This document shows, piece after piece, positions 1 to 33,568 of a DNA stretch of 33,568 nucleotides. The number at the start of each line of letters is the position of its first letter. Positions within the stretch are counted from its first letter, which is position 1. The notes under the pieces are model-generated. The model saw only the letters and a list, made by a program, of their open reading frames with translations, made no database searches and was not told the origin of the DNA. The position numbers were made by a program, and so were the translations under genes. Where the stretch lies: IMG/VR virus record IMGVR_UViG_2534681672_000004. One strand, written 5' to 3'. The DNA comes from a virus. Lineage: Duplodnaviria; Heunggongvirae; Uroviricota; Caudoviricetes.

Positions 1-723
1 ATGCTTTCCCACTCTTTTGAAGATCTTGCACAGGCCTTTCGGGTTTTATTAGAGTCTAACTGGTCACTACAGCGTTTGTTGGCTATTGATCGTGCTGAAG
101 CAATTGGCAATTTAGAATCGGGCCTGAATACACAACTTAATGCTTTTCATAATTTGTATGACAACATGCAAAGCAATGGATTAGAGCCTGACTGGTATTT
201 GAAACCTGAATTATTAATGATGCTTGTTATTCGAAATGCTCGGCATCATAACAAGGCCAACCGTATTAGAAGTATTTATAACTATCATCGTCAGTCCATG
301 AACGACCCTACACAGCAAAAAAACTATTTTTATGTGAATTTCCCGGCACCTCCAGAGGAAGAAGGTGGTGGCTATTTTGAGGTTCCTATCTCATGGGGAG
401 ATATTGATAAGATGCTTTCTCTGCCGCGTCAAGAATCGAGACTCCGACCAGAGGCCAAAGAACGTATACGTGATTATTTAGATGCTAATTCATTTGAAGC
501 ACAAGCAAACCAGCTAGGTCTCACAAAAGAAGATATATTCATCAACTATGTGCCGTTATCTATGAGCGCTGGAATCGCACTTCATCCATTCATCAAAGAT
601 AATATTTCGCTTAATGATGATTCGGTTGAAGCTAAAAGCTTTTTATCGCTTTTTGCTTCAACACATCCTGCGTTAACAAAGCAACATATCTGCAAGGCGA
701 TAGCTTTTTCATTACCAATCTAA
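1..723 (+). CDS. Hypothetical protein, AT-rich, no recognisable motif; may be 5'-truncated by the window edge
   Basis: 240-aa ORF ending at TAA 721-723, followed by a hairpin terminator. Composition is visibly more AT-rich than the adjacent phage late genes. Lies outside ogr, so either prophage-end cargo or flanking DNA. Confidence 0.45.
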   Translation: MLSHSFEDLAQAFRVLLESNWSLQRLLAIDRAEAIGNLESGLNTQLNAFHNLYDNMQSNGLEPDWYLKPELLMMLVIRNARHHNKANRIRSIYNYHRQSMNDPTQQKNYFYVNFPAPPEEEGGGYFEVPISWGDIDKMLSLPRQESRLRPEAKERIRDYLDANSFEAQANQLGLTKEDIFINYVPLSMSAGIALHPFIKDNISLNDDSVEAKSFLSLFASTHPALTKQHICKAIAFSLPI

Positions 724-735
724 GTTTGATACAAG

Positions 736-756
736 AAGGCCTGCAAAGCAGGCCTT
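736..756. terminator. Bidirectional rho-independent terminator hairpin between convergent genes
   Basis: Perfect inverted repeat AAGGCCTGC-AAA-GCAGGCCTT (9-bp stem, 3-nt loop) flanked by T/A-rich runs, between the 3' ends of ORF 1-723 (+) and ogr (-). Confidence 0.55.
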
Positions 757-760
757 TGAT

Positions 761-979
761 TTAAAGCCAGAGCTGATGTTGTTGGTATTTAGACGGGTGG
801 GGTGGGGCGGGTTCAATTTCTCCTGGCTTCACGATAAAACGAGCAAGGCTCTCGTGGGTGACGAAAGTGCAACCGCAGTTGATGTTCTGGCACTGGTGGT
901 AGCGCTCTTTCGTTTCAGTGCTCAGGTACCGGCTTGATCGTGCGTGTGCTGCATCCTGACATAGCGGACAGTGCATCAT
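761..979 (-). CDS. ogr: Ogr/B-family zinc-finger late-gene transcription activator
   Basis: Internal start MMHCPLCQ...; four-Cys pattern CPLCQ...CQNINCGC typical of P2 Ogr / 186 B; GGAGAGGGA RBS upstream of ATG at 979; located next to gene D as in P2/186. Confidence 0.85.
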   Translation of the reverse strand: MMHCPLCQDAAHARSSRYLSTETKERYHQCQNINCGCTFVTHESLARFIVKPGEIEPAPPHPSKYQQHQLWL

Positions 980-1055
980 AATTTCTTCCCTCTCCTTGCT
1001 GACTTGAGGGGGATAATAAACTTGAATCTTACATTTGCAAGTTTTGTTTGTATAA

Positions 1056-2228
1056 TCAAGATTCGTCGGTGTCATATTCTACATCCGAAAGCATCACCTC
1101 AAGCTCTACAGCCGTTGTGAAGCCATTCCCACCGAGATTATGGGTCACCCTGCTGATTATCCATGCTTGCTCGTCTATAACGCTCTTAAAGCCTGAGACC
1201 CTGACCGGCGTTTCGGGGTAAATATCCTCGCGGCCGGTCGCTAACATAATGGAGAACTCCGCAACCCCACGCTGCAATTTATCCCACTTCGCCTGAGCTG
1301 CACGCATCGCTTGCGCCTTTGTCGCGTAAATGGTCGTCAGCGCGAAAACGTTGTCAGCCTCACCGGCCATGTATTCACCCTCGCGGGCTTCCTGCTCTTT
1401 TTGCTTTTTGGCCGTGACTTTACTGCTCACTGGTTTTGCTTTCGGGTGCTGTAGCGCCCGGAGGTGTTGCTCTTTGGGCTTACGTTTCAGCTTCACTGTC
1501 TGCTTTTGTTTCGCCGGTTTCGGGTCTTTAGTGTGCAGCCACTTAGCGGTTACGCCGGTGTAAGCGCCACGGTCGGCAATGGCAAACTGATGCCGGTCAC
1601 CGTCACCGCGCTGGATGGTAATTTGAGGAATAGCTTTTCCACTGGCAGTGGTACCGCTTCCCGCTTTGAGCATCAGCAATCTACCCGCTTTCACTGAGAC
1701 CGCACCGCCGTTGCGTTCTGCGAGGCGAGTCAGGAAAACGGCGTCGGATTCCTGAGACTGGTCGATATGCGGAATCTGGATCCCCGCAAGAGAATCAGTG
1801 ACGCTGGCCGTTAACTTGTTCCGCTCAGCTATCGAGCTGACGATTGCGCCGAGCGTGGTGTCATGCCATGACTCCTCACGACGGGAATTAAGCGTCCCGC
1901 GAAAATCCGCACCCCGGGCGCGAATGGTTACCGTATCCGGCGCCCCCCGGTGCTCTACCTCATCGACGGTAAATCGCCCCTTGCTGACCAGAGAGAAACC
2001 TTTCCACCCGAGATACAGCGACAGCACCGCACCGCGAATCGGCAATGCGACCAGACCGTCAGTATCGTCGAGCTCGATGTCGAGCTGGTCGGCCTCAAAA
2101 CCCCGATTGTCCGTCATCGAGAGGTTAATCAGCCGGTCACTGATATTGCCGGTGATATCTTTGCTTTCCAGTGTCAGCATAAAGTCGGGCGTCAGCGTGG
2201 CACCCGCGCCGGTGATAATATCCAGCAT
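1056..2228 (-). CDS. D: Tail protein gpD (P2 late gene D family)
   Basis: 390-aa ORF at the distal end of the FI-FII-E-T-U-D tail operon; size and position match P2 gpD. Confidence 0.85.
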   Translation of the reverse strand: MLDIITGAGATLTPDFMLTLESKDITGNISDRLINLSMTDNRGFEADQLDIELDDTDGLVALPIRGAVLSLYLGWKGFSLVSKGRFTVDEVEHRGAPDTVTIRARGADFRGTLNSRREESWHDTTLGAIVSSIAERNKLTASVTDSLAGIQIPHIDQSQESDAVFLTRLAERNGGAVSVKAGRLLMLKAGSGTTASGKAIPQITIQRGDGDRHQFAIADRGAYTGVTAKWLHTKDPKPAKQKQTVKLKRKPKEQHLRALQHPKAKPVSSKVTAKKQKEQEAREGEYMAGEADNVFALTTIYATKAQAMRAAQAKWDKLQRGVAEFSIMLATGREDIYPETPVRVSGFKSVIDEQAWIISRVTHNLGGNGFTTAVELEVMLSDVEYDTDES

Positions 2229-2230
2229 GA

Positions 2231-2695
2231 TTACGCCCCCACCATCGACAGCAGATCGCCAGCTTTCCCGACCAGACTTTCGGCCTGTTTTCCAATATCG
2301 CCATACACCGCGGCGAGCGACTCATCGACACGGGTCAGTGACAGGGTGAAGCTGATTTTTCGTGGCGTCCCATCCTCAAAAAATACCGTGCCGGTCTCCG
2401 AGACATTACTGACAACAAACATCCCGTAAATCCAGCCTGAGCCAGAGATAAGCGGCCATGCGCGCCCCTGTTCAGCCATTGCATAAAGCGCCAGCATCGT
2501 GAGCTTACCGCCGGTCAGCTCAGGATACAGGTCACCGCTCAGGGTGATTTTATCTTCCCCCTCGCCGAGATACTGAAAAGCGTCACGCTTCCCGATGCGA
2601 GAGTTTGACGCCCAGCTATAATCCGCGCTGCGCTGCATGCTCTGGTAGGGCAGCGTCTGACGCATAAAAACAAACATACCTAATGCCAGCATCAT
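2231..2695 (-). CDS. U: Tail protein gpU
   Basis: 154-aa ORF between T and D, tightly packed (3-bp spacing to D), matching P2 gene order. Confidence 0.8.
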   Translation of the reverse strand: MMLALGMFVFMRQTLPYQSMQRSADYSWASNSRIGKRDAFQYLGEGEDKITLSGDLYPELTGGKLTMLALYAMAEQGRAWPLISGSGWIYGMFVVSNVSETGTVFFEDGTPRKISFTLSLTRVDESLAAVYGDIGKQAESLVGKAGDLLSMVGA

Positions 2696-2706
2696 AATCA
2701 GTCTCC

Positions 2707-5136
2707 TTAGTCATGCATCATGCTTGCGCGGGCTTTGGCGCGCTTCTCGCGCTCATACTTTTCTAATGCATCCTGCAAATCATTACCCAACCGATCTCCC
2801 GGCATACCATTGCCCGGCACGGTGATTTGATAGATTGGCCGACTCTGGTCGATGTAGGTTTTACCGGCGGGTGCCGTGACCGGCTGATAGCTGTTGTATG
2901 CGCTGATTGCCGGGCTGTAACCGTTCTGCGTCGCTGCATTGGCTTTCGCCGCTGTCTGGTCAAGTGAGCTGGATTCTTTGTTGATAATGCCGAGTTTTTC
3001 GAGCACCCAGTCAATCCCGCTTCGCAGCTTGTTAAAGGCGTTAAGCGGCATCAGCAGCGCATCGGCCAGCGTCTGACCGAACATAACCCCAACATCACGA
3101 CAACTGTTGAGCGTGTCCTGAGTCGCTTTCACCGGCGCTATCAGGTCTTTAAACCACTGCCAGACGCCGCGAAGTTTTTCGCCGAGACCGTCGAAAATGG
3201 GTGCCAGCGGGGCGAACATTTCCCCGACCGGCGCAAAGGCACTCATGAGCCCCTCGACCACACCGGCAAAGAATGCGCTGACAGGCTCCCAGTATTTACG
3301 GATAAGCAGCGCGCCAGCGACAACAGCCGCCGCTACCGCCACGACAGGCCACGTAATAGCACCAATAGCCGCAATGACCCCGCCACTGATTGTCGTAAAG
3401 ACCGCACCAAGCGCACCAGCCGCCGAAATGATGGCGTTAATGCCAGTAATTACCGGCCACGATACAAGGCCAATGGCACCAATCATCCCCACAATACCGA
3501 CAGCTGCCGCCGTAATGACACCCAGCGTGGTGGCAAGAGATTTGTTCTTTTGGATCCAGCTATCGAGCCTCAATACATACCCTGTCGTCGTTTGTACCAG
3601 CTTTCTTAATGATGACTCTTGCTGGTCAAACAGGTCGGTTCCTACCGCTTCATACGCAGACTGAAACTCTTTAAAATCGCCGCCGAGGTTATCCTGCATG
3701 ACCTTCACCAGCTCAGCGGTTTTGCCATCCGATGCTTTAAGGGAAGCGGTAAGCTGGTCTAATTTCCCGCTCGAGGCAGCGGTCATGAGTACCGCAGCCG
3801 ACGAGCTGGCCTCTTCACCGAAAATGGTTTTCATATATTCGGCACGCTGGCCGGTGCCGAGGTTGTTTTTATCAAAACTCCGCTGCATTTCTTTCAGGAT
3901 GGTAAATATTGGACGTGTGTTCCCCTTACCATCAGCCGTTTTGACGCCGAGCTCTTTAATGGCGTCATACGCTTTGCCCGTTGGAGCCTGCAGGCGACTT
4001 AATACGGCACGGCTCCCCGTACCCGCCATCGATCCCGTAATTTTGGCGTCATGCAGTGCGCCGACCATTGCGGCTGTTTCTTCGATGCTGACCCCGGCAT
4101 TTTTCGCCACCGGCGCGGCATAAGTCAGCGCATCACTCAGGCCGTCAAAGTCGGCGGCGGTTTTGTTCATCGTCATCGACAGAACATCACCGATATGGGC
4201 GACCTTATCGTTTGAAAGCTGGAAGGCAGAGCGCATCCCCATCAATAACCCGGCGTTCTCTTCCATCGTTCGACGGTTTGCGAGCGCCATATCGAGTGTT
4301 ACGGGGGTAGCGGCCTGAATAGCCGCAGCATCGCCGCCAGCCTTTGCAATAATAATCTGAGCACCGGCAGCATCATCAGCCGACGCGGCGGTGTTGTCAC
4401 CGAGCTGGCGCGCCTGTTTGCGGAGCGCCACCATATCAGCTGAGTCTTTACCGACACCGAGAACGGCCTGTAACTCAGAGTTTTTCTGAGCAAAATCATA
4501 ACCGGGCTTCATCAGTGCAACACCGGCAAGCGCTCCGGTCGTTGCCATGCCTATCCCGGCAGCGCCCATCGATGCCGCATTTCCAGCCAGTGCCTTTCCT
4601 GCCTGATAGCGTTTTTGTACTGCGCTGAGTTTTGCCTGTTGCGCGCTGACCCGCGCCAGTGCTTCATGCTGGCGGTTAAGTTGTGCGGTAGTTTCATTGA
4701 TAGAGTTTTTCAGGCGGCTTTCATCATTCGACAGATTGCGCGTATTAATCCCCGCTTTGCCGAGCTCGGTCTGTTGCCGCTTCACCGATTGGGTGAGGCT
4801 GTTATATTTTGCCTGTAACCCTTCAGCCGAACGCTTTGCTGATTCCAGCACTCTGGCCTGTGCCGCCGTTGGCCGTTCCGTGTTTTTAAACTGCACCGCC
4901 AGCTCGGCGGCTTCCTGTTTTGCCTTTTCCAGTGCCTGTCCGGTTACCGCCAGTTGTGCGCTGGTTTTGCGAAAACCGTCGATTTTCGATGCCTGACCAT
5001 TCAAATCACGCAGGGATTGCTGAGTCGTGCGGATATCGCCAGACAGCGATTTGCTCGCCGTCTGGAGCGCTTTAAAGGGTCGGGTCGCCTGGTCGACAGC
5101 TTTCAGCAGCACTTCGAGTTTGAGGTTATTACTCAT
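2707..5136 (-). CDS. T: Tail tape-measure protein gpT
   Basis: 809-aa ORF, Ala/Gln-rich coiled-coil N-terminal part followed by Gly/Ala-rich hydrophobic segments, located immediately after E/E' as in P2. Confidence 0.9.
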   Translation of the reverse strand: MSNNLKLEVLLKAVDQATRPFKALQTASKSLSGDIRTTQQSLRDLNGQASKIDGFRKTSAQLAVTGQALEKAKQEAAELAVQFKNTERPTAAQARVLESAKRSAEGLQAKYNSLTQSVKRQQTELGKAGINTRNLSNDESRLKNSINETTAQLNRQHEALARVSAQQAKLSAVQKRYQAGKALAGNAASMGAAGIGMATTGALAGVALMKPGYDFAQKNSELQAVLGVGKDSADMVALRKQARQLGDNTAASADDAAGAQIIIAKAGGDAAAIQAATPVTLDMALANRRTMEENAGLLMGMRSAFQLSNDKVAHIGDVLSMTMNKTAADFDGLSDALTYAAPVAKNAGVSIEETAAMVGALHDAKITGSMAGTGSRAVLSRLQAPTGKAYDAIKELGVKTADGKGNTRPIFTILKEMQRSFDKNNLGTGQRAEYMKTIFGEEASSSAAVLMTAASSGKLDQLTASLKASDGKTAELVKVMQDNLGGDFKEFQSAYEAVGTDLFDQQESSLRKLVQTTTGYVLRLDSWIQKNKSLATTLGVITAAAVGIVGMIGAIGLVSWPVITGINAIISAAGALGAVFTTISGGVIAAIGAITWPVVAVAAAVVAGALLIRKYWEPVSAFFAGVVEGLMSAFAPVGEMFAPLAPIFDGLGEKLRGVWQWFKDLIAPVKATQDTLNSCRDVGVMFGQTLADALLMPLNAFNKLRSGIDWVLEKLGIINKESSSLDQTAAKANAATQNGYSPAISAYNSYQPVTAPAGKTYIDQSRPIYQITVPGNGMPGDRLGNDLQDALEKYEREKRAKARASMMHD

Positions 5137-5562
5137 TCGTGTTTCCGCTTCGCTGTAGCGCTTTTTCGCGCCAGTTGACGAGTTCGGTCAGGCTCATGGG
5201 ATACAGGTCTGATGGCGACCAGTGGAAAATTACCGCTATGTCAGCCATCAGGTCATCGACCGAGAGTTTTTGCGGGAAGGTTACGCCGCCTAACTCGGTG
5301 ACAAAAAACCGACCACCTTACCGGCAAACGACAGCAGGTCGGGCAGCTCCAGTGCGGCGGCTTCCTGCTCGGTCAGCGACGGCATGGTCATGCGCGGCAG
5401 CACTTTAATCAGCGCATCGACGTCAGAGTTTGCGACAGATGCCAGGCTGACACCGCGAAGGGTTCCGGCACACGGTTTTAACAGGGTGACGTCGGTAATA
5501 ACCTGCTCACCGCGCTTAATGGGTTTAATCAGAGTGACGATATTTTCGTTAGTTTTATCCAT
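5129..5562 (-). CDS. Tail assembly chaperone gpE+E' produced by -1 programmed ribosomal frameshift
   Basis: Slippery heptamer T TTT TTG (minus strand, about 5302-5308) in frame ggT-TTT-TTG near the end of E. The -1 frame stays open about 58 codons to TAA at 5129-5131, overlapping the start of T, as in P2 E/E'. Confidence 0.7.
5290..5562 (-). CDS. E: Tail assembly chaperone gpE (zero-frame product)
   Basis: 90-aa ORF directly upstream of T; ends ...VGFLSPS just after a T-TTT-TTG slippery heptamer. Confidence 0.85.
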   Translation of the reverse strand: MDKTNENIVTLIKPIKRGEQVITDVTLLKPCAGTLRGVSLASVANSDVDALIKVLPRMTMPSLTEQEAAALELPDLLSFAGKVVGFLSPS

Positions 5563-5624
5563 GATATTTCTCGTTAAATTCTGGTTTCAGGATGCCCGGC
5601 CAGCCATGCTGACCGGGGCATAAA

Positions 5625-6143
5625 TTACAGGCCGATATTTTGTCGGTGCGCCTCGAGCATGTCGGTGCCGTTCACTTTTTCGATGAGGTTCACGGTGTCG
5701 ATTTCCACCAGTTCCGAGCCATTCATCGTCAGCTTGAAATAGGTACACGCGAGAGCGATTTTCGACTCGGTGTCTTCGCCCTGTTTGGCTTCACCGAGGT
5801 CGATTTCTTTCTGACGGCCACGGAGAACAACCTCAACCGGCACGGTCTCGCCGGTGTCATCACGCTGGTAAGACCCGGCAAAACGTAGCGGTACGGAGGC
5901 CGCGCCGGTGGCAGCGTATAACGACCAGATAGCGTCATCGGGGAAGCCGCCGAGAGAGATTTCAGCCGACAGCGCATCGTCATCGAGGCCGAGGTCGACC
6001 GGTGCCGAACCATTCATCCCGCCGCCGCGATAGTTCTCGAGCTTGCGGGTTAATTTCGGCAGCGTGACGGACTGCACGACGCCGAGATAACTCACCCCAT
6101 CGATAAACAGGTTCATGAGTTTGAGCTTGCGCGGTAATGCCAT
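5625..6143 (-). CDS. FII: Tail tube protein gpFII
   Basis: 172-aa ORF (same length as P2 FII) immediately downstream of FI. Confidence 0.9.
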   Translation of the reverse strand: MALPRKLKLMNLFIDGVSYLGVVQSVTLPKLTRKLENYRGGGMNGSAPVDLGLDDDALSAEISLGGFPDDAIWSLYAATGAASVPLRFAGSYQRDDTGETVPVEVVLRGRQKEIDLGEAKQGEDTESKIALACTYFKLTMNGSELVEIDTVNLIEKVNGTDMLEAHRQNIGL

Positions 6144-6155
6144 TTGTCAGGCTCC

Positions 6156-7343
6156 TTATTTGCTGTTGACGGACGAGATAAGATTCGCCAGATATTTATC
6201 AGTAATGCGCTGGCGTAAGGTCAGGTGTTCGAGTGGCGGCACCGGCGTATAGTCATAATCGATAAACAGTTTCCCGGCTTTCAGGGTTTCTTTACTGTTG
6301 GCCTCTTCGTCAAACCAGCACGTCGCATCGATGATGTAACCGCCGGTTTTCAGCTCGCGGAATTTCGCGTTGATGCCGTCGATAATGTCGCGAATCAACG
6401 TCGCGGTGATGGGCTTATCGTTCGCCCACATATGCCCCTCGGCTATTGTGTCGGGTATGACCTGTGCGGTGCGGGTGTAGTTCTCAAACTGAAACAGCGG
6501 GTCATCGGAGCAATTACGGTTACCCCAGAAGCGGAAACCATCGGCACGAATCAGCGTTGTAACACCGGCCTCATTCAGCAGGTCGGCATCAGTGCCAGAT
6601 TCCTGCAAATCCCAGAAGACCGACGCACTGATACCGGTGACGCCATTGATGCCGACGTTTGACAGGGTTTTATGCCAGCCTGTGTCATTGTCGATTTTTG
6701 CGCGCAGTCCCAACGCGATCGCTGTTGCATAACTGGTTGTGGTCGCGTTGGCCGTGGTATCCCACCCGAGGAAGTCAGGCCAGATAATCATGAGCTCACG
6801 GGCGCTGAAGTTTTCGCGGTAGGCGATAACGTCAGCAATGGTTTTACAGCCCCACGCGCTGACATAGGCGAAAGCGCGCAGCTTCTGAGCCACGGAGACA
6901 AGCGCGGTCGCCACCTCCTGAGTATCGAGCCCCGGCACACCGAGAATACGTGGCTTCACGCCGGTGACCGCTTTCGCCGTTAACAGCGCTTTCATCCCGG
7001 TATATTTGCCATTCTCATCCGTGGTGCCGATGATGTTAGAAATGGTTTGCGCCTGTGCCTCTTCGCCGTCGCCGGTACCCTCCGCGACACGCACAACAAC
7101 GACAACCGGTTTTGACTGGTTAGCGATGAGCTGTAAGGATTTTGCCAGGGTACCTTTAGTACCGGCTTTTGCGATGGCGCTTTGTGGGTTGGTAATCAGC
7201 ACCGGCTCATTGAGAGGGAAAGCCCCGGCGTCAGCATCACTGGCTGTGCAGACCATGCCAACGACCGCCGTTGATACCGTCGAGATTGTGCGGGTGCCGT
7301 CGTTAATTTCGACGACCTCGACACCGTGATGATAATCACTCAT
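6156..7343 (-). CDS. FI: Contractile tail sheath protein gpFI
   Basis: 395-aa ORF at the head of the FI-FII-E-T-U-D operon; size and order match P2 FI. Confidence 0.9.
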   Translation of the reverse strand: MSDYHHGVEVVEINDGTRTISTVSTAVVGMVCTASDADAGAFPLNEPVLITNPQSAIAKAGTKGTLAKSLQLIANQSKPVVVVVRVAEGTGDGEEAQAQTISNIIGTTDENGKYTGMKALLTAKAVTGVKPRILGVPGLDTQEVATALVSVAQKLRAFAYVSAWGCKTIADVIAYRENFSARELMIIWPDFLGWDTTANATTTSYATAIALGLRAKIDNDTGWHKTLSNVGINGVTGISASVFWDLQESGTDADLLNEAGVTTLIRADGFRFWGNRNCSDDPLFQFENYTRTAQVIPDTIAEGHMWANDKPITATLIRDIIDGINAKFRELKTGGYIIDATCWFDEEANSKETLKAGKLFIDYDYTPVPPLEHLTLRQRITDKYLANLISSVNSK

Positions 7344-7407
7344 CCGTTTAACTCCGTTAGTTGAGGTGAGTGATATTGTCTGGTTTACGCCTGTATGCGG
7401 CTATTTG

Positions 7408-7986
7408 TCAGGGTTCGCCGGTGGCTGACACAACGGGATTTGTCGCCGGAAATTTTTTATACAGCGTCGATATGCCCACATCAAAAATCAGTGCAACACG
7501 CTGTCGGGATTCTCCGGCCGCAATCAACCGGCCAGCCTGAGCCCATTCATCAGGCGTCAGCTTCGGCCTACGACCTCCGATCCTGCCTTGTGCCCGGGCT
7601 GCATCCAGCCCGGCGCGGGTTCGTTCGACGATTAACTCGCGTTCCATTTCTGCAAGAGCGCCCATGATGTGAAAGAAAAATCGCCCCATCGGGGTTGAGG
7701 TATCAATACTGTCGGTCAGGCTTCTGAAATTAACCCCTCGCTGGCGAAGCTCTTCAGTCATAGAGACAAGATGGCGCATGCTACGCCCGAGCCTGTCGAG
7801 CTTCCAGACAACGAGAGTATCACCGGCATTAAGTTGCCTGAGTGCGCGATTTAACCCTGGCCTGTTTGTCGATTTACCGCTGATTTTATCCTCGAAAATT
7901 AGCTCACATCCCGACCGTTCCAGCGCGTCACGCTGTAGCGCGGTATTTTGTTCATTTGTTGATACGCGCACATAGCCAACCTGCAT
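7408..7986 (-). CDS. Serine-recombinase DNA invertase (Hin/Gin/Cin/Pin family)
   Basis: N-terminus MQVGYVRVSTNEQNTALQRDAL... with catalytic-Ser motif; C-terminal HTH (GESRQRVALIFDVGISTLYKKF); GAGGGA RBS before ATG at 7986; sits beside an invertible tail-fibre segment. Confidence 0.9.
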   Translation of the reverse strand: MQVGYVRVSTNEQNTALQRDALERSGCELIFEDKISGKSTNRPGLNRALRQLNAGDTLVVWKLDRLGRSMRHLVSMTEELRQRGVNFRSLTDSIDTSTPMGRFFFHIMGALAEMERELIVERTRAGLDAARAQGRIGGRRPKLTPDEWAQAGRLIAAGESRQRVALIFDVGISTLYKKFPATNPVVSATGEP

Positions 7987-8040
7987 TTGTTTTCCCTCAT
8001 GCAAAAGCCCAAATGATGCCAGCTAGGGGGGAAAACTACA

Positions 8041-8066
8041 TTTTCTTAAACGTTGGTTTGGGAGAA
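8041..8066. other. hix/gix-like 26-bp recombination site (left boundary of invertible segment)
   Basis: TTTTCTTAAACG-TT-GGTTTGGGAGAA: two 12-bp half-sites around a 2-bp core; inverted copy of the site at 9888-9913. Confidence 0.8.
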
Positions 8067-8513
8067 GGTTCGGCATTACCCGTTGGTGTGCCTGTTCCGT
8101 GGCCTTCCGCCACTCCGCCAACAGGCTGGCTGAAATGCAACGGTGCGGCTTTTTCTGCTGAAGAATACCCGGAACTGGCAAAGGCTTACCCGACAAATAA
8201 ATTGCCTGATTTACGTGGTGAGTTCATTCGTGGCTGGGATGACGGAAGAGGAATAGATACTAACCGTAGCTTGCTTTCGTCACAGGGAGATGCCATTCGA
8301 AATATAATTGGTGCATTAGTGGATGTCAGGTTTAATACCTACCCTTCTGATTCTGGCGTTTTTACAACCAGCGTCATCGGAGATGCTTCATCTGATTCAA
8401 TTAAAGGTGGTTATGCAAAGCGAGTAACATTCGATGCTTCCAGAGTTGTTCCAACTGCAAACGAAAACCGACCTCGTAACATTGCCTTTAATTATATCGT
8501 GAGGGCTGCCTGA
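8055..8513 (+). CDS. Alternative tail-fibre C-terminal cassette (no own start; expressed only after inversion)
   Basis: Frame open from the hix core to a stop at 8513; encodes ...PVPWPSATPPTGWLKCNGAAFSAEEYPELAKAYP...NENRPRNIAFNYIVRAA, which I recall as close to Mu S/S' variable fibre ends. Confidence 0.75.
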   Translation, partial: GLGEGSALPVGVPVPWPSATPPTGWLKCNGAAFSAEEYPELAKAYPTNKLPDLRGEFIRGWDDGRGIDTNRSLLSSQGDAIRNIIGALVDVRFNTYPSDSGVFTTSVIGDASSDSIKGGYAKRVTFDASRVVPTANENRPRNIAFNYIVRAA

Positions 8514-9115
8514 TGAATAAAGCCGTATTAAATAACGAACTCATTGCCATAAAAGCGGGAGACATTACCATTTATAATTATGATGGTGAAACGCGGGAAT
8601 ATATTTCCACATCAACTGAATATCTTGCGGTTGGCGTCGGTATCCCGGCATGTTCTTGTTTAGATGCACCAGTTACACATAAAGCTGGTTATGCAATCTG
8701 CCGTTCTGCAGATTTTAACTCATGGGAATATGTGCCAGACCATCGCGGTGAAATCATCTATAGCACCGAAACAGGAGAATCGAAAGAAATCACAGCTCCG
8801 GGTGATTACCCTGAAAATACAACCACTATCGCCCCGTTAACGCCATATGATAAATGGGATGGTGAGAAATGGGTGACGGATACTGAGGCACAGCATAGTG
8901 CCGCAGTAGACGCGGCAGAAGCACAGCGCCAGTCACTGATTGATGCAGCAATGGCTTCCATTAGTCTGATTCAGCTGAAATTACAGGCCGGACGGAAGTT
9001 GACGCAGGCAGAAACAACCCGACTTAACGCCGTGCTGGATTACATTGACGCGGTGACGGCAACAGATACCAGCACCGCGCCGGATGTCATCTGGCCTGAA
9101 CTGCCGGAGGCGTAG
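8513..9115 (+). CDS. Tail-fibre assembly chaperone (partner of the alternative fibre C-terminus)
   Basis: 200-aa ORF starting at the stop of the alternative cassette; C-terminal LNAVLDYIDAVTATDTSTAPDVIWPELP motif typical of Tfa/gpG/U proteins. Confidence 0.85.
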   Translation: MNKAVLNNELIAIKAGDITIYNYDGETREYISTSTEYLAVGVGIPACSCLDAPVTHKAGYAICRSADFNSWEYVPDHRGEIIYSTETGESKEITAPGDYPENTTTIAPLTPYDKWDGEKWVTDTEAQHSAAVDAAEAQRQSLIDAAMASISLIQLKLQAGRKLTQAETTRLNAVLDYIDAVTATDTSTAPDVIWPELPEA

Positions 9116-9527
9116 GCCATTCAATATCTGGAGCACTGGAGGTATCGACCAGTTCCAGTGCGTCCAGATAATCCAGCCACAAATTATATTGCGCCAGTTC
9201 CTCACCTTTCAGGCGACCAATAGCCGCTTTACCAGGCCATTGTTTACTGTTCATATAATCGTTGGCCTGATTAATCAGTTGCTGCTTTTCCAGTTCGGCT
9301 GCAGCAATCTGTTCCTCATGTGTTGGTGGTGGAATTTCAGACCATGCAGGAAAACCATTTTCTCCAGCGATACGGATTTTTCCTTTCGGCGGTAATCCGG
9401 AAAACTCAATATACGCTTGCTCATCAACTTCAACAGCATCATCTGGCCATGAGTCAGCTTGAGTGTAATCCTCTTTCATCTCCAGCGGATAGAAAGAGTT
9501 TGTAGTCACGGAATATATGTAATTCAT
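9087..9527 (-). CDS. Tail-fibre assembly chaperone (partner of the currently expressed fibre C-terminus)
   Basis: 146-aa ORF directly downstream of H; C-terminal NLWLDYLDALELVDTSSAPDIEWPTPP motif typical of Tfa proteins; converges on and overlaps the other Tfa gene. Confidence 0.85.
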   Translation of the reverse strand: MNYIYSVTTNSFYPLEMKEDYTQADSWPDDAVEVDEQAYIEFSGLPPKGKIRIAGENGFPAWSEIPPPTHEEQIAAAELEKQQLINQANDYMNSKQWPGKAAIGRLKGEELAQYNLWLDYLDALELVDTSSAPDIEWPTPPAVQAR

Positions 9528-9548
9528 TTTTCACTCCATATAGCTAAA

Positions 9549-10508
9549 TTAACAGCCTAACGCTAAAAATGAAGCGCCGAGGCCAGGAGTACTGGCTCTG
9601 GATATAAATTTAACCGGGTCGGGACTAAAACCTGCACAGGCAATATAACCAACAGCCCCGCTATCTGGTGTGTAGTCTTGTGAGACCAAAACACGCAGAC
9701 ATCTGTTTGGAAATGCAATCGGGAAATGGGTTACTATATCCTGTGCAATGCCTGGTGCGCCGATTGAGCCCCACTGAAGAATAAAACCTGATGGTAATTT
9801 TTGATATCCAGTACCTGAAACAGAAAGCGTGAAGCTACCCATATCAGGTATCTGATTTGCCCCTGTCCCTACATTCCTTTTAGCCGCTTCTCCTAAACCA
9901 AGGTTTTTGAGAACCTCAGCAACCAATCCGGCGTCGGCCATTTCTTTTAGTGCGTTCGCAATCAGCGGGTATTGCTTATGCGGGTTAGCCTTTGCCTCAT
10001 GATCTTTCATGAGTTTGTCGGCGTAGCTCTTCACCTCGATGACTGCATCGTCGACATATTTACGGGTTGCCAGCACGACTGACGGGTCGATTTTTAAGGT
10101 GATCGCCGAAGTGCTCGAGACAACGAGAATCATGCGAATGGTCTGCGTTCGGCCGCTCCCCTCAGCCAGTAACGGTTTATAGGTTTCCGGGCAGTTGGCG
10201 ACAGCAATCAGGATACCTTCATCATCGTAAAGACCGATTTCGCGGATAAAGAAACCGCCCTCGTTTTCCGGGATGATCTGCTCGGCAATAATCTGACCGG
10301 TGTCGTTAGCATCTACTGCCAGTGAATTTAGCAGCTCGCGGCGACGCTCGTTAATGAGCTTTGTCTGAGCCGGGTCAGGTGTCGGCAGTGTGCCGTTTCC
10401 GTCCCCGACGGCCATTTGTGTAATATTCAGTTTAGTACCGAGTGCGGTCGCGTTTGCCAGTCGCGCCGCGCCCTGATGGGTCAGAATGGCAAAATATTTA
10501 GTCGTCAT
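9549..10508 (-). CDS. H: Tail fibre protein gpH (constant N-terminal part plus currently expressed variable C-terminus)
   Basis: N-terminus [22 protein letters not shown]...MAVGDGNG...[18 protein letters not shown]...AEGSG matches the conserved P2 H / Mu S N-terminal region; the hix site lies inside the ORF at 9888-9913. Confidence 0.85.
9888..9913. other. hix/gix-like 26-bp recombination site (right boundary, inside gene H)
   Basis: TTCTCCTAAACC-AA-GGTTTTTGAGAA; very close to the Salmonella hix site as I recall it (TTCTTGAAAACCAAGGTTTTTGATAA). Confidence 0.8.
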
Positions 10509-11116
10509 GCGCTTACTCGCAGGTTATCAATCAGATGAATGGCCGAAGCCGGACAAAACTCACCACCGACGACAATCTCCCCGGAGGCATAGGGATATAC
10601 GGTTAACAGGTCGCCGTCGTAGCAGCTTGCGCCCACATAAGCGCGCCCGGTGGTGCTCAGGCTGATAGCGAGCCCGGTCAGGTGTCGGCTTGCCGGTTTT
10701 GCCCCTTCAATAAGGCGCTCGAGCTCGAGATACATCTCATCGGTGATGCCGGTCTCGAGTACGCCAACCACAAGCCGGAAAGTTCCCGGCTCTTCGTTGA
10801 GCTCCCACCACTCTTTAACCTCAATCAGATAGCCCAGCGGCTCCACCACGCGCCGTAATGCGGCGATGGTGCCTTTGTGGGCATGAACATAAAATGCGGA
10901 GGCGATAACGCTGCGTTTTGTGGCCTCCGGCCATCTCTCATCCCACCGGTCAACCGAAAATGCCCACGCCAGATACGGCAGCAGCCGCACCGGGCAAGTG
11001 CGCCAGTTCCACAACGTGCGAAGCGGTACCGGCACACGCTCAATATCTGCGGCCGCGCGGGCGGCGGCGACCTCGAGCAGCGATGAGCCAACAGGCAACA
11101 GTCGCTTATTACTCAT
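10505..11116 (-). CDS. I: Baseplate protein gpI
   Basis: Start taken at internal ATG 11116 ([12 protein letters not shown]...), directly after the J stop; position between J and H as in P2. Confidence 0.8.
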
Positions 11117-12017
11117 CGGCCCCCCCGTCAGCGATGTGGTATTCGGTGCAACAGGATGCCTGGTATTTACTGAGCACAATGTCAGCCAGTGGCGCGGCGA
11201 GTTCGACACGCTGCACACCTTCGACATGCAGGGCGGCATAGATGGCCGACTGACGAATGTCCCGGCCCAGTCGCTGCTGTGCGCTGATGTATGCCTTCAG
11301 TTTTTCCTCTGCGGCCTGACGGATTGGCTCGGCCTCCGGCCCCGGATAAAAATACAGAGTTGCATCAATCTGATACGGCACGATTTCAGCACTCTGCACC
11401 GTCACCCTGTCGCCAACCGGGCGCACCTCTTCAGCATTTAGTGCTTTTTCAACGATGGTCAGAAGCTCATCGGATGCGGTGCCGTCATCCTCGCGTGACA
11501 GCACGGTGATGGTCACACAGGCCGGTGACGGGCTGACAACCGAGATATCAGCGACCCGACCGTCGGCGCTGCGACCGTGGTATTCATATGCGCCGACCGG
11601 ACCAGCCACGCTGAGCCCTTCATAAGCCTGTTGTGCGCGTAACCGTAAATCGGTATCAGATTCCATGACGGCGGGTGTCGGCGGGATAGTGCTGTCATCG
11701 GCGGGCGTCACAATCTGTCGCGCGGTGTTGTTGTTTCCGGCCATCACATCAAGGTCGTTATTACTCGCATAAGCCAGTGTGCAGCCTTTCGCCGCATCGT
11801 TTACACGCTGACGCCAGATAACCTCCCGATAGGCGTTTTCCTCCAGATACTTCACCAGTGGCTCAGACTCAAGGGCGAGAGTACGCGCAACAGCGTCCTG
11901 TTGTTCTTCAGGGTAAAGCGAGACCAGCGTCGCTTTGCGTTCCGCGAGAATAGTCTCAAAATCCAGCGTTTCCACGACGTCAGGCGCGGGGAGCTGGCTC
12001 AGGTCGATGTTTGCCAT
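11109..12017 (-). CDS. J: Baseplate wedge protein gpJ
   Basis: 302-aa ORF between W and I; size and order match P2 J. Confidence 0.85.
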   Translation of the reverse strand: MANIDLSQLPAPDVVETLDFETILAERKATLVSLYPEEQQDAVARTLALESEPLVKYLEENAYREVIWRQRVNDAAKGCTLAYASNNDLDVMAGNNNTARQIVTPADDSTIPPTPAVMESDTDLRLRAQQAYEGLSVAGPVGAYEYHGRSADGRVADISVVSPSPACVTITVLSREDDGTASDELLTIVEKALNAEEVRPVGDRVTVQSAEIVPYQIDATLYFYPGPEAEPIRQAAEEKLKAYISAQQRLGRDIRQSAIYAALHVEGVQRVELAAPLADIVLSKYQASCCTEYHIADGGADE

Positions 12018-12021
12018 AAAT

Positions 12022-12369
12022 TCAACTCACAGGAATAGTCAGTGACAGGGTTTTGCCGGTGTCCCGGGTCTCGCCGGTCAGCTCAACAATCATCTGACCG
12101 TTAAACTGACGTTCTACCGTCAGCGAGCTGATGCTGATGCGCGGCTCCCACTTCAGCAGCGCCATATAACAGGCGCACATAATTTGCAGTCTCAGCGCGT
12201 CGGTCTGCGGCATATCAATCAGGGAGAACAACAGCGAGCCATAATCGCGACGCATCACGCGAGAGCCGACCGGCGTTCGCAAAATATCGCCACAGCTCTG
12301 ACGGATGTGATCGGCGTCAGTGATGGCGCGCCCGGTCTCCCTGTTCATACCGATATAACGGGTCGTCAT
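12022..12369 (-). CDS. W: Baseplate protein gpW
   Basis: 115-aa ORF (P2 W size) between V and J. Confidence 0.85.
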   Translation of the reverse strand: MTTRYIGMNRETGRAITDADHIRQSCGDILRTPVGSRVMRRDYGSLLFSLIDMPQTDALRLQIMCACYMALLKWEPRISISSLTVERQFNGQMIVELTGETRDTGKTLSLTIPVS

Positions 12370-13007
12370 TTCGTGCCCTCCGTCCAGGCTCCACCTCTTT
12401 GCACACCGCCGTGACCGTGGCTGTCGACCTGAACGCCGTTGGATTTAAACGTACCGTCGGTGTGTTCGATGTTTCCGCGCATGGTGCCGCCTTGTTGTAC
12501 CTCAAGCGTCGCCGTCGTCAGTTTGTTGGTGCAGACCACTTCCGGTGTATCGAGGGTGATGCGGGTCTCGGCTTTCACCGTCACCAGCGGTACCGTCGCG
12601 GTGATGGAATCCGACGCCGTAACGTCTGCGGTTTTAATGCCGCTCACGGTCAGCGCGCCGGTCTCCGGCTCGTACTCGATAACAGCCCCATCAGGAAAGG
12701 TGATGTGAAAAGCATCAGCCGACGCCGACGGCGCGGGGTGGTCATCCGAAAAAATGCCGGGCAGCACAAAAGCGGTGTCGAGTTCACCACCCACGGCCAG
12801 CAGTAAAACCTGCTCGCCCACAGACGGAGCCCACCAGACACGTGAACGACCGGCGCGTGTGGTCAGCCACTGAAGCCAGTCGGTAACAATGCCGCCAGTC
12901 TGGACGCGACAGCGCCCGTCATCGAGGTCAACTTCGACGACGACGCCGGTACGTATCAGGTTGCGAAGGAGGCGTAAAGCGTCCTGAAGAGTTGCGCGAG
13001 TATTCAT
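12366..13007 (-). CDS. V: Baseplate spike/hub protein gpV
   Basis: Start at internal ATG 13007 (MNTRATLQDALRLLRNLIRTGVVVEVDLDDGRCRVQTGG...), which closely parallels the P2 gpV N-terminus as recalled. Confidence 0.85.
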   Translation of the reverse strand: MNTRATLQDALRLLRNLIRTGVVVEVDLDDGRCRVQTGGIVTDWLQWLTTRAGRSRVWWAPSVGEQVLLLAVGGELDTAFVLPGIFSDDHPAPSASADAFHITFPDGAVIEYEPETGALTVSGIKTADVTASDSITATVPLVTVKAETRITLDTPEVVCTNKLTTATLEVQQGGTMRGNIEHTDGTFKSNGVQVDSHGHGGVQRGGAWTEGTK

Positions 13008-13083
13008 ACAAGGAAGGATGCCGCCCGGTGCTCTGGACGGCAATTAATGCGGGTTTTACCAGATATGGCACAACATACAAAAA

Positions 13084-14427
13084 CTAGCTTGGGGTAACTG
13101 TAACCTGACGAGAAAAAACAACAGGCTCCTTCAATTGCTCACATATAATTTTAAAATTAATAACTCCAGAGCCAATCGTTAAGGGAATGATGACTATTTC
13201 CTCATACTCAACAGTTAAGCTCTGTAACACTTTTTTCGCACGCAACGTGATTTTATGGTCCTCTTTCATGACCCACTCATCTTGGTTAACTGTTCCTAAA
13301 TCAGCCATCCGTTTAATTATTGCTGGCACTTCGAAATGAGGTTTAGCCATTACCATCGATGTATCATCAAAAATACCCATCCTAAAATTTTCGAGTGACA
13401 TTATAGCACTGAGTCTTTTTTTATGCTTACTTATTGGGGACTCAGGGATTTTTAATTTCGGCTCTTTTATAAATAAGTCTTCATTAGAACCTTTAAGCAC
13501 TATTAGGAATTCAGGAAAATCAATCTCAACATAAACATTTGACGCAAAAGTCCTCCCATTATTTCTTAAAACGGGCTTCACTGTAATTGCATTGTTTTTG
13601 TAATTACAGTGCAATCTCATTTTTTTATTATATAAATCCACATCTTTATCAGTAGGCAGTGAAGAGTTATATGATTCAATCTCATCAATGGTGATAGTGT
13701 CCTTCAACTCAAGAGGTACCGCTTCCTTGCATAGTTGTGGAAGGTAATCCTGATAAGTCGACTCCACATCCACCGTCAAAGCTAAGTCATTATCAATCAT
13801 GCTCAGCTCTAATTGAGGTGCATCGCTATGTAATTGGCTTTCATATTCGCGGACTTTTTCCCTTAATTTTCTATTTTCATTAGATAGCTCAGCCAACTCG
13901 GCGGTAATCTCTTTAGATGCGACCTGGTCACCGCGCACCCATCCTATTCGTGGATTTCGTCGCATTACTTTTGGTAAGGCGATAGCAACCTTCGTCGCTA
14001 ACTCATCAATTGTCTCCCAAAAATCACACATTTTGTTAGCTTTAGCTTTTTCAATAAAAGCATTTAGTTGCTTTTCTTTTTGAGGGTCACTTTCTCGTTC
14101 ATGTGGTTTTGTTAAAACGTCCCTCCCTCTAATAAAAGCCAACACCGGTATATTTAATGATTTAGCATAGTTATATTCCATTTCAGTATAGCTAATACCA
14201 TCTTTAGAAACGGACCCATACTTATGCCCAATGATAATCACATAATAATCACTAGCATCAATAGTCTCCTTTATTATATCCCACTGCTCAGAGTCATCAG
14301 CGCTAAACATCTCCATGCCAACTGGAAAGTGGTATAAACTAAGGACCGTTTCTATGATTTTTTTGCGAGCATCAATTAAATCGACGTATGTAGAGCTCAC
14401 AAATACTTGATATTTTTTATTTTCCAT
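13084..14427 (-). CDS. AT-rich cargo protein with N-terminal DUF4062-like (TIR/SLOG-like Rossmann) motif, central coiled coil and uncharacterised C-terminal domain; candidate anti-phage/accessory gene
   Basis: Start at ATG 14427 (MENKKYQVFVSSTYVDLIDARKK...) with GAGGA RBS. The VF-SST..DL...R and YYVIIIGHKYG motifs match my recollection of DUF4062. Inserted between S and V, which are adjacent in P2; strongly AT-rich by eye. Confidence 0.65.
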   Translation of the reverse strand: MENKKYQVFVSSTYVDLIDARKKIIETVLSLYHFPVGMEMFSADDSEQWDIIKETIDASDYYVIIIGHKYGSVSKDGISYTEMEYNYAKSLNIPVLAFIRGRDVLTKPHERESDPQKEKQLNAFIEKAKANKMCDFWETIDELATKVAIALPKVMRRNPRIGWVRGDQVASKEITAELAELSNENRKLREKVREYESQLHSDAPQLELSMIDNDLALTVDVESTYQDYLPQLCKEAVPLELKDTITIDEIESYNSSLPTDKDVDLYNKKMRLHCNYKNNAITVKPVLRNNGRTFASNVYVEIDFPEFLIVLKGSNEDLFIKEPKLKIPESPISKHKKRLSAIMSLENFRMGIFDDTSMVMAKPHFEVPAIIKRMADLGTVNQDEWVMKEDHKITLRAKKVLQSLTVEYEEIVIIPLTIGSGVINFKIICEQLKEPVVFSRQVTVTPS

Positions 14428-14464
14428 AACATCCTCACTTGTATAGAAAATAAAATACATAAAA

Positions 14465-14932
14465 TCAATCAATAGATCTAGCCGCCTCAGCTAAAGAAAC
14501 CATAATTATGTCATGAATCATATTTTTTGATTCATGATCAAACCCGATAAGCATTCGGGCGTCATACTGTACCGGCGCACTGTTTCGCCCAGGCTTATCT
14601 TTGAGACCGTACTGATGCACATTCGCCATCCGTTGTACCTTGCCGGTAAATTCCACGACCGCCGAGTCATTCCCCGCTGTGGCTTTCATAAAGCGACTGG
14701 TGCGGAGCTTAGCGAACATTTCCCGCTTAACCCGGCCTGTTTTGGCTTTTACCGGCTGGCGTTTTCGGGCGGCGTAAGGTGTCCCGTCCGGGGCTTTCTG
14801 CATTTTAATCCGGCGCTGTTGACGGGCTCGCAGGGTCTTAGCGATATCTGCGGCCATTCTGCGACGGGCGGCAGGAGACAGCGCTGCTATCAGCCCCGTG
14901 AGCGTATCGTCAAAGGGTTTAAAGTCATTCAT
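14465..14932 (-). CDS. S: Tail completion protein gpS
   Basis: 155-aa ORF following R; size and order match P2 S. Confidence 0.85.
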   Translation of the reverse strand: MNDFKPFDDTLTGLIAALSPAARRRMAADIAKTLRARQQRRIKMQKAPDGTPYAARKRQPVKAKTGRVKREMFAKLRTSRFMKATAGNDSAVVEFTGKVQRMANVHQYGLKDKPGRNSAPVQYDARMLIGFDHESKNMIHDIIMVSLAEAARSID

Positions 14933-15392
14933 GCAATCGACTCACGAGCTCACCGTTAACATACAGCTCAACTGGCCGGGTAACGGGCTCCGGCGGCTGC
15001 GGCTCTTCAGCCTGTTCAACGTGAAGCTTATCCCCCTGTTCTTTAACGATAGTGCGCTCGGTCAGCATCAGACTGATACTGATATCGACGCTGTCGTTGT
15101 CGTTGATATCGGCAAAATAGGTGAATCCCTTTTTACGCCCTTCATCGGTCGTCATAATGTCAGCCTGATGTATGCGTAGCCACGCCTGAATCGGGACGAG
15201 TAACAGCTCGATATCATCCGTGAAATCGGTCACCACCACATTCAGCGTGTACCGGTTCTCAAACGACAGCGACGTCGCCAGCGTCGAGGCCAGATTCCCG
15301 TTGTCGATAAAGACACGCATCATATCGGGGTTTCGTGCCAGCACCGGCACGGCGTCAGTTAAGGCTTTTCGCAGACTCTTCGGCTTGTACAT
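14925..15392 (-). CDS. R: Tail completion protein gpR
   Basis: 155-aa ORF (P2 R size) downstream of the lysis cassette. Confidence 0.85.
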   Translation of the reverse strand: MYKPKSLRKALTDAVPVLARNPDMMRVFIDNGNLASTLATSLSFENRYTLNVVVTDFTDDIELLLVPIQAWLRIHQADIMTTDEGRKKGFTYFADINDNDSVDISISLMLTERTIVKEQGDKLHVEQAEEPQPPEPVTRPVELYVNGELVSRLHE

Positions 15393-15645
15393 CGATTTTA
15401 TCCTGACAGTGTTTTATCGTTCTGACCTGAAGCGCACAGCGCTCGAGGGCGCTTTCGAGCTGGCGTATATCCGCGCTCAGGTCGCCATTGGTAGTCGGGT
15501 CACTTCCCGGCATCGGGCAAAGGCTGACCTTCGGACATGCGTTGTAAACAATCACCGGCGTCGGCACAGGCGGCGCGCTGGTGCAACCGGCGCACAGCAT
15601 CAGGTAAATCAGCGCTATACCAGCGGCGAAGCTGTTCATTTTCAT
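15355..15645 (-). CDS. Outer-membrane spanin (o-spanin, LysC/Rz1-like lipoprotein)
   Basis: Start MKMNSFAAGIALIYLMLCAGC... (signal peptide with Cys), proline-rich, GAGG RBS; begins inside the i-spanin gene in another frame and runs past its end (overlapped architecture). Confidence 0.7.
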   Translation of the reverse strand: MKMNSFAAGIALIYLMLCAGCTSAPPVPTPVIVYNACPKVSLCPMPGSDPTTNGDLSADIRQLESALERCALQVRTIKHCQDKIDVQAEESAKSLN

Positions 15646-15913
15646 TGAGTAACCTCGTAATGGTCTGTTCCCGACGCTGTGCCCGCGCTCCGGCATCGAT
15701 GAGCTCACCGCGCAGTAAGACCTGAGCGGTCTCATTTTCCCCACGGATACGGGAGGCCGTTTTAAGCTGGCTTTTCAGCATGGTAATCACCGTTTTTTGG
15801 TCACCGGCGACTTTATTCGCCCGTTCAAAGGAACGGGTCAGACTGGTGTTTTCGTGGCGCATCCAGAGCAGCCCGGCCACGGCCAGCACTAACAACACGA
15901 CTATCGTTTTCAT
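15500..15913 (-). CDS. Inner-membrane spanin (i-spanin, LysB/Rz-like)
   Basis: N-terminal TM helix MKTIVVLLVLAVAGLLW followed by a charged coiled-coil region; immediately downstream of the endolysin. Confidence 0.75.
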   Translation of the reverse strand: MKTIVVLLVLAVAGLLWMRHENTSLTRSFERANKVAGDQKTVITMLKSQLKTASRIRGENETAQVLLRGELIDAGARAQRREQTITRLLNENEQLRRWYSADLPDAVRRLHQRAACADAGDCLQRMSEGQPLPDAGK

Positions 15914-16419
15914 TTCACCCCCTTCAGGCAGTAGGTGCGCTCACGAAAGCGGCGGTTTTCGACCCCGGCATTACGCTCACCATTCACAAACACCCAGCGG
16001 GTGAGCTGGTCACAGGCCTGCCACCATTGCCGGTGTTTCAGGTGATACACCAGCGTCGAGCGACAGGCCGCGCCGGTGCCGACGTTAAAAGCGAAGCTGA
16101 CCAGCGCGTCATAGACGGCGGGTGGCATGTCCACCGGCACACAGACCGCGAGTCGTTTCTCGACGTTCAGCACGTCGGCGACCAGATTCGCGGCGGCTTC
16201 CTTCTCGGTGATATCCCGTTTCGGTACCACCCCGGCAGTGTGGCCGATGCCTGACGTCCACACACCCGCGCTGCACTGGTAAGGACGCAACCGGCACCCC
16301 TCGAGGTCGGCAATCAGCGCGAGCCCTTCCGGCGAGGTGTGAAGCAAACGAAAATCAGGCACCAGTGCCGCCAGCGCCAGCACGACGGCCACACTGCAAC
16401 GTTTAACGAATGAGCCCAC
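15910..16419 (-). CDS. SAR endolysin (phage lysozyme, GH24-like)
   Basis: Proposed GTG start at 16419 gives N-terminal weakly hydrophobic Ala/Gly-rich SAR-like segment (VKRCSVAVVLALAALV) followed by a lysozyme-like region (E...D...T triad context). Overlaps the holin stop. Confidence 0.75.
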   Translation of the reverse strand: MGSFVKRCSVAVVLALAALVPDFRLLHTSPEGLALIADLEGCRLRPYQCSAGVWTSGIGHTAGVVPKRDITEKEAAANLVADVLNVEKRLAVCVPVDMPPAVYDALVSFAFNVGTGAACRSTLVYHLKHRQWWQACDQLTRWVFVNGERNAGVENRRFRERTYCLKGVK

Positions 16420-16624
16420 GAATAACCCCCTTATCAATCCCCATCGAGACGAGATAGCGGTATTTCTTTCGCTGGTACCAGAAGTTAACCAGCGCGGTAA
16501 AAATGGCGCAGCTTCCCCCGACATAAAGCGCGAGCCGTTCCGGCGTCTGCGTACCGAAATACGCCAGCACCACTGACAGCCAGTAGGTCAGAAAGGTTGT
16601 GATTTTATCCACAGTCAGTCCCAT
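16403..16624 (-). CDS. Holin
   Basis: 73-aa protein with two hydrophobic helices and a charged C-terminus; position between X and the endolysin. Confidence 0.7.
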   Translation of the reverse strand: MGLTVDKITTFLTYWLSVVLAYFGTQTPERLALYVGGSCAIFTALVNFWYQRKKYRYLVSMGIDKGVIRGLIR

Positions 16625-16818
16625 AAATTCACGGTCTCCGATACCGGTGCGGTGTCAACTTCAGGCAGACTGACCGCCGTGCCATGTGGCAGGACGACGC
16701 CCAGCTCGGCGAGTCCCGGATTAGCCAGCAATACCGCCTCGACCACACCTTCAGTGCGCCCGTAATGGCGCTGACATAACGTGTCGAGCGTGTCGCCCTG
16801 ATGCGCGAAGATGTTCAT
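16615..16818 (-). CDS. X: Tail protein gpX
   Basis: 67-aa ORF (same length as P2 X) between L and the holin. Confidence 0.75.
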   Translation of the reverse strand: MNIFAHQGDTLDTLCQRHYGRTEGVVEAVLLANPGLAELGVVLPHGTAVSLPEVDTAPVSETVNLWD

Positions 16819-17318
16819 CAGATTTGCCCCACGATGCAGCGCGCTTTGTCCTGGATACGGGCAACCGACCAGCGCATGTCACGCCACATTTCATCGATGG
16901 TGTCATCGATGCTGTCGGCCTTTTTGTCACCTTTGGCGCTCGCATCAACGCCCCGGTAACGCTCGTACAGCGTCGCGGTCGTCATCGAGCAAACAGCGTT
17001 GAAGTAGTGAAAAACCCGCACACTTTCGCCGTCGAGTTCATCCGTCGGCACATCCTCAAGTCGCGCGTAACCGGCGGCGAGCTGAAGGTCGCGCCAGTCG
17101 GTTAACTCGGCGTTGGTCTCCGCCATCGCGGTTTTAATCGCCCGGCGCAGACGCACCGGCGTCACGGTCTGCTCGAGGCGCATTTCTTCGCGCATGCGCT
17201 TCGGATCAACATCCGGGAAAAAGGCCGTGTTTTTAATCACCGGCTCGTCAACCGGCACCGGCGGGATGACCATCGGGTCGCGCTGTTGCGCCGGGTTATT
17301 CATCACAATCATGGTCAT
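16818..17318 (-). CDS. L: Head completion/stabilisation protein gpL
   Basis: 166-aa ORF after M; size and order match P2 L. Confidence 0.85.
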   Translation of the reverse strand: MTMIVMNNPAQQRDPMVIPPVPVDEPVIKNTAFFPDVDPKRMREEMRLEQTVTPVRLRRAIKTAMAETNAELTDWRDLQLAAGYARLEDVPTDELDGESVRVFHYFNAVCSMTTATLYERYRGVDASAKGDKKADSIDDTIDEMWRDMRWSVARIQDKARCIVGQI

Positions 17319-17415
17319 GAGTACCTCAGTAAATAGGTGGGCGGTGGACGCCGGTCGCAGTTACGGTGAATCACCGACATTGACCAGCGTGCCGCCCGGC
17401 GCGGGGCGCGTTCTG

Positions 17416-18174
17416 TTAACCGGTGACTTTCTTCGGGCGTCCCCGCCCTCGTTTCACCGGTGAATCTTGTTTTTTCGCGGGTGCCTTTTTCGCGGCTTTC
17501 GGCGCCGTTTTTTTGACGACGACCGGTTTCGGGTTCAGCTCACGAGTGAGGGTCTCAATGTCCTTTCTTACCCCGGCGTTGGTGTCGAGCTGTAAGGCGC
17601 GTTGCAGGTGCGCCAGTGCATCAGGAAGCTGACCGGCATCACGCAGGGTCAGACCGGTGACCTTATGCAGTCGGGCGCGCACTTCGTCAGGCATATCGGC
17701 GGCATCGGTCAGCCCGATGACCTCGAGCAGTTGCGAAGCGTCGACCGGCTCACCGGCGATACGGGCGCGGAGAGCCGCGAGCGCGACCTCTTCGGCCAGC
17801 ATATAAGGCGCGGGGCGGGAATGATTTTCCGGCATAGACAGGTCAAAACGCAGGGCATAGCGCGCAATCTCGACAGCGCCGGTGATATCCCCCGCATCCA
17901 GACGCCAGAGCATCACCGTCATCAGAATGTCATCCTGTGCGCCGGTGCCGCTTTCCAGTACGCCAGCGACCCACGGCAGGTACAGCGGGAGTAATTCGCG
18001 TTTTTTATCCGCTTTGCGTTCTTTAGAACGAATCGCTGATAGCGTCCGGCGGTCTGCGGCCAGCTTGACGAGCATTTGCTCGTAAGGTGAGGCATGACGC
18101 AGCGGGGCATTGTCCCGCTGCGATGCCCTGACAGCCGAGACCCGCATCGCGTGACGCTGTGCGGGGGTTGCCAT
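17416..18174 (-). CDS. M: Terminase small (endonuclease) subunit gpM
   Basis: 252-aa ORF after N; basic Lys/Ala/Pro-rich C-terminal tail; order as in P2. Confidence 0.85.
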   Translation of the reverse strand: MATPAQRHAMRVSAVRASQRDNAPLRHASPYEQMLVKLAADRRTLSAIRSKERKADKKRELLPLYLPWVAGVLESGTGAQDDILMTVMLWRLDAGDITGAVEIARYALRFDLSMPENHSRPAPYMLAEEVALAALRARIAGEPVDASQLLEVIGLTDAADMPDEVRARLHKVTGLTLRDAGQLPDALAHLQRALQLDTNAGVRKDIETLTRELNPKPVVVKKTAPKAAKKAPAKKQDSPVKRGRGRPKKVTG

Positions 18175-18177
18175 CGG

Positions 18178-19383
18178 TTACGCCTCCACGCCGTCAGTGG
18201 TGCCGGTTTCAGCCGGGGAAGTTTCGCCGTCAGCGACAGGCGCGCTGGCCGGAGCGGTGCCGGTCAGAGACTGCATTGCCTTGACCATCTCAGCAGCAAA
18301 TACCGCCGCGCTGACCGGTTCGGTGGTGGCGGTTTCTTCCTGCTCGAGAATTTCGATATTCTCAATCAGGCAACCGGCCTCGTAGTCTTCGATAACAAAA
18401 TCGACTTTTACCTGCTCGTAGTTCTCCACCTGATCCAGTTTCGGATTCTCGACGATGTGGCGGCGGTGGCCGTCTTCGTACAGATAGATTGAAATGTTAT
18501 CCAGCGTGGTGATGAAAACGCTGTTTGCCGGGAAGAACGGCGCGCGCACCGCCTGAAGCTGACCGATGGTTTTCTGGCTGATAATCAGCTCACCGGCGAG
18601 CTGTTCGCTGTTCGCCTGGAATTTGTTAATCATCGGGAAGTATTTGTCGGTCAGGATACGGCGACCACAGATAACGACCATTTCCGGGTTTTCACGGTGA
18701 ATTTCCGCGACCAGCGACTCGAAAGCATCCATGACCATCGCGTCGAGGTTGGCGTAATGACCACCCTTATCTTTTGAGCCGATTTTGATGGTGTCGGAAA
18801 TCACTTTTCCGTCATCATCGGTAATGCAGGACATTACGCGCTCGGGCGCATCGTTGCGGTATTTCTGCAACCAGCCGACAGCCACGTCCTGAAGCAGCGG
18901 ATTCTGAGCACGGTCAGAAGTCGCCGCCCGGCTCACGCCGTTAAAGCCGATAGTGATGTAATCCAGCGCCTGACGCTTGATGATGGCGTTACGGATTCGG
19001 ATTTGGAAATCCTGAAAACGCGCCCACAGGTCGAGTTTGTTGTACTTCAGGTGATAGTCGAAGTTCACCGGGTGGCAGAAATAGCGATATGCATCGAGCT
19101 TCGCGAAATCAGCGGTTTTACGCTCGACACCTCCGTCGGTGTCAGCGGTGCTGGCAATGGAGCCGGTCACATCGATGCCGACTTTCTCTTCGGTCAGCTC
19201 GGAAACGGTCACCATGTTGATGAGCTTCAGGAAGCTGGACGACTGCTGAATTTTGTCAAACAGGGTCTGAGTGACCGACGGCTCGACAGTGAATTTTTTG
19301 TCGAGGTCGCTGGCCTCGATGCCGTTCAGTTCGGCGATACGGCTCAGATATTTATTGAATTGAAAACGGGTTTCTTTACGCAT
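18178..19383 (-). CDS. N: Major capsid protein gpN, with an extra Ala/Thr/Pro-rich C-terminal tail
   Basis: 401-aa ORF after O; about 40 residues longer than P2 N as I recall it (357 aa). Confidence 0.9.
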   Translation of the reverse strand: MRKETRFQFNKYLSRIAELNGIEASDLDKKFTVEPSVTQTLFDKIQQSSSFLKLINMVTVSELTEEKVGIDVTGSIASTADTDGGVERKTADFAKLDAYRYFCHPVNFDYHLKYNKLDLWARFQDFQIRIRNAIIKRQALDYITIGFNGVSRAATSDRAQNPLLQDVAVGWLQKYRNDAPERVMSCITDDDGKVISDTIKIGSKDKGGHYANLDAMVMDAFESLVAEIHRENPEMVVICGRRILTDKYFPMINKFQANSEQLAGELIISQKTIGQLQAVRAPFFPANSVFITTLDNISIYLYEDGHRRHIVENPKLDQVENYEQVKVDFVIEDYEAGCLIENIEILEQEETATTEPVSAAVFAAEMVKAMQSLTGTAPASAPVADGETSPAETGTTDGVEA

Positions 19384-19414
19384 GGGTTATGTGTTCCTTC
19401 GGGTTTATCAGGGG

Positions 19415-20278
19415 TTAGCAGTCGGTCAGCGTGGAGCCCGCCGAATCACCGTCGCCACCGGCGCTTAACTTGCGGCGCGGTTGCGTTTTGTCTTCGGTGT
19501 TTTCCAGCGTGTTTTTGATGGTGCTGAATTGCTGCGTGGTGGCTGCGGCCTGTTCGTTCAGCGCTTTTTTGACGGTAGCGACATCACTTTCAAGCTGGCT
19601 GAAACGCACCTCAGCGCTTTCGCCGCCGGTCTGCACCTGCACGGCGATGGCGGTCACGGCTTCGTGCACGTCACCGAATCGCGCATCGTCGTCAGCCTGT
19701 TTACGGCTGAAGATGCCTTTCACGGTGTCGCTGATTTTGGTCAGCAGGTTGTCGGGCAGGTCTTCGAATTCCAGCTCGGCAAGGGTTGCCACTGAGAACA
19801 GGTCGCCCGGCTGGTCTTTCTTACCGGCCAGTGGGTTTTGTTGTACGCGGGAGCAGAATTGCAGGTATTCGGTACCGAGGCTTGCCGGGTCATCGGTTAC
19901 CGCCAGCCCGATGAGGTGACATTTGCCGGTATTGGCAAAGTTCGGGCGAATTTCCATCGAGGTGTAAACCTTCTGGCCTTTCGCCAGCATCGCGAGCAGG
20001 TTGTCGAGCGGGGCAATTTTGCCGAACAGCGCCAGCTTGCCGTTGAGTGCCGAGTCGTCGTCGATCACTTGCGCTTTCACTTCCGTGACATCGCCATAGC
20101 GGCAAAACGGGCTGTCGGGAATAACGCTGCGGATATGCTCGAGGTTAATGCGACAGCCGTAGACGCGCGGGTCAAAGCCGTCGGCCATGTCCTGAATATC
20201 GGTCGCACTGATGACGCGACCGTCGCAGGTGTCACCCTCGACGCCGATGCGAAACCATTTCGAATTTTTTTTAGCCAT
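19415..20278 (-). CDS. O: Capsid scaffolding protein gpO
   Basis: 287-aa ORF, first gene of the O-N-M-L operon, divergent from P/Q. Confidence 0.85.
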   Translation of the reverse strand: MAKKNSKWFRIGVEGDTCDGRVISATDIQDMADGFDPRVYGCRINLEHIRSVIPDSPFCRYGDVTEVKAQVIDDDSALNGKLALFGKIAPLDNLLAMLAKGQKVYTSMEIRPNFANTGKCHLIGLAVTDDPASLGTEYLQFCSRVQQNPLAGKKDQPGDLFSVATLAELEFEDLPDNLLTKISDTVKGIFSRKQADDDARFGDVHEAVTAIAVQVQTGGESAEVRFSQLESDVATVKKALNEQAAATTQQFSTIKNTLENTEDKTQPRRKLSAGGDGDSAGSTLTDC

Positions 20279-20442
20279 GAGTCAGGTGTCCTGAGTTGGG
20301 TTATCGGGTCGGTTGTAGTTTCCCGACTCAGCCGCTCACCAGCCACCGGTTACAGAAGTGCAACCCCTGACACAACAGGGGGTTAGCGATTCATCCCCCC
20401 TGAATCTTTAGCCTTGCCGTGTACTCATCACGGCGAGGTTTT

Positions 20443-22212
20443 ATGACCACTACAACCGACACATCACTACTCAACGATCCGCGACGACAGGCCGCGCTTT
20501 TGTTCTGGCAGGGCTATTCCGTGCCACAAATCGCGGAACAGTTGCAGGTCAAGCGCCCCACGGTGCAGAGCTGGAAGCAGCGCGATAAATGGGAAAAAAC
20601 CGCACCGTTAAACCGGGTCGAGTTCACGCTCGAGGCTCGGCTGATTCAGCTCTATGCAAAGCCTGACCTGACGGCTCATGACTTTAAGGTCGCGGATTTT
20701 CTGGCGCGCCAGATGGAACGCCTCGCGCGGGTCAGTCGTTACGGTCAGACAGGTAACGCAGCGGATTTAAACCCGAACGTGGCCAACCGCAACAAAGGGG
20801 AAAAGAAGAAGCCGAAAAAGAACTTTTTCAGCGAAGAGGCTATCGACAAGCTCGAAGAGATTTTCCTCGACCAGTCTTTCGACTATCAGCTCGAGTGGTG
20901 GCGCGCGGGGCTGGCGCACCGTATCAGGCACATCCTGAAATCACGACAGATTGGAGCGACATTCTACTTTGCGCGAGAGGCGCTGTTACAGGCGCTGAAG
21001 ACCGGCCACAACCAGATATTTTTATCGGCCAGTAAGACACAGGCCTATGTATTTCGAAAATACATCATCGCCTTTGCCCGACTGGCTGGCGTCGAGCTCA
21101 CCGGCGACCCGATTGTGCTCGGCAACAATGGCGCGGAGCTGATGTTTCTCGGCACCAATGCCAACACGGCGCAGAGCCACAACGGCGACCTGTATGTCGA
21201 TGAAATTTTCTGGATCCCCAACTTCCAGAAGCTGAAGCGCGTTGCCGGTGGCATGTCTTCACAGGAGCATTTGCGCACGACCTATTTTTCGACCCCCTCA
21301 TCGCTGGCGCACGGTGCCTATCCGTTCTGGTCGGGTGAGCAGTTCAACAAGGGACGCTCAGACAAGAGCGAGCGCGTCGATATCGATATCAGTCACGCAG
21401 CACTCGCGAAGGGTGTCGCTTGCCCGGACGGCCAGTGGCGGCAGATTGTCACCATCGAGGACGCACTCGCTAAAGGGTGCACACTGTTTAACATCGACAC
21501 GCTGAAGCGCGAGAACAGCGTCGATGAGTTCCGTAATCTGTTTATGTGCGAGTTCGTCGACGATAAAGCGTCGGTATTCCCGTTCGAAGAGCTGCAACGC
21601 TGCATGGTCGACAGCCTCGAGAAATGGGAGGACTACACGCCATTTGCCGACCGGCCTTTCGGTCACCGCCCGGTGTGGATTGGTTACGACCCGTCATTAC
21701 GCGGCGACAGCGCCGGGTGCGTCGTCATCGCGCCGCCAGTCGTCGCCGGTGGACGATTCCGAATCCTCGAGCGCCATCAGTGGAAAGGGATGGATTTTGC
21801 TCAACAGGCCGAATCCATTCGCGAGCTCACGCAGAAATATACCGTCGAATACATCGGCATCGATGCGACCGGGCTCGGACAGGGCGTTTTCCAGTTAGTG
21901 CGCTCATTCTACCCGGCAGCGCGTGAAATCCGCTACACGCCGGAAATGAAAACCGCAATGGTGCTGAAAGCCAAAGACACCATTCGCCGCGGTTGCCTCG
22001 AGTACGACGTCAGCGCGACCGATATCACGCAGTCGTTTATGTCTATCCGCAAAACCATGACCAGCAGCGGGCGCAGCTCGACCTATGAGGCCAGCCGCAC
22101 CGAGGAAGCCAGTCACGCCGATCTCGCGTGGGCAACCATGCACGTATTAATCAATGAGCCGCTGACCGCCGCGACCGGCGAACAGTCATCCAGTATTATG
22201 GAGTGGAACTAA
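20443..22212 (+). CDS. P: Terminase large (ATPase) subunit gpP
   Basis: Start at ATG 20443 with GGCGAGG RBS; about 590 aa; divergent from O and followed by Q as in P2. Confidence 0.9.
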   Translation: MTTTTDTSLLNDPRRQAALLFWQGYSVPQIAEQLQVKRPTVQSWKQRDKWEKTAPLNRVEFTLEARLIQLYAKPDLTAHDFKVADFLARQMERLARVSRYGQTGNAADLNPNVANRNKGEKKKPKKNFFSEEAIDKLEEIFLDQSFDYQLEWWRAGLAHRIRHILKSRQIGATFYFAREALLQALKTGHNQIFLSASKTQAYVFRKYIIAFARLAGVELTGDPIVLGNNGAELMFLGTNANTAQSHNGDLYVDEIFWIPNFQKLKRVAGGMSSQEHLRTTYFSTPSSLAHGAYPFWSGEQFNKGRSDKSERVDIDISHAALAKGVACPDGQWRQIVTIEDALAKGCTLFNIDTLKRENSVDEFRNLFMCEFVDDKASVFPFEELQRCMVDSLEKWEDYTPFADRPFGHRPVWIGYDPSLRGDSAGCVVIAPPVVAGGRFRILERHQWKGMDFAQQAESIRELTQKYTVEYIGIDATGLGQGVFQLVRSFYPAAREIRYTPEMKTAMVLKAKDTIRRGCLEYDVSATDITQSFMSIRKTMTSSGRSSTYEASRTEEASHADLAWATMHVLINEPLTAATGEQSSSIMEWN

Positions 22213-23240
22213 TGAGCAAGAATCGCAACAACAAGCGACAGCAGCCGCGCCCCCAAAGTCACACCGCCGCATCGGCACAGAGCATGGAGGCATTCACCTT
22301 TGGCGAGCCGACGCCGGTACTCGATCGCCGCGACATTCTCGATTATGTGGAGTGCATCGACAACGGCCAATGGTATGAGCCGCCGGTGAGCTTCTCCGGG
22401 CTGGCGAAGAGCATGCGCGCCGCCGTTCATCACAGCTCACCGATTTACGTGAAGCGTAATATTCTGGTGTCGACCTACATCCCGCACCCGCTGTTATCGC
22501 GTCAGGATTTCAGCCGGTTCGTGCTCGATTATCTGGTATTTGGCAACGCCTTTCTCGAAGAGCGTCGCGGTCTGACTGGCAAGCCGCTAAAGCTGGAGAC
22601 CTCACCGGCCAAATATACCCGTCGTGGCGTTGATGATGACGTGTACTGGTATATCCAGTCCTACACGCAACCGCACCAGTTTTCGCCCGGTTCCGTCTTC
22701 CACCTGCTTGAGCCTGATATTAATCAGGAGCTGTACGGGATGCCGGAATACCTGAGCGCACTCAATTCAGCCTGGCTGAATGAGTCAGCGACACTGTTTC
22801 GTCGCAAGTATTACCAGAACGGCGCGCACGCAGGGTACATCATGTATGTGACCGATGCCGCTCAGAACAGCACTGACGTCGAAGCGTTGCGAAAGGCGAT
22901 GCGCGACTCGAAAGGGCTCGGCAATTTTAAGAATCTGTTTTTCTACGCACCGCACGGTAAACCGGATGGGATTAAAATTGTGCCGCTGAGCGAAGTCGCG
23001 ACGAAGGATGATTTTTTTAATATCAAGAAAGTCAGCGCCGCTGACCTGCTCGACGCGCACCGCATCCCGTTCCAGTTGATGGGCGGCAAGCCTGAGAACG
23101 TCGGCTCAGTGGGCGATATTGAGAAAGTGGCAAAAGTATTTGTTCGCAATGAATTAACTCCATTGCAAGATAGGATTCGTGAATTAAATCATTGGTTTGG
23201 TGATAATTTAATTAAGTTCAAGCCGTATACCTTTGATTAA
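22212..23240 (+). CDS. Q: Portal protein gpQ (last ~35 codons AT-rich, possibly chimeric)
   Basis: ATG 22212 overlaps the P stop (TAATG); about 342 aa, close to P2 Q length. Confidence 0.9.
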   Translation: MSKNRNNKRQQPRPQSHTAASAQSMEAFTFGEPTPVLDRRDILDYVECIDNGQWYEPPVSFSGLAKSMRAAVHHSSPIYVKRNILVSTYIPHPLLSRQDFSRFVLDYLVFGNAFLEERRGLTGKPLKLETSPAKYTRRGVDDDVYWYIQSYTQPHQFSPGSVFHLLEPDINQELYGMPEYLSALNSAWLNESATLFRRKYYQNGAHAGYIMYVTDAAQNSTDVEALRKAMRDSKGLGNFKNLFFYAPHGKPDGIKIVPLSEVATKDDFFNIKKVSAADLLDAHRIPFQLMGGKPENVGSVGDIEKVAKVFVRNELTPLQDRIRELNHWFGDNLIKFKPYTFD

Positions 23241-23256
23241 GTATGAATGCAAAAAA

Positions 23257-23286
23257 TCCAGAGTCCATTATAATAATGACTCTGGA
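23257..23286. terminator. Hairpin terminator between convergent Q and the cargo operon
   Basis: Perfect 9-bp stem TCCAGAGTC...GACTCTGGA with an AT-rich loop; on the minus strand it is followed directly by TTTTTT, so it probably terminates the cargo operon. Confidence 0.5.
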
Positions 23287-23296
23287 TGAAAATGTT

Positions 23297-23983
23297 TTAT
23301 TGCTTATCTTGTGGTGGTGGAACCTCTTTTTCTAAATTATCTACATACTCTCTAATATTGAATGCTTTGTTTTTCCTTATTTCGGTAGTGTTAACCTTAC
23401 TAACACCATCACGAATGTTTTTATTTATGGTGTCTATTAATTTTTGTCTTTCTTGTTCTGTTTTTATTATTTCACTTAAGAATGACTTTGCGTTTCTTGA
23501 AATGTCCGTCTGTCTATTAATGAATAGTATCGCATACACTGAAAAAACCAAGCAAGTAGTCGTTAGTGCGGAATTAAAAAATACCCCATAATAAACATTA
23601 ACTTTTGTTATTGACGCTGATAACGTTAGTGATATCAAAAAAAACAAAATCAGGGTAAAAATATATGCAATGGTTACTTTGTTTTTAGTGGTGTCAAGAA
23701 TGTATGAAGTTCTTTGATCATCAAAGTAATCCTTTATCCTTGATGGAGTGTTTGCGGGGAGTTCTAACTCCTTTATTTTATCATCAGCATCAATTAGTCG
23801 CTTAAACATGAGGCTAATGATTACGGCGCTAAAGACAGAGATCCCCTTTGAAATTATAGGATCGAAATCAATTAAAAATGAGTATTTTGAATAAACAAAA
23901 ACAATAACAAAACCACATATAAGCCCAATTACAATTGAGCTTGCTATGTTTTTTGCATATGTTTGTAACGTATTGTTTATCAT
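23297..23983 (-). CDS. Four-TM membrane protein, second gene of an AT-rich two-gene cargo operon (candidate effector)
   Basis: Four hydrophobic helices followed by a charged C-terminal tail; ATG overlaps the upstream gene's TGA (ATGA coupling); strongly AT-rich. Confidence 0.7.
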   Translation of the reverse strand: MINNTLQTYAKNIASSIVIGLICGFVIVFVYSKYSFLIDFDPIISKGISVFSAVIISLMFKRLIDADDKIKELELPANTPSRIKDYFDDQRTSYILDTTKNKVTIAYIFTLILFFLISLTLSASITKVNVYYGVFFNSALTTTCLVFSVYAILFINRQTDISRNAKSFLSEIIKTEQERQKLIDTINKNIRDGVSKVNTTEIRKNKAFNIREYVDNLEKEVPPPQDKQ

Positions 23984-24963
23984 GGGTTAATTACTCCGGT
24001 GTCTAGTAAGCGCAATAACCATGAAATCATTTCTTCAGCAACGTTGTCAGCAATTAGCATTCCATTGCTGTATTCAATATTAACTGAATCCTTTAGTTGA
24101 ATCTCATCATTCCTGAGTATTCCTGCACCTTTTAACTCAATTGTTAAGCTTTCATCTCTATTATCAACCAAGCCTTGTGTAATTTTACGCAACATGTCTT
24201 GCTCAGACTCGCTTGCTTTATATTTATACCCAATGGAAATATCAATTGATAGAGATTCCCTGTCAGGTGAACCATCATTTAAAATGGTATTTTTCTTCAT
24301 TTCATTAATTCGATGTTCACCTACGAGCGTTTTTAATAGCTCACTAGCTGTATCATCAATATTATTTCCATAGTAGGTTAAAGGCAGCTTTAAGCTAACA
24401 TTTTTTACTATGTTACGTTTTAAAAAATCCGTATTTAGAGACAGGTTGTTTGCCTGTAAAACGATGAAGTTATCATCAGTAATAGATAGGTTGTCTTGTA
24501 GTATGAAATTTATATAATTTTCAATATCTTTTATTCTAATAGATCTGCTTTGCAGAATTATGAAGTGGTTCTTAATCACACCAATGTATGCAATGCTTTC
24601 TAAATACTCTCTAGCATTCCCACTTGATAAATTTAATGTCTCGTATGTTAAAGCTGTTTTAGCATAATCGCTAACAGAGAAAACAGGAATGCTACTACCC
24701 GGTTCAATATAGACAATTTCCGCAAAAAACATTCCATGAATTTCTTTGCTATTTGAAAGAACCATGTGGGCGTGAGCAGCGACATTACCATTATTATCTG
24801 GAACATCAGGGAAGAATAATCTATCAGCAACATTTGGAACCTTGATTTTCACAAGGTTTGCCAACCTATCTTGCAGGTTTGATGTTAAAAGAGCATCCTT
24901 TTTAGGAAGCATTATTGCATGGCGATAATGCAGCATTTTACTCTTATAATCTTGCGTTGCCAT
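23980..24963 (-). CDS. Hypothetical cytoplasmic protein, first gene of the AT-rich two-gene cargo operon (candidate sensor/enzyme)
   Basis: 327-aa ORF with GAGGGA RBS before ATG 24963; no motif I can recognise; between portal gene Q and cos. Confidence 0.7.
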   Translation of the reverse strand: MATQDYKSKMLHYRHAIMLPKKDALLTSNLQDRLANLVKIKVPNVADRLFFPDVPDNNGNVAAHAHMVLSNSKEIHGMFFAEIVYIEPGSSIPVFSVSDYAKTALTYETLNLSSGNAREYLESIAYIGVIKNHFIILQSRSIRIKDIENYINFILQDNLSITDDNFIVLQANNLSLNTDFLKRNIVKNVSLKLPLTYYGNNIDDTASELLKTLVGEHRINEMKKNTILNDGSPDRESLSIDISIGYKYKASESEQDMLRKITQGLVDNRDESLTIELKGAGILRNDEIQLKDSVNIEYSNGMLIADNVAEEMISWLLRLLDTGVINP

Positions 24964-25034
24964 AGAATCCCTCTTGCTATGAATATGTTATACACGGAGC
25001 GAAGCAATTATGTATTGTATTGCTCTGGCGCGCA

Positions 25035-25053
25035 ATGCTATCCCCGCCACGCC
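25035..25053. other. cos site (19-nt cohesive-end sequence, 186-like)
   Basis: Minus-strand reading GGCGTGGCGGGGATAGCAT differs at one position from the phage 186 cohesive end as I recall it (GGCGTGGCGGGGAAAGCAT); P2 is GGCGAGGCGGGGAAAGCAC. Confidence 0.6.
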
Positions 25054-25334
25054 TGCCCGCTTTATGGGGCGGTTTTAATGCAGTTGCATGACCACTCTGG
25101 ATACGCGCCAGCTGTGGCGGCACACGGCTAGAACGTGCAACCCATGTCGCATGCAAAATCATGCGCCTGATGCATGCACAGCTAAAAAACGGGAAATTCG
25201 TGGAAAAATGGCATAAAAAACGACTTTGAAAGTGCCGGCCATGGTCAGATTTTCAAGGGCAGGCTAACGCCTCGCGCGGCTCGTTGTTCAAACCCGCTGA
25301 CGCCAAAATCTAGTTTTTGCATCAGCGCGTTTAC

Positions 25335-25517
25335 CTATTCAGCCTTATAGAAAATTTCGTCTTTTTCTTCGTCGCTTTCGCTGTTAGCTAGGCCGGCAAT
25401 CAGAGTTAGTGCCAGCTTCAAATCTGCCGGTTTGCAGTTGGCAATAAGAGATATCTCGGCGATAAATTGCACACAAGCCCACTTTTGCTGCGTTCGGCTG
25501 AAATGTTTCCCAACCAT
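25335..25517 (-). CDS. Small SOS-regulated protein, possible Tum-like antirepressor
   Basis: 60-aa ORF with GGGAGGG RBS; a near-consensus LexA box lies about 20 bp upstream; position downstream of A matches tum in phage 186. Confidence 0.5.
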   Translation of the reverse strand: MVGKHFSRTQQKWACVQFIAEISLIANCKPADLKLALTLIAGLANSESDEEKDEIFYKAE

Positions 25518-25537
25518 GAAATCCCTCCCAATAGGAT

Positions 25538-25557
25538 TACTGTGTATTTATACAGTA
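25538..25557. promoter_or_regulatory. LexA operator (SOS box)
   Basis: TACTGTGTATTTATACAGTA matches the E. coli LexA consensus TACTGTATATATATACAGTA at 18 of 20 positions, with perfect CTGT-N8-ACAG. Confidence 0.8.
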
Positions 25558-25706
25558 TAACGTATTGGCAAAAGATGGGAAGAGAAAAAGTGAATCGGGT
25601 AGGTGTTGTATGTACATGATATGGATGTAAATTAATCACCTGTGAGTTTTGATGTTTCTGCCAGCACCGCAACACGATTAAGGATTTCCCTAGGCTTTGC
25701 CTGAAG

Positions 25707-27854
25707 CTATGGCGCTGCGGAGAAAATTTCACCTTTGGACGTTCCACGCAACCATTTACCGTTAATACAACTTTTGCCACCTGCTATCAGGTGCAGGGCT
25801 TCTCCCCGGCTGATGGTAATGCCGGTTGTCAGACGGATCTCGTCGATAGTTTTTTCTATCGGAGCACTTTGCTCATCTGTTCCGTGGATAAATTTCGGCC
25901 TCTTAGGTGGCTTTGGTTTCCTGATTCGGTTCGTCAGCTCTCGCCTTTCACGTCGACTCAGGGGTTTTGATAAATCGAGTTCCGGTGGATCGCTTTCGCT
26001 TCCCGTACAGTTATTGACAGAACTCCAAGGGACGGCGAAGCCGTCCTTAACGTCAACGGCCAAATCAACGGCACGCTTCGGAACAATTTTCCATTGCGTG
26101 AGCCGGGTTAAAATCGGAGTGCCAACACCAACGGTGGAGTCGTACACACCACGAATGCAGACAGTTTCCTCACCATACTGGTTAAACTCGGTGCGCGGTT
26201 CATAAAGCGTACGCACCTGCAAATCATCGCGACGGACAAACGGACCGCCCTGCGCATTAACATAGCCAGCCCAATCACCGGCATCGGCGGCATCATGGAC
26301 AGCCGCAAACTCAACACTTAGACCGTGCGCGGTCTCGGTATCTGCAAGGCGACGCAATTCACGATAAACAGTCACTGGTGCACCACCGATAAACTGAAAC
26401 TGACGAATATGCCAGCGCGCCGCCCATGCTGAAACGGCGGGGGCTGTCTCTTTCAACAGTTCACCGTTTTCGTCATCGGTTTCGTCATCAAGAGCGTAAC
26501 CGTCGATATTTTTCGAGATGTATTTCGCGACGTAGCCGGTTGCGCTGCCTTTCTCCGGATCAATGGCTTCTGCGTGGAAACGTGCTTTTTTGGCTTTATC
26601 GCTTTTGAGTTCGTGAAAATCTTCTTGCCATGCGTAGTCCCGAATAATGCCACGAACGGTATCGACGTCCTCCGGGAGCATAAACATCAGCATATGCCAG
26701 TGAGGGCACCCGTCATGGTGAGGCTCTGCAACGCGGATCCCGAAAATACGAATGTCTTCACGGTGGAGTTTTGCGCGAATGCGTGCCCACAGGCCAGTGA
26801 GATAACATTGCGTATCGGATGGATTGGATCCATTCCATTTGGTGTTACGGTAGCCTGCCTTTGTCGTGGCGTGATATTTAGACGGTGCGGTCAGGGTGTA
26901 AAACTCACCAACATAACCGAGCTCATTGCAGATATTTTCAAACCCACGAATGCGGGTCATAAGCTCACAGCGTCGAATCGCAGAGTTAGCGACTGAACCA
27001 TCGTATTTTTCAATCAGGCTGATACGGTTGCCGTCTTCGTCTTCAAGCTCCAGACCTTTGAGAAATTCGCGCGTCCGGCGCTTCTGTTCACGCCAGTCTG
27101 TCACGCAGTTTTTACTCGCGTAGACATGTTTTTTCTTACTGACATTTCCGATTGCGATTTGCAGGTGTTCGCGCCACGCAGCCGCAATGCGACGCAGACG
27201 GCCACGCCACCATTTTTCCGAAAACATACGGGCAATTGCTGGAGCGACTTTATCCTGATCCCAATATTTATCCCGCGACCGTTCCCACTCTGGTGGCATT
27301 ATCCTGAATTGCTGAGTGATGAAACCAGCATGCATATACCAGGCATTTAATGTCTCCAGTTCACACATGTCAGAATCGTCAATGTTGACTAACTCTGCAC
27401 GGATAAAATCGGCGATATCAGCAGCCAGCAGGTCGATGTCGGCGCGTGCCATATCCGGGAGTCGGTTGTATCTGGCGACTATGTTGACCATGCGAGACGC
27501 CAGATATTGCATAAGCTGAGTATCGAAATGACAACCGAAAACAGCGGCTGATACGTTGCTGTTAATACCGGTACACTCGTATTTTTTTGCGACCAGTTCA
27601 AAACGCGGCAATGCCTTTTTGCAGAAGCTTATTAAAAAAGCATTGGCTCGTTGACTGCCCTGATTTTGCTCCAGCACCGCAGCAGTGCGATAAACGTCAA
27701 AACGTACACACTCGGGCTGGAGGGAAAGCACCTTTCTAGCATGCAGCAAAGCCGCGAGCATACGGTCGCGGCGATACTGTTGGTCGTAGGTAAGATATGG
27801 ACTGGCTATTGCCGACCGTGGAGCATTCCACGGAAACGCGAATTGAACAGCCAA
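25707..27854 (-). CDS. A: Replication initiation protein gpA (rolling-circle initiator)
   Basis: 715-aa ORF; region ...IRVAEPHHDGCPHWHMLMFM... and ...YVAKYISKNIDGY... with the active-site Tyr context characteristic of P2/186 A. Confidence 0.9.
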   Translation of the reverse strand: MAVQFAFPWNAPRSAIASPYLTYDQQYRRDRMLAALLHARKVLSLQPECVRFDVYRTAAVLEQNQGSQRANAFLISFCKKALPRFELVAKKYECTGINSNVSAAVFGCHFDTQLMQYLASRMVNIVARYNRLPDMARADIDLLAADIADFIRAELVNIDDSDMCELETLNAWYMHAGFITQQFRIMPPEWERSRDKYWDQDKVAPAIARMFSEKWWRGRLRRIAAAWREHLQIAIGNVSKKKHVYASKNCVTDWREQKRRTREFLKGLELEDEDGNRISLIEKYDGSVANSAIRRCELMTRIRGFENICNELGYVGEFYTLTAPSKYHATTKAGYRNTKWNGSNPSDTQCYLTGLWARIRAKLHREDIRIFGIRVAEPHHDGCPHWHMLMFMLPEDVDTVRGIIRDYAWQEDFHELKSDKAKKARFHAEAIDPEKGSATGYVAKYISKNIDGYALDDETDDENGELLKETAPAVSAWAARWHIRQFQFIGGAPVTVYRELRRLADTETAHGLSVEFAAVHDAADAGDWAGYVNAQGGPFVRRDDLQVRTLYEPRTEFNQYGEETVCIRGVYDSTVGVGTPILTRLTQWKIVPKRAVDLAVDVKDGFAVPWSSVNNCTGSESDPPELDLSKPLSRRERRELTNRIRKPKPPKRPKFIHGTDEQSAPIEKTIDEIRLTTGITISRGEALHLIAGGKSCINGKWLRGTSKGEIFSAAP

Positions 27855-27855
27855 T

Positions 27856-28077
27856 TCATATCCCCCGATAATGCTTTGATTTAAGCTCGGCGATTTGCTG
27901 GCAGGTCACGCACAAGCCCACACCCGGAAGCGCGATTCGTCGGGCTTCCGGAATTGGTACGTCACATACTTCACAGAGGAAACGAGAAGGCACAGTAATA
28001 CGGCTGCGCGCGTTGTTGATATGGCGCTCGCGCTCGGCTTGTTCGCGCTCCTGTACTCCATCCATAACATCGGCCAT
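27856..28077 (-). CDS. DksA/TraR-family C4 zinc-finger protein
   Basis: CEVCDVPIPEARRIALPGVGLCVTCQ four-Cys motif; directly upstream of A as in P2/186 early operons. Confidence 0.8.
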   Translation of the reverse strand: MADVMDGVQEREQAERERHINNARSRITVPSRFLCEVCDVPIPEARRIALPGVGLCVTCQQIAELKSKHYRGI

Positions 28078-28304
28078 TAGTGCAACTCCTGAGATTCGTT
28101 TTCAAAGCGGGTGGCTTCACGGCGCAGCAGTTCAGCGGCTTCTTTGCCGTTCATGCCTTCTTTGGTTATATGGATAGCCAGCGCCTCAAGACGGATTGAA
28201 ACGGCGAGTGCACGGTCTTTGCGTTCTTCTTTTTTGGCATCTGTCAGCAGCACGGCCAGCGCGTCACTATCAGTATTAAAACTACGGGGTTCGGTATTGC
28301 GCAT
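28077..28304 (-). CDS. Hypothetical early-operon protein
   Basis: 75-aa ORF with AGGAGAG RBS 8 nt before the ATG; stop abuts the next gene's start. Confidence 0.6.
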   Translation of the reverse strand: MRNTEPRSFNTDSDALAVLLTDAKKEERKDRALAVSIRLEALAIHITKEGMNGKEAAELLRREATRFENESQELH

Positions 28305-28373
28305 AACTAACTCTCCTGATTTCGGGCAATAAAATGCCCGGCGGGTTTACGCCAGATAATTAATTGTGATTAA

Positions 28374-28574
28374 TTAGCTATAGCCAAATACAACGGCAGG
28401 TTTACTTTTCAACTGGCTGATAATTTCAGCTTTCAGGCCATCCTTAAACTCTTTGCAGCATTCCCACTCAGGGTCAACCCGAAGTATTGCACCGTCGCGA
28501 GTTTTAATTTCAAAACCGTCTTCCATATTCGGAATCATGGCTCCTAAAACAATTCTTAATTCATCGCGTGACAT
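28374..28574 (-). CDS. Hypothetical early-operon protein
   Basis: Start taken at internal Met (MSRDELRIVLG...); two Cys pairs. Confidence 0.45.
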   Translation of the reverse strand: MSRDELRIVLGAMIPNMEDGFEIKTRDGAILRVDPEWECCKEFKDGLKAEIISQLKSKPAVVFGYS

Positions 28575-28734
28575 GTTTAATCCCTTTAATAATAAAGTGG
28601 ACAATACGAACAATTAAAAAGCCTGACGACTTCGGCGGCTTTGTTTCCAGCCCTTTTAATAATTCGGACTGTGAGCAGCACGGATGCCAGCGCCTGCCAT
28701 CTTTCCCCGCAATCCAGCCGTGACCGTAATGCAT
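28561..28734 (-). CDS. Possible small early-operon ORF (uncertain)
   Basis: Internal-start version of an 86-aa ORF between cII and the next gene; no clear RBS. Confidence 0.25.
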   Translation of the reverse strand: MHYGHGWIAGKDGRRWHPCCSQSELLKGLETKPPKSSGFLIVRIVHFIIKGIKHVTR

Positions 28735-28795
28735 GCCGGGACTTTGCTTAACGAGCAGAGAAGCGAATGAAGGTTCATTTTTCAGCACAGGTACC

Positions 28796-29305
28796 TCATA
28801 CCAAACCGAATGTTGCGCCAATGCCGGTCATGGTGTCGACGACGCTCGACATTGCCGGGTTAGCCTGGAGGCGAGCCTGTAACGCCAGCGCCGACAATGA
28901 CAGCATGCGAATACCGGCGTTAACGCTTTCAACCATGTTGTGTTTACGAGCAGAGGTCAGGCGTTCATCAGATGCAGCACCGTTCGCCAGTTCGCCGAGT
29001 TCGCTCATTGCGCGCATGACATAGGACTGCAATTTATCTTTAGCCAACTCATTAACCGGCACACAAGGTAGACAATGGATCTGCGCCAGAAAGCCATCAA
29101 CGAGGGTTGAGTCTTCGGTCAGATCAGTCAGCAGCCATAACTCAGGCGGTGTGAACTGGTGAGGCTGTTCCGGGTTAAGTTTGTTACGTAACGTCTGAAC
29201 ATTCATACCCGCATGCTCGGCCAGCTTCGCCATATTGTGACGCTGCGCGAAAGCCCGGCACGCTTCGTCATAGTGGGGATGTTTGGAAATTTGAAAATCA
29301 AACAT
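28796..29305 (-). CDS. cII: CII-like transcriptional activator (phage 186 CII homologue)
   Basis: 169-aa protein; sequence MFDFQISKHPHYDEACRAFAQRHNMAKLAEHAGMNVQTLRNKLNPEQPHQFTPPELWLL... is near-identical to 186 CII as I recall it. Confidence 0.85.
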   Translation of the reverse strand: MFDFQISKHPHYDEACRAFAQRHNMAKLAEHAGMNVQTLRNKLNPEQPHQFTPPELWLLTDLTEDSTLVDGFLAQIHCLPCVPVNELAKDKLQSYVMRAMSELGELANGAASDERLTSARKHNMVESVNAGIRMLSLSALALQARLQANPAMSSVVDTMTGIGATFGLV

Positions 29306-29340
29306 GTATTTTCCCTCGCTATCTTAAATAATCGAGTTTC

Positions 29341-29565
29341 TTAGGCTGCCACATAGCGGCAATTAAGGCCCTGAGCCAAGAGTCGAGCACGGAAGGCAAC
29401 CATATTGATACGCGCAGCACCACCGTCTTTTTTACGGGGCATCAGGAGGAGATCTCCATCAGCAACCATCTGTTTTACAGTGCGAATGCTGTAGCCGTAG
29501 CATTCAGCAAATTCGTCATAAGTCATGAGATCCGCGCCGGACGGGATTGCAATTTGTGGAGTCAT
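29341..29565 (-). CDS. apl: Apl/Cox-like excisionase and lytic-promoter regulator
   Basis: 74-aa HTH protein, first gene of the rightward-equivalent lytic operon, divergent from cI. Confidence 0.7.
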   Translation of the reverse strand: MTPQIAIPSGADLMTYDEFAECYGYSIRTVKQMVADGDLLLMPRKKDGGAARINMVAFRARLLAQGLNCRYVAA

Positions 29566-29690
29566 AAGTAATCATCTCCGGTTACTAGTTGGTTTGGTGC
29601 ATTGGCGTGCATTTTTAAATTCAAGCGAGAATCTTATCTCGAAAAAGCGAGATGTCAATTTGGATTTTCGCGATAACTCGGATTTTTAAG
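29566..29690. promoter_or_regulatory. Divergent pR/pL switch region with candidate CI operator repeats
   Basis: Repeated AAGCGAGA / TCTCG elements forming palindromes (GCGAGA-N5-TCTCG at 29625-29641; TCTCG-AAAAAG-CGAGA at 29637-29652) between apl and cI. Confidence 0.5.
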
Positions 29691-30269
29691 ATGAAATTGG
29701 ATGAGTTAGAGGGTGGAAAAGCAGTGCTGCAGCGCATCCTTGATGCGTATGGCTTCACCATGCAAAAACAACTCGGTGACTTGCATGAGCTGTCATCGGG
29801 AACAATCAGCACTTGGGTTCGGCGTAATTTTTTCCCCGGGGATGTTGTTGTTGCATGCGCTTTGGACACTGGGGTGTCTTTACGTTGGTTGGCAACAGGG
29901 AAGGGGAACAAGTTTGATGCAGACCATACTAATGGCGAAATGAAAACATTAGACCGATTGGATATTGTTGCAGGTAAGCTGCAGGAAAACGGTCATTGGA
30001 TTGTTGATGCTAACCTCTTTTCTACTGAGGCGACGCACCCCAATTACATAGTAAAAGGCCAGCAGTCCTGGATAGTTGATTTTGATATGACTGATATAGC
30101 AAATGGGCGATGGATGCTCAGTATCGACGGGGATCATGATGTCTATGACGTTGCAAGGATCCCGGGGAACAGAATAAAAGTCAGCAACGCTGATGCCGAT
30201 TTTCAATGCTCAGTTTCTGAGGTTAAGTGTATTGGCATGGTGCTGGTAAGCCTGACGAAATCTAGCTAA
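29691..30269 (+). CDS. cI: CI immunity repressor (186-type)
   Basis: Start MKLDELEGGKAVLQRILDAYGF...; N-terminal HTH pattern resembles 186 CI as recalled; first gene of the leftward-equivalent operon ahead of int. Confidence 0.75.
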   Translation: MKLDELEGGKAVLQRILDAYGFTMQKQLGDLHELSSGTISTWVRRNFFPGDVVVACALDTGVSLRWLATGKGNKFDADHTNGEMKTLDRLDIVAGKLQENGHWIVDANLFSTEATHPNYIVKGQQSWIVDFDMTDIANGRWMLSIDGDHDVYDVARIPGNRIKVSNADADFQCSVSEVKCIGMVLVSLTKSS

Positions 30270-30273
30270 CGAT

Positions 30274-30815
30274 ATGAGTGTTAAAAAACTGACATCGGGT
30301 GAATGGCTTTGTGATTTCCGCGTCGACGGGGCTGAAAGTCGCCGCGTGCGTAAGAAGTTTTCAACCAAAGGTGAAGCCGTTGCCTTCGAGCAGTATTACC
30401 GAGAAGAGGCACAAAATAAGCCGTGGATGGGTGAGAAGGAAGACCGTCGACGTTTGAGTGAACTGATTGAGCTGTGGCATAACCTCCATGGCCAGTCGCT
30501 CGCTGCCAGCAAATCGCGATTGGCCAAACTGCACATTGTTTGCCGGGGTCTTGGCGACCCAATCGCTACCCAGCTTACCGCCAAAGATTTCGCCCATTAT
30601 CGGGATAAACGTCTCAAGGGTGAAATCGACAATGGCTATCACGCAAATTCTGAAAAGTGGATTGCGAAACCTGTGACTGTGAACCGGGAACAACAGTACC
30701 TCGAAGCTGTTTTCAATGAGCTGAAGCGCTTGGGTGAGTGGAGTCTGCCAAATCCTCTCGAAGGTGTGCGAGTTTTCAAAGAAGCCGAAAAAGAAATGTC
30801 TTGGCTTACCCAGCC
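30274..30815 (+). pseudogene. int: Integrase, N-terminal fragment (interrupted by IS10)
   Basis: Reading frame ends ...KEMSWLTQP then a stop created inside the IS10 end; continues in frame at 32145 once IS10 and one target-duplication copy are removed. Confidence 0.85.
30807..30815. repeat. IS10 target-site duplication, left copy (TACCCAGCC)
   Basis: Identical 9 bp immediately flank both IS10 ends. Confidence 0.85.
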
Positions 30816-30860
30816 CTGATGAATCCCCTAATGATTTTGGTAAAAATCATTAAGTTAAGG

Positions 30861-30930
30861 TGGATACACATCTTGTCATATGATCAAATGGTTTCGCGAA
30901 AAATCAATAATCAGACAACAAGATGTGCGA
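30861..30930 (-). ncRNA. IS10 RNA-OUT antisense RNA (approximate position)
   Basis: Placed from established IS10 organisation (pOUT transcript antisense to the 5' end of tnp, near the outside end); coordinates not read from the sequence. Confidence 0.4.
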
Positions 30931-32131
30931 ACTCGATATTTTACACGACTCTCTTTACCAATTCTGCCCCGAATTACACTTAAAACGACTCAACAGCTTA
31001 ACGTTGGCTTGCCACGCATTACTTGACTGTAAAACTCTCACTCTTACCGAACTTGGCCGTAACCTGCCAACCAAAGCGAGAACAAAACATAACATCAAAC
31101 GAATCGACCGATTGTTAGGTAATCGTCACCTCCACAAAGAGCGACTCGCTGTATACCGTTGGCATGCTAGCTTTATCTGTTCGGGCAATACGATGCCCAT
31201 TGTACTTGTTGACTGGTCTGATATTCGTGAGCAAAAACGACTTATGGTATTGCGAGCTTCAGTCGCACTACACGGTCGTTCTGTTACTCTTTATGAGAAA
31301 GCGTTCCCGCTTTCAGAGCAATGTTCAAAGAAAGCTCATGACCAATTTCTAGCCGACCTTGCGAGCATTCTACCGAGTAACACCACACCGCTCATTGTCA
31401 GTGATGCTGGCTTTAAAGTGCCATGGTATAAATCCGTTGAGAAGCTGGGTTGGTACTGGTTAAGTCGAGTAAGAGGAAAAGTACAATATGCAGACCTAGG
31501 AGCGGAAAACTGGAAACCTATCAGCAACTTACATGATATGTCATCTAGTCACTCAAAGACTTTAGGCTATAAGAGGCTGACTAAAAGCAATCCAATCTCA
31601 TGCCAAATTCTATTGTATAAATCTCGCTCTAAAGGCCGAAAAAATCAGCGCTCGACACGGACTCATTGTCACCACCCGTCACCTAAAATCTACTCAGCGT
31701 CGGCAAAGGAGCCATGGGTTCTAGCAACTAACTTACCTGTTGAAATTCGAACACCCAAACAACTTGTTAATATCTATTCGAAGCGAATGCAGATTGAAGA
31801 AACCTTCCGAGACTTGAAAAGTCCTGCCTACGGACTAGGCCTACGCCATAGCCGAACGAGCAGCTCAGAGCGTTTTGATATCATGCTGCTAATCGCCCTG
31901 ATGCTTCAACTAACATGTTGGCTTGCGGGCGTTCATGCTCAGAAACAAGGTTGGGACAAGCACTTCCAGGCTAACACAGTCAGAAATCGAAACGTACTCT
32001 CAACAGTTCGCTTAGGCATGGAAGTTTTGCGGCATTCTGGCTACACAATAACAAGGGAAGACTTACTCGTGGCTGCAACCCTACTAGCTCAAAATTTATT
32101 CACACATGGTTACGCTTTGGGGAAATTATGA
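30923..32131 (+). CDS. tnp: IS10 transposase
   Basis: 402-aa protein MCELDILHDSLYQFCPELHLKRLNSLTLACHALLDCKTLTLTELGRNLPTKARTKHNIKRIDRLLGNRHL..., recognised as IS10 transposase from memory. Confidence 0.95.
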   Translation: MCELDILHDSLYQFCPELHLKRLNSLTLACHALLDCKTLTLTELGRNLPTKARTKHNIKRIDRLLGNRHLHKERLAVYRWHASFICSGNTMPIVLVDWSDIREQKRLMVLRASVALHGRSVTLYEKAFPLSEQCSKKAHDQFLADLASILPSNTTPLIVSDAGFKVPWYKSVEKLGWYWLSRVRGKVQYADLGAENWKPISNLHDMSSSHSKTLGYKRLTKSNPISCQILLYKSRSKGRKNQRSTRTHCHHPSPKIYSASAKEPWVLATNLPVEIRTPKQLVNIYSKRMQIEETFRDLKSPAYGLGLRHSRTSSSERFDIMLLIALMLQLTCWLAGVHAQKQGWDKHFQANTVRNRNVLSTVRLGMEVLRHSGYTITREDLLVAATLLAQNLFTHGYALGKL

Positions 32132-32144
32132 GGGGATCTCTCAG

Positions 32145-32153
32145 TACCCAGCC
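32145..32153. repeat. IS10 target-site duplication, right copy (TACCCAGCC)
   Basis: Identical to 30807-30815. Confidence 0.85.
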
Positions 32154-32649
32154 TCAAATTCGCGAAGTGCTCAATGCTTGTGAGTCATACGGGAAAATTT
32201 ATTTAACCCGTATCGTCAAAGTGTGCTTAGCGACTGGTGCTCGATGGAGCGAGGCCGAGCGTCTTACTCGTTCACAGCTTTCACCCCACAAGTTGACTTT
32301 CACTAAAACGAAGGGAAAGAAGAATCGTACAGTACCGATCCCTCGGTGGCTATATGACGAGTTGGCTCCTTTACAGGGAAAAATGTTCCACCCCTGCTAT
32401 CAGGAGTTCAAGAAAATGCTCGCTCTGACCGATATAGAGTTAGCTGAAGGGCAAAAAACGCATGTGTTACGTCATACATTTGCGAGTCACTTTATGATGA
32501 ATGGTGGGAACATTTTAGTACTGCAACGAATCTTGGGCCATTCTAACATTAGGGAAACCATGAGATACGCTCATTTTGCACCAGATCATTTAGAAGAAGC
32601 TGTAACTCTTAACCCTATTTCTAATTTAACAGGATTATATGATGAGTGA
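32145..32649 (+). pseudogene. int: Integrase, C-terminal catalytic fragment (tyrosine recombinase)
   Basis: Contains ARWSEAERL, HVLRHTFASH and RETMRYAHF (R...HxxR...Y catalytic residues); in frame with the N-terminal fragment across the IS10 junction (...TQP|QIREVL...). Confidence 0.85.
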
Positions 32650-33568
32650 GCCAACCATCGAAACACCTCCAAGAATGACCGAGGCCAAAGTCATTAGGGT
32701 ACGCACTCGTGGTTTTTATAATTTAGTTGAGATAGGTGCAGTCTTTCTAGTTGCAAATGTAATTTTTGCTACAGGGATATTAGACTCAACCTTTTATTAT
32801 TTATTTCCCAGTGCGAGAGCAGATCTTACACATTTGCCGAGCTTTATCAGGTCAATATTCGCAGTGTCATTTGTAATCGTTTACACCATTATCTATGGTG
32901 TGTCTCCAATCCAAAGAATGTTTATGAGAATTACAGGGAGTGATTCAGTCGACAAATCATCGATGTTTAATATTGTCGATATTATAAATGAGATAAAACT
33001 ACTCAAGAAGGCTCAAGAGGAAAGGGCTGCTGCTGATGAAGATGAATCTCTGGATTTTTATCTTAAAGGTTTGATTAATAGCTCTGAAGGTCTTGCGAAA
33101 AACATATATTCTCGCGGTAGTCTTTATTTATTAGTCGGTGTTTGTTTTGCAATAGTTGGATTAGGTTTCTTCTATTCTCAATCACATGTAATTGATGCTA
33201 AGGATGATGCGGTAACCAAGGTAATGTATCTTCTCCCTAATTTTGGCGTGTTGATTTTCTTGGAGTTAATCGCATTTTTCTTTTTGAAGCAATATCGGGT
33301 TACGATGGATGAGTTTCGCTATTACGAGGCAATAAAACGTTCACGTGAGGAAAGCTATGCCATTATAAAGCTTGTAATGGCTAGCCAGAAAGATATCGAT
33401 ATGATAGACCTTCTGGATAAAATTAATTTTAGCTCAAGAGTTGGAAAACTAGAATCAGGGCAGACTACTGAAATTATTGAAGCAAGAAAATTAGACAAAA
33501 ATGAACTTGAAACCTTAGTAAAGCTTACCGAGGCAGTTGCGGGTAAGATTGGACAGGGAAATAAGTAG
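32639..33568 (+). CDS. AT-rich four-TM membrane protein with a long C-terminal soluble region, overlapping the int 3' end; candidate lysogen-expressed accessory/exclusion gene
   Basis: 309-aa ORF whose ATGATG start overlaps the int stop by 11 nt; four hydrophobic helices; same strand as cI-int and sharply AT-rich. Confidence 0.6.
   Translation: MMSEPTIETPPRMTEAKVIRVRTRGFYNLVEIGAVFLVANVIFATGILDSTFYYLFPSARADLTHLPSFIRSIFAVSFVIVYTIIYGVSPIQRMFMRITGSDSVDKSSMFNIVDIINEIKLLKKAQEERAAADEDESLDFYLKGLINSSEGLAKNIYSRGSLYLLVGVCFAIVGLGFFYSQSHVIDAKDDAVTKVMYLLPNFGVLIFLELIAFFFLKQYRVTMDEFRYYEAIKRSREESYAIIKLVMASQKDIDMIDLLDKINFSSRVGKLESGQTTEIIEARKLDKNELETLVKLTEAVAGKIGQGNK

What the first reader, a model, noticed from the sequence alone, without database searches (positions are those of the whole stretch)
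8041..9913. Hin/Gin-type invertible tail-fibre segment with defined 26-bp crossover sites and frame-preserving inversion
Inverted 26-bp sites (8041-8066 TTTTCTTAAACG-TT-GGTTTGGGAGAA; 9888-9913 TTCTCCTAAACC-AA-GGTTTTTGAGAA) flank about 1.87 kb. This segment holds the current H C-terminus, two convergent Tfa chaperone genes and a promoterless alternative fibre C-terminus. Inversion about the core dinucleotides joins H at ...LKNLG to LGEGSALPVGVP... in frame (coordinate arithmetic: position p maps to 17954-p, keeping codon phase). The adjacent invertase (7408-7986) occupies the position of the P2 Z/fun accessory locus. This is a host-range phase-variation switch, known from Mu, P1 and e14.
Basis: partly seen in the sequence, partly recalled or inferred. 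Interest (0 to 1): 0.55.

Follow-up and report, generated by a model that had tools for sequence, protein, structure and literature searches.

The report
Invertible tail-fibre switch in P2-like prophage
This is a classic Gin/Cin/Pin-type DNA-inversion switch that lets a P2-like E. coli prophage swap the tip of its tail fibre; it is real and evidently active, but it is an already described kind of system and a near-identical copy has been shown to flip experimentally.

Summary
Two 26-bp sites (8041-8066, 9888-9913) lie in inverted orientation, match the pix/cix/gix consensus, and are the only such sites in the window. Inverting the 1.85 kb between their central dinucleotides in silico turns the 319-aa fibre protein H into an in-frame 355-aa H with a different C-terminal domain and brings the cognate chaperone gene next to it. 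The adjacent gene (7408-7986, minus strand) encodes an intact serine invertase, 79/75/70% identical to Pin/Cin/Gin. It carries the catalytic Ser9, the Fis-contact residues, and two blocks of synonymous-site constraint 48 nt apart where P1 annotates the Cin enhancer.

The key new evidence concerns orientation. The same prophage, at the same chromosomal site, occurs in complete E. coli genomes in both orientations: 2 as in the window and 9 as the predicted inversion product. Apart from the inversion these copies differ from the window by only 6-7 SNPs over 30.6 kb. The flipped copy read in full (FORC 064) carries hybrid sites that place the exchange within 8053-8059.

A remnant in EPEC E2348/69 is 96-99% identical and its invertase matches at 191/192 residues. 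That locus was shown by sequencing of clonal cultures to phase-vary (Goldberg 2014).

Verdict: interpretation supported; already known biology; low interest.

The parts
7408..7986 (-). DNA invertase gene (192 aa; ATG at 7986, stop 7408-7410)
   Evidence: Pfam Resolvase 5e-51 plus HTH_7 1e-12. 79% identical to e14 Pin, 75% to P1 Cin, 70% to Mu Gin, with Ser9, Arg42, Gln150, Arg153 and Leu154 conserved. Best solved relative is Mu Gin 3UJ3, E=1e-86. 191/192 identical to the E2348/69 invertase.
7897..7968 (-). Inferred Fis-dependent recombinational enhancer inside the invertase gene (gene nt 19-90); constrained blocks at 7951-7962 (TCAACAAATGAA) and 7903-7914 (TCGGGATGTGAG)
   Evidence: This is the homologous position of the enhancer annotated in the P1 record, cin nt 19-90. 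It is 82% identical to P1 there, against 64% in the rest of the first 200 nt. In 74 unique invertase genes, synonymous-codon identity peaks at codons 9-12 and 25-28, which are 48 nt apart (0.82-1.0 against a gene mean of 0.46; permutation 25/5000). Fis binding itself was not tested.
8041..8066 (.). Invertase-proximal crossover site (pixR-like), core TT at 8053-8054, centred 67 nt upstream of the invertase ATG
   Evidence: Its reverse complement TTCTCCCAAACCAACGTTTAAGAAAA matches the e14 site next to pinE at 25/26. A site at the same -66 to -69 position occurs in 35 of 65 related IMG/VR loci.
8054..8513 (+). Silent alternative fibre C-terminus (Sv', StfE-like, Collar domain); no N-terminal fibre domain of its own
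   Evidence: Pfam Collar 1e-15. 61% identical to e14 StfE. It becomes the C-terminus of a 355-aa H after inversion.
8513..9115 (+). Tail-fibre assembly chaperone (200 aa, TfaE-like), cognate of the silent C-terminus
   Evidence: Pfam Caudo_TAP 2e-32. 93% identical to e14 TfaE.
9087..9527 (-). Tail-fibre assembly chaperone (146 aa), currently in the expressed orientation behind H
   Evidence: Pfam Caudo_TAP 3e-38. The C-terminal 102 aa are 61% identical to e14 TfaP. It shares the same 29-bp convergent overlap with the other tfa as in e14.
9549..9900 (-). Currently expressed variable C-terminus of H (Sv, Gp53-like_C domain)
   Evidence: Pfam Gp53-like_C 6e-14 at H residues 237-319. In flipped genomes it is annotated as a separate 'gp53-like domain-containing protein' next to the invertase.
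9888..9913 (.). Crossover site inside H (pixL-like), core AA at 9900-9901; encodes ...LKNLGLGE...
   Evidence: Homology to other prophages and to e14 ends at window 9904-9913. Hybrid sites are seen in the flipped genome.
9901..10508 (-). Constant N-terminal part of fibre protein H (Sc, about 203 aa), transcribed with the V-W-J-I late operon
   Evidence: Pfam Phage_tail_fib N-terminal domain 1e-61. Gene order V W J I H as in P2.

Best explanation
A two-state, site-specific DNA inversion switch of the Gin/Cin/Pin type sits in the tail-fibre region of a P2/186-like prophage. The invertase (7408-7986) binds as dimers to the two 26-bp sites. It is presumably activated by Fis bound to the enhancer inside its own 5' coding region, about 97 bp from the proximal site. 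It cuts both sites at the central AA/TT dinucleotide, rotates one half of the tetramer by 180 degrees and religates, which inverts 8054-9900. Because the distal site lies in frame inside gene H, the constant 203-aa N-terminus (baseplate attachment) becomes fused to one of two C-termini. One is the Gp53-like C-terminus followed by the 146-aa Tfa (present state, H = 319 aa). The other is the Collar-type, StfE-like C-terminus followed by the 200-aa TfaE-like chaperone (flipped state, H = 355 aa). Only the cassette facing the late V-operon promoter is expressed. A lysogen population therefore yields particles with two receptor specificities. Shown here: the sites, the frame, the intact enzyme, and both orientations in nature with the predicted junctions. 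Shown by others: flipping of a near-identical copy in culture. Inferred: Fis dependence, strand-exchange chemistry and the change of host range.
For: Sites and their rarity. Match to annotated cixL/cixR of P1, the G boundaries of Mu and the e14 sites. Frame-preserving inversion. Domain content. Invertase similarity and conserved residues. The window orientation is found full-length in 2 complete E. coli genomes. The in-silico inverted 3.3 kb is found full-length in 9 genomes, 7 of them with one mismatch and 2 at 99.9%. The prophage sits at the same rplS-proximal site with the same gene set in these genomes. FORC 064 differs from the inverted window at only 7 of 30,600 positions, and 1190 and PCN033 differ from the window at 6-7. 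Hybrid sites TTTTCTTAAACGTTGGTTTaGGAGAA and TTCTCCcAAACCAAGGTTTTTGAGAA in the flipped genome confine the exchange to 8053-8059. E2348/69 locus 2977580-2979467 showed 93+/-4% forward orientation in 4 clonal cultures (PMC4272514 Table S1); this locus is L007, 95.6-99.9% identical in DNA, with an invertase identical at 191/192 residues. Enhancer homology and synonymous constraint. Fis-contact residues as defined in PMC3798978 are present. The same architecture, a proximal site at -67 with an inverted partner 1.3-2.5 kb away, occurs in 28 of 51 related viral contigs.
Against: Nothing in the sequence argues against it. Four minor caveats remain. (1) The residue equivalent to Hin Lys47, reported as invariant Lys in 15 invertases, is Asn46 here; Hin K47A is about 3-fold slower. 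(2) Each of the two constrained enhancer blocks deviates by one base from the family majority. (3) No sigma-70-like promoter for the invertase was picked up by the simple scan. (4) In this window the prophage integrase is split by IS10 and gene A has an amber stop 25 codons before its end, so virion production, and hence any host-range pay-off, is doubtful in this particular strain.
Confidence: 0.93

Rival explanations
1. The switch works as described, but its output is no longer phage host range. The prophage is defective and its tail module, with a switchable fibre, serves the host, for example as a tailocin-like killing particle, or serves nothing at all.
For: The integrase is interrupted by a 1329-bp IS10 with a 9-bp target duplication. 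The replication gene A carries a premature TAG and is annotated as a pseudogene in all three related genomes read. E2348/69 keeps only the tail-side remnant, yet it still flips. PMC4272514 raises this possibility for such loci.
Against: The IS10 insertion is private to the window; int is intact in 1190, PCN033 and FORC 064. The amber stop removes only 25 of about 740 codons and may be tolerated. Head, lysis and packaging genes are all present. No evidence of particle production or killing is available.
Confidence: 0.15
2. The orientation differences among genomes were produced by another enzyme, not by the adjacent invertase. Candidates are a Din-family invertase of a second prophage acting in trans (cross-complementation among Gin, Cin, Pin and Hin is established knowledge) or RecA-dependent recombination between the inverted repeats.
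For: E. coli genomes often carry several such loci, up to 7 matching places per genome. E2348/69 has three invertible phage loci.
Against: The local invertase is intact and identical in all copies read; none of the SNPs between the window and the three related genomes lies in 7408-7986. RecA is unlikely because the repeats are only 26 bp at 21/26 identity. The exchange maps to the 7 bp around the core.
Confidence: 0.05
3. A frozen relic: the sites and gene are recognisable, but in this strain the switch no longer turns over.
For: Asn46 replaces the otherwise invariant helix-B lysine, and there is a one-base deviation in each enhancer block. The E2348/69 copy is strongly biased, 93:7.
Against: Near-identical prophages differ in orientation while having only 1-2 SNPs between them, so flipping is much faster than point mutation. 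The 99.5%-identical enzyme flips its segment in culture.
Confidence: 0.03

Closest known systems
P-inversion system of the e14 element of E. coli K-12 (pinE; stfP-tfaP / tfaE-stfE)
   Same: Identical layout: gpI-like gene, short fibre gene with an in-frame site, two convergent tfa genes overlapping by 29 bp, a silent Collar-type C-terminus, then the invertase reading away from the segment with its ATG 67 nt from the crossover. The segment is about 1.85 kb. The invertase-proximal site matches at 25/26. Pin is 79% identical, TfaE 93% and StfE 61%.
   Different: Here the cassette sits in a complete P2/186-like tail module, not in a lambdoid remnant. The constant fibre part is about 203 aa against about 97 aa. 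The expressed Gp53-like C-terminus is only 27% identical to StfP. The invertase has a 9-residue longer C-terminal tail that overlaps the pF late-promoter activator site.
Invertible locus of the P2-like prophage remnant of EPEC E2348/69 (NC_011601.1 2977580-2979467; Goldberg et al. 2014, PMC4272514)
   Same: The same element lineage: sheath-invertase-segment DNA is 95.6-99.9% identical, the invertase is identical at 191/192 residues and the proximal site is identical. It was shown experimentally to phase-vary.
   Different: In E2348/69 the prophage is cut off exactly at the distal site. The outer half-site and the constant part of H are gone, so no fibre can be made. About 200 bp in the middle of the Collar-type C-terminus differ.
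G segment / Gin of phage Mu and C segment / Cin of phage P1
   Same: Same enzyme family (70% and 75% identity). Same 26-bp sites with an AAACC-NN-GGTTT core region. Enhancer inside the 5' end of the invertase gene. Sc / Sv-U / U'-Sv' logic. Mu gin also starts 67 nt from the crossover.
   Different: The Mu and P1 segments are 3.0 and 4.2 kb with much longer fibre parts. P1 cin reads toward the segment, and cixL overlaps its 3' end. The Mu core dinucleotide is GA/TC.
Hin / H segment of Salmonella (flagellar phase variation)
   Same: Same recombinase subclass and mechanism. About 100 bp separates the proximal site from the first Fis site, compared with about 97 bp here.
   Different: hin lies inside its segment, and the switch moves a promoter rather than swapping a coding C-terminus.

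Membership tests
Fis/enhancer-dependent serine DNA invertases (Hin/Gin/Cin/Pin) | Small serine recombinase: N-terminal resolvase catalytic domain plus C-terminal HTH, about 190 aa | tested here: met
   PF00239 at 5e-51 (residues 3-135) and PF02796 at 1e-12 (residues 138-181); 192 aa.
Fis/enhancer-dependent serine DNA invertases (Hin/Gin/Cin/Pin) | Catalytic serine (Gin S9 / Hin S10) and conserved active-site arginines | tested here: met
   S9, R7, R42, R65 and R68 are invariant in the alignment with Pin, Gin and Cin.
Fis/enhancer-dependent serine DNA invertases (Hin/Gin/Cin/Pin) | Closer to invertases than to resolvases | tested here: met
   70-79% identity to Gin, Cin and Pin. Gin 3UJ3 scores E=1e-86, against gamma-delta resolvase at 3e-29.
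Fis/enhancer-dependent serine DNA invertases (Hin/Gin/Cin/Pin) | Fis-contact residues of DBD helix 1 (Hin Q151, R154, L155), conserved only in invertases (PMC3798978) | tested here: met
   Q150, R153 and L154 are present and invariant across the four proteins.
Fis/enhancer-dependent serine DNA invertases (Hin/Gin/Cin/Pin) | Basic helix-B residues (Hin K47, R/K48, K/R51) | tested here: inconclusive
   R47 and R50 are present, but the K47 equivalent is Asn46. The paper reports Lys in all 15 invertases aligned and an approximately 3-fold defect for the single mutant.
Fis/enhancer-dependent serine DNA invertases (Hin/Gin/Cin/Pin) | Two 26-bp sites in inverted orientation, each with 12-bp half-sites around a 2-bp core, and cores identical | tested here: met
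   The sites agree with annotated cix, gix and the e14 sites, and with the consensus of 28 related loci, most of which have an AA core.
Fis/enhancer-dependent serine DNA invertases (Hin/Gin/Cin/Pin) | Cis-acting enhancer with two Fis sites about 48 bp apart | tested here: inconclusive
   The region homologous to the annotated P1 enhancer is conserved. Two synonymous-constraint peaks lie 48 nt apart. Fis binding and enhancer function cannot be tested here. A naive G-N13-C scan did not give a clean pair.
Fis/enhancer-dependent serine DNA invertases (Hin/Gin/Cin/Pin) | The segment really inverts | tested here: met
   Both orientations occur in otherwise near-identical prophages, with hybrid sites. 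A 96-99% identical locus was shown to flip experimentally.
Invertible tail-fibre host-range cassettes (Mu G, P1 C, e14 P) | Constant fibre N-terminus outside the segment, an in-frame crossover, and two alternative C-termini each followed by its own Tfa chaperone, convergently arranged | tested here: met
   The flipped H is annotated as a 1068-nt CDS in FORC 064.
Invertible tail-fibre host-range cassettes (Mu G, P1 C, e14 P) | The two orientations give different adsorption specificity | not testable with these tools
   Inferred from the two unrelated C-terminal domains, Gp53-like_C and Collar, and from what is established for Mu and P1.
P2-like (Peduoviridae) tail module with an accessory slot between G and FI | Gene order V-W-J-I-H-G-[slot]-FI-FII-E-T-U-D, with the pF activator site upstream of FI | tested here: met
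   ORFs and RefSeq annotation. P2 has fun(Z) in this slot. The pF activator-site sequence is conserved at 7406-7430.
Multi-site inversion systems (EPEC three-repeat P2 locus; shufflons) | Three or more crossover sites giving more than two arrangements | tested here: not met
   Only two sites occur in the whole window, even with one mismatch allowed in the core pattern.

The most novel reading that the evidence does not exclude
In the strain this window comes from, the prophage cannot excise (integrase split by IS10) and has an amber-truncated replication gene. It nevertheless keeps a complete tail, lysis and fibre-switch module with an intact invertase. The least ordinary reading still open is that the element is being kept as a host-serving, tailocin-like device whose target spectrum is diversified by the inversion switch. 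The unusual Asn46 invertase and its C-terminal tail overlapping the pF late-promoter activator site might then tune flipping bias or link it to late-gene activation.
Probability: 0.06. Interest if true: 0.4.

Novelty: already known. Interest (0 to 1): 0.13.

Why it matters
It matters mainly for annotation. RefSeq labels these genes only as 'recombinase family protein' and 'phage tail protein', and it calls the silent cassette a free-standing gene. Recognising the switch explains three things: why otherwise identical prophages differ by a 1.85-kb inversion, why assemblies may collapse or mis-join here, and why the fibre gene has two lengths (319 or 355 aa). Biologically it is another instance of bet-hedging on receptor specificity. 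The orientation polymorphism among near-clonal prophages gives a convenient natural record that flipping outpaces point mutation. It opens no new question.

Tried and rejected
(1) I tried to locate the two Fis cores directly by scanning for G-N13-C 15-mers 48 bp apart in the window, e14, Mu and P1 genes. The only 48-bp pairs found did not coincide with the conserved blocks, so I dropped this in favour of the synonymous-constraint profile.

(2) I tried to get published Fis-site coordinates for the gin and cin enhancers. One six-term literature search returned nothing, and Hengen et al. 1997 is not held. I relied instead on the enhancer feature in the P1 GenBank record.

(3) The simple promoter and terminator scan of 7300-10600 gave no more promoter-like sites than shuffles did, none of them upstream of the invertase on its strand. 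The only terminator-like hit just downstream of a tfa gene was a weak hairpin after the 146-aa tfa, so no claim is made about the invertase promoter.

(4) NCBIfam gave only sub-threshold matches to large serine recombinases and to Mpi, which was uninformative.

(5) A third crossover site, which would indicate a shufflon-like system, was searched for and not found.

(6) RecA-mediated inversion was considered and rejected because the repeats are short and imperfect and the exchange maps to the core.

(7) PADLOC found nothing for the four accessory ORFs noticed in passing.
Full report
**1. What is in the sequence**

The window is a P2/186-like prophage. Its late genes lie on the minus strand in the order V (12366-13043), W, J, I, H (9549-10508), then sheath FI (6156-7343), tube FII, E, T and onward.

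RefSeq annotation of near-identical copies in E. coli 1190, PCN033 and FORC 064 places the prophage just downstream of rplS and names the same genes.

Four ORFs lie between H and FI, and one more lies beyond them:
- A 146-aa Caudo_TAP chaperone (9087-9527, minus strand).
- A convergent 200-aa Caudo_TAP chaperone (8513-9115, plus strand), overlapping the first by 29 bp.
- A plus-strand reading frame ending at 8513 that encodes a Collar-domain fibre C-terminus with no fibre N-terminus.
- A 192-aa protein with Resolvase and HTH_7 domains (7408-7986, minus strand).

H itself has the Phage_tail_fib N-terminal domain and a Gp53-like C-terminal domain.

**2. The sites**

- They are the best inverted repeat in the region.
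- Read in the same sense they are 21/26 identical, with the same central dinucleotide AA.
- As a bare inverted repeat this would not be impressive. However, the family-specific pattern TTCTCCYAAACCAASGTTT occurs only at these two places in 33.6 kb, on opposite strands, against 0.04 expected.
- A looser core pattern finds no third site.

They match the recombination sites of known systems:
- cixL and cixR as annotated in the P1 record, with crossovers at the central dinucleotide.
- The G-segment boundaries of Mu.
- The two sites of e14. The invertase-proximal site is 25/26 identical to the one next to pinE.

**3. Frame**

Reverse-complementing 8054-9900 in silico joins the constant part of H to the Collar-type frame as ...[20 protein letters not shown].... 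The result is a 355-aa protein without interruption. The result is the same wherever inside the core the cut is placed. The 200-aa chaperone gene then follows H directly, as the 146-aa one does now.

**4. The enzyme**

The protein is 79% identical to e14 Pin, 75% to P1 Cin and 70% to Mu Gin. Its best solved relative is Gin (3UJ3, E=1e-86), far ahead of the resolvases.

Conserved features:
- The catalytic Ser9 and the conserved arginines are present.
- The three DNA-binding-domain residues that McLean et al. (PMC3798978) found to contact Fis and to be conserved only in invertases are present. These are Hin Q151, R154 and L155, which correspond to Q150, R153 and L154 here.

One deviation: the helix-B residue equivalent to Hin Lys47 is Asn46 here. 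That paper reports Lys at this position in all 15 invertases aligned, and Hin K47A is only about threefold slower.

The gene lies outside the segment and reads away from it, with its ATG 67 nt from the crossover. This is exactly the arrangement in Mu and e14. The layout is therefore that of Gin/Pin, not Hin.

**5. Enhancer**

The P1 record annotates the Cin enhancer at cin nt 19-90. The homologous stretch of the window gene (7897-7968) is 82% identical to P1, against 64% for the rest of the first 200 nt.

To test for DNA-level constraint I collected 80 related loci from IMG/VR. I then compared codon usage in 74 distinct invertase genes.
- Among sequence pairs with the same amino acid, codon identity averages 0.46 over the gene.
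- It rises to 0.94-1.0 at codons 9-12 (nt 25-36) and to 0.82-0.97 at codons 25-28 (nt 73-84).
- The two blocks are centred 48 nt apart.
- The best 8-codon window is reached in 25 of 5000 permutations.

From my own knowledge, 48 bp is the centre-to-centre spacing of the two Fis sites of the Hin enhancer (Johnson, Glasgow and Simon 1987, listed in the references seen).

The window carries both blocks with one deviation each: TCAACAAATGAA (the same A as in P1) and TCGGGATGTGAG. The first block lies about 97 bp from the crossover, compared with about 100 bp in Hin.

This is good evidence for a conserved enhancer. Fis binding itself remains inferred.

**6. Does it flip?**

This is the main new evidence.
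- A megablast of 7300-10600 against 5,426 complete E. coli genomes finds the window arrangement full-length in two genomes, 1190 and PCN033.
- The in-silico inverted sequence is found full-length in nine genomes. Seven score 6091 bits, which I calculate to be one mismatch, and two are at 99.9%.
- The one mismatch is the window's own SNP at 9737.
- Over 30,600 aligned bases, FORC 064 differs from the inverted window at 7 positions. 1190 and PCN033 differ from the window at 6 and 7 positions, and six of these are private to the window.

Apart from the inversion, these prophages are therefore practically identical and sit at the same chromosomal site.

The two sites differ at five positions, so the flipped genome carries recognisable hybrids: TTTTCTTAAACGTTGGTTTaGGAGAA and TTCTCCcAAACCAAGGTTTTTGAGAA. 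These place the exchange within the 7 bp 8053-8059, which include the core.

RefSeq annotates the resulting H as a 1068-nt CDS.

**7. Experimental precedent**

Goldberg et al. 2014 (PMC4272514) sequenced clonal cultures and list an invertible 'P2' locus in EPEC E2348/69 at NC_011601.1 2977580-2979467. It showed 93+/-4% forward orientation in four colonies.

That locus is hit H78/L007.
- It is 99.9% identical to the window over sheath and invertase, and 92-96% identical over most of the segment.
- Its invertase differs at one residue, G44R.
- The same paper shows about 50:50 flipping of the e14 segment in K-12.

**8. Relation to e14**

The segment is a mosaic relative of the e14 P segment.
- TfaE is 93% identical.
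- StfE is 61% identical.
- The TfaP C-terminal half is 61% identical.
- The expressed Gp53-like tip is only 27% identical to StfP.

The 29-bp convergent overlap of the two tfa genes is the same in both.

Among related viral contigs with enough upstream sequence, 48 of 65 have a site 60-125 nt upstream of the invertase. In 35 of these it is at -66 to -69. In 28 of 51 there is also an inverted partner 1.3-2.5 kb away, usually with an AA core. The arrangement is therefore common.

**9. Position in the P2 map**

In P2 the interval between G and FI holds the V-operon terminator, fun(Z) on the opposite strand, and the pF activator site. Here the same interval holds the silent half of the cassette and the invertase.

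The pF activator-site sequence is conserved: P2 has TTGTGCTGTCGATTAGCCAACCGGGACAAATAGCC and the window has TTGTGTCAGCCACCGGCGAACCCTGACAAATAGCC. It overlaps the last codons of the invertase.

**10. Verdict**

Both the observation and the interpretation are correct. The system is a member of the Gin/Cin/Pin invertase and tail-fibre cassette family, closest to e14 Pin. It belongs to the same lineage as the E2348/69 locus already shown to phase-vary.

Two things remain inferred: Fis dependence and the actual change of receptor specificity.

In this particular window the pay-off is doubtful, because the integrase is split by IS10 and gene A has an amber stop.

Novelty: already known. Interest: low.

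Noticed in passing
window 30816-32144: A complete 1329-bp IS10 (402-aa DDE transposase; ends CTGATGAATCCCC... and ...GGGGATCTCTCAG) is inserted in the prophage integrase gene, flanked by a 9-bp target duplication TACCCAGCC. The integrase is split into a 181-aa N-terminal ORF and a 173-aa C-terminal ORF. It is intact (345 aa) in strains 1190, PCN033 and FORC 064.
   Followed up: yes
window 25632-27854 (-): Replication gene A has an in-frame TAG at 25707-25709, 25 codons before the normal TAA. RefSeq calls it a pseudogene ('internal stop') in all three related genomes read, so the mutation predates the orientation differences.
   Followed up: partly
window 7406-7440 (-): The last codons of the invertase (...PVVSATGEP*) overlap the conserved pF late-promoter activator-binding sequence upstream of sheath gene FI. 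The invertase's C-terminal tail, 9 residues longer than Pin's, is encoded by this promoter region.
   Followed up: partly
window 7849-7851 (codon 46 of the invertase): The invertase has Asn where Hin has Lys47. PMC3798978 reports this residue as Lys in all 15 DNA invertases aligned and as contributing to enhancer contact. The E2348/69 copy shares it and shows a biased 93:7 orientation ratio.
   Followed up: partly
L007 5628-5660 (E2348/69, NC_011601.1 about 2977580): In E2348/69 the prophage is truncated exactly at the distal crossover site. Only the inner half-site plus AAGG remains, followed by an integrase fragment. Even so, the published data report inversion at this locus.
   Followed up: partly
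window 13084-14427 (-): A 446-aa DUF4062-domain protein gene lies between the S and V homologues, the position I recall for P2 orf30. It is a likely accessory (moron) gene. It has no PADLOC match.
   Followed up: partly
window 23297-24963 (-) and 1-723 (+): Two overlapping hypothetical genes (227 and 326 aa) lie next to the portal gene, in the accessory slot where, from memory, P2 carries old. A 240-aa hypothetical gene lies at the rplS-proximal prophage end. None has a Pfam or PADLOC match.
   Followed up: partly
window 5067, 6455, 6558, 9737, 11277, 24288: Six single-base differences separate the window from all three related genomes read. The one at 9737 changes H residue 257 from Val to Ile in the currently expressed tip. 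No complete RefSeq E. coli genome matches 7300-10600 without a mismatch, and the three related copies read in full lack the IS10, so the source strain appears not to be in that collection.
   Followed up: partly
hits H28/H86 (strain MS 198-1: NZ_CP146687.1 and NZ_CP146689.1); H84, H85: A related sheath-invertase-segment module (89.7% identical) appears in one strain in the window orientation on the chromosome and in the flipped orientation on a 66.8-kb record. It also appears on records of about 210 kb in two other strains. This may reflect phage-plasmids, duplicated prophages or assembly of both orientations.
   Followed up: no
window 8013-8513 (+): RefSeq annotates the silent cassette as a free-standing 166-aa 'phage tail protein' starting at an ATG in the invertase-site spacer. 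It lacks any fibre N-terminal domain and is better regarded as the unexpressed alternative 3' end of H.
   Followed up: yes

What the first reader, a model, noticed from the sequence alone, without database searches (positions are those of the whole stretch)
13084..14427. Single AT-rich cargo gene with DUF4062-like N-terminal domain inserted between tail genes S and V
S and V are adjacent in P2, where they end and begin two separate late operons. Here a 447-aa AT-rich gene sits between them on the same strand. Its N-terminus (YQVFVSSTYVDLIDARKK...YYVIIIGHKYG) matches what I recall of DUF4062, a TIR/SLOG-like Rossmann domain found at the N-termini of conflict-system proteins. It is followed by a heptad-like coiled coil (ELAELSNENRKLREKVREYESQL) and an uncharacterised ~230-aa C-terminal domain. 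An insertion here is unusual and could mark an unrecognised accessory hotspot. A TTGATT-N17-TATACA promoter-like match lies in the 3' end of S (about 14440-14468), but it is weak.
Basis: partly seen in the sequence, partly recalled or inferred. Interest (0 to 1): 0.8.

Follow-up and report, generated by a model that had tools for sequence, protein, structure and literature searches.

The report
Prophage NADase defence gene, new sensor
A P2-like prophage of E. coli carries, in a known variable slot between two tail genes, a single gene that most likely protects its host from other phages by destroying NAD+; its enzyme half matches the recently described Swarozyc defence protein, but its sensor half is a different, fast-evolving domain whose trigger is unknown.

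Summary
A 447-aa ORF (13084-14427, minus strand; GC 0.37 against 0.53-0.60 in the flanks) lies between tail genes S and V of an E. coli 186/P2-like prophage. It hits Pfam DUF4062 over the full profile (99 bits).

The premise that S and V are adjacent in P2 is wrong. P2 has the nonessential Orf30 there, and the orf30 region has been described as a horizontal-acquisition site since at least 2010.

Three 2026 preprints show that DUF4062 (also called NIR) is a TIR-like NADase effector of abortive-infection defence systems (Swarozyc, Evangelion, Avs2, Vulcan, Vesta).

Residues 3-212 (NADase plus helical stalk) are homologous to the solved Swarozyc protein KpSwz (40% identity; hhalign probability 100%). 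The catalytic Glu is E84. The C-terminal 245 residues are unrelated to KpSwz's portal-binding winged-helix domain (hhalign probability 0.3%). They model confidently as a macroglobulin/CARDB-like beta-sandwich found essentially only fused to DUF4062.

Divergent alleles occupy the same S-V slot in E. coli, Salmonella and Klebsiella prophages. Their enzyme halves are 82-85% identical and their C-terminal domains only 34-40%, which is a sensor-like pattern.

Verdict: a new variant of a known kind, in a known variable slot. The trigger is unknown and defence is untested.

The parts
13084..14427 (-). Cargo CDS, 447 aa (stop TAG at 13084-13086): DUF4062/NIR NADase, helical stalk and beta-sandwich C-terminal domain
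   Evidence: ORF; RefSeq CDS WP_001366609.1 at the same coordinates; full-length match to PHROG 9489; 1235 full-length homologues
13957..14427 (-). N-terminal alpha/beta NADase domain (residues 1-157; Pfam DUF4062 core is residues 7-88, 14164-14409)
   Evidence: PF13271 at 99 bits; 40% identity to KpSwz; hhalign probability 100%; model secondary structure
14176..14178 (-). Codon of the predicted catalytic glutamate E84 (motif S79-Y80-T81-E82-M83-E84-Y85)
   Evidence: Aligns with the Ala of the deposited KpSwz E97A chain, 'SFTEKAF'; wild-type KpSwz P0277 has Glu there; invariant in 78 homologues together with F9, Q48, W49, T81 and E82; matches the 'E-Y' and Q/W/E motifs described for Evangelion
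13825..13914 (-). Stalk helix or coiled coil (residues 172-201, ELAELSNENRKLREKVREYESQL)
   Evidence: Helix 172-201 in the AlphaFold2 model; aligns to the KpSwz stalk region; stalk function taken from preprint 10.64898/2026.05.01.722283
13087..13824 (-). C-terminal domain (residues 202-447): beta-sandwich with helical insertions, the putative sensor or specificity domain
13074..14545 (-). Whole AT-rich exchanged block (GC 0.36): last ~27 codons of S, short intergenic region and the cargo gene
   Evidence: Homology with the cargo-less prophage H34 ends inside S near 14545 and resumes near 13073; composition
14465..14932 (-). Tail completion gene S; its last 27 codons (14465-14545) are AT-rich and belong to the exchanged block
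   Evidence: Pfam Phage_tail_S; C-terminus MLIGFDHESKNMIHDIIMVSLAEAARSID against PLIGFNDEDRQAVEEIIIAKLSV in the empty prophage
12366..13007 (-). Baseplate spike gene V (first gene of the V late operon)
   Evidence: Pfam Phage_base_V, Phage_spike and Apex; RefSeq coordinates
13008..13073 (-). Conserved V-operon upstream region; in P2 the Ogr-activated late promoter pV sits at the corresponding place. It begins ~10 nt after the cargo stop codon
   Evidence: Conserved between the window, the empty prophage H34 and three other DUF4062-bearing prophages; P2 annotation of the activator site and pV
14452..14480 (-). Candidate promoter of the cargo gene: TAGATC (14480-14475), 17-nt spacer, TATTTT (14457-14452), about 15-20 nt upstream of the Shine-Dalgarno sequence. 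Inferred only
   Evidence: The positions of 'TAGA(T/C)' and 'TA...T' are conserved in four loci whose cargo proteins are only 57-59% identical; not detected by the consensus scan
14440..14468 (-).
   Evidence: Present in the sequence; fails the scan (no T at position 6 of the -10 hexamer); the implied start near 14433 lies within the GAGGA Shine-Dalgarno sequence
14477..14495 (-). Weak terminator-like hairpin inside the 3' end of S; a possible counterpart of the P2 O-operon terminator
   Evidence: 8 pairs, 3 G-C; one site found against 2.0 expected by chance, so not significant; P2 has a putative terminator after S

Best explanation
The gene is a prophage-borne, single-gene abortive-infection defence of the DUF4062/NIR NADase class.

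Shown here:
- The N-terminal domain is a DUF4062 domain with every conserved catalytic motif intact.
- That domain and the following helical stalk are homologous to KpSwz, the solved Swarozyc protein.
- The C-terminal 245 residues form a separate beta-sandwich domain. It is unrelated to the KpSwz portal-binding domain, occurs almost only fused to DUF4062, and is by far the most variable part of the protein among prophage alleles.
- The gene sits in the variable orf30 slot between S and V of P2-like prophages, as part of an AT-rich block that also replaced the 3' end of S.

Inferred by analogy with KpSwz, Eva01, Vulcan and Avs2-NIR: in a lysogen the protein rests as an auto-inhibited oligomer held together through the stalk. 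When a superinfecting phage produces the component that the C-terminal domain binds, the stalks and NADase domains rearrange. [quoted passage not shown]

The trigger is unknown. It is probably not sensed in the way KpSwz senses the portal. The prophage's own proteins presumably do not trigger it.
For: - DUF4062 profile hit at 99 bits over the full profile.
- phmmer against PDB: KpSwz chains 10wc/11cq/11cv, E=3.3e-46 over residues 3-209. BLASTP: 40% identity, E=9e-53. hhalign, family against family: probability 100%, E=1e-60.
- Catalytic and structural motifs F9, Q48-W49 and S-Y-T-E-x-E84-Y are invariant in 78 homologues.
- NADase activity, the requirement for the Glu, NAD+ depletion and abortive infection were demonstrated for KpSwz, for PsAvs2, Vulcan and Vesta, and defence for Eva01/Eva03.
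- The gene is accessory: only 15 of 5426 complete E. coli genomes carry it, and 33 of 52 sampled S-V junctions are empty.
- Foreign composition.
- Homologues in other phyla lie next to type I R-M subunits, ResIII, Eco57I, SWI2/SNF2 and caspase-domain genes, resolvases and integrases.
- Sensor-like evolution: within the S-V slot the enzyme half is 82-85% identical but the C-terminal domain only 34-40%, while flanking tail genes are 61-95% identical.
Against: - No experiment has been done on this protein or, as far as I could establish, on its subfamily.
- PADLOC v2 (2023) has no model for it.
- No convincing sigma-70 promoter was found. The gene lies on the late-gene strand 37 nt after S, so expression in the lysogen is unproven and it could be mainly a late gene.
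- The beta-sandwich fold is generic and gives no clue to the ligand.
- In the identical FORC 064 copy, and in the window, gpA carries an internal stop. This particular prophage may therefore be defective.
Confidence: 0.72

Rival explanations
1. It is simply a Swarozyc orthologue. It senses the portal protein of incoming phages, as KpSwz does, and assembles around it into an active NADase complex, only with a larger C-terminal domain.
For: The NADase domain and stalk are clearly homologous to KpSwz. Portals are recurrent triggers of defence systems.
Confidence: 0.1
2. It serves the phage's own lytic cycle and is not a lysogen defence. In this reading it is a late-expressed NADase that manipulates host metabolism, excludes competitors or satellites such as P4 during P2 development, or blunts NAD+-dependent host immunity.
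For: All five S-V alleles examined are on the late-gene strand directly after S, with a 37-64 nt gap and no strong terminator or promoter. The lineage has stayed in this slot while diverging to 57% identity, so it behaves like a resident of the late-gene module.
Against: Most P2-like prophages lack any gene here. The same full-length family occurs outside phages, next to R-M and other defence genes. Every characterised DUF4062 protein in bacteria acts in host defence. A hypervariable C-terminal domain fits recognition of foreign targets.
Confidence: 0.12
3. It is a neutral or decaying hitch-hiker with no selected function in this prophage.
For: It is rare in E. coli (15 of 5426 genomes), and the prophage's gpA has an internal stop.
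Against: The ORF is intact. All catalytic motifs are invariant. Copies in 15 genomes from unrelated sources are 99.6-100% identical. The exact protein was seen on 571 contigs. Intact alleles persist in the same slot in three genera.
Confidence: 0.04

Closest known systems
Swarozyc (KpSwz, Klebsiella pneumoniae; PDB 10wc/11cq/11cv; preprint 10.64898/2026.05.01.722283)
   Same: Both are single-gene systems. Both have an N-terminal DUF4062 TIR-like NADase with the catalytic Glu in the same motif (KpSwz E97, our E84), followed by a helical stalk. Identity is 40% over ~210 residues and profile-profile probability is 100%. Both are carried on mobile elements.
   Different: The C-terminal auxiliary domain is unrelated. 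KpSwz has a ~115-aa HTH/winged-helix portal binder; this protein has a ~245-aa beta-sandwich with helical insertions. Lengths are 447 aa against 325 aa. KpSwz sits in an integrative island next to AAA, peptidase S8 and Fic genes, not in a P2 tail-gene slot. The trigger is unknown here.
Evangelion (Eva01-Eva04; preprint 10.64898/2026.06.25.731849)
   Same: It fits the published definition: a single-gene system in which a conserved DUF4062 core (aromatic F, Q/W/E and acidic-SYT-E-Y motifs, all present here) is coupled to a diversified, co-evolving AUX region.
   Different: Eva01 is a much smaller staphylococcal plasmid protein (AUX truncation at L177), with replication-associated triggers. Whether the E. 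coli lineage Eva03, which acts against Dhillonvirus, or Eva04 corresponds to this subfamily could not be determined, because no accessions are available in the held text.
Other NIR/DUF4062 systems: Avs2-NIR, Vulcan and Vesta (preprint 10.64898/2026.09.04.749371)
   Same: They share the NADase effector domain and the abortive-infection logic.
   Different: Avs2 has a STAND NTPase plus TPR sensor. Vulcan has HEAT repeats. Vesta is a two-gene system with an alkaline phosphatase. None of these parts is present here.
P2 accessory ('moron') genes in the three variable regions: old/tin (TO region), Z/fun (Z region) and orf30
   Same: It occupies exactly the orf30 position between S and V, is AT-rich and is present only in some P2-like phages. 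old, tin and fun are phage-exclusion genes.
   Different: P2 Orf30 is an unrelated 261-aa protein on the opposite strand with no known domain. Here the cargo is on the late-gene strand and belongs to a defence family that now has experimental support.

Membership tests
DUF4062 / NIR NADase domain (Pfam PF13271) | Profile match above the curated threshold over the whole domain | tested here: met
   E=1.8e-28, 99 bits against a cut-off of 24.7; residues 7-88 cover profile positions 1-82 of 82
DUF4062 / NIR NADase domain (Pfam PF13271) | Catalytic glutamate in the acidic-SYT / E-Y motif, plus the N-terminal aromatic residue and the Q/W/E motif | tested here: met
   S79-Y80-T81-E82-M83-E84-Y85. 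E84 aligns with the mutated residue of the KpSwz E97A chain. F9, Q48, W49, T81, E82 and E84 are invariant in 78 sequences.
DUF4062 / NIR NADase domain (Pfam PF13271) | [quoted passage not shown] | not testable with these tools
   Shown biochemically only for KpSwz, TEP1 and PsAvs2 in the preprints
Swarozyc | DUF4062 domain followed by a helical stalk homologous to KpSwz | tested here: met
   phmmer E=3.3e-46 over residues 3-209; hhalign probability 100%; predicted helix 172-201
Swarozyc | C-terminal HTH/winged-helix AUX domain of the KpSwz type (the tested members are described as having 'similar C-terminal auxiliary domains') | tested here: not met
   hhalign of the C-terminal domain profile against the KpSwz family: probability 0.27%, E=0.22. 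BLASTP finds nothing beyond residue 212. The C-terminal domain model is a beta-sandwich.
Swarozyc | Activation by binding a phage portal dodecamer | not testable with these tools
   Needs escaper genetics or biochemistry
Evangelion (broad sense) | Single gene with a DUF4062 core plus an auxiliary region, carried on mobile elements | tested here: met
   Architecture; prophage location; no conserved partner gene, since the flanks are phage tail genes
Evangelion (broad sense) | Anti-phage phenotype that requires both the core and the AUX region | not testable with these tools
Canonical TIR domain (Pfam TIR / TIR_2) or SLOG | Match to a TIR or SLOG sequence profile | tested here: not met
   No TIR or SLOG family among Pfam hits at E<=1. 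The TIR-like character rests on the published KpSwz structure, not on a test here. The Foldseek search with the full model was dominated by the C-terminal domain and was uninformative.
Avs / NLR-like NIR proteins; Vulcan | STAND NTPase with repeat sensor (Avs) or C-terminal HEAT repeats (Vulcan) | tested here: not met
   No NTPase, TPR or HEAT hit; the C-terminal domain is a beta-sandwich
Cargo of the P2 orf30 variable region | Lies between S and V, is absent from close relatives and has atypical base composition | tested here: met
   Gene order R-S-cargo-V. Related prophages have an empty junction or other cargo. GC 0.37 against ~0.56. P2 Orf30 lies at the same place.
Conserved P2 virion or morphogenesis component | Present in essentially all P2-like phages | tested here: not met
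   33 of 52 sampled S-V junctions are empty. No close homologue in 50,697 phage records.

The most novel reading that the evidence does not exclude
The beta-sandwich C-terminal domain may define a separate, large branch of DUF4062 NADase defences (over 1,100 cluster representatives at 50% identity) that recognises a phage component, or uses a recognition mode, different from any trigger so far described for this effector: portal, terminase, lambdap79, or replication and recombination intermediates. In P2-like phages this branch may have become a long-term resident of the late-gene module, where hypervariable sensor alleles are exchanged by recombination through the 3' end of S. It might even be wired to late transcription so that it also acts during the prophage's own development, for example against satellites or co-infecting phages.
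Probability: 0.3. Interest if true: 0.65.

Novelty: new variant of a known kind. Interest (0 to 1): 0.45.

Why it matters
DUF4062/NIR NADases were recognised as immune effectors only in 2026, and each characterised system pairs the enzyme with a different sensor. This locus points to a further abundant pairing, NADase plus stalk plus beta-sandwich domain, whose trigger is unknown.

It also offers a natural experiment. Alleles in the same prophage slot have near-identical enzyme halves and 34-40% identical sensor halves, so domain swaps could map specificity directly.

Finally, it shows that the long-known but neglected orf30 slot of P2-like phages carries defence-type cargo, alongside the well-studied old/tin and Z/fun hotspots. 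The other cargoes there (Orf30 itself, a 361-aa protein, PCRF-domain and pentapeptide-repeat proteins) become candidates for guilt-by-association screening.

Tried and rejected
- PADLOC v2 and NCBIfam gave no meaningful hit for the protein. PADLOC predates the 2026 discoveries.
- tblastn against 50,697 phage records found only a 27%-identical N-terminal match in an Acinetobacter phage, so sequenced P2-like phage isolates lack the gene.
- The word-indexed search with the C-terminal domain profile returned only 6 hits. The exhaustive search was needed.
- I looked for the C-terminal domain fused to other effectors. Nine of ten atypical-length hits still start with DUF4062, and one (P0175, 646 aa) has no recognisable N-terminal domain. 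The idea of a freely swappable sensor was rejected.
- Foldseek with the full model was meant to test the TIR-like fold. It was dominated by the beta-sandwich, and the library cut-off (8 April 2026) predates KpSwz, so it was uninformative.
- I first equated KpSwz E97 with our E82. Re-reading the E97A chain alignment showed that the catalytic residue is E84.
- I also thought the 15-codon TTG extension mirrored the KpSwz '16-C' construct. The numbering offset is 13, so that parallel was dropped.
- The UniParc identifiers of the five tested Swarozyc proteins, and the Eva02-04 accessions, could not be resolved with the tools. Length and identity data suggest the tested Swarozyc proteins are all of the 325-aa type.
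- None of the 80 cross-species loci has S or V nearby. The S-V location is therefore specific to the enterobacterial P2-like lineage and is not a property of the family.
Full report
**1. The observation**

The window is a 186/P2-like prophage of E. coli inserted between rplS and yfiB. This follows from the RefSeq annotation of a copy that matches 12366-15392 at 100% identity (strain FORC 064); identity over the rest of the prophage was not checked, and at least one RefSeq CDS did not transfer cleanly.

On the minus strand the late genes run R (14925-15392), S (14465-14932), an extra ORF, then V (12366-13007). Pfam confirms GpR, Phage_tail_S and Phage_base_V/Phage_spike.

The extra ORF is open from a TTG at 14472. 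The ATG at 14427 has a GAGGA Shine-Dalgarno sequence 4 nt upstream and the TTG has none. RefSeq annotates 13084-14427 (447 aa, WP_001366609.1).

Its GC content is 0.37 (GC3 0.35), against 0.53-0.60 (GC3 0.60-0.70) for R, S, V, W and J. It is one of only two AT-rich islands in the window. The other is the cargo at the classical gpA-Q hotspot.

**2. The N-terminal half**

Pfam DUF4062 (PF13271) matches residues 7-88 over the full profile, at 99 bits against a cut-off of 24.7.

A search of PDB sequences finds KpSwz (entries 10wc, 11cq, 11cv) with E=3.3e-46 over residues 3-209. BLASTP against the wild-type protein (P0277, 325 aa) gives 40% identity over residues 3-212. A family-against-family hhalign gives probability 100% and E=1e-60.

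KpSwz is the type member of Swarozyc. Preprint 10.64898/2026.05.01.722283 reports the following:
- Its DUF4062 domain is a TIR-like NADase.
- It forms stalk-intertwined, auto-inhibited dimers that assemble into tetramers and hexamers.
- It is activated by a phage portal bound to the C-terminal AUX domain.
- All of this depends on E97.

The deposited chain is the E97A mutant. It reads SFTEKAF where our protein reads SYTEMEY, so the catalytic residue here is E84, in the 'E-Y' motif that the Evangelion preprint also describes. F9, Q48-W49, T81, E82 and E84 are invariant in 78 homologues.

The AlphaFold2 model (mean pLDDT 84) shows an alpha/beta domain at residues 1-157 and a long helix at 172-201, matching the stalk.

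**3. The C-terminal half**

Residues 202-447 have no Pfam family.

It is not the KpSwz AUX domain, which the authors describe as an HTH/winged-helix module of about 115 residues. hhalign of the C-terminal domain profile against the KpSwz family gives probability 0.27%.

An exhaustive profile search of 1.84 billion cluster representatives finds 1109 proteins (142 with E<=1e-30). Nearly all are 440-460 aa with the domain at about 202-447. Nine of ten proteins of atypical length still begin with DUF4062. This domain is therefore a dedicated partner of the NADase, and the architecture is a large, distinct branch of the DUF4062 proteins. It occurs in Proteobacteria, Firmicutes, Bacteroidota, Verrucomicrobia and others.

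**4. The slot**

The statement that S and V are adjacent in P2 is wrong. In NC_001895 the order is: S, a putative terminator, the nonessential Orf30 (786 nt, opposite strand), the Ogr-activator site, then V.

PMC3091744 (2010) already names the orf30 region, together with the TO and Z regions, as the places where P2-like phages carry horizontally acquired genes. Later hotspot papers concentrate on gpA-Q and Z/fun. A 2026 preprint mentions defence hotspots within the P2 late genes without detailing this one.

I sampled 60 of 1878 matching E. coli records, spread down the ranking. In 52 of them S and V could be joined. Of those, 33 junctions are empty and 19 carry one of about eight cargoes, distinguished by size or annotation:
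- several hypothetical proteins, some of Orf30 size;
- a 361-aa protein;
- a PCRF-domain protein;
- a pentapeptide-repeat protein;
- the DUF4062 gene.

Cargo longer than about 2 kb would not have been joined, so occupancy is a lower bound. The slot is truly variable, but it is not newly recognised.

**5. How the block is inserted**

Compared with a cargo-less relative (H34), homology stops inside S about 27 codons before its end and resumes ~10 nt after the cargo stop codon, at the start of the conserved region upstream of V.

The exchanged AT-rich block (about 13074-14545) therefore brings its own version of the S C-terminus. That version keeps the conserved LIGF...II..L pattern. This implies the block came from another P2-like phage by recombination within S and upstream of V, not by insertion of a naked gene.

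**6. A resident lineage with a hypervariable sensor**

The same arrangement (S, DUF4062 gene on the same strand, V) is found with:
- a 96%-identical allele in Salmonella Newport;
- 57-59%-identical alleles in another E. coli, in K. pneumoniae and in an unnamed sample.

Splitting the protein is informative. The NADase plus stalk is 82-85% identical between these alleles. The C-terminal domain is only 34-40% identical. The flanking R, S, V, W and J proteins are 61-95% identical. In the second E. coli prophage the flanks are 88-95% identical and the C-terminal domain 36%.

A conserved effector joined to a fast-diverging or swapped C-terminal domain is what one expects of a specificity or sensor domain in an arms race. 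It also echoes the 'co-evolved DUF4062-AUX unit' of the Evangelion preprint.

Outside this lineage, none of 80 cross-species loci has S or V nearby. Among 140 neighbouring ORFs from 20 of those loci, type I R-M subunits, ResIII, Eco57I, SWI2/SNF2 and caspase-domain proteins, resolvases and integrases recur. This is the usual neighbourhood of defence genes. KpSwz itself sits in an integrative island next to AAA, peptidase-S8 and Fic genes.

**7. Expression**

This is the weakest part.

An alignment of the four S-V loci shows conserved positions slightly further upstream: TAGA(T/C), a 17-nt spacer, then TA...T. In the window these are TAGATC at 14480-14475 and TATTTT at 14457-14452. They are conserved whether or not they overlap the end of S. 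That is a candidate promoter for the cargo and nothing more.

A weak hairpin at 14495-14477 could be the counterpart of the P2 O-operon terminator, but one such site is fewer than chance expectation. Whether the gene is expressed in the lysogen, during late development, or both remains open. This is the main support for the rival 'lytic-cycle function'.

**8. Mechanism and rivals**

The best-supported reading is a prophage-encoded abortive-infection NADase. It would rest as an auto-inhibited stalk-mediated oligomer, bind a phage-made ligand through the beta-sandwich domain, rearrange, and then deplete NAD+ through E84. The homology, motifs, architecture, accessory status, context and evolutionary pattern are shown here. 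The resting state, activation and outcome are inferred from KpSwz, Eva01, Vulcan and Avs2-NIR.

Rivals:
- A plain portal-sensing Swarozyc. This is unlikely because the sensing domain is unrelated, although convergence cannot be excluded.
- A function in the phage's own late development. This is possible given strand and position.
- A neutral passenger. This is unlikely given intactness and conservation.

**9. Novelty**

The kind is known as of 2026: a single-gene DUF4062 NADase coupled to an auxiliary domain. The slot has been known since the 2000s. The gene is annotated in RefSeq by its domain and forms PHROG 9489, function unknown.

As far as the available texts show, three things are not described:
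- this subfamily's C-terminal domain and its trigger;
- its stable residence in the S-V slot of P2-like prophages;
- the contrast between a conserved effector and a hypervariable C-terminal domain among alleles.

One caveat applies. The E. coli proteins tested as 'EcDUF4062' and 'Eva03' could not be identified. The Swarozyc set appears to be of the 325-aa type. Eva03 remains unresolved, and if it is this protein the novelty drops to 'already known'.

I rate the finding a new variant of a known kind, of moderate interest.

Noticed in passing
window 25632-27854 (minus strand): The replication endonuclease gene (gpA homologue) has an internal stop about 25 codons before its annotated end. The ORF ends at 25707, and RefSeq marks the FORC 064 copy as a pseudogene. 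The prophage may be replication-defective, or the protein may merely be slightly shortened.
   Followed up: partly
window 23297-24963 (minus strand): This is the second AT-rich island of the window (GC 0.31-0.39), at the classical gpA-portal (old/tin) hotspot. It holds two overlapping genes of 327 and 228 aa with no Pfam or PADLOC hit, and is a candidate uncharacterised two-gene defence cassette.
   Followed up: partly
window 14465-14545 (minus strand): The last 27 codons of the essential tail gene S belong to the exchanged AT-rich block. They encode a diverged C-terminus, 6 residues longer, that keeps the conserved pattern. Other cargo types (H35) also come with their own S C-terminus, so cargo exchange appears to recombine inside S.
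   Followed up: yes
window about 7408-8867 (L090 15043-16502): A recombinase-family (DNA invertase) gene lies next to a gp53-like fragment and two oppositely oriented tail-fibre assembly genes at the Z/fun position. This is probably an invertible host-range switch.
   Followed up: no
window 1-723 (plus strand): A 240-aa hypothetical protein lies at the prophage edge next to the ogr-like regulator, with no Pfam or PADLOC hit. It may be further accessory cargo near the attachment site.
   Followed up: partly
L088 3224-8978: KpSwz, the type Swarozyc gene, sits in an integrative island (AlpA, DUF5906 and integrase genes downstream) immediately after an AAA ATPase plus peptidase-S8 gene pair and a Fic gene. 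This looks like a P4-like or satellite-type defence hotspot.
   Followed up: no
L014, L026, L013, L007 (about 4700-10600 in each): In several distant bacteria, large ORFs flank the full-length homologue in a layout suggestive of a type I restriction-modification operon (methylase and specificity genes upstream, a ~1000-aa R-subunit-sized ORF downstream). The layout was inferred from ORF sizes; PADLOC and Pfam gave only pooled family counts across 20 loci, so which locus carries which subunit was not checked.
   Followed up: partly
P0175 (646 aa; protein): This is the only strong hit to the C-terminal domain whose ~400-residue N-terminal part has no Pfam domain. It is either a different effector fused to this sensor domain or a gene-calling fusion.
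   Followed up: partly
L091 (NZ_CP051374.1, Salmonella Newport 'plasmid' p20723-1): This linear, non-mobilizable 194-kb record in the plasmid collection carries a P2-like prophage with the same S-DUF4062-V arrangement. It may be a chromosomal contig or a prophage-bearing replicon, not a conventional plasmid.
   Followed up: no
L001 2440-3225; L003 2258-3343; hits H48 and H82: Other S-V cargoes are P2 Orf30 (261 aa), a 361-aa protein, a PCRF-domain protein and a pentapeptide-repeat protein. The first two have no Pfam or PADLOC hit. All of them are untested candidates for accessory or defence functions at this slot.
   Followed up: partly

Follow-up and report, generated by a model that had tools for sequence, protein, structure and literature searches.

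When a conserved phage gene borders foreign cargo, the foreign DNA may begin beyond its stop codon or within the gene itself. This question is raised by a P2/186-like prophage of E. coli in which core genes turn AT-rich towards their 3′ ends where cargo adjoins them. An initial annotation had suggested that the portal gene Q, the integrase gene int and possibly the tail-completion gene S switch from GC-rich backbone to AT-rich sequence continuous with the cargo, and that the cargo was acquired by recombination inside the ends of these genes, replacing their C-termini, rather than in intergenic DNA. The window considered here is the whole stretch of 33,568 nt.

Composition and homology at the end of Q

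The window is a complete P2/186-like (Peduoviridae) prophage of E. coli in reverse orientation, which Peduoviridae phages match at the DNA level. The P2 gene order is evident from the ORF map and Pfam, with portal Q, terminase P, the GPA replication protein, the CI repressor and integrase. The late genes extend from ogr (761–1075) and D to terminase P (20419–22212) and Q (22203–23240), beyond which follow, in order, an AT-rich two-gene block, cos, replication gene A (25707–27854), cI and the integrase gene. In E. coli PCN033 the same element sits between yfiB and rplS with an intact int, and the AT-rich ORFs at both ends of the window (1–723 and 32639–33568) lie inside this insertion. The Q tail and cargo are found at 99.9% identity in 13 of 5,426 complete E. 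coli genomes. The Q protein is 79–81% identical in amino acids to Q of P2, 186 and PSP3 and is annotated as portal in PCN033. The region from Q to cos contains the following features.

22203–23240, plus strand: portal gene Q, its body part of the GC-rich backbone (Pfam Phage_portal; RefSeq start 22212)
23119–23152, plus strand: last strongly conserved nucleotide block of Q (34 nt), encoding EKVAKVFVRNE; putative left crossover zone
23153–23240, plus strand: AT-recoded homologous Q tail, LTPLQDRIRELNHWFGDNLIKFKPYTFD and the stop codon, probably part of the cargo module (GC3, codon comparison, conserved protein)
23256–23287, no strand: hairpin with a 10-bp stem between the convergent Q and cargo genes (dG −17.8 kcal/mol, z −5.1; inverted repeat I20)
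23297–23983, minus strand: cargo gene 2, 228-aa protein with four hydrophobic segments (hydropathy), a putative membrane partner
23980–24963, minus strand: cargo gene 1 (c327), 327-aa protein (phrog_3482) whose predicted model resembles lambda RexA
24964–25021, no strand: region upstream of the cassette, ending at the right-hand junction of composition and homology (change point 25022)
25022–25053, no strand: conserved cos flank (13 nt) and 19-nt cohesive end (25035–25053), the right anchor of the module

The composition of Q changes abruptly near its end. A maximum-likelihood change point, which like all change points given here is a composition estimate with a precision of about 10–20 nt, places a fall in GC from 0.56 to 0.30 at 23116 (LLR 14.5 within Q alone). 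This position is 125 nt before the end of the stop codon, and the result was reached by none of 1000 shuffles. GC3 is 0.685 in the body of Q and 0.265 in the last 34 codons, and the GC of the tail (0.314) is below that of all 1198 backbone windows of 105 nt (mean 0.563, minimum 0.39). The AT-rich stretch runs on into the adjacent cargo, and the peptide quoted in the initial annotation is the true Q C-terminus.

Homology to relatives breaks at nearly the same place. The nearest canonical backbone is that of E. coli MRSN346638, whose Q is about 91% identical in nucleotides and has a GC-normal tail and a GC-rich terminator. Its cos lies 175 nt past the Q stop and its cargo, an acyltransferase, is located across cos. 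Alignment located the collapse of identity, with the window losing homology to MRSN346638 and to about 40 similar E. coli records at 23143–23152. Homology restarts near 25021–25025, with the composition change point at 25022, 13 nt from the 19-nt cohesive end, and thus ~1.9 kb of AT-rich DNA stands in place of ~290 nt. The P2-type cohesive-end 19-mer GGCGTGGCGGGGATAGCAT occupies 25035–25053 and the right end of phage 186 aligns from 25054. The cos flank and cohesive end are also supported by alignment with 186, PSP3 and MRSN346638.

The AT-rich block (23116–25021) comprises the recoded Q tail, a strong hairpin and two overlapping minus-strand genes, and replaces the Q tail, terminator and spacer up to 13 nt from cos. 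Unlike a moron, it does not lie between intact neighbours but substitutes the last ~29 codons of Q together with tQ and the spacer. The canonical tQ hairpin is present in P2, 186 and PSP3 and absent from the window, where the hairpin at 23256–23287 is a candidate bidirectional terminator in place of the GC-rich tQ. The proposal of a junction inside a gene rather than in intergenic DNA describes just one of the two boundaries; the second is 13 nt from cos at Q and, for the cargo next to S, upstream of the start of V.

Despite its composition, the tail still encodes a Q protein. It aligns with Q of P2, 186, PSP3 and 720R8 over nearly its full length, retains the conserved residues and stops 3–4 residues short of their ends. 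The residues N-E-L-T-P-L-Q are common to the window and MRSN346638 tails, yet all 7 of 7 codons differ, being A/T-ending in the window and G/C-ending in MRSN346638. By hand count, the window tail matches those of other enterobacterial clades at 62–66% and that of its own backbone clade at 52%. This greater closeness to other clades argues that the tail was imported. Immediately before it, the EKVAKVFVRNE block forms near-invariant columns in a 5-phage alignment. Across 97 canonical Q genes the block is the last local maximum of conservation, and nowhere in the 3′ half of Q is conservation lower than in the stretch after it. The block is not the most conserved stretch of the gene.

Judged by protein alignment and codon comparison, the Q, S and int tails are homologous C-termini re-encoded in A/T-ending codons, not new sequence. 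The suggestion that C-termini were replaced can be kept in the sense that a C-terminal coding segment has been swapped along with the cargo, but what came in is a homologous Q, S or Int tail rather than unrelated cargo sequence. The tails are conserved in cargo-free relatives at the protein level, and the idea of replacement is not refuted by this. What took the place of the original tail was a homologous one of foreign codon usage, so a refutation has to be sought in DNA and synonymous sites.

Recurrence of the breakpoints at Q, S and int

The Q survey drew on IMG/VR (80 loci) and on one genome per GTDB species (72 scorable loci), with cos located by a consensus pattern. Loci with >800 nt between Q and cos formed the cargo class (n=34), and a tail was called AT-shifted, for both Q and S, when its GC3 was ≥0.2 below that of the body. 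Canonical loci have 149–215 nt from the Q stop to cos and a median tail-body GC3 difference of +0.03. AT-shifted tails occur in 11 of the 34 cargo loci vs none of 110 canonical loci (Fisher 3e-8; in all surveys the loci are phylogenetically non-independent, not dereplicated and partly overlapping between collections). Ten different gene sets occupy the same site in the 15 Q-cos loci examined in detail. The left breakpoint is recurrent: in six loci, whose cargo comprises four unrelated gene sets and two diverged versions of the window's cassette, the change point is 91–131 nt ahead of the Q stop. On the right, most of the Q-cos loci examined have a change point 7–23 nt from cos. Elsewhere the left junction is in the last ~10 codons or past the stop, and about two thirds of the Q-cos cargo loci have it at or past the stop, so an intragenic crossover would be one route among several.

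The other two sites have the following features.

13084–14472, minus strand: DUF4062 cargo gene between S and V (Pfam DUF4062; RefSeq start 14427)
14465–14542, minus strand: AT-recoded homologous tail of tail-completion gene S (14465–14932), adjoining the DUF4062 cargo
32584–32649, plus strand: AT-coded integrase tail (after YAHFAP), overlapping the start of the next ORF
32639–33568, plus strand: 309-aa AT-rich ORF between int and the host junction, the int-att cargo (GC 0.37)

The tentative mention of S proved justified, as a change point at 14543 inside the gene separates GC3 values of 0.594 and 0.259 (1 of 1000 shuffles). The protein encoded by the S tail is homologous to P2 S and the 186 S homologue, and the codons differ as in Q. 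The DUF4062 cargo occupies the same site as P2 orf30, and its far boundary is a change point at 13042–13043, upstream of the RefSeq start of V (13007). A search for Ogr-type TGT-N12-ACA sites gave chance-level matches, none of them upstream of V. Across 75 scorable S loci, the S-V spacing without cargo is about 93 nt, and the S tail is AT-shifted in 18 of 28 loci with cargo vs 2 of 47 without (Fisher 2e-8). The change point falls ≤14 nt from an L[LI]GF motif in 18 of the 28 cargo loci. In-gene junctions are therefore frequent, affecting roughly one in three Q-cos and two in three S-V cargo loci, but the generality that the initial annotation had entertained does not extend to all.

The int gene is split in the window by an IS element (30923–32131), its C-terminal part lying at 32128–32649. 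Its GC3 is 0.13 in the last 15 codons vs 0.46, and 0.10 in the 21-codon tail vs 0.46–0.48 in the body. The AT-rich end claimed for int is gradual, however, and a significant composition shift, obtained for Q (0/1000) and S (1/1000), was not obtained for int alone (159/1000 shuffles), so the int case rests on the comparison of 77 loci. The tail after YAHFAP has a GC3 of ≤0.27 in 18 of these 77 scorable loci, with a downstream DNA GC of 0.25–0.39 in 17 of the 18. In 26 loci whose predicted prophage ends right after int, the tail GC3 is never <0.39. Both L322 and L323 encode DHLEDAVTKNPL, one with A/T-ending and the other with G/C-ending codons.

Proposed exchange of gene tails with cargo

Relatives with 93–97% identical gene bodies have tails that are about 49–56% identical or unalignable, each with a different cargo. 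At S-V, loci L100 and L101 are 96.7% identical in the S body, 49% in the tail and 92.5% on the V side, and L150 and L152 show the same pattern (94.4%, 55.6% and 93.3%). L100 and the window-type locus L098, whose cargo is unrelated, give values of 94.1%, 49% and 95.3%. At Q-cos, L343 and L009 are 92.9% identical in the Q body and 91.6% in the cos flank, with nothing alignable between. Both carry homologues of the window's cassette, whose proteins share just 73% and 48% identity, and their AT-rich Q tails, with a GC3 of 0.32 in each, differ. As near-identical backbones carry different alleles of tail plus cargo, tail and cargo appear to be exchanged as one unit. L008 has P, Q, tail and cassette in common with the window next to an unrelated A gene (34% identity). 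Read by eye from the sequences, this similarity ends about 50 nt past cos.

The preferred reading, to which a probability of roughly 0.75 is given, is that Q, S and int end in AT-rich segments that belong to the cargo modules and are exchanged with them by homologous recombination, rather than belonging to the backbone. Q-cos, S-V and int-att cargo would be swapped between related P2-like phages in this way. One crossover would fall within the core gene upstream, in its last strongly conserved block, namely EKVAKVFVRNE in Q, L[LI]GF in S and YAHFAPDHLE in Int. The other would occur in a conserved non-coding anchor, which may be the cos core 13 nt from the cut site for Q, the region upstream of V for S and att for int. 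The last 25–35 codons, the terminator and the cargo genes between the crossovers would then constitute one allele. As such a tail must provide a working C-terminus, the protein would stay Q-, S- or Int-like, and its codons would be AT-rich because the gene ends are swapped along with neighbouring AT-rich cargo. Such an exchange would account for the sharp breaks, the conservation of the protein, the alternative alleles, the recurrent breakpoints and the missing insertion scars. Against it counts that P2 is classically poor in general recombination. A junction could in principle also have been made once and then inherited, rather than arising by repeated exchange.

Mobile elements were also considered as the source of the block. 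No target-site duplication and no terminal inverted or direct repeats bound it, and a transposon or integron-like insertion was rejected because of the lack of bounding repeats. Pfam detected no transposase or recombinase domain in the two Q-cos cargo proteins. A homing-endonuclease model was discarded as the cargo is without a nuclease domain.

The cause of the AT-richness is a further matter. The tail and cargo might have come recently from a P2-like phage of an AT-rich host, with the tail keeping the codon usage of the donor. Such an import from a compositionally different relative is expected to leave a sharp break and lost nucleotide homology, as is seen, and the Q tail is indeed imported and not from its own clade. 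However, the searches recovered no AT-rich donor. Among 50,697 phage records the tail is matched best by enterobacterial P2-type tails (74% over 42 aa), a Mannheimia phage tail reaching only 47%, and in one genome per GTDB species by tails of Raoultella and Escherichia (80% over 59 aa), with Photorhabdus at 57–60%. A donor search with the 45-aa Q tail protein returned only short fragments of 64–78% identity, a degenerate DNA pattern for the exact tail peptide matched only the same phage in IMG/VR, and the 59-aa Q end retrieved no closer tail from one genome per species. Even in lower-GC hosts (Photorhabdus, Yersinia) Q has a GC3 of 0.53–0.62, vs 0.26–0.32 for the tails. The cassette family also has a GC of 0.33–0.36 in Aeromonas, Vibrio, Enterobacter and E. 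coli, while its flanks range from 0.44 to 0.60. An AT-rich donor is therefore considered unlikely.

Although short of proof, the data speak more for an AT bias kept up within the module than for an origin in an AT-rich genome. The Q tail evolves only inside P2-like phages, and Q bodies have a GC3 of ≥0.53 in all those sampled. Cargo-linked tails stay near a GC3 of 0.3 across diverged alleles, with tails about 50% and cassette proteins 30–73% identical in amino acids, and the synonymous sites across such alleles must be saturated. The persistently low GC3 is compatible with a force that acts regionally and ends precisely at the last recombining block. Such a force might arise if allele-specific DNA were kept out of GC-biased gene conversion, together with a general mutational AT bias; it might also be selection for AT-rich DNA over the whole module, for example for H-NS silencing. 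It is tentatively suggested, at less than even odds, that cargo AT-richness is maintained where the cargo resides rather than inherited from AT-rich donors, the tails being core protein in an accessory compartment.

Less probable still is that the gene ends were recoded in place by selection for regulatory signals of the cargo, such as a promoter, ribosome-binding site, terminator or H-NS nucleation site. The S stop lies 37 nt upstream of the DUF4062 RefSeq start and the int stop overlaps the start of the 309-aa ORF. As these tails adjoin cargo starts, any cargo promoter or ribosome-binding site must lie in them, and regulatory recoding could contribute at S and int. It does not fit Q, where the cargo is convergent and ends at its own hairpin in a 57-nt spacer, and still ~90–125 nt of Q is AT-rich, with no promoter-like site in the Q tail. 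In-place recoding would also keep the backbone's own tail, whereas the window tail is nearer to those of other clades and nucleotide homology collapses at the junction. An illegitimate insertion of foreign DNA that made an unrelated new C-terminus would explain why tail composition is continuous with the cargo, but it is refuted, with next to no probability left, by tails that align with their P2 and 186 orthologues nearly throughout, only the last few residues differing, and by the lack of target duplication or terminal repeats.

Cargo, hotspots and implications

The Q-cos cassette itself may be an exclusion system. Pfam, PADLOC, NCBIfam and PHROGs gave no function for the pair of 327-aa and 228-aa proteins, which had no match to known defence families. 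A profile search of PDB sequences with the cargo and an alignment of c327 against one genome per species both returned nothing, and no mention of the cargo protein accessions was found in the literature. In a Foldseek search, the c327 model (pLDDT 66) matched RexA (8twq) with an E of 3e-5, a probability of 1.0 and a TM of 0.37–0.43. Like lambda RexAB, the cassette is a prophage-encoded overlapping gene pair whose first product has a RexA-like predicted fold and whose second is small, with four hydrophobic segments as in RexB. It differs in that there is no sequence similarity and the fold match is modest, and RexB has 144 aa vs 228 aa for the cassette partner. A RexAB-like function is hence a lead, not a finding.

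The cassette is not confined to this prophage. The pair recurs at Q-cos sites of other P2-like elements, in the psu-int hotspot of an Enterobacter P4-like satellite, in a Vibrio element and, in Aeromonas, next to a P4-type primase, and the 228-aa gene always follows the c327 homologue in these other elements. In the Enterobacter satellite, AT-rich DNA starts about 14 nt past the cos 19-mer (read by eye), and the cassette has the same orientation and lies on the same side of cos, starting about 395 nt away. In the window, a promoter scan found none upstream of the cassette start; the only nearby site starts inside c327, and there were fewer sites than in shuffles.

A gpA-gpQ hotspot by cos has been described (Rousset et al. 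2022, PMC9122126; Moura de Sousa et al. 2026, PMC13586616), whose variable genes are AT-rich and quickly exchanged among phages that are alike in other respects. Cos ends and a homologous crossover have been proposed as the mechanism of the swap (PMC9122126), and hotspots at int-att and in tail genes are also described (PMC13586616). Both studies define hotspots by the flanking core genes and do not separate the two sides of cos. Neither full text mentions junctions inside Q, S or int, recoded tails or the term 'GC content', and the word 'breakpoint' is absent from that of PMC13586616. Hotspots and recombinational swapping are therefore known, and what is new relative to these two papers is the in-gene breakpoints and recoded tails. 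The site studied here likewise has variable, compositionally foreign genes next to cos that differ between relatives. It is distinguished from the described hotspot by cargo on the Q side of cos and a left junction inside Q.

A similar replacement was reportedly found by Dodd and Egan in 1996 (cited in PMC5694545 and PMC6868368), with retrons Ec67 and Ec86 standing in place of the segment from cos to the terminator after Q in a 186-related prophage. Morons and mosaic junctions are said to go back to Hendrix, Juhala and colleagues, recombination at conserved 'linker' sequences to Susskind and Botstein, and relaxed homologous recombination reportedly to De Paepe et al. in 2014. The window unit resembles a moron in being compositionally distinct, with its own candidate terminator, between genes that are adjacent in relatives, and its proposed exchange via short conserved sequences resembles that at mosaic junctions. 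A classical moron is cleanly intergenic, whereas this unit takes in part of the core gene upstream, in a homologous and functional form.

These results offer a sequence-level picture of how cargo and defence genes may be swapped at P2 hotspots, a mechanism left open by PMC9122126 and PMC13586616. The exchanged unit would start at a conserved block within the core gene upstream and end at a conserved anchor, for example cos. Hotspots defined by gene boundaries would then leave out part of the exchanged DNA, and a GC3 break inside Q, S or int may serve to map cargo boundaries in P2-like prophages. The tails are best left out of portal, S and integrase phylogenies. Finally, the recoded tails provide a controlled comparison of the same protein segment in two compositional regimes, which bears on the question of why accessory DNA is AT-rich.

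The two-gene cassette and cos

Between the portal gene Q and the cohesive-end sequence cos lies a conserved unit of two genes encoding a 327-aa protein and a ~225-aa partner.

Window, 23297-24963, minus strand: two-gene cassette
L341 (P4-like satellite, Enterobacter), 5001-6643: two-gene cassette
L343 (P2-like Q-cos locus), 5001-6658: two-gene cassette
L338 (comparison locus), 5001-6661: two-gene cassette
L340 (comparison locus), 5001-6631: two-gene cassette

The cassette occurs at P2-like Q-cos sites, in a P4-like psu-int hotspot and in mobile elements of Aeromonas and Vibrio. The four elements in which cassette GC content was measured all fall at 0.33-0.36, with 0.31-0.34 for the cassette genes of the window. 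The predicted model of the 327-aa protein is similar to lambda RexA and the partner contains four hydrophobic segments. The cassette is a candidate for a defence system of the RexAB type that has yet to be characterised.

Comparison of another cassette-bearing locus, L008 (5600-5910), with the window (25054-25700) found that P, Q, the Q tail, the cassette and cos are held in common but the early regions are unrelated, diverging ~50 nt past cos. It follows that cos is a short conserved island flanked on each side by points of exchange. In the L341 satellite, the cassette begins ~395 nt from cos, and both its orientation and the side of cos on which it lies match the window. AT-rich DNA starts ~14 nt past the cos 19-mer in the satellite (4588-4620) and 13 nt past it in the window (25022-25053), preceded in both by TGCGCGC. 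Given the shared side and orientation and the similar distance from cos to AT-rich DNA, it is possible that a single cos anchor is common to the P2 and P4 hotspots.

Tail-fibre segment and the region upstream of V

Window, 7408-8004: Hin/Cin-type invertase, adjoining the tail-fibre genes

Beside this invertase, tail-fibre C-terminal and tail-fibre assembly genes are found in opposite orientation. The whole region (7408-9527) resembles the invertible segments that control host range in Mu (G) or P1 (C), and it occupies the position of Z/fun in P2.

Only ~76 nt (13007-13084) separate the stop of the DUF4062 cargo gene from the annotated start of V, and a composition boundary lies between them at 13042. 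DNA derived from the cargo must therefore contain part of the late promoter of V. A search for TGT-N12-ACA activator sites between the DUF4062 cargo and V (13007-13084) gave none.

Replication gene A, insertion ends and integrase

The longest ORF of replication gene A in the window encodes 715 aa from a TTG start codon. The PCN033 copy (L006 14533-16755, equivalent to window 25632-27854) is a RefSeq pseudogene with an internal stop.

Window, 1-723: AT-rich ORF with no function assigned, beyond ogr
Window, 32639-33568: AT-rich ORF with no function assigned, beyond int
Window, 30274-32649: integrase gene, split by an IS element
Window, 30923-32131: IS element with a DDE_Tnp_1 transposase, inside the integrase gene

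The two AT-rich ORFs lie one at each insertion extremity and therefore flank the attachment site on either side in the circular phage; that beyond int (309 aa) has an 11-nt overlap with the int stop. As the integrase gene is split in the window but uninterrupted in E. coli PCN033, the window copy of the prophage is probably unable to excise via its own integrase.

Follow-up and report, generated by a model that had tools for sequence, protein, structure and literature searches.

What function is served by the two adjoining genes that lie between portal gene Q and the cos site of a 186/P2-like prophage? The question arose in a stretch of viral DNA of 33,568 nt (the window), for which an earlier note had proposed that this gene pair is an undescribed anti-phage system. 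Both genes are real and lie on the minus strand. Gene A of the cassette (23980..24963, preceded by the Shine-Dalgarno-like motif GAGGG approximately 7 nt 5' of its start) encodes a soluble protein of 327 aa with a RexA-like predicted fold (WP_000235290), and gene B (23297..23983) encodes a 228-aa protein that the ORF and hydropathy analyses predict to reside in the inner membrane (WP_000609549). The stop codon of gene A and the start codon of gene B share the 4-nt sequence ATGA at positions 23980..23983 on the minus strand, in agreement with the translational coupling that had been claimed.

The cassette is approximately 1.7 kb in size, is AT-rich and is bounded by a terminator. Its GC content was 0.29-0.36 over positions 23200-24850 or so, compared with 0.52-0.60 in the terminase and portal genes on either side. 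The terminator said to isolate the pair was also found: an intrinsic terminator on the minus strand (23251..23287), recognised from its RNA fold and U-run, closes the cassette and points at the end of portal gene Q. Its hairpin (23256-23287, with the U-run extending to 23251) had a folding energy of -15.9 kcal/mol (z = -4.87), and none of 200 shuffled sequences was as stable; a consensus-based terminator scan did not pick it up. Between cos and gene A, a weak candidate sigma-70 promoter on the minus strand (25007..25035; TTGCGC, a 17-nt spacer and CATAAT) was read off the sequence itself; it agrees with the consensus at 8 of 12 positions, which is under the threshold of the scanner, and may be a promoter. 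The description of the pair as a self-contained two-gene accessory unit, with the abortive-infection-like architecture of a soluble protein and a small membrane protein, held up.

We located the cos region at positions 25028..25082 on the minus strand, where 49 of 55 bases (89%) are identical to P2 cos positions -28..+26. The core 19-mer (25035-25053, GGCGTGGCGGGGATAGCAT) differs from the P2 cohesive end at three positions, and chance matches were obtained in 0 of 100 shuffles. Portal gene Q (22203..23240, plus strand), which is annotated as a phage portal protein in the identical RefSeq locus, is convergent with the cassette. In P2, only approximately 160 nt, including the terminator tQ, separate cos from the stop codon of Q, whereas the corresponding distance in this phage is 1787 nt; the cassette has therefore been inserted between cos and Q, in line with the earlier note. 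That note had also pointed to the P2 tin/old locus across cos, and the corresponding side proved to be nearly empty here, with approximately 650 bp up to replication gene A (25707-27854, beyond cos on the opposite side from the cassette) and a single 60-aa ORF (WP_000232871; 25335..25517, minus strand) with no Pfam match. In P2, old and tin are found on the replication-gene-A side of cos, whereas the cassette occupies the opposite, Q-proximal side.

The gpA-cos-gpQ interval has been published as a hotspot for defence genes in P2-like phages, with many validated systems (Rousset 2022, PMC9122126), and the cassette adjoins cos in this variable interval, with replication gene A on one side and portal gene Q on the other. 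The 60-aa ORF appears alongside the pair in the published hotspot arrangements. Table S5B of the same study contains the identical protein pair as system #72, with 58 occurrences, no function and the remark '4 TM in protein 1' (PMC9122126). The term 'undescribed' could not be retained, since the pair had already been tabulated there as an unannotated system of a known hotspot. The pair is absent from the text examined of the supplement with the sequences of the cloned systems (PMC9122126), and system #72 was apparently never assayed in that study. A second hotspot from the same work, psu-cos-int of P4, provides a parallel: a 40%-identical pair adjoins cos in a P4-like satellite.

The HMM searches that the earlier note had recommended showed that no standard library gives a function for either protein. 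Neither had a significant match in PADLOC, Pfam or NCBIfam, and the matches to MgtE, ArcB and DUF3908 were discarded as sub-threshold noise. The A family is large and unannotated (approximately 500 clusters at 50% identity; PHROG 3482), and none of the cluster names for 10 family representatives was informative. A deep-alignment protein search enlarged the family by at least three proteins. None of 138 A-family members matched Pfam RexA (PF15969) or a PADLOC model, although lambda RexA and RexB matched PF15969 and PF15968 at 1e-97 and 8.5e-92, respectively. When A-family alignments of 16 and of 138 sequences were compared with lambda RexA, taken singly or in a profile of four sequences, the hhalign probability was <1%; the Rex profiles used were very shallow (1-4 sequences for RexA), since this family is a narrow one among the phages of the collection (only 19 phage records), and HHpred with deep profiles may differ. 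Sequence searches of the PDB with the single sequence and with a profile yielded a sole match, to a VWA2 chain that is unrelated (E 0.69).

The structure of protein A was more informative. We modelled it from the 138-sequence alignment (pLDDT 90.2), and the only significant Foldseek matches of the model were two RexA chains (PDB copy current to April 2026). Protein A is thus predicted, with a confident model, to have the lambda RexA (RdgC-like) fold. The earlier reader had found no motif to assign to either protein; for the soluble one, the matter is settled at the level of the predicted fold. With protein A predicted to have this fold, the pair probably belongs to the RexAB type, which is a known kind of system.

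Hydropathy analysis of protein B revealed four hydrophobic segments (residues 13-31, 42-60, 103-121 and 137-155) in a 2+2 arrangement of transmembrane (TM) helices, followed by a charged C-terminal tail of approximately 70 aa. K/R-rich stretches, located in the loop that joins TM2 to TM3 and in the C-terminal tail, fit an N-in/C-in topology. A 4-TM partner is therefore encoded directly downstream of gene A on the same strand, as in RexAB, and this topology and position are consistent with protein B being the counterpart of RexB. None of 37 B-family members matched Pfam RexB (PF15968), and when B-family alignments of 11 and of 37 sequences were compared with RexB, the hhalign probability was <1%; the B proteins are joined to one another through a chain of BLASTP matches.

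The earlier note had raised the recurrence of the two genes as a pair in prophage accessory loci, and this recurrence was found in prophage and satellite loci alike. A small same-strand ORF follows the A-family gene in all 42 loci examined, comprising 13 from phages, satellites and metagenomes and 29 distant loci from diverse Proteobacteria. A locus search of GTDB representative genomes with the close A family found none, and a search with a sub-alignment of distant A-family members succeeded. The partner ORF had four TM segments in 23 of the 29 distant loci and fewer in the rest, as judged by crude hydropathy, and overlap or tight spacing of the two genes (-41..+31 nt) was seen in 29 of 29.

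We consider it likely that the cassette is a RexAB-type two-component exclusion (abortive-infection) module, carried as cargo of the cos-proximal hotspot in the 186/P2-like prophage. In such a module, protein A would be a cytoplasmic sensor with a RexA/RdgC-like fold, probably a DNA-binding dimer, and protein B, with its four TM helices in the inner membrane, would probably form an oligomeric channel or pore. The lysogen would make both proteins from the cassette's own promoter, at a ratio fixed by translational coupling. On infection by another phage, protein A would be activated by a phage protein or by a DNA-protein intermediate of replication or recombination; activated A would then trigger B, the membrane would be depolarised or permeabilised, growth would stop and the infection would abort. 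DNA binding by A, interaction of A with B and pore formation by B are proposed by analogy with lambda RexAB, RexABpp and Sucellos, as are the anti-phage phenotype and its targets. Rex-like pairs that the Pfam RexA and RexB models miss, or that came to light only through HHpred together with comparison of structures, do defend and need both genes, as reported for RexABpp (PMC12894663) and for Sucellos (bioRxiv 10.1101/2024.07.02.601686).

An unlikely reading of the same evidence is that the cassette family represents an independent, mechanistically distinct lineage instead of a diverged Rex, in which an RdgC/RexA-like DNA clamp gates a new type of pore. The clamp might then sense foreign DNA ends or intermediates of replication or packaging, and might gate through the long, charged cytoplasmic tail that is absent from RexB, although we regard these details as equally unlikely.

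Both genes are under purifying selection, with dN/dS values of 0.03 (A) and 0.11 (B) against a 93-99% identical relative, and decaying DNA was rejected on this ground as an explanation of the cassette. The pair is also unbroken in a prophage in which an IS splits the integrase, and the cassette of the PCN033 prophage is 99.9% identical; the replication gene there is annotated as a pseudogene. When both proteins were compared with the same relative, identity was 63% for A and 31% for B, indicating that B diverges much faster. Such rapid divergence would suit not just an effector but equally an adaptor or anchor, and would thus also agree with a reversed logic in which soluble A is the toxic or antiviral effector and membrane-bound B only sequesters or restrains it until infection, as in mycobacteriophage Butters gp30/gp31 (PMC12894663). 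The Rex mechanism is incompletely understood, and the evidence from architecture and fold serves this reading as it does the main one. However, the membrane protein is the effector in four of the five Rex-like systems reviewed (PMC12894663), Sucellos needs both genes and its SclB is predicted to be pore-forming (bioRxiv 10.1101/2024.07.02.601686), and the 4-TM character of B recurs across the family as counted above. We consequently think this reversal improbable.

The genomic contexts of the family bear on whether the module acts mainly in the prophage life cycle, through a bias between lysogeny and lytic growth or through DNA handling, with no exclusion or exclusion only as a side effect. 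Many copies in lambdoid prophages occupy the rexAB slot directly downstream of a CI-type repressor; phage Perceval and Acinetobacter phages have the same order as cI-rexA-rexB, and among 10 upstream neighbours tested, six were same-strand HTH+S24 repressors of the CI type. That so many family members directly follow the repressor speaks for a life-cycle role, as do the non-specific DNA binding by RexA and its promotion of the switch to lytic growth (PMC11077077), which lambda RexA can achieve independently of RexB, and the presence of RdgC-like genes in the same slot of some lambdoid phages (PMC12315714). The copy in the window, however, is not next to the CI repressor gene, which lies approximately 4.7 kb away at 29652-30269; here and in P4-like satellites, the pair adjoins cos, far from the immunity region. 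Other copies are found between antiterminator Q and the lysis genes, in the P4-like psu-cos-int and P2 hotspots, and in Stx2a-converting, Shigella SfIV and Acinetobacter prophages. The pair thus travels as AT-rich cargo among unrelated elements, and the membrane partner, which would be superfluous for a purely DNA-level function, is always kept. A primary role in the life cycle therefore seems to us improbable to the same degree.

Small prophage membrane proteins often block injection. It could accordingly be supposed that protein B alone is active, in superinfection exclusion at the membrane (a block to DNA entry) or in an addiction- or toxin-like envelope function, and that the fold of protein A is incidental; the proximity of HicAB to the pair in one locus would suit such a view. 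The strict co-inheritance and translational coupling of B with A, kept over approximately 20-100% sequence identity, and the stronger purifying selection on A than on B make this view very improbable. Identity with Kiwa, which also combines a 4-TM protein (KwaA) with a soluble protein of approximately 320 aa (the DUF4868 protein KwaB), is effectively refuted, as neither protein and none of the 138 family members matched KwaA, KwaB or DUF4868 in PADLOC or Pfam, the gene order is opposite (the soluble gene comes first in the cassette) and the top structural match is RexA rather than a Kiwa component. A toxin-antitoxin pair was considered and rejected.

Since this kind of system is already known and the pair already stands in a published table, our analysis provides a useful annotation and reveals no new type of system. 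It supplies a functional hypothesis for a widespread pair that is labelled 'hypothetical' everywhere, including in PHROG 3482 and as system #72, and that the HMMs used for defence annotation (PADLOC 2.0 and Pfam) overlook. Whereas the family of lambda RexA is narrow, that of the cassette is very much wider. If our assignment is correct, prophages across Proteobacteria would commonly use exclusion of the Rex type, which would then be no mere peculiarity of lambda, and many natural variants would be available for studying how a RexA-like sensor triggers its membrane partner, a question that is approximately 70 years old.

Like lambda RexA/RexB (RexA structure, PDB 8TWQ), the cassette encodes a soluble protein, predicted to share the RexA fold, and directly downstream on that strand an inner-membrane protein with four TM helices; both systems are prophage-borne, and many relatives of the cassette lie, like rexAB, directly downstream of a CI-type repressor. 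They differ in that no sequence similarity is detectable and no Pfam match is obtained, in the lengths of the soluble protein (327 aa compared with 279 aa for RexA) and of the membrane protein (228 aa compared with 144 aa for RexB, 84 residues longer and with a long charged C-terminal tail that RexB lacks), and in the overlap of the genes by ATGA instead of a 15-nt gap. Unlike lambda rexAB downstream of CI, the cassette in the window adjoins cos in a P2/186-like phage and has its own terminator.

RexABpp (PP_5643/PP_5644), from prophage P1 of Pseudomonas putida, likewise needs both genes for defence (PMC12894663). RexApp-His (37.5 kDa) is close in mass to protein A of the cassette (36.9 kDa), and RexABpp is neighboured by HicAB, as is the pair in locus L015. 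HHpred relates PP_5643 to RexA at 98% (PMC12894663), whereas our hhalign comparison gave no match, although with a RexA profile of 1-4 sequences the two results are not comparable. The termini of RexABpp deduced from published primers (MHRTATFV...; ...NKQSRLMV) are shared by no family member retrieved, and exact-DNA scans of viral and metagenome collections with the 5' end of the RexABpp gene gave 0 matches. Sucellos (SclA/SclB), from the chromosomal integron of Vibrio cholerae, consists of two genes, both needed, with SclB as the predicted pore; its predicted structure is RexAB-like, the Pfam models do not match it, and its homologues are mostly in prophages (bioRxiv 10.1101/2024.07.02.601686). 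It lies in an integron cassette (inferred to be VCA0367-0368), whereas our pair lies in a prophage, and the two are likened here by their described features.

The Rex-like systems of actinobacteriophages (Sbash gp30/31, CarolAnn gp44/43 and Butters gp30/31), whose RexA homologues dimerise and bind DNA (PMC11077077), occur in Gram-positive hosts, and Butters has the two effector roles the other way round; when the phage collection was searched by tblastn with protein A, no actinobacteriophage was matched. They nevertheless resemble the cassette in combining a cytoplasmic protein of approximately 340-370 aa with a 4-TM protein, and these are expressed from the prophage and confer heterotypic defence.

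The window is a prophage of the P2 family whose immunity genes are of the 186 type (CI, 29652-30269; CII, 28796-29305). Our ORF calls placed genes A (24963..23980, 327 aa) and B (23983..23297, 228 aa) on the minus strand, coupled by an ATGA overlap, between portal gene Q (22203-23240, plus strand), which follows terminase gene P (20419-22212, plus strand), and cos (25035-25053, minus strand), whose surrounding 55 nt are 89% identical to P2 cos. The GC content was 0.29-0.36 over the cassette versus 0.52-0.60 in P and Q, and a hairpin followed by a U-run (23256-23287; -15.9 kcal/mol, z = -4.9) was located 3' of gene B. The distance from cos to the Q stop codon is 1787 nt in the window phage versus ~160 nt in P2; the cassette therefore represents DNA inserted between cos and Q. 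These results bear out the coupled ORFs, AT-richness, hairpin with T-run, and position where P2 has a short stretch that were described in an earlier note. A Shine-Dalgarno-like GAGGG is present 5' of gene A, and the 71 nt from cos to the start codon contain a candidate promoter (TTGCGC, 17 nt, CATAAT; 25035-25007), which is weak and below the scanner threshold.

For P2-like phages, the gpA-gpQ interval, with cos inside it, has been defined as a hotspot of anti-phage systems (Rousset et al. 2022, PMC9122126). The hotspot cargo of the window phage lies wholly on the Q side of cos. The far side (25083-25706), the place of orf91-tin-old in P2, has only ~650 bp and a single 60-aa ORF (WP_000232871; 25335-25517, minus strand), for which no Pfam match was found. 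This ORF has been listed together with the A-B pair repeatedly in published P2-hotspot arrangements, and it may have an accessory or regulatory role. The 'hypothetical + hypothetical + hypothetical' arrangements in Table S5A of PMC9122126 consist of WP_000232871, WP_000609549, and WP_000235290, the same RefSeq accessions as at the window locus, and the proteins of system #72 in the curated Table S5B (58 occurrences, no domains, comment '4 TM in protein 1') are identical in sequence to proteins A and B. The two sequences were not found in the part of the supplementary file of cloned systems available to us, and the pair was thus apparently not tested in that study. None of the several new systems named in a 2026 preprint on the P2 and P4 hotspots has the A-B architecture. 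The cassette occurs at an identity of at least 99.9% in 13 of 5426 complete E. coli genomes. The earlier note was right in its architectural intuition, but the pair is not the undescribed anti-phage system that it proposed as a candidate, since the hotspot is known and the pair has been catalogued without a function.

An insertion sequence appears to interrupt the integrase of the prophage (30274-32649); ORFs encoding the Int_N domain (30274-30819) and the catalytic domain (32128-32649) are located on either side of a DDE_Tnp_1 transposase (30923-32131), and the prophage can probably no longer excise. The longest ORF in replication gene A (25707-27854) has 715 aa and a TTG start. In the prophage of E. 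coli PCN033, whose cassette region is 99.9% identical to 23180-25100 of the window, this gene (L054, 5453-7675) is annotated as a pseudogene with an internal stop, a further sign of decay around an intact cassette. Both cassette genes are under purifying selection (dN/dS, 0.03 for A and 0.11 for B). The combination of a decaying prophage and an intact, constrained cassette fits selection for a host-beneficial function.

The HMM libraries PADLOC, Pfam, and NCBIfam assigned neither protein. Protein A matched PHROG 3482 (unknown function) at 7.5e-35, and an exhaustive profile search gave a family of 502 representative clusters (50% identity) at E ≤ 1e-3 and 276 at E ≤ 1e-10, almost all of 315-360 aa. 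The source names returned for its members in these searches were all 'hypothetical protein', and 138 members had no meaningful match to any Pfam or PADLOC model. The homologue in an Acinetobacter phage (PQ859669; L001, 4001-5002) was annotated as 'DefenseFinder protein' by its depositors; PADLOC models do not match it. A structure-based search had been proposed for both proteins; for protein A, the only significant Foldseek matches were RexA chains (E, 3e-5 and 1.7e-4; 159 residues aligned at 11% identity). Sequence-level comparison with lambda RexA was negative, so our claim is one of fold-level similarity and context, not of demonstrated homology. RdgC has been described as the structural relative of RexA (PMC11077077).

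The four hydrophobic helices of protein B are arranged as 2+2, with a K/R-rich central loop and a charged C-terminal tail of ~70 residues. Four helices are likewise present in lambda RexB (144 aa), which lacks the tail, and no sequence similarity between B and RexB was detected. B (23297-23983) diverges much faster than A: in comparisons with L012, L013, and L017, the identities of B and A within one pair of loci were 93% versus 99% in one case and 31% versus 63%, to the same relative, in another. The B proteins are connected by a chain of significant BLASTP matches, indicating that B co-diverges with A. Many B proteins share a conserved L..E.RRL-like motif in the loop between TM2 and TM3.

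Every A-family gene that could be inspected is followed by a small same-strand ORF, most of which score four TM segments by hydropathy. The pair is a conserved unit of prophage accessory slots, a point that the first reading had proposed to check. The pair was found in phage records (Perceval, five Acinetobacter phages, SfIV, and Stx2a-converting phages), an Aeromonas satellite-like element (3' of the primase gene), an Enterobacter P4-like satellite (between psu and int), a Vibrio prophage, a second E. coli P2-like prophage (again adjoining the portal gene), two metagenome contigs, and 29 of 29 GTDB loci (Gamma- and Betaproteobacteria, plus two odd MAGs), in which the partner ORFs are 161-225 aa and start -41 to +31 nt from the A stop codon. 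In the Enterobacter satellite (L008, 5588-7643; L009, 329-2384), the pair is 40% identical, and a cos with 1 mismatch to P2 is located 395 nt upstream of A, oriented as in the window. In helper-type as well as satellite-type elements, the module therefore lies close to cos on its downstream side, which suggests that it is exchanged between them around cos. The distant pair in Stx2a-converting phages of E. coli O157:H7 (L004, 3836-5399) is located between antiterminator Q and a DNA methylase gene just upstream of stx2; in the likewise distant pair of Shigella phage SfIV (L003, 2405-3827), IS1 appears to have truncated the B gene. A HicB/HicA toxin-antitoxin pair directly follows A-B in a ParAB-carrying phage-like contig (L015, 4333-6721), and the validated RexABpp genes are similarly near hicAB2 in P. 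putida prophage P1.

In the 29 GTDB loci, the Pfam families most frequent among the two nearest genes on either side were Peptidase_S24 (7 proteins), HTH_3 (6), Phage_antitermQ (6), and DUF968 (5); holins accounted for 4 proteins of two families. A same-strand HTH+S24 CI-type repressor was upstream in 6 of the 10 upstream genes tested, and Perceval and the Acinetobacter phages have the same layout. The repressor-A-B order exactly reproduces that of lambda cI-rexA-rexB.

Taken together, the RexA-like fold of protein A, its 4-TM partner, their fixed order and coupling, and the synteny with the rexAB slot all point to a RexAB-type abortive-infection or exclusion module as the best-supported and probable explanation. 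By analogy with lambda RexAB, RexABpp of P. putida, and Sucellos of V. cholerae, A would be a cytoplasmic sensor, probably a DNA-binding dimer, that is activated by an infecting phage, and B would be a membrane effector that depolarizes or permeabilizes the cell once A is activated. Both genes are required in RexABpp, in which RexA overexpression causes RexB-dependent membrane damage (PMC12894663), and in Sucellos, which aborts infection and is predicted to form a pore. A Butters-like reversal of the roles of A and B is improbable, as is a module that primarily serves the switch or DNA transactions of the phage itself, and an envelope function of B alone is very unlikely. Kiwa is effectively excluded.

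We therefore regard the pair as a putative RexAB-type module of a large, unannotated family. The main value of this assignment is twofold: it annotates a widespread family missing from defense-finding tools, and it offers further cases in which to study how membrane partners are triggered by Rex sensors, a long-standing question. A and B fall outside the Pfam RexA and RexB families by sequence and are like RexAB as far as the architecture shows. The pair resembles RexABpp and Sucellos as recently described, two Rex-like systems that Pfam does not detect.

Follow-up and report, generated by a model that had tools for sequence, protein, structure and literature searches.

In phage 186, transcription from the p95 promoter is repressed by LexA and derepressed in the SOS response (186 annotation; PMC7708051; PMC3121763). 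The Tum protein of this phage binds reversibly to the CI repressor and blocks its binding to operators, thus freeing the lytic promoter pR (PMC7708051; PMC3121763), and the p95-tum fragment has been employed as a UV-induction module (PMC7708051). 186 Tum has been noted to look like an antirepressor fused to DinI, whereas in Fels-2 and PSP3 a stop codon divides tum into an antirepressor gene, located upstream, and a dinI homologue that comes after it (PMC3121763). For the upstream gene of PSP3, antirepressor activity is quoted in PMC3121763 from a personal communication (E. Christie, via Bunny et al. 2002). In addition, the tum gene of DuoHS, a prophage of E. coli HS, has been deleted experimentally (PMC12055606).

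The stretch of DNA analysed here (33,568 nt in total, henceforth the window) is a 186-like (P2 family, Eganvirus-type) prophage of E. coli in reverse orientation, encoding a TraR/DksA-like protein, CII (Pfam Phage_CP76), an Apl/Cox-like protein and an integrase in addition to the following landmarks:

20419-23240: terminase and portal genes
25707-27854, minus strand: homolog of replication gene A, ending at 25632 if its amber codon is read through
29691-30269, plus strand: cI, a 186-type immunity repressor gene (Pfam Phage_CI_repr and Phage_CI_C), the product of which is the presumed target of TumA

Downstream of gene A, the minus strand carries a candidate SOS operon with these predicted elements:

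25581-25576, minus strand: -35 hexamer TTCCCA of a p95-type, sigma-70-like promoter (promoter scan)
25559-25554, minus strand: -10 hexamer TATACT (promoter scan), separated from the -35 by a 16-nt spacer
25538-25557: LexA (SOS) box, aligned with the annotated LexA site of 186
25529-25523, minus strand: ribosome-binding site GGGAGGG (read from the sequence)
25517-25335, minus strand: tumA, predicted to encode a TumA-type small antirepressor of 60 aa, with its stop codon TAG at 25337-25335

The sequence TACTGTGTATTTATACAGTA at 25538-25557, which reads TACTGTATAAATACACAGTA on the minus (coding) strand, matches the LexA consensus TACTGTATATATATACAGTA at 18 of 20 positions, that is, with two mismatches. 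No other site with three or fewer mismatches to this consensus is present in the whole 33.6-kb window, and none of 100 dinucleotide-preserving shuffles of the window generated one. The loose core CTGT-N8-ACAG is not significant by itself, with five instances in the window against 2.9 expected. These results bear out the preliminary description, made from the sequence alone, which had reported a near-consensus LexA box directly upstream of a 60-aa ORF. The strong ribosome-binding site and the gap of about 20 bp that it mentioned are likewise present, with GGGAGGG located 5 nt before the ATG and a distance of exactly 20 nt between the box and this start codon (25517). The box shares 4 nt with the -10 hexamer TATACT, and a 186-style -10 (TACTGT) would fall at 25557-25552 on the minus strand. 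As is characteristic of 186-type SOS operons, the promoter located downstream of gene A hence has its -10 and presumed start site covered by the LexA box.

The intergenic region between gene A and the 60-aa ORF can be aligned with those of phages 186, PSP3 and vB_EcoM-613R3, and in this alignment the promoter matches 186 p95 base for base, including its annotated LexA site. The 186 record annotates p95 as 'SOS-dependent transcription of SOS operon', with TTCACA as its -35 and a -10 that corresponds to the first 6 nt of the LexA site TACTGTATGTTTATACAGTA; the box of the window lies at the same place. Conservation extends to the -35, the spacing and the LexA core, also in a broader set of 35 aligned sequences, and identifies the predicted tumA promoter as an ortholog of 186 p95.

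The protein encoded downstream of this promoter is 83% identical to PSP3 TumA, and a translated search of phage genomes returned ten records with 82-83% identity to it. The PSP3 record describes tumA as 'similar to 5' end 186 tum; UV induction of prophage' and tumB, which starts 4 nt after tumA, as 'similar to dinI and 3' end of 186 tum', and the same pair is annotated in 613R3 as 'UV induction of prophage' and 'DNA-damage-inducible protein I'. The sequence of the 60-aa protein thus assigns it to the TumA family, as the predicted free-standing upstream half of a split tum. Searches of a large protein database identified 112 TumA clusters (E up to 2e-11), nearly all of 56-67 aa and almost all from Enterobacterales, several of which carry the UniRef name TumA. 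A few entries are longer, up to 93 aa, apparently as a result of gene calls extended at the N-terminus. An exhaustive profile search added some 25 more distant clusters, mostly of 50-80 aa, that share the same motif and show a DinI fusion in no instance. All the residues of the invariant family core (V16, Q17, I19, E21, L24, A26, N27, C28, K29, P30, L33, L35, A36, I40, A41 and L43) are present in the window protein. An AF2 model of moderate confidence (pLDDT 67) folds it into a helical hairpin, with helices at residues 8-25 and 30-50, and an acidic tail. Foldseek searches with this model against the PDB returned only generic helical hairpins (E>2), and a PDB sequence search with the TumA family profile gave no match.

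Residues 4-60 match PHROG 1993 (phrog_1993; E=3e-28), which is labelled 'unknown function' in PHROGs; the protein is hypothetical in RefSeq and has no match in Pfam, NCBIfam or PADLOC. The analysis hence supplies a name and a probable function for a gene left without either in these resources. The preliminary description had pointed to a homology search against Tum and other small antirepressors as a check, which yields PSP3 TumA as an 83% identical match and 186 Tum as a weak profile match. Its suggestion of a distinct small antirepressor is essentially correct, but the type is not new, since TumA had already been named in PSP3.

Beyond the tumA stop codon, the following features lead to the right end of the phage genome:

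25295-25327, minus strand: conserved hairpin with stem CGCUGAUGC / GCGUCAGCG, just past the tumA stop codon (RNA folding)
25212-25239, minus strand: region homologous to the 186 t95b terminator, with a T-run at 25220-25215
25053-25035, minus strand: cos cohesive-end 19-mer GGCGTGGCGGGGATAGCAT, identical to the annotated 186 cos at 18 of 19 positions

Phages 186, PSP3 and 613R3 keep the stem of this hairpin at the corresponding position, with compensatory changes in two pairs when compared with 186, and the hairpin could represent an RNA structure or part of the packaging region. At the right end of 186, positions 30343-30624 include terminator t95b and show 82% identity to 25332-25054 (minus strand) of the window. 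In the t95b-like region the T-run is kept and the stem is weaker than in 186, and a terminator scan did not flag the region, which by homology is probably the end of the tumA transcript. The alignment to the right end of 186 ends at 25054, and, given the position of the cos 19-mer, about 280 nt lie between the tumA operon and the right-hand terminus of the phage genome. The predicted order of the operon is therefore promoter, tumA, terminator-like region and cos, in a minimal form. Rfam searches detected no RNA family near the tumA locus, the sole match in the window being the RNA-OUT of an IS10 element.

Besides its two CI domains (Phage_CI_repr, E=3e-24; Phage_CI_C, E=1e-24), the presumed target of TumA shows no match to Peptidase_S24. 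The window thus encodes a 186-type CI that lacks a RecA-dependent self-cleavage domain, which implies that the prophage needs an antirepressor for SOS induction and leaves an antirepressor as the only visible route from the SOS response to induction. When phage records are ranked by similarity to the window CI, the top ten (47-50% identity) are precisely the ten that carry TumA, and all other records reach at most 35%. In comparisons of the window with PSP3 and with a Yokenella prophage, residues 1-75 of CI (the HTH domain) are 79% identical and residues 76-192 (the C-terminal region) are 32-34% identical, whereas TumA is 83-90% identical. In the comparison with 186, identity is 39% and 20% for the same two segments of CI and about 33% for the Tum core. 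The conservation of TumA hence tracks that of the N-terminal DNA-binding domain of CI, and not that of its C-terminal domain. This suggests that TumA contacts the N-terminal DNA-binding domain, although such co-conservation could simply reflect shared ancestry. Together with the retention of the boxes and the prevalence of the DinI-free form described below, this pattern provides a testable idea of the TumA binding site.

The CI proteins compared also differ in their architecture. Those of PSP3 and the Yokenella prophage (L042:471-1331) have 286 aa, and that of the window has 192 aa and a single HTH domain. The full-length Yokenella CI has an extra N-terminal HTH-like domain that resembles the first, and the stretch of PSP3 cI compared encompasses the C-terminal 226 residues.

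Overall, the promoter alignment, the family assignment and the type of CI make it very likely that this locus is a minimal version of the operon responsible for SOS induction in 186-like prophages, comprising a LexA-repressed promoter, tumA, a terminator region and cos, with TumA freeing the lytic promoter from CI. In undamaged cells, host LexA bound to the box over the -10 and start site would keep tumA silent, as suggested by the position of the box and by the precedent of 186 p95. Following DNA damage, self-cleavage of LexA would allow the tumA promoter to fire. The 60-aa helical-hairpin protein would then build up, bind the 186-type CI reversibly and keep it off its operators, and the lytic promoter would in turn be released, as expected from the behaviour of 186 Tum and the report on PSP3 TumA. 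TumA would do this alone, with no need for a DinI-like partner, given that most of its relatives lack one. The preliminary description had taken the locus for a Tum-like SOS induction module, located behind gene A like tum in 186, and the likeness extends to the promoter, which aligns with p95, and to the 186-type CI, but not to the DinI part. The locus explains how the prophage would sense DNA damage and leaves the accepted picture of induction in 186-like phages unchanged. The arrangement is already known from PSP3 and Fels-2.

The allele deviates from its family at two positions. Position 4, which is E or D in 96 of the 102 TumA family members, is K in the window (E4K), and position 42, which is D in 98 of them and E in one, is G (D42G), so that the near-invariant acidic residues of the family are missing at both sites. 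K4 and G42 are seen exclusively in the window lineage among these 102 members. The residue equivalent to position 42 is E in the 186-type Tum family and acidic in most remote relatives, with P0117, P0136 and P0141 as the few that lack an acidic residue at this point. Of 5426 complete E. coli genomes, 13 carry the 561-bp tumA region of the window, 12 of them with 100% and one with 99.8% identity; over this region the E. coli FORC 064 prophage is 100% identical to the window. These 13 genomes originate from varied hosts and have a cI gene with 99.7-100% identity, and the K4/G42 allele co-occurs with the CI type of the window in this same set. A prophage of Citrobacter portucalensis encodes a CI that differs at one of 192 residues (99% identical) together with a TumA that keeps E4 and D42. 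K4 and G42, considered as a possible adaptation to the unusual CI of the window, are hence not required for this CI, and the sequence comparison suggests that the two substitutions may be neutral or weakening.

Two other changes are apparent in the prophage. At 25709-25707 (minus strand), the serine codon TCG present in gene A of 613R3 and of another E. coli prophage is replaced by TAG. This amber codon removes 25 C-terminal residues of the replication endonuclease, and gene A of FORC 064 is annotated in RefSeq as a pseudogene with an internal stop. In addition, a complete IS10 of 1329 bp at 30816-32144, flanked by 9-bp target duplications (30807-30815 and 32145-32153), splits int into 30274-30819 and 32128-32649. 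It contains the following features:

30923-32131: IS10 transposase ORF
30861-30930: RNA-OUT (Rfam)

Once IS10 is set aside, the window and the FORC 064 prophage show 100% identity over the 4-kb cI-int end, and int is intact in FORC 064. The amber codon in A and the IS10 in int are possible signs of decay.

These observations bear on the main alternative, in which the locus is a TumA switch by descent whose allele is weakened or dead. The loss of two acidic residues through E4K and D42G would then result in a poor or absent SOS response, as part of a prophage being disabled in its host. We regard this as a tentative and rather doubtful explanation. The restriction of K4 and G42 to the window lineage among the 102 family members and the nearly invariant acidic residue at the equivalent of position 42 in the 186-type family and in most remote relatives speak for it, even if the few remote relatives without that residue weaken the second point. 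The retention of E4 and D42 in the Citrobacter prophage with the near-identical CI also points in this direction. The amber codon in gene A of the same lineage and the split int of the window would fit a prophage under inactivation; the loss of 25 C-terminal residues, however, may be tolerated by A, and tumA is intact together with its promoter, LexA box and ribosome-binding site. Furthermore, the near identity of the tumA region (99.8-100%) and of cI (99.7-100%) across 13 E. coli genomes from varied hosts suits a phage that is still spreading. On the same doubtful footing, K4/G42 TumA could be a natural attenuated or inactive antirepressor that uncouples the prophage from the SOS response. 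If that were true, position 42 would mark the CI-contact face of this family of small antirepressors, the one binding the N-terminal domain of CI.

Two other regions of the prophage deserve a brief description. Between the portal gene and cos lies a low-GC (approximately 32%) cassette of two overlapping genes (23297-24963, minus strand), one for a protein of 327 aa (phrog_3482, unknown function) and one for a protein of 228 aa that contains hydrophobic segments. It had no PADLOC match, and its Pfam and NCBIfam matches were weak and far below the curated cut-offs; the cassette could be a moron or defence cargo at a variable spot of P2-like phages. Past int, an ORF of 309 aa (32639-33568, plus strand), likewise with hydrophobic segments, extends to the last position of the window. 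This reading equals the full length annotated in FORC 064, where it is a hypothetical protein beside the host genes yfiB and dgcN, and it may be further prophage cargo.

BLASTP of TumA against 186 Tum returned no alignment. The TumA-family HMM, however, matches residues 17-49 of 186 Tum (E=1.4e-5 in a single comparison), with none of 2000 shuffles of the N-terminal region of Tum reaching the real score. Likewise, hhalign of the TumA family against the 186-type N-terminal family resulted in a probability of 83% (E=9.5e-6) over 33 columns with 33% identity. Profile methods thus detect a weak but significant similarity between the core of TumA and residues 14-49 of 186 Tum, with a common motif C..D..(I/L)AL.LIA(D/E)(I/L)A. 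They provide moderate support for homology of the 60-aa protein to the non-DinI half of 186 Tum, that is, to its N-terminal part. A MAFFT pairing of TumA with the DinI half of Tum was discarded as a forced artefact, since profile methods place TumA on the N-terminal half.

186 Tum has 146 aa, with the Pfam DinI domain at residues 87-145 fused after its TumA-like N-terminal region. The preliminary description had rightly given 186 Tum as about 146 aa and the protein of the window as much shorter (60 aa), a size gap that is explained by the DinI domain fused in 186 and the lack of any DinI part in the window. The 60-aa protein is unmatched by Pfam models, including DinI (PF06183), even at E values up to 10, and tblastn searches of the window with TumB and with the C-terminal part of 186 Tum revealed no DinI-like sequence and no remnant of tumB. 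The tumB ORF is cleanly missing, with the window resuming after the tumA stop codon with the sequence found 3' of tumB in PSP3, 613R3 and another E. coli prophage, so that DinI is neither fused to tumA nor encoded just downstream. Among 31 species-level loci, 20 have no DinI-like gene nearby, which makes the free-standing 60-aa form without DinI the commonest arrangement and indicates that a DinI partner is not a defining trait of the TumA type. Among complete E. coli genomes, the tumB-less form is a minority (13 of about 81); E. coli HS is not among the 60 listed of the 81 matching E. coli genomes. Free-standing proteins of 63-78 aa, named 'Tum protein' (P0144-P0261), that correspond to the N-terminal, non-DinI region of 186-type Tum are widespread as well, and separation from DinI hence occurs in both sequence families.

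The second alternative is that the locus encodes a small SOS-induced protein other than an antirepressor, such as a RecA/SOS modulator like DinI or a protein for exclusion or host takeover. Such a role would be compatible with the 'unknown function' label of PHROG 1993 and the RefSeq designation as hypothetical, with the lack of a solved structure or Pfam family in the searches made with the 60-aa protein and its family profile, and with the annotation of the shorter tum products of 186 as modulating SOS induction. Yet the protein has no similarity to DinI (the tblastn search with TumB was empty and the MAFFT pairing forced), and the half of 186 Tum that it does resemble is the non-DinI one. 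Moreover, TumA co-occurs strictly with one CI clade, and the upstream gene of PSP3 is reported as an antirepressor, by way of the communication quoted in PMC3121763. We consequently consider this alternative improbable, and clearly more so than a weakened allele.

Comparative analysis of the upstream region supports the SOS-induction operon as read here. One locus per species was taken from a genome collection, resulting in 31 usable loci from 16 named Enterobacterales genera, including Enterobacter, Kosakonia, Pantoea and Erwinia. A LexA box with at most four mismatches is located 17-23 nt before the start codon in all 31 species-level loci (20 nt in the window). Across 35 aligned upstream regions, 186 p95 included, the CTGT...ACAGT core is invariant, a -35-like CTTC(C/A)CA is conserved and a purine-rich, GGAGG-like ribosome-binding motif is kept; in the Yokenella locus L042, outside this set, one half of the box reads CTGG. 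The recurrence of the same box at the same place in all 31 loci and the invariance of its core constitute strong comparative evidence that the predicted LexA box is functional. Pairwise differences per site at codon positions 1, 2 and 3 amount to 0.15, 0.05 and 0.52 over 30 homologous loci, a pattern from which we conclude that 25517-25335 is a real gene, evidently under purifying selection. That the ORF is short and the loose CTGT-N8-ACAG core not rare might have hinted at a chance LexA-like palindrome beside a spurious reading frame, but this explanation, of negligible probability, is already refuted by the conservation of box, spacing and ORF in 31 of 31 loci from different genera and by third-codon-position variation ten times that at the second position, and is also opposed by the failure of all 100 shuffles to produce a site with up to three mismatches.

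Two additional features emerged from the aligned loci. The block CATCCATATCATGTACATACA at 25608-25628 (minus strand), just past the read-through stop of A and some 30-50 nt upstream of the -35, includes the palindrome ATGTACAT. It shows almost no variation among 186, PSP3, 613R3 and a dozen other loci, in contrast to its divergent flanks. In Pluralibacter, Kosakonia and related genomes (L014, L016, L017, L020, L021, L024 and L026), the unit formed by the LexA box and tumA is not beside cos, but sits 150-210 nt upstream of a homolog of tail gene X and a holin gene (with tumA at coordinate 3001 or 195 of these loci). The unit hence occurs in more than one genomic context.

Among the known systems compared with the locus, one group is alike in its regulatory logic. 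The GfoA and GftA proteins of Gifsy/Fels-1 and AntC of N15 are LexA-repressed small proteins that bind a phage repressor and block its access to operators (PMC3121763), as proposed here for TumA; the comparison extends to regulatory logic alone. Their targets are lambdoid-type repressors and their operons have dinI first and then the antirepressor (PMC3121763), unlike the window. DinI is SOS-regulated, as predicted for TumA, and Tum-type proteins usually have it beside them or fused to them, whereas the window encodes no DinI-like sequence. The p95-tum module of 186 shares with the window an orthologous promoter, a LexA site over the -10, the same position between gene A and cos, a 186-type CI as target (presumed in the window) and a common core motif C..D..(I/L)AL.LIA.(I/L)A. 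In contrast to the window protein, 186 Tum has 146 aa, a C-terminal DinI domain and several internal starts, and its operon continues into orf97. Its core identity to window TumA is about 33% and BLASTP is negative. The tumA-tumB pair of PSP3 is likewise among the closest known systems, and the same split-tum arrangement is reported for Fels-2 (PMC3121763). The window differs from PSP3 in having no tumB (the DinI homologue) after tumA, in the K4 and G42 residues of its TumA, and in a CI that is approximately 50% identical, with one HTH domain and 192 aa against 286 aa. With PSP3 it shares a 60-aa TumA that is 83% identical and occupies the same place after gene A, the same promoter with a LexA box 19-20 nt upstream, and a CI of the same kind of clade.

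Follow-up and report, generated by a model that had tools for sequence, protein, structure and literature searches.

Has the IS10 copy that lies within the integrase gene of an Escherichia coli prophage arrived there recently, and has it locked the prophage in place? A first-pass annotation of the 33.6-kb stretch of DNA analysed here (33,568 nucleotides, hereafter the window) had leaned towards yes on both counts, and had added that the cargo genes of the prophage would be stably retained as a consequence. We followed up these claims by comparing the window with complete genomes, public assemblies, phage 186 and known integrase structures. The features concerned are collected in Table 1.

Table 1. 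Features of the interrupted integrase locus and its neighbours (positions in the window)
Feature	Position	Strand	Remarks
Apl/Cox-like excisionase-repressor	29341..29565	-	Intact; PHROG 575 'Cox-like excisionase and repressor', 3e-20
cI repressor	29652..30269	+	First gene of cI-int-orf309; Pfam Phage_CI_repr and Phage_CI_C
int 5' fragment	30274..30819	+	181-aa product; arm-binding and core-binding part; from the ORF list
Left target-site duplication, TACCCAGCC	30807..30815		9 bp; abuts left end of IS
IS10 (IS10-right type / ISVsa5)	30816..32144	+	1329 bp exactly; single element
IS10 transposase	30923..32131	+	402 aa, uninterrupted
Insertion-created 173-aa ORF	32128..32649	+	ATG at IS10 nt 1313 overlaps transposase stop (TTATGA)
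Right target-site duplication, TACCCAGCC	32145..32153		9 bp; abuts right end of IS
int 3' fragment	32154..32649	+	Residues 182-345; catalytic domain lacking 6-10 residues at its start
orf309	32639..33568	+	Last gene before attR; overlaps int stop (ATGATGAGTGA)

When the IS and one of its flanking repeats are deleted, the two integrase fragments join into a single open reading frame of 1038 nt (345 codons, no stop), which reads ...SWLTQP to the left of the junction and QIREVLNACE... to the right. This bears out the continuous frame proposed by the first-pass annotation, and at 345 aa, versus 336 aa for 186 Int, the product is indeed of normal length for a P2/186 integrase. The intact Int carries the accession WP_000111946.1. 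The reconstructed protein matches Pfam Int_N (5e-34) and Phage_integrase (4e-21), is 53% identical to 186 Int, end-to-end and gap-free at the junction, and shares about 38% identity with P2-type integrases. The gene lies beside the immunity repressor and next to att, in the order cI-int-orf309-attR, in the source contig as well as in E. coli FORC 064, whose copy of the prophage is IS-free. On these alignments, it is a 186-type tyrosine integrase.

Structures of the HP1 and P2 integrases served solely to locate the break point. Alignments to 1AIH, 5C6K and 5DOR gave E values of 1e-59, 9e-54 and 4e-38, respectively, with the active-site motifs all conserved. The catalytic domain of HP1 Int (1AIH) aligns to Int residues 172–338 and that of P2 Int (5DOR) to residues 177–338, placing the break, after residue 181, some 6–10 residues into the catalytic domain, so that the DNA-binding half and the catalytic residues are separated onto different fragments by IS10. 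The upstream fragment aligns with residues 1–172 of 186 Int and contains Int_N at residues 57–169; its last codon, 181 (CCC), takes IS10 nt 1, and IS10 nt 2–4 supply a TGA stop. The downstream fragment, which is without a native start codon, carries R211, H284, R287, H310 and Y319, all conserved and aligned with the HP1 and P2 structures, together with a Lys-rich β-hairpin (TKGKKNRTVP) that would hold the catalytic Lys. The insertion has also created a 173-aa ORF that joins nine IS/TSD-derived residues (MRGSLSTQP) to Int 182–345, and for which the annotation of the source assembly has no gene call.

The inserted element is a complete IS10 with an intact transposase, as had been noted, and its transposase matches Pfam DDE_Tnp_1 (1.5e-24) and, above cut-off, the NCBIfam IS4 family transposase model (4e-121). 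The outside end lies at 30816 and the inside end at 32144, with transposase and int co-directional; the transposase ATG is at IS nt 108 and its stop ends at nt 1316. The terminal inverted repeats are imperfect (~23 bp, the ends agreeing at 17 of the first 22 positions), and GATC occurs at two sites only, nt 67 (in the pIN -10 region) and nt 1320 (in the inside end), Dam being a regulator of IS10 (PMC5006887). The copy is 100% identical to many plasmid-borne copies and matches, at 99.9% identity, a feature that GenBank labels IS10 transposase / IS10-right-like; PGAP names such copies IS4-like ISVsa5. Compared with IS10-right of Tn10 (IS4 family; ISVsa5 isoform), there is no detectable difference in element features; here the IS10 stands solo, Tn10 not being present around it within the window. 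Many E. coli carry IS10 in multiple copies. The sole match for the region in the phage collection, CL707, was considered as a P2-type immunity region with IS10 and rejected: it is lambdoid (N, cI, cro, cII), matches the window in IS10 alone and is useful just for naming the IS.

Both ends of the element abut identical copies of TACCCAGCC, a 9-mer that has two occurrences in the whole window, both at the IS ends; by chance, a given 9-mer would be repeated at one fixed position with a probability of 4^-9, or ~4e-6. When the window was compared by BLAST with the IS-free FORC 064 prophage, in which TACCCAGCC is single-copy, the overlap between the two flanks was precisely the 9-bp repeat, which proves the target-site duplication that the first-pass annotation had recognised. 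The target fits the relaxed IS10 consensus NPuCNNNGPyN at all four specified positions and NGCTNAGCN at four of six (both consensus sequences from PMC4574204).

The interrupted allele is rare, and the uninterrupted one that we looked for elsewhere is not. Eleven complete E. coli chromosomes carry the reconstructed cI-int-orf309 locus in one piece at 100.0% identity over 2579 nt, confirming that the reconstructed gene is free of further frameshifts or stops; with two further complete genomes at 99.8% identity, 13 hold the locus unbroken. The IS10-int junction, in contrast, was found in 0 of 5426 complete genomes and is on record only in GCA_000194235.2 and the read-level assembly SRR066814. Likewise, the 181-aa truncated Int product occurs in 2 contigs of public assemblies, versus 832 contigs for the 100%-identity cluster of orf309, and neither the 5426 complete genomes nor the public-assembly contigs give any sign that the allele, a singleton, has recurred or spread. 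Since the other prophage coding sequences are all intact (39/39) and the element differs from an IS-free prophage copy by 9 SNPs over 32.2 kb, the insertion is, judged from these comparisons, both recent, as first suggested, and the sole lesion.

Turning to the prophage as a whole, tblastn with 186 proteins identified homologues of CII (93% identity), Fil (88%), Dhr (97%), D (77%) and B (68%), and gene A is about 85–86% identical to that of 186; with A included, these genes span 68–97%. P2-family annotations run along the whole element; the structural module is of P2 type and the early region of 186 type (apl, cII, fil, dhr, A). By its gene content, the prophage is phage-186-like (Peduoviridae). 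It shares with 186 the cI-int order, a further small cargo gene before att and an Apl-like recombination directionality factor on the opposite strand to int, which is the predicted excision partner of Int. It differs in immunity, in carrying orf309 in place of 186 orf69, and in its att, which is the 3' end of rplS (rplS-yfiB) here and the tRNA-Ile gene ileY in 186. The att sites lie outside the window, with attR intact in the source contig and attL expected ~205 nt to the left of window position 1. The att core was located by aligning the empty K-12 site with both junctions of FORC 064, whose flanks gave no att direct repeat, just an 11-mer belonging to two terminators. The tape-measure protein of the prophage occurs very widely (71 index blocks), and the loci retrieved with it were in other strains.

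Might this prophage have been dead already, through older decay, when IS10 arrived, making the insertion incidental? Two observations point that way. In the IS-free FORC 064 copy, PGAP marks gene A as a pseudogene for an internal stop, which the window shares, and no homologue of 186 Tum (nor of orf97 or orf69) was found by tblastn of the 186 proteins. However, the 715-aa A ORF is colinear with, and spans, all 694 residues of the functional 186 A before that stop, so that the PGAP flag reflects longer homologues and we discounted the stop as a sign of decay. At the position of tum there is a 60-aa ORF which, while lacking any Pfam or NCBIfam match, is directly preceded by a strong LexA box, TACTGTATAAATACACAGTA. 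In addition, a near-identical prophage occupies the same rplS site in hosts whose flanks have diverged by ~1%, and such near-clonality implies recent mobility. These findings and the intactness of every other coding sequence make prior death of the prophage improbable. The full lytic, replication and lysis gene set is kept, the prophage is by gene content probably lytic-competent and under SOS control, and the IS-free int allele is likely functional.

A second possibility is that the insertion was selected for its effects on regulation. The order cI-int-orf309 matches that of the 186 pL operon, and by analogy the layout resembles pL-cI-int-orf69-terminator-attP of 186. The cI gene lies upstream of the IS and is unaffected by it; its product is 28% identical to 186 CI, which makes the prophage heteroimmune to 186. 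By contrast, orf309, the positional counterpart of 186 orf69, now has IS10 upstream of it. Its product has four predicted transmembrane helices and, as its sole family match, PHROG 5157 (unknown function), with no Pfam or NCBIfam match; its AlphaFold 2 model, of modest confidence (pLDDT 66), yielded no PDB fold match better than E 0.25. A PADLOC assignment as Cas5a (E 0.0015) was discounted, as no stretch passed. Across 29300–33568 a consensus promoter and terminator scan did no better than shuffles, and for the promoter layout of IS10 we relied on the literature (PMC5006887, PMC4574204, PMC11481808). Outward promoters at both IS10 ends are reported to switch on adjacent genes (PMC4574204, PMC11481808), the weak pIII/OUTIIp promoters lying close to the inside end (PMC11481808). 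With 1.3 kb of IS separating it from pL/pE, orf309 would rely for its expression on read-through or on pIII/OUTIIp, which face it, and that expression may therefore be altered by an upstream IS in the same operon.

Selection could thus have favoured either the rewiring of orf309 by pIII/OUTIIp or transcription from pOUT antisense to int and cI, and it is suggestive that orf309, whose start overlaps the int stop, has homologues that persist longest where the prophage at this site has decayed to remnants. Nevertheless, RNA-OUT ends within IS10, at nt 47 (PMC5006887), the target fits the ordinary site preference of the element, and the allele is a singleton. A neutral or mildly deleterious hit accounts for everything, and we consider a regulatory advantage to be improbable, slightly more so than older decay.

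Could Int function nonetheless survive, either because the two fragments reassemble or because a related Int elsewhere acts in trans, leaving excision possible? The break lies near a domain boundary, the insertion-created ORF carries every catalytic residue behind an ATG that overlaps the transposase stop, and the reported outward promoters near the inside end (PMC11481808) could in principle transcribe it. Against this, the C-terminal fragment lacks the first 6–10 residues of the crystallised domain, the two halves are untethered, and the fusion ORF, for which no gene is called, would depend on IS transcripts that are very weakly expressed. Judging by lambda-type systems, arm-type tyrosine integrases bridge their sites only when arm-binding, core-binding and catalytic domains belong to a single chain. 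Rescue in trans faces the phage-specificity of Int, since identity is 53% even to 186 Int, which uses a different att site. Survival of Int function is for these reasons very unlikely. We hold just as little expectation for a two-piece Int whose catalytic half is expressed from IS10 transcripts, or for a reversible on/off switch of prophage mobility in which IS10 would, on rare occasions, excise precisely at its 9-bp repeats. If the halves of Int did associate, excision of the prophage would be coupled to IS10 expression, for example during transient hemimethylation by Dam.

Finally, a repeat-induced misjoin placing IS10 in int, as might be feared of a draft assembly and a multicopy element, is scarcely credible given that the 9 bp are perfectly duplicated here but occur once in the empty allele, and given a 460-kb contig of GCA_000194235.2 that spans both junctions, and an independent read-level assembly (SRR066814, L007) that crosses the same left junction 30 nt into IS10, showing that it is no artefact of a single assembly.

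We therefore return to a recent IS10 transposition into a 186-like int, with loss of excision in one E. coli strain, as very probably the correct reading. A single IS10 transposition hit int of the prophage, which is integrated at the rplS 3' end, and duplicated 9 bp of target sequence. Because IS10 nt 2–4 give an immediate stop, a 181-aa arm- and core-binding fragment could be made, leaving the catalytic residues separate and without a native start. It is likely that no full-length tyrosine recombinase is produced; as P2-like phages need Int to integrate and to excise (PMC3448106), excision dependent on Int and Apl, and re-integration, would both be lost. Given P2/186 biology and the position of the break, the prophage is very probably locked in the chromosome. 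It does not follow that its cargo is stably retained, and here the first-pass annotation overreached: with lytic, replication and lysis genes and a LexA-boxed gene all kept, derepression probably still kills the cell, and orf309 itself lies behind the IS in the operon. Upon inactivation of the repressor, the lytic programme would start in situ and yield hardly any infectious particles or none. The main effect would thus fall on the phage, through lost horizontal spread, and would not be a gain for the host.

This outcome has precedents. Excision-deficient int mutants of P2 and P2-like phages have been described (Lindahl & Sunshine 1972, cited in PMC3448106), and these likewise lose their single tyrosine integrase, with an expected phenotype of no prophage excision; they are, however, laboratory point or amber mutants, whereas the present case is a natural IS insertion. 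Among the defective prophages of E. coli O157 Sakai, Sp3, Sp11 and Sp12 have disrupted integrases, and other prophage genes in that genome carry IS insertions (PMC2669165). The three Sakai prophages are lambdoid and usually bear several lesions, whereas here int is the sole lesion in an otherwise pristine 186-like prophage.

Taken together, an IS10 hit in a prophage int is a real but ordinary event of an already well-known kind, and this one matters little beyond its strain. For annotation, it teaches that the IS and the integrase fragments on either side of it represent a single interrupted gene, and studies of 186-type excision could use the strain as a natural int-null control. With all else intact, the element has only just entered prophage decay rather than being an old remnant, and offers a clean, datable example of the first step. 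At the same rplS-yfiB site, the intact copies in 13 complete genomes, the IS10 allele, a large-deletion remnant in E2348/69 and a minimal remnant in Citrobacter form a natural series that could be used to study the immobilisation and erosion of P2/186-type prophages, and which cargo gene (here orf309) outlasts the rest.

The prophage integrase gene (int) is interrupted by a complete IS10, as the first-pass annotation had proposed. The element has paired ends (imperfect inverted repeats matching at 17 of the first 22 positions) and an intact transposase, whose ATG lies at IS nt 108 and whose stop codon ends at nt 1316; these positions and those of the only two GATC sites within the IS (nt 67 and nt 1320) are canonical IS10 landmarks. 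It is 100% identical to many plasmid copies and 99.9% identical to a GenBank feature annotated as IS10 transposase, IS10-right-like; PGAP names such copies ‘IS4-like element ISVsa5’. Across the 33.6-kb window the 9-mer TACCCAGCC has just two copies, flush with both IS ends, and when the window was compared by BLAST with FORC 064, an E. coli with an IS-free copy of the same prophage, the two flanks overlapped by exactly these 9 bp, which formally proves that the target site was duplicated. This target matches the relaxed IS10 consensus NPuCNNNGPyN at 4/4 specified positions and the original consensus NGCTNAGCN at 4/6 (both from PMC4574204).

Removal of the IS and one repeat leaves 1038 nt, a stop-free frame of 345 codons in which ...SWLTQP runs on into QIREVLNACE.... 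The product carries Pfam Int_N (5e-34) and Phage_integrase (4e-21) domains and aligns with phage 186 Int over the full length, colinear and gap-free at the junction, at 53% identity versus ~38% to P2-type integrases (e.g. L-413C), which puts it among the 186-type integrases of the P2/186 group. Its length (345 aa, compared with 336 aa for 186 Int) is normal for this group, bearing out the claim of a restored frame of ordinary size. We found no further frameshifts or stops, and a 2579-nt reconstruction comprising cI, int and the next ORF is present in one piece in 13 complete E. coli chromosomes, FORC 064 among them (11 at 100.0%, 2 at 99.8%); the reconstruction represents the real ancestral allele.

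Coordinates of features in the window and at comparison loci (L003, FORC 064 locus; L004, K-12 locus with the empty site)
Feature	Position	Strand	Details
Cargo ORF	1-723	+	240 aa; between attL and ogr/B
Invertase ORF	7408-7986	-	adjoins tail-fibre segment
Tail-fibre segment	8048-9906		1.86 kb
Cargo ORF	13084-14427	-	DUF4062 protein; between baseplate V and tail-completion S
Cargo ORFs, overlapping pair	23297-23983, 23980-24963	-	228 and 327 aa; between portal gene and gene A
60-aa ORF	25335-25517	-	at 186 p95/tum position; good Shine-Dalgarno
LexA box	25540-25555	-	TACTGTATAAATACACAGTA; near-consensus, strong; 23 nt upstream of 60-aa ORF
Replication gene A	25632-27854; L003 30101-32323	-	TTG start; 715-aa ORF
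int 5' fragment	30274-30819		codon 181 uses IS nt 1; IS nt 2-4 = TGA
9-bp repeats	30807-30815, 32145-32153		
IS10	30816-32144		1329 bp; starts CTGATGAATCCCC, ends GGGGATCTCTCAG
IS10 transposase ORF	30923-32131		402 aa, DDE, unbroken; Pfam DDE_Tnp_1 1.5e-24; NCBIfam IS4-family transposase 4e-121
Insertion-made ORF	32128-32649		173 aa; ATG overlaps transposase stop, runs into Int 182-345
orf309	32639-33568	+	overlaps int stop
orf309 homologues	L010 7337-8263; L011-L013 4001-4900; L014 4001-4870		
attL	L003 4245-4265		just beyond window
attR	L003 36808-36826		just beyond window
Empty site	L004 6090-6200		K-12

The break falls after residue 181, which structure-based alignment places 6-10 residues into the catalytic domain: that of HP1 integrase, as crystallised (1AIH), aligns to Int residues 172-338 (E 1e-59) and that of P2 Int (5DOR) to residues 177-338. 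The 5' fragment, which ends at once, retains the arm- and core-binding parts, while active-site residues R211, H284, R287, H310 and Y319 and the Lys-rich hairpin all lie in the 3' fragment, which has no native start codon. The candidate ORF that the insertion creates from this 3' part is missing from the gene calls of the source assembly, and a functional two-piece integrase, or a reversible switch based on the IS, strikes us as highly improbable.

The left IS10-int junction is absent from 5426 complete E. coli genomes (0/5426). The 181-aa truncated product, unique to this insertion, is on record on 2 contigs, as against 832 in the 100%-identity cluster of the neighbouring ORF, orf309. One is the 460-kb source contig (GCA_000194235.2), identical to the window across the 9295 nt in common; the other, from an independent read-level assembly of run SRR066814, spans the same junction, ruling out a single-assembly artefact. 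Leaving the IS aside, 9 SNPs over 32.2 kb and a flipped invertible tail-fibre segment distinguish the window from the FORC 064 prophage, and the window's first 8 kb are identical in two further assemblies. The insertion is recent, as had been suggested, and confined to a single strain.

The window is a complete 186-like prophage, in which CII, Fil, Dhr, A, D and B share 68-97% identity with their 186 counterparts and an Apl/Cox-like excisionase is present (PHROG 575, 3e-20). CI shares only 28% identity with 186 CI, so the phage is heteroimmune to 186. Each of the other 39 CDS in the annotation of the IS-free copy has an intact ORF in the window. In the PGAP/RefSeq annotation, gene A of FORC 064 is labelled a pseudogene because of an ‘internal stop’, which the window shares; we rejected this stop as a lesion, since the ORF before it spans the whole of 186 A (colinear with all 694 residues, 85% identity), and the pseudogene label is probably an annotation artefact. 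The four non-core ‘cargo’ ORFs had no PADLOC match, and their PHROG matches are all function-unknown. The tail-fibre segment has ~20-bp inverted repeats on each side, lies in opposite orientation in the near-identical FORC 064 prophage and adjoins a serine invertase gene (Resolvase/HTH_7, Pfam 5.7e-51); it looks like a host-range switch of the Mu G / P1 C type, with both states caught.

Aligned with the empty K-12 site, both FORC 064 junctions place integration at the 3' end of rplS, with an att core of ~GCG(Y)CTTAACTAA and a substitute rplS end and terminator that come from the phage. As 186-type integrases tend toward tRNA genes (PMC3448106), this site is an exception among them. On its attR side the source contig equals FORC 064 for 127 nt, beyond which host DNA is ~1% divergent; in other carriers, the left host flanks are 0.9% off FORC 064 and the prophage is identical to the window. 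That a near-clonal phage occurs in hosts that have diverged speaks for the intact Int allele being functional.

The gene after int, orf309, appears to be the third of a lysogenic operon, like 186 pL-cI-int-orf69-terminator-attP, and is now preceded by 1.3 kb of IS. The outside end of IS10, with pOUT, points toward the int 5' fragment and the inside end toward orf309. RNA-OUT terminates within the IS at nt 47 (PMC5006887), and weak outward promoters, pIII and OUTIIp, are reported within nt 1000-1230 near the inside end (PMC4574204, PMC11481808); given these and its position behind the IS, orf309 expression may be reduced or re-wired. The family consists of uncharacterised proteins of ~300 aa with four predicted TM helices, and for orf309 neither Pfam nor NCBIfam gave a match, PADLOC gave none that was credible, and a fold search of the PDB was also negative. 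Decayed remnants at rplS-yfiB retain orf309 to the last (tail genes, int tail and orf309 in E2348/69; only a 76-aa int tail and a 50%-identical homologue in Citrobacter portucalensis), and a Pseudomonas homologue adjoins Lamassu-type genes (LmuB_C, AAA_23). We regard orf309 as a candidate defence or exclusion gene expressed in the lysogen.

IS10, 186/P2 integrases and excision-deficient int mutants are textbook material. There is ample documentation of prophage genes disrupted by IS insertion or otherwise, and IS10 in int adds one more example of a known event rather than a new kind; in O157 Sakai, Int is likewise disrupted in Sp3, Sp11 and Sp12, and nu1 of Sp4 bears an IS (PMC2669165). Our literature search did not find this int::IS10 allele described. 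The original observation is confirmed and its interpretation supported save for a final clause on cargo retention.

In P2-like phages, integrase carries out integration as well as excision (PMC3448106), Apl/Cox acting as directionality factor (PMC7498355). A prophage that lacks full-length Int should not be able to excise, and because excision needs Int, it is sound to infer that this one would be locked in place. To add that its cargo is stably retained was, however, an overextension, since lytic, replication and lysis genes remain intact, a LexA-boxed ORF is present and orf309 has been displaced behind the IS. Comparison with 186 proteins found no Tum homologue; the LexA-boxed ORF, which has no Tum/DinI similarity and matches solely PHROG 1993, of unknown function, may represent a small antirepressor, new and under SOS control, that belongs to this immunity type. 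Once derepressed, the prophage would probably still kill the cell and yield no phage, so that the main effect of the insertion would be the loss of phage transmission.

What the first reader, a model, noticed from the sequence alone, without database searches (positions are those of the whole stretch)
32639..33568. Membrane protein gene translationally overlapping the integrase 3' end, in the lysogenic cI-int operon
The 309-aa AT-rich ORF starts 11 nt before the int stop on the same strand, so it would be expressed from the lysogenic promoter together with cI and int. That is the expression pattern expected of lysogenic-conversion or superinfection-exclusion genes. It has four hydrophobic helices separated by a ~100-residue charged region and a long soluble C-terminus. 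The last codons of int are AT-rich too, suggesting the cargo junction lies inside the int 3' end.
Basis: partly seen in the sequence, partly recalled or inferred. Interest (0 to 1): 0.6.

Follow-up and report, generated by a model that had tools for sequence, protein, structure and literature searches.

The report
Integrase-coupled prophage membrane protein cassette
The last gene of this P2/186-like E. coli prophage encodes an uncharacterised four-helix inner-membrane protein, wedged between the integrase and the attachment site, that belongs to a large unnamed family found at prophage edges and in defence islands and is most likely an anti-phage protein, though no one has tested it.

Summary
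A 309-aa ORF (32639..33568, 37% GC against 50.7% for the window) starts 11 nt before the int stop and has four hydrophobic helices. The TM2-TM3 loop is about 70 aa, not 100.

Comparison with the empty K-12 site puts the att core (AGCGTCTTAACTAA, the 3' end of rplS) about 113 nt downstream of the ORF stop. The gene is therefore phage cargo, not a host gene. It fills the whole int-attP interval.

In 12 or more related prophages the same family sits at the same place, always tightly coupled to int (gap -38..+2). The proteins are only 37-47% identical beside integrases that are 77-96% identical. The left break lies about 14 nt upstream of the ATG, inside the last int codons.

The family is large (2,436 clusters at 50% identity) and spans several phyla. 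It has no Pfam, NCBIfam or PADLOC assignment and no conserved partner gene. Outside P2-like phages it lies at prophage edges and near Lamassu, pAgo, DRT, Shedu and PARIS genes.

TM3, TM4 and the helix after TM4 are highly conserved; the N-terminal half is variable.

Best reading: a lysogen-expressed, single-gene, membrane-acting anti-phage protein, Abi-like more likely than injection-blocking. Function is inferred only. In this window IS10 splits int upstream, so co-expression with cI is uncertain here.

The parts
32639..33568 (+). ORF309 coding sequence (alternative start 32642). It is a 4-TM inner-membrane protein of an unnamed family and the last gene before attP/attR.
32626..32649 (+). Left edge of the variable cassette. 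It covers the last ~8 codons of int, the AGGA Shine-Dalgarno (32631-32634), the ATGATG start and the int stop (32647-32649). Similarity to related prophages ends after ...AACCCTATTTCTAAT (32625).
32723..32785 (+). TM1 (aa 29-49), with invariant Glu31.
32840..32902 (+). TM2 (aa 68-88), followed by invariant Pro90.
32903..33118 (+). Variable cytoplasmic linker (aa 89-133) and the helix that leads into TM3 (aa 134-160).
33119..33181 (+). TM3 (aa 161-181). Mean pairwise identity 0.54; invariant G167 and G174.
33227..33382 (+). TM4 (aa 197-217) plus the juxtamembrane helix (aa 218-248). This is the family signature P-x-F-G-[IV]-L-F-F-[IL]-E-x-I-A-F-F-F-L-K-Q-Y-R-x-x-M-D-E-F-R-Y-Y-E-x-x-K-R-x-R-E. 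Mean pairwise identity is 0.69 and 0.62.
32145..32649 (+). int 3' fragment (catalytic domain, Phage_integrase). 32145-32153 is the right copy of the IS10 target duplication.
30816..32144 (+). IS10 (IS4-family transposase 30923..32131) inserted in int, between cI and ORF309.
30274..30815 (+). int 5' fragment (Int_N domain).
29652..30269 (+). 186-type CI repressor gene, first gene of the lysogenic transcription unit.
29474..29503 (+). Promoter-like site upstream of cI (TTTACA-18-TAGCAT). It is the only + strand candidate upstream of ORF309 outside the ORF itself.

Best explanation
ORF309 is a single-gene accessory cassette of a P2/186-like prophage that integrates into the 3' end of rplS.

**Expression (inferred).** It is made in the lysogen as the distal, translationally coupled gene of the cI-int transcript. 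In the integrated state that transcript would end at the displaced native rplS terminator.

**Topology (inferred from sequence).** The protein inserts in the inner membrane with N and C termini inside and both soluble regions in the cytoplasm.

**Proposed mechanism (not shown).** The conserved TM3-TM4 hairpin and its cytoplasmic helical stalk form the effector, an oligomeric ion-leak or pore module. The fast-diverging N-terminal half (TM1-TM2 plus linker) keeps the effector closed and sets which incoming phage opens it. Opening collapses membrane potential and aborts infection, as lambda RexB or 2-TM SLATT-type effectors are thought to do, but here within a single polypeptide.

**What is shown.** Position inside the prophage, coupling to int, cassette boundaries, allelic divergence, family size, conservation pattern, and neighbourhoods rich in defence genes.

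**What is inferred.** Expression in lysogens, topology, defence function, and the pore or abortive-infection mechanism.
For: **Inside the prophage, filling the interval.**
- The att core AGCGTCTTAACTAA is defined against the K-12 empty site. ORF309 lies between int and attR, whose core starts about 113 nt after the ORF stop.
- Conserved tandem TGTCCACA-type repeats begin right after the stop.

**Conserved int>ORF arrangement.**
- The gap is -38..+2 in L050-L061.
- No promoter or strong terminator lies between cI and the ORF. The first strong terminator is the host rplS terminator just past attR.

**Arms-race-like pattern.**
- Integrases are 77-96% identical while the ORF is 37-47% identical.
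- DNA identity falls from about 85% to about 40% at the ORF start.

**Retained in decayed prophages.**
- E2348/69.
- Citrobacter: an int stub plus the ORF.
- Enterobacter: only the two att-proximal cargo genes.

**Family properties.**
- 2,436 clusters with a standalone architecture and no conserved partner.

**Neighbourhoods.**
- Distant members sit at prophage ends.
- They also sit near Lamassu LmuB, pAgo, Drt2, an RT-WYL protein, Shedu SduA, PARIS AriA, RmrA and PD-T7-4.

**Conservation pattern.**
- TM4 0.69, stalk 0.62 and TM3 0.54 mean pairwise identity, against 0.11-0.27 for the N-terminal half and the periplasmic loops.
- Invariant or near-invariant acidic residues lie in TM1 (E31) and TM4 (E209). 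This points to a function within the membrane rather than a passive anchor.

**Weak similarity to 2-TM effector modules.**
- PF20712 CyanoTRADDas_TM is hit by 8 of 79 members, best E 5e-4.
- SLATT-annotated viral models appear in BFVD at E about 0.65-1.4.

**Literature.**
- The int-att interval of P2-like prophages is reported as a minor defence hotspot (PMC13586616).
- TM proteins in known systems are generally taken as suicide effectors (PMC9122126).
Against: - No experiment exists for any family member.
- There is no significant hit to any defence model (PADLOC), to Pfam or NCBIfam, or to any solved structure.
- The PF20712 matches are below the gathering score (15-18 against 24.3 bits) and lie in hydrophobic sequence. 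The SLATT structural matches are not significant.
- Defence-gene enrichment among neighbours was not compared with a background rate.
- A constitutively expressed standalone pore-former needs tight auto-inhibition, for which there is no evidence.
- In this window IS10 separates the ORF from cI, so this copy may be poorly expressed.
Confidence: 0.45

Rival explanations
1. Superinfection-exclusion protein. ORF309 sits in the inner membrane and blocks genome entry of incoming phages, as P22 SieA, T4 Imm or HK97 gp15 do. The infected cell is not killed.
For: - Lysogenic-operon position and inner-membrane location.
- The periplasmic loops and the TM1-TM2 half are the most variable parts, as expected if they contact rapidly evolving phage ejection proteins.
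- Allelic diversification occurs beside a conserved int.
Against: - The periplasmic loops are only about 15-18 residues. Nearly all soluble mass and the most conserved motifs face the cytoplasm.
- The family spans Gram-negative, Gram-positive and Bacteroidota genomes and sits in chromosomal defence islands away from prophages. That is unusual for phage-specific entry blockers.
- tblastn found no similarity to any gene in 50,697 phage records, which include the classical sie/imm genes.
Confidence: 0.25
2. Non-defence accessory membrane protein. It would serve the prophage or host in another way, such as modulating host envelope physiology, lysis or induction timing, or prophage maintenance. Its neighbourhood with defence genes would simply reflect shared residence in mobile-DNA hotspots.
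For: - No detectable homology to any characterised defence protein.
- Hotspots also carry non-defence cargo.
- Only generic helical-hairpin structural matches were found.
Against: - The sharp allelic divergence at a fixed locus, retention in remnants and repeated proximity to bona fide defence systems in unrelated phyla fit conflict genes better than housekeeping accessories.
Confidence: 0.2
3. MotA/ExbB/ZorA-like stator subunit. The shared topology (TM1-TM2, cytoplasmic loop, conserved TM3-TM4, cytoplasmic tail) would reflect a 5:2-type ion-driven motor used for defence, as in Zorya.
For: - Same 4-TM topology, with TM3-TM4 the best conserved part and a conserved Pro in TM4.
- PomA, ExbB and MotA appear among the top 40 Foldseek PDB matches.
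Against: - Those matches are not significant (E 0.6-1.9, TM-score 0.17-0.27).
- No Pfam MotA_ExbB hit in any of 79 members.
- No MotB/ExbD/ZorB-like partner. In the P2-like prophages there is physically no room for one between int and attP.
Confidence: 0.05
4. Host chromosomal gene or spurious ORF outside the prophage.
For: It lies at the very end of the window, next to host gene yfiB in complete genomes.
Against: - Absent from the K-12 rplS-yfiB interval. The att core lies beyond it.
- Thousands of homologues conserve its length and motifs.
Confidence: 0.02

Closest known systems
Lambda RexB (with RexA), an abortive-infection ion channel in the cI operon
   Same: Four-TM inner-membrane protein encoded downstream of the repressor in the lysogenic transcript. 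It is the model for prophage-encoded membrane depolarisation on superinfection.
   Different: - No sequence similarity (hhalign probability 0.2%).
- RexB is 144 aa and needs the cytoplasmic sensor RexA.
- ORF309 is 309 aa, has its own cytoplasmic regions and has no partner gene.
SLATT / CyanoTRADDas_TM (PF20712) 2-TM effector modules of conflict systems
   Same: - A conserved 2-TM hairpin followed by a conserved cytoplasmic helix.
- Weak recurrent profile hits over TM3-TM4 (8 of 79 members).
- SLATT-annotated viral models among BFVD matches.
- SLATT is a predicted pore-forming effector (PMC7159879).
   Different: - Hits are below the Pfam gathering score and the structural E-values are not significant.
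- No associated nucleotide-signal-generating enzyme.
- There is an extra, variable TM1-TM2 half.
The int-att defence hotspot of P2-like prophages (PMC13586616) and the cI-int hotspot of K139-like phages (PMC9122126)
   Same: [quoted passage not shown]
   Different: Those hotspots hold many unrelated systems. Here one protein family occupies the slot across many prophages as deeply diverged alleles, with exact single-gene boundaries and translational coupling to int.
PHROG 5157 (phage protein family of unknown function)
   Same: Significant match to the TM3-TM4-stalk region (E 3.8e-9, residues 155-287).
   Different: The match gives no functional information and covers only the conserved half.
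Superinfection-exclusion membrane proteins (P22 SieA, T4 Imm, HK97 gp15)
   Same: Prophage- or phage-encoded inner-membrane proteins that protect against incoming phages (from established knowledge).
   Different: - No detectable similarity.
- Much broader taxonomic spread.
- Mostly cytoplasmic soluble mass.

Membership tests
SLATT / CyanoTRADDas_TM (PF20712) 2-TM effector superfamily | Profile match at or above the Pfam gathering score | tested here: not met
   The window protein has no hit. 8 of 79 family members hit PF20712 at E 5e-4 to 1e-2, scoring 15-18 bits against a cutoff of 24.3.
SLATT / CyanoTRADDas_TM (PF20712) 2-TM effector superfamily | 2-TM hairpin followed by a conserved cytoplasmic helix | tested here: met
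   TM3-TM4 (aa 161-217) plus helix 218-248 are the conserved core.
SLATT / CyanoTRADDas_TM (PF20712) 2-TM effector superfamily | Fusion or operon link to a signal-generating or sensor domain (SMODS, SLOG, TIR, TRADD-N, GTPase) | tested here: not met
   The top 150 relatives are standalone proteins of 280-340 aa. There is no recurrent neighbour except integrase and repressor.
Lambda RexB | Sequence or profile similarity to RexB | tested here: not met
   hhalign of A1 against lambda RexB gave probability 0.2%.
Lambda RexB | Adjacent RexA-like sensor gene | tested here: not met
   int overlaps the ORF upstream and attP arm repeats follow the stop codon directly.
MotA/ExbB/TolQ/ZorA stator family | MotA_ExbB profile or significant structural match | tested here: not met
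   No Pfam hit in 79 members. Foldseek gave E 0.6-1.9 and TM-score <=0.27 to PomA, ExbB and MotA.
MotA/ExbB/TolQ/ZorA stator family | Partner with a single TM carrying the conserved Asp (MotB/ExbD/ZorB) | tested here: not met
   No conserved neighbour and no room in P2-like loci.
Known anti-phage defence systems (PADLOC-DB v2) | Significant match to any defence-protein model | tested here: not met
   Only spurious Cas5 hits at E about 1e-3 to 1e-4 and one 4TM-effector hit at E 0.007.
Defence genes by guilt-by-association | Recurrent location next to known defence systems or in mobile-element hotspots | tested here: inconclusive
   Strong PADLOC hits among 150 neighbours within three genes at 36 loci: LmuB, pAgo, Drt2, RT-WYL, SduA, AriA, RmrA, PD-T7-4. 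Prophage-edge contexts appear. No background control was run.
P2-like prophage int-att accessory slot (PMC13586616) | Located between int and the att site, inside the att-delimited element | tested here: met
   The att core was mapped against the K-12 empty site. The same layout occurs in L050, L053 and L055-58.
PHROG 5157 | Significant profile match | tested here: met
   E 3.8e-9, residues 155-287 against profile positions 180-312 of 331.
Superinfection-exclusion proteins (SieA, Imm, gp15) | Block of phage DNA entry | not testable with these tools
   This needs infection assays. tblastn against 50,697 phage records found no relative.

The most novel reading that the evidence does not exclude
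ORF309 represents a new, widespread family of self-contained membrane immunity proteins. A constant pore or ion-leak module (TM3-TM4-stalk) would be joined to a hypervariable specificity half. In one lineage of P2/186-like phages the gene has become a dedicated, exactly bounded allelic cassette, translationally coupled to integrase and abutting the attP arm. Phages that share an integrase and integration site would then differ in which competitors they exclude.
Probability: 0.35. Interest if true: 0.7.

Novelty: new variant of a known kind. Interest (0 to 1): 0.52.

Why it matters
- If the family is a defence protein, it adds a large, unannotated single-gene system to the known repertoire (about 2,400 clusters at 50% identity, several phyla). 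Current tools (PADLOC, Pfam, NCBIfam) miss it entirely.
- Its anatomy offers a simple model for how one membrane protein could both sense infection and kill or protect the cell.
- The int-coupled, exactly bounded cassette with deep allelic divergence shows how temperate phages swap immunity cargo without disturbing integration functions. It gives a natural allele series for specificity-swap experiments.
- It also illustrates that the int-att interval of P2-like phages, only recently noted as a minor hotspot, can hold a fixed family rather than random cargo.

Tried and rejected
**Homology and structure searches that gave nothing useful**
- Pfam, NCBIfam and PADLOC on the protein and on 79 relatives gave no valid family. 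Only sub-threshold PF20712 hits and spurious Cas5 hits appeared.
- A profile search against PDB sequences found nothing.
- The AF2 model has mean pLDDT 75.
  - Foldseek against PDB gave nothing below E 0.1.
  - BFVD gave a best E of 7e-3 to an unnamed phage protein.
- The afdb50 library was unavailable.
- hhalign against lambda RexB was negative.
- megablast and tblastn against 50,697 phage records and tblastn against 72,556 plasmids gave no match.

**Partner-gene search**
- All-vs-all BLAST of neighbours at about 58 loci found only integrase and repressor as recurrent neighbours.
- Direct comparison of the flanking ORFs at the first loci was negative, except for the Enterobacter copy of ORF240.

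**Functional pairing of ORF309 with ORF240 across attP**
- Rejected. ORF240 relatives sit on other P2-like contigs than those carrying the ORF309 family.
- Citrobacter remnants keep ORF309 without a called ORF240.

**Literature**
- Searches by RefSeq protein accessions found no paper.

**Host-gene reading**
- Rejected.
Full report
**1. The observation**

The ORF is real and at the stated coordinates: 32639..33568 on the + strand, 309 aa, with an ATGATG start.
- The int reading frame ends with TGA at 32647-32649, so the overlap is 11 nt.
- An AGGA Shine-Dalgarno lies at 32631-32634.
- GC content is 37.0%, against 50.7% for the window.
- Hydropathy analysis finds four hydrophobic segments at about aa 29-49, 68-88, 161-181 and 197-217. 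The AlphaFold2 model (mean pLDDT 75) is all-helical and places them in helices.
- The charged region between TM2 and TM3 is about 70 residues rather than about 100. The C-terminal tail is about 90 residues.
- The distribution of Lys and Arg (5 in the N-tail, 10 in the TM2-TM3 loop, 14 in the C-tail, 1 in each short loop) predicts N-in/C-in topology with both soluble parts in the cytoplasm. This is an inference from the positive-inside rule.

One fact absent from the finding is that int is not intact in this window.
- An IS10 element (30816..32144, transposase 30923..32131) splits it.
- It has a 9-bp target duplication, TACCCAGCC.
- Thirteen complete E. coli genomes carry the same prophage end with an intact 345-aa int.
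- None of 5,426 complete genomes shows this IS10 junction.

**2. Where the prophage ends**

Complete genomes place the element between rplS and yfiB.
- The empty K-12 site reads ...AAAGAGCGTCTTAACTAA|GATTTCGC... at the end of rplS.
- In lysogens the core AGCGTCTTAACTAA occurs twice. One copy is at the rplS stop (attL). The other starts about 113 nt downstream of the ORF309 stop and is followed by the K-12 sequence, including the native rplS terminator.
- ORF309 is therefore inside the element.
- The window runs from the ATG of a 240-aa ORF next to attL to the stop of ORF309. On the excised circle the order would be cI > int > ORF309 > attP > ORF240, facing ogr and D.

Directly after the ORF309 stop come two TGTCCACA/TGCCCACA repeats with an 11-bp period. 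These are conserved in related prophages at a fixed distance from the core.
- A similar pair lies near attL.
- From memory, they resemble the P2 Int arm-type consensus TGTGGACA read on the other strand. That identification was not tested.
- Either way, the int-attP interval holds nothing but this gene.

**3. Expression signals**

In the intact copy no sigma-70-like site lies on the + strand between the candidate promoter upstream of cI and the inside of ORF309.
- There is no convincing terminator until the displaced rplS terminator just beyond attR.
- Co-transcription with cI-int, and translational coupling to int, is therefore the simplest reading. It remains an inference.
- In this window transcripts would have to cross 1.33 kb of IS10.
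- From established knowledge of IS10, its outward promoter faces the other way. This copy of ORF309 may be weakly expressed.

**4. What the protein is**

No Pfam, NCBIfam or PADLOC family matches it.
- PHROG 5157 (function unknown) matches residues 155-287 at E 3.8e-9.
- A first homology search gave 117 clusters, all 'hypothetical'.
- A profile search of 1.84 billion representatives gave 2,436 clusters at E<=1e-3, 1,089 at E<=1e-10 and 317 at E<=1e-30. The best 150 are almost all 280-340 aa, so the architecture is standalone with no fusions.
- Members occur in Gamma-, Beta-, Alpha- and Deltaproteobacteria, Bacteroidota, Acidobacteriota, Bacillus and Clostridium.

Conservation is very uneven.

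| Region | Mean pairwise identity |
|---|---|
| TM4 | 0.69 |
| Helix after TM4 (aa 218-248) | 0.62 |
| TM3 | 0.54 |
| TM1, TM2, the linker and both periplasmic loops | 0.11-0.27 |

- The family signature is PxFG[IV]LFF[IL]ExIAFFFLKQYRxxMDEFRYYExxKRxRE.
- Glu31 in TM1 is invariant and Glu209 in TM4 is nearly invariant.

Structure and profile comparisons gave no specific relative.
- The PDB profile search was empty.
- Foldseek against PDB gave nothing below E 0.1.
- The best BFVD match was an unnamed phage protein at E 7e-3.

Two weak leads point the same way.
- Eight of 79 members hit the 2-TM domain PF20712 (CyanoTRADDas_TM) over TM3-TM4, but below its cutoff.
- Two SLATT-annotated viral models appear at E of about 0.65-1.4.
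- I treat these as leads, not as membership.
- Lambda RexB shows no similarity.

**5. Comparative genomics**

In at least 12 IMG/VR P2/186-like contigs the order repressor > int > family member recurs.
- The int-stop to ORF-start gap is -38 to +2 nt, and the gene is usually the last on the contig.
- Several of these contigs carry the same rplS core 115-125 nt after the ORF.
- The integrases are 77-96% identical to the E. coli one, but the family members are only 37-47% identical.
- DNA identity runs at about 80-93% through int, then drops to about 40% at the ORF start. It rises to 65-82% only over the TM4/stalk motif.
- At nucleotide resolution, similarity ends after ...AATCCTATTTCTAAT, about 14 nt before the ATG (window ~32625). 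The last ~8 int codons therefore travel with the cassette.
- The right boundary is the stop codon.
It shows a single-gene cassette whose alleles are ancient and have been reshuffled relative to int.

The gene also survives prophage decay.
- E2348/69 keeps a truncated int plus the ORF.
- Citrobacter portucalensis keeps a 76-aa int stub plus a 50%-identical ORF at rplS-yfiB.
- Enterobacter hormaechei keeps only ORF240 (91% identical), a 136-bp int remnant and a 48%-identical family member.

**6. Neighbourhoods elsewhere**

No partner gene recurs. Only integrase and repressor do.

| Genome | Context |
|---|---|
| Alcaligenes | Prophage edge beside the lysis cassette |
| Chromobacterium | Beside a lambda-type int/xis and a ScoMcrA-like gene |
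| Variovorax | P2-like prophage, between the repressor and gpD |
| Flavobacterium | Next to a protein kinase, a reverse transcriptase, an OLD-type nuclease and a Mu-like repressor |
| Pseudomonas | Next to Lamassu and CTD7/MC3 genes |

- Among 150 neighbours within three genes at 36 loci outside P2-like prophages, strong PADLOC matches include LmuB, pAgo with its REase-TIR partner, Drt2, an RT-WYL protein, SduA, AriA, RmrA, PD-T7-4 and PDC-M55A.
- Pfam's commonest hits among the same neighbours are integrase, HTH_3 and S24 peptidase.
- I ran no background control, so I call this suggestive rather than proven enrichment.
- A 2026 survey reports the int-att interval of P2-like prophages as a minor defence hotspot holding 3% of P2 systems (PMC13586616).
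- Rousset et al. note that TM proteins in known systems are taken to be suicide effectors, and they describe a cI-int hotspot in K139-like phages (PMC9122126).

**7. Interpretation**

The best-supported explanation is a lysogen-expressed, single-gene, inner-membrane anti-phage protein.
- I favour an abortive-infection-like mechanism in which the conserved TM3-TM4-stalk forms an ion-leak or pore module. The variable N-terminal half would gate it and set specificity.
- The reasons are threefold. The conserved parts are in the membrane and cytoplasm. The periplasmic loops are tiny. The family crosses envelope types and lives in general defence islands.
- Confidence is about 0.45.
- An entry-blocking exclusion protein is the main rival (0.25).
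- A non-defence accessory role cannot be excluded (0.2).
- A MotA/ExbB-like stator is disfavoured, with no significant match and no partner (0.05).
- A host gene or artefact is refuted.

**8. Novelty and score**

The kind, prophage cargo in a lysogenic operon that protects against other phages, is well known. So is the idea of hotspots next to int.
- New here are the protein family (large, unnamed and invisible to current defence finders) and its organisation as an exactly bounded, int-coupled allelic cassette.
- I rate it 'new variant of a known kind', with interest 0.52.
- It is a well-delimited and easily testable candidate, but without functional evidence and in a field with many such candidates.

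Noticed in passing
window 30816-32144 (target duplications 30807-30815 and 32145-32153): An IS10 element (IS4-family transposase) is inserted in the integrase gene and splits it into 30274..30815 and 32145..32649. The prophage is probably locked in. None of 5,426 complete E. coli genomes shares this junction.
   Followed up: yes
window 1-723 (+): A 240-aa AT-rich ORF (39% GC) with no Pfam, PADLOC or PDB match lies between attL (rplS) and ogr, on the other side of attP from ORF309. A 91%-identical copy survives with an ORF309 homologue in an Enterobacter hormaechei prophage remnant. Elsewhere it occurs on P2-like contigs that lack the ORF309 family, so it looks like independent cargo.
   Followed up: partly
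window 13084-14472 (-): A 462-aa ORF sits among the tail/baseplate genes. It has an N-terminal DUF4062 domain (E 1.9e-28) and is homologous to KpSwz TIR/DUF4062 (PDB 10wc, E 3.5e-46). This is a Swarozyc-type NADase defence gene (bioRxiv 10.64898/2026.05.01.722283), not detected by PADLOC v2.
   Followed up: partly
window 23297-24963 (-): Two overlapping ORFs (228 aa and 327 aa) with no Pfam or PADLOC match lie between the portal gene and replication gene A. This is the classical P2 tin/old defence hotspot.
   Followed up: partly
L002 ~1903-1930 and L001 13577-13608 (outside the window): Integration swaps terminators. The phage brings its own stem-loop terminator for rplS just inside attL. The native rplS terminator ends up just after ORF309/attR, where it would end the cI-int-ORF309 transcript.
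   Followed up: partly
L001 13425-13446 and L002 ~1939-1958 (just outside the window ends): Tandem TGTCCACA-type repeats with an 11-bp period lie on both sides of the att core and are conserved across related prophages. They are probably Int arm-type sites. The P arm starts at the first base after the ORF309 stop.
   Followed up: partly
window 7408-8004 (-) and flanks 7956-9527: A resolvase-type invertase (Resolvase + HTH_7) is flanked by oppositely oriented tail-fibre and tail-fibre-assembly gene segments. This suggests an invertible host-range switch.
   Followed up: no
window 29474-29503 (+) and 29658-29631 (-): Face-to-face promoter-like sites lie between cI and the apl/cII side, as in the phage 186 pL/pR switch.
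   Followed up: no
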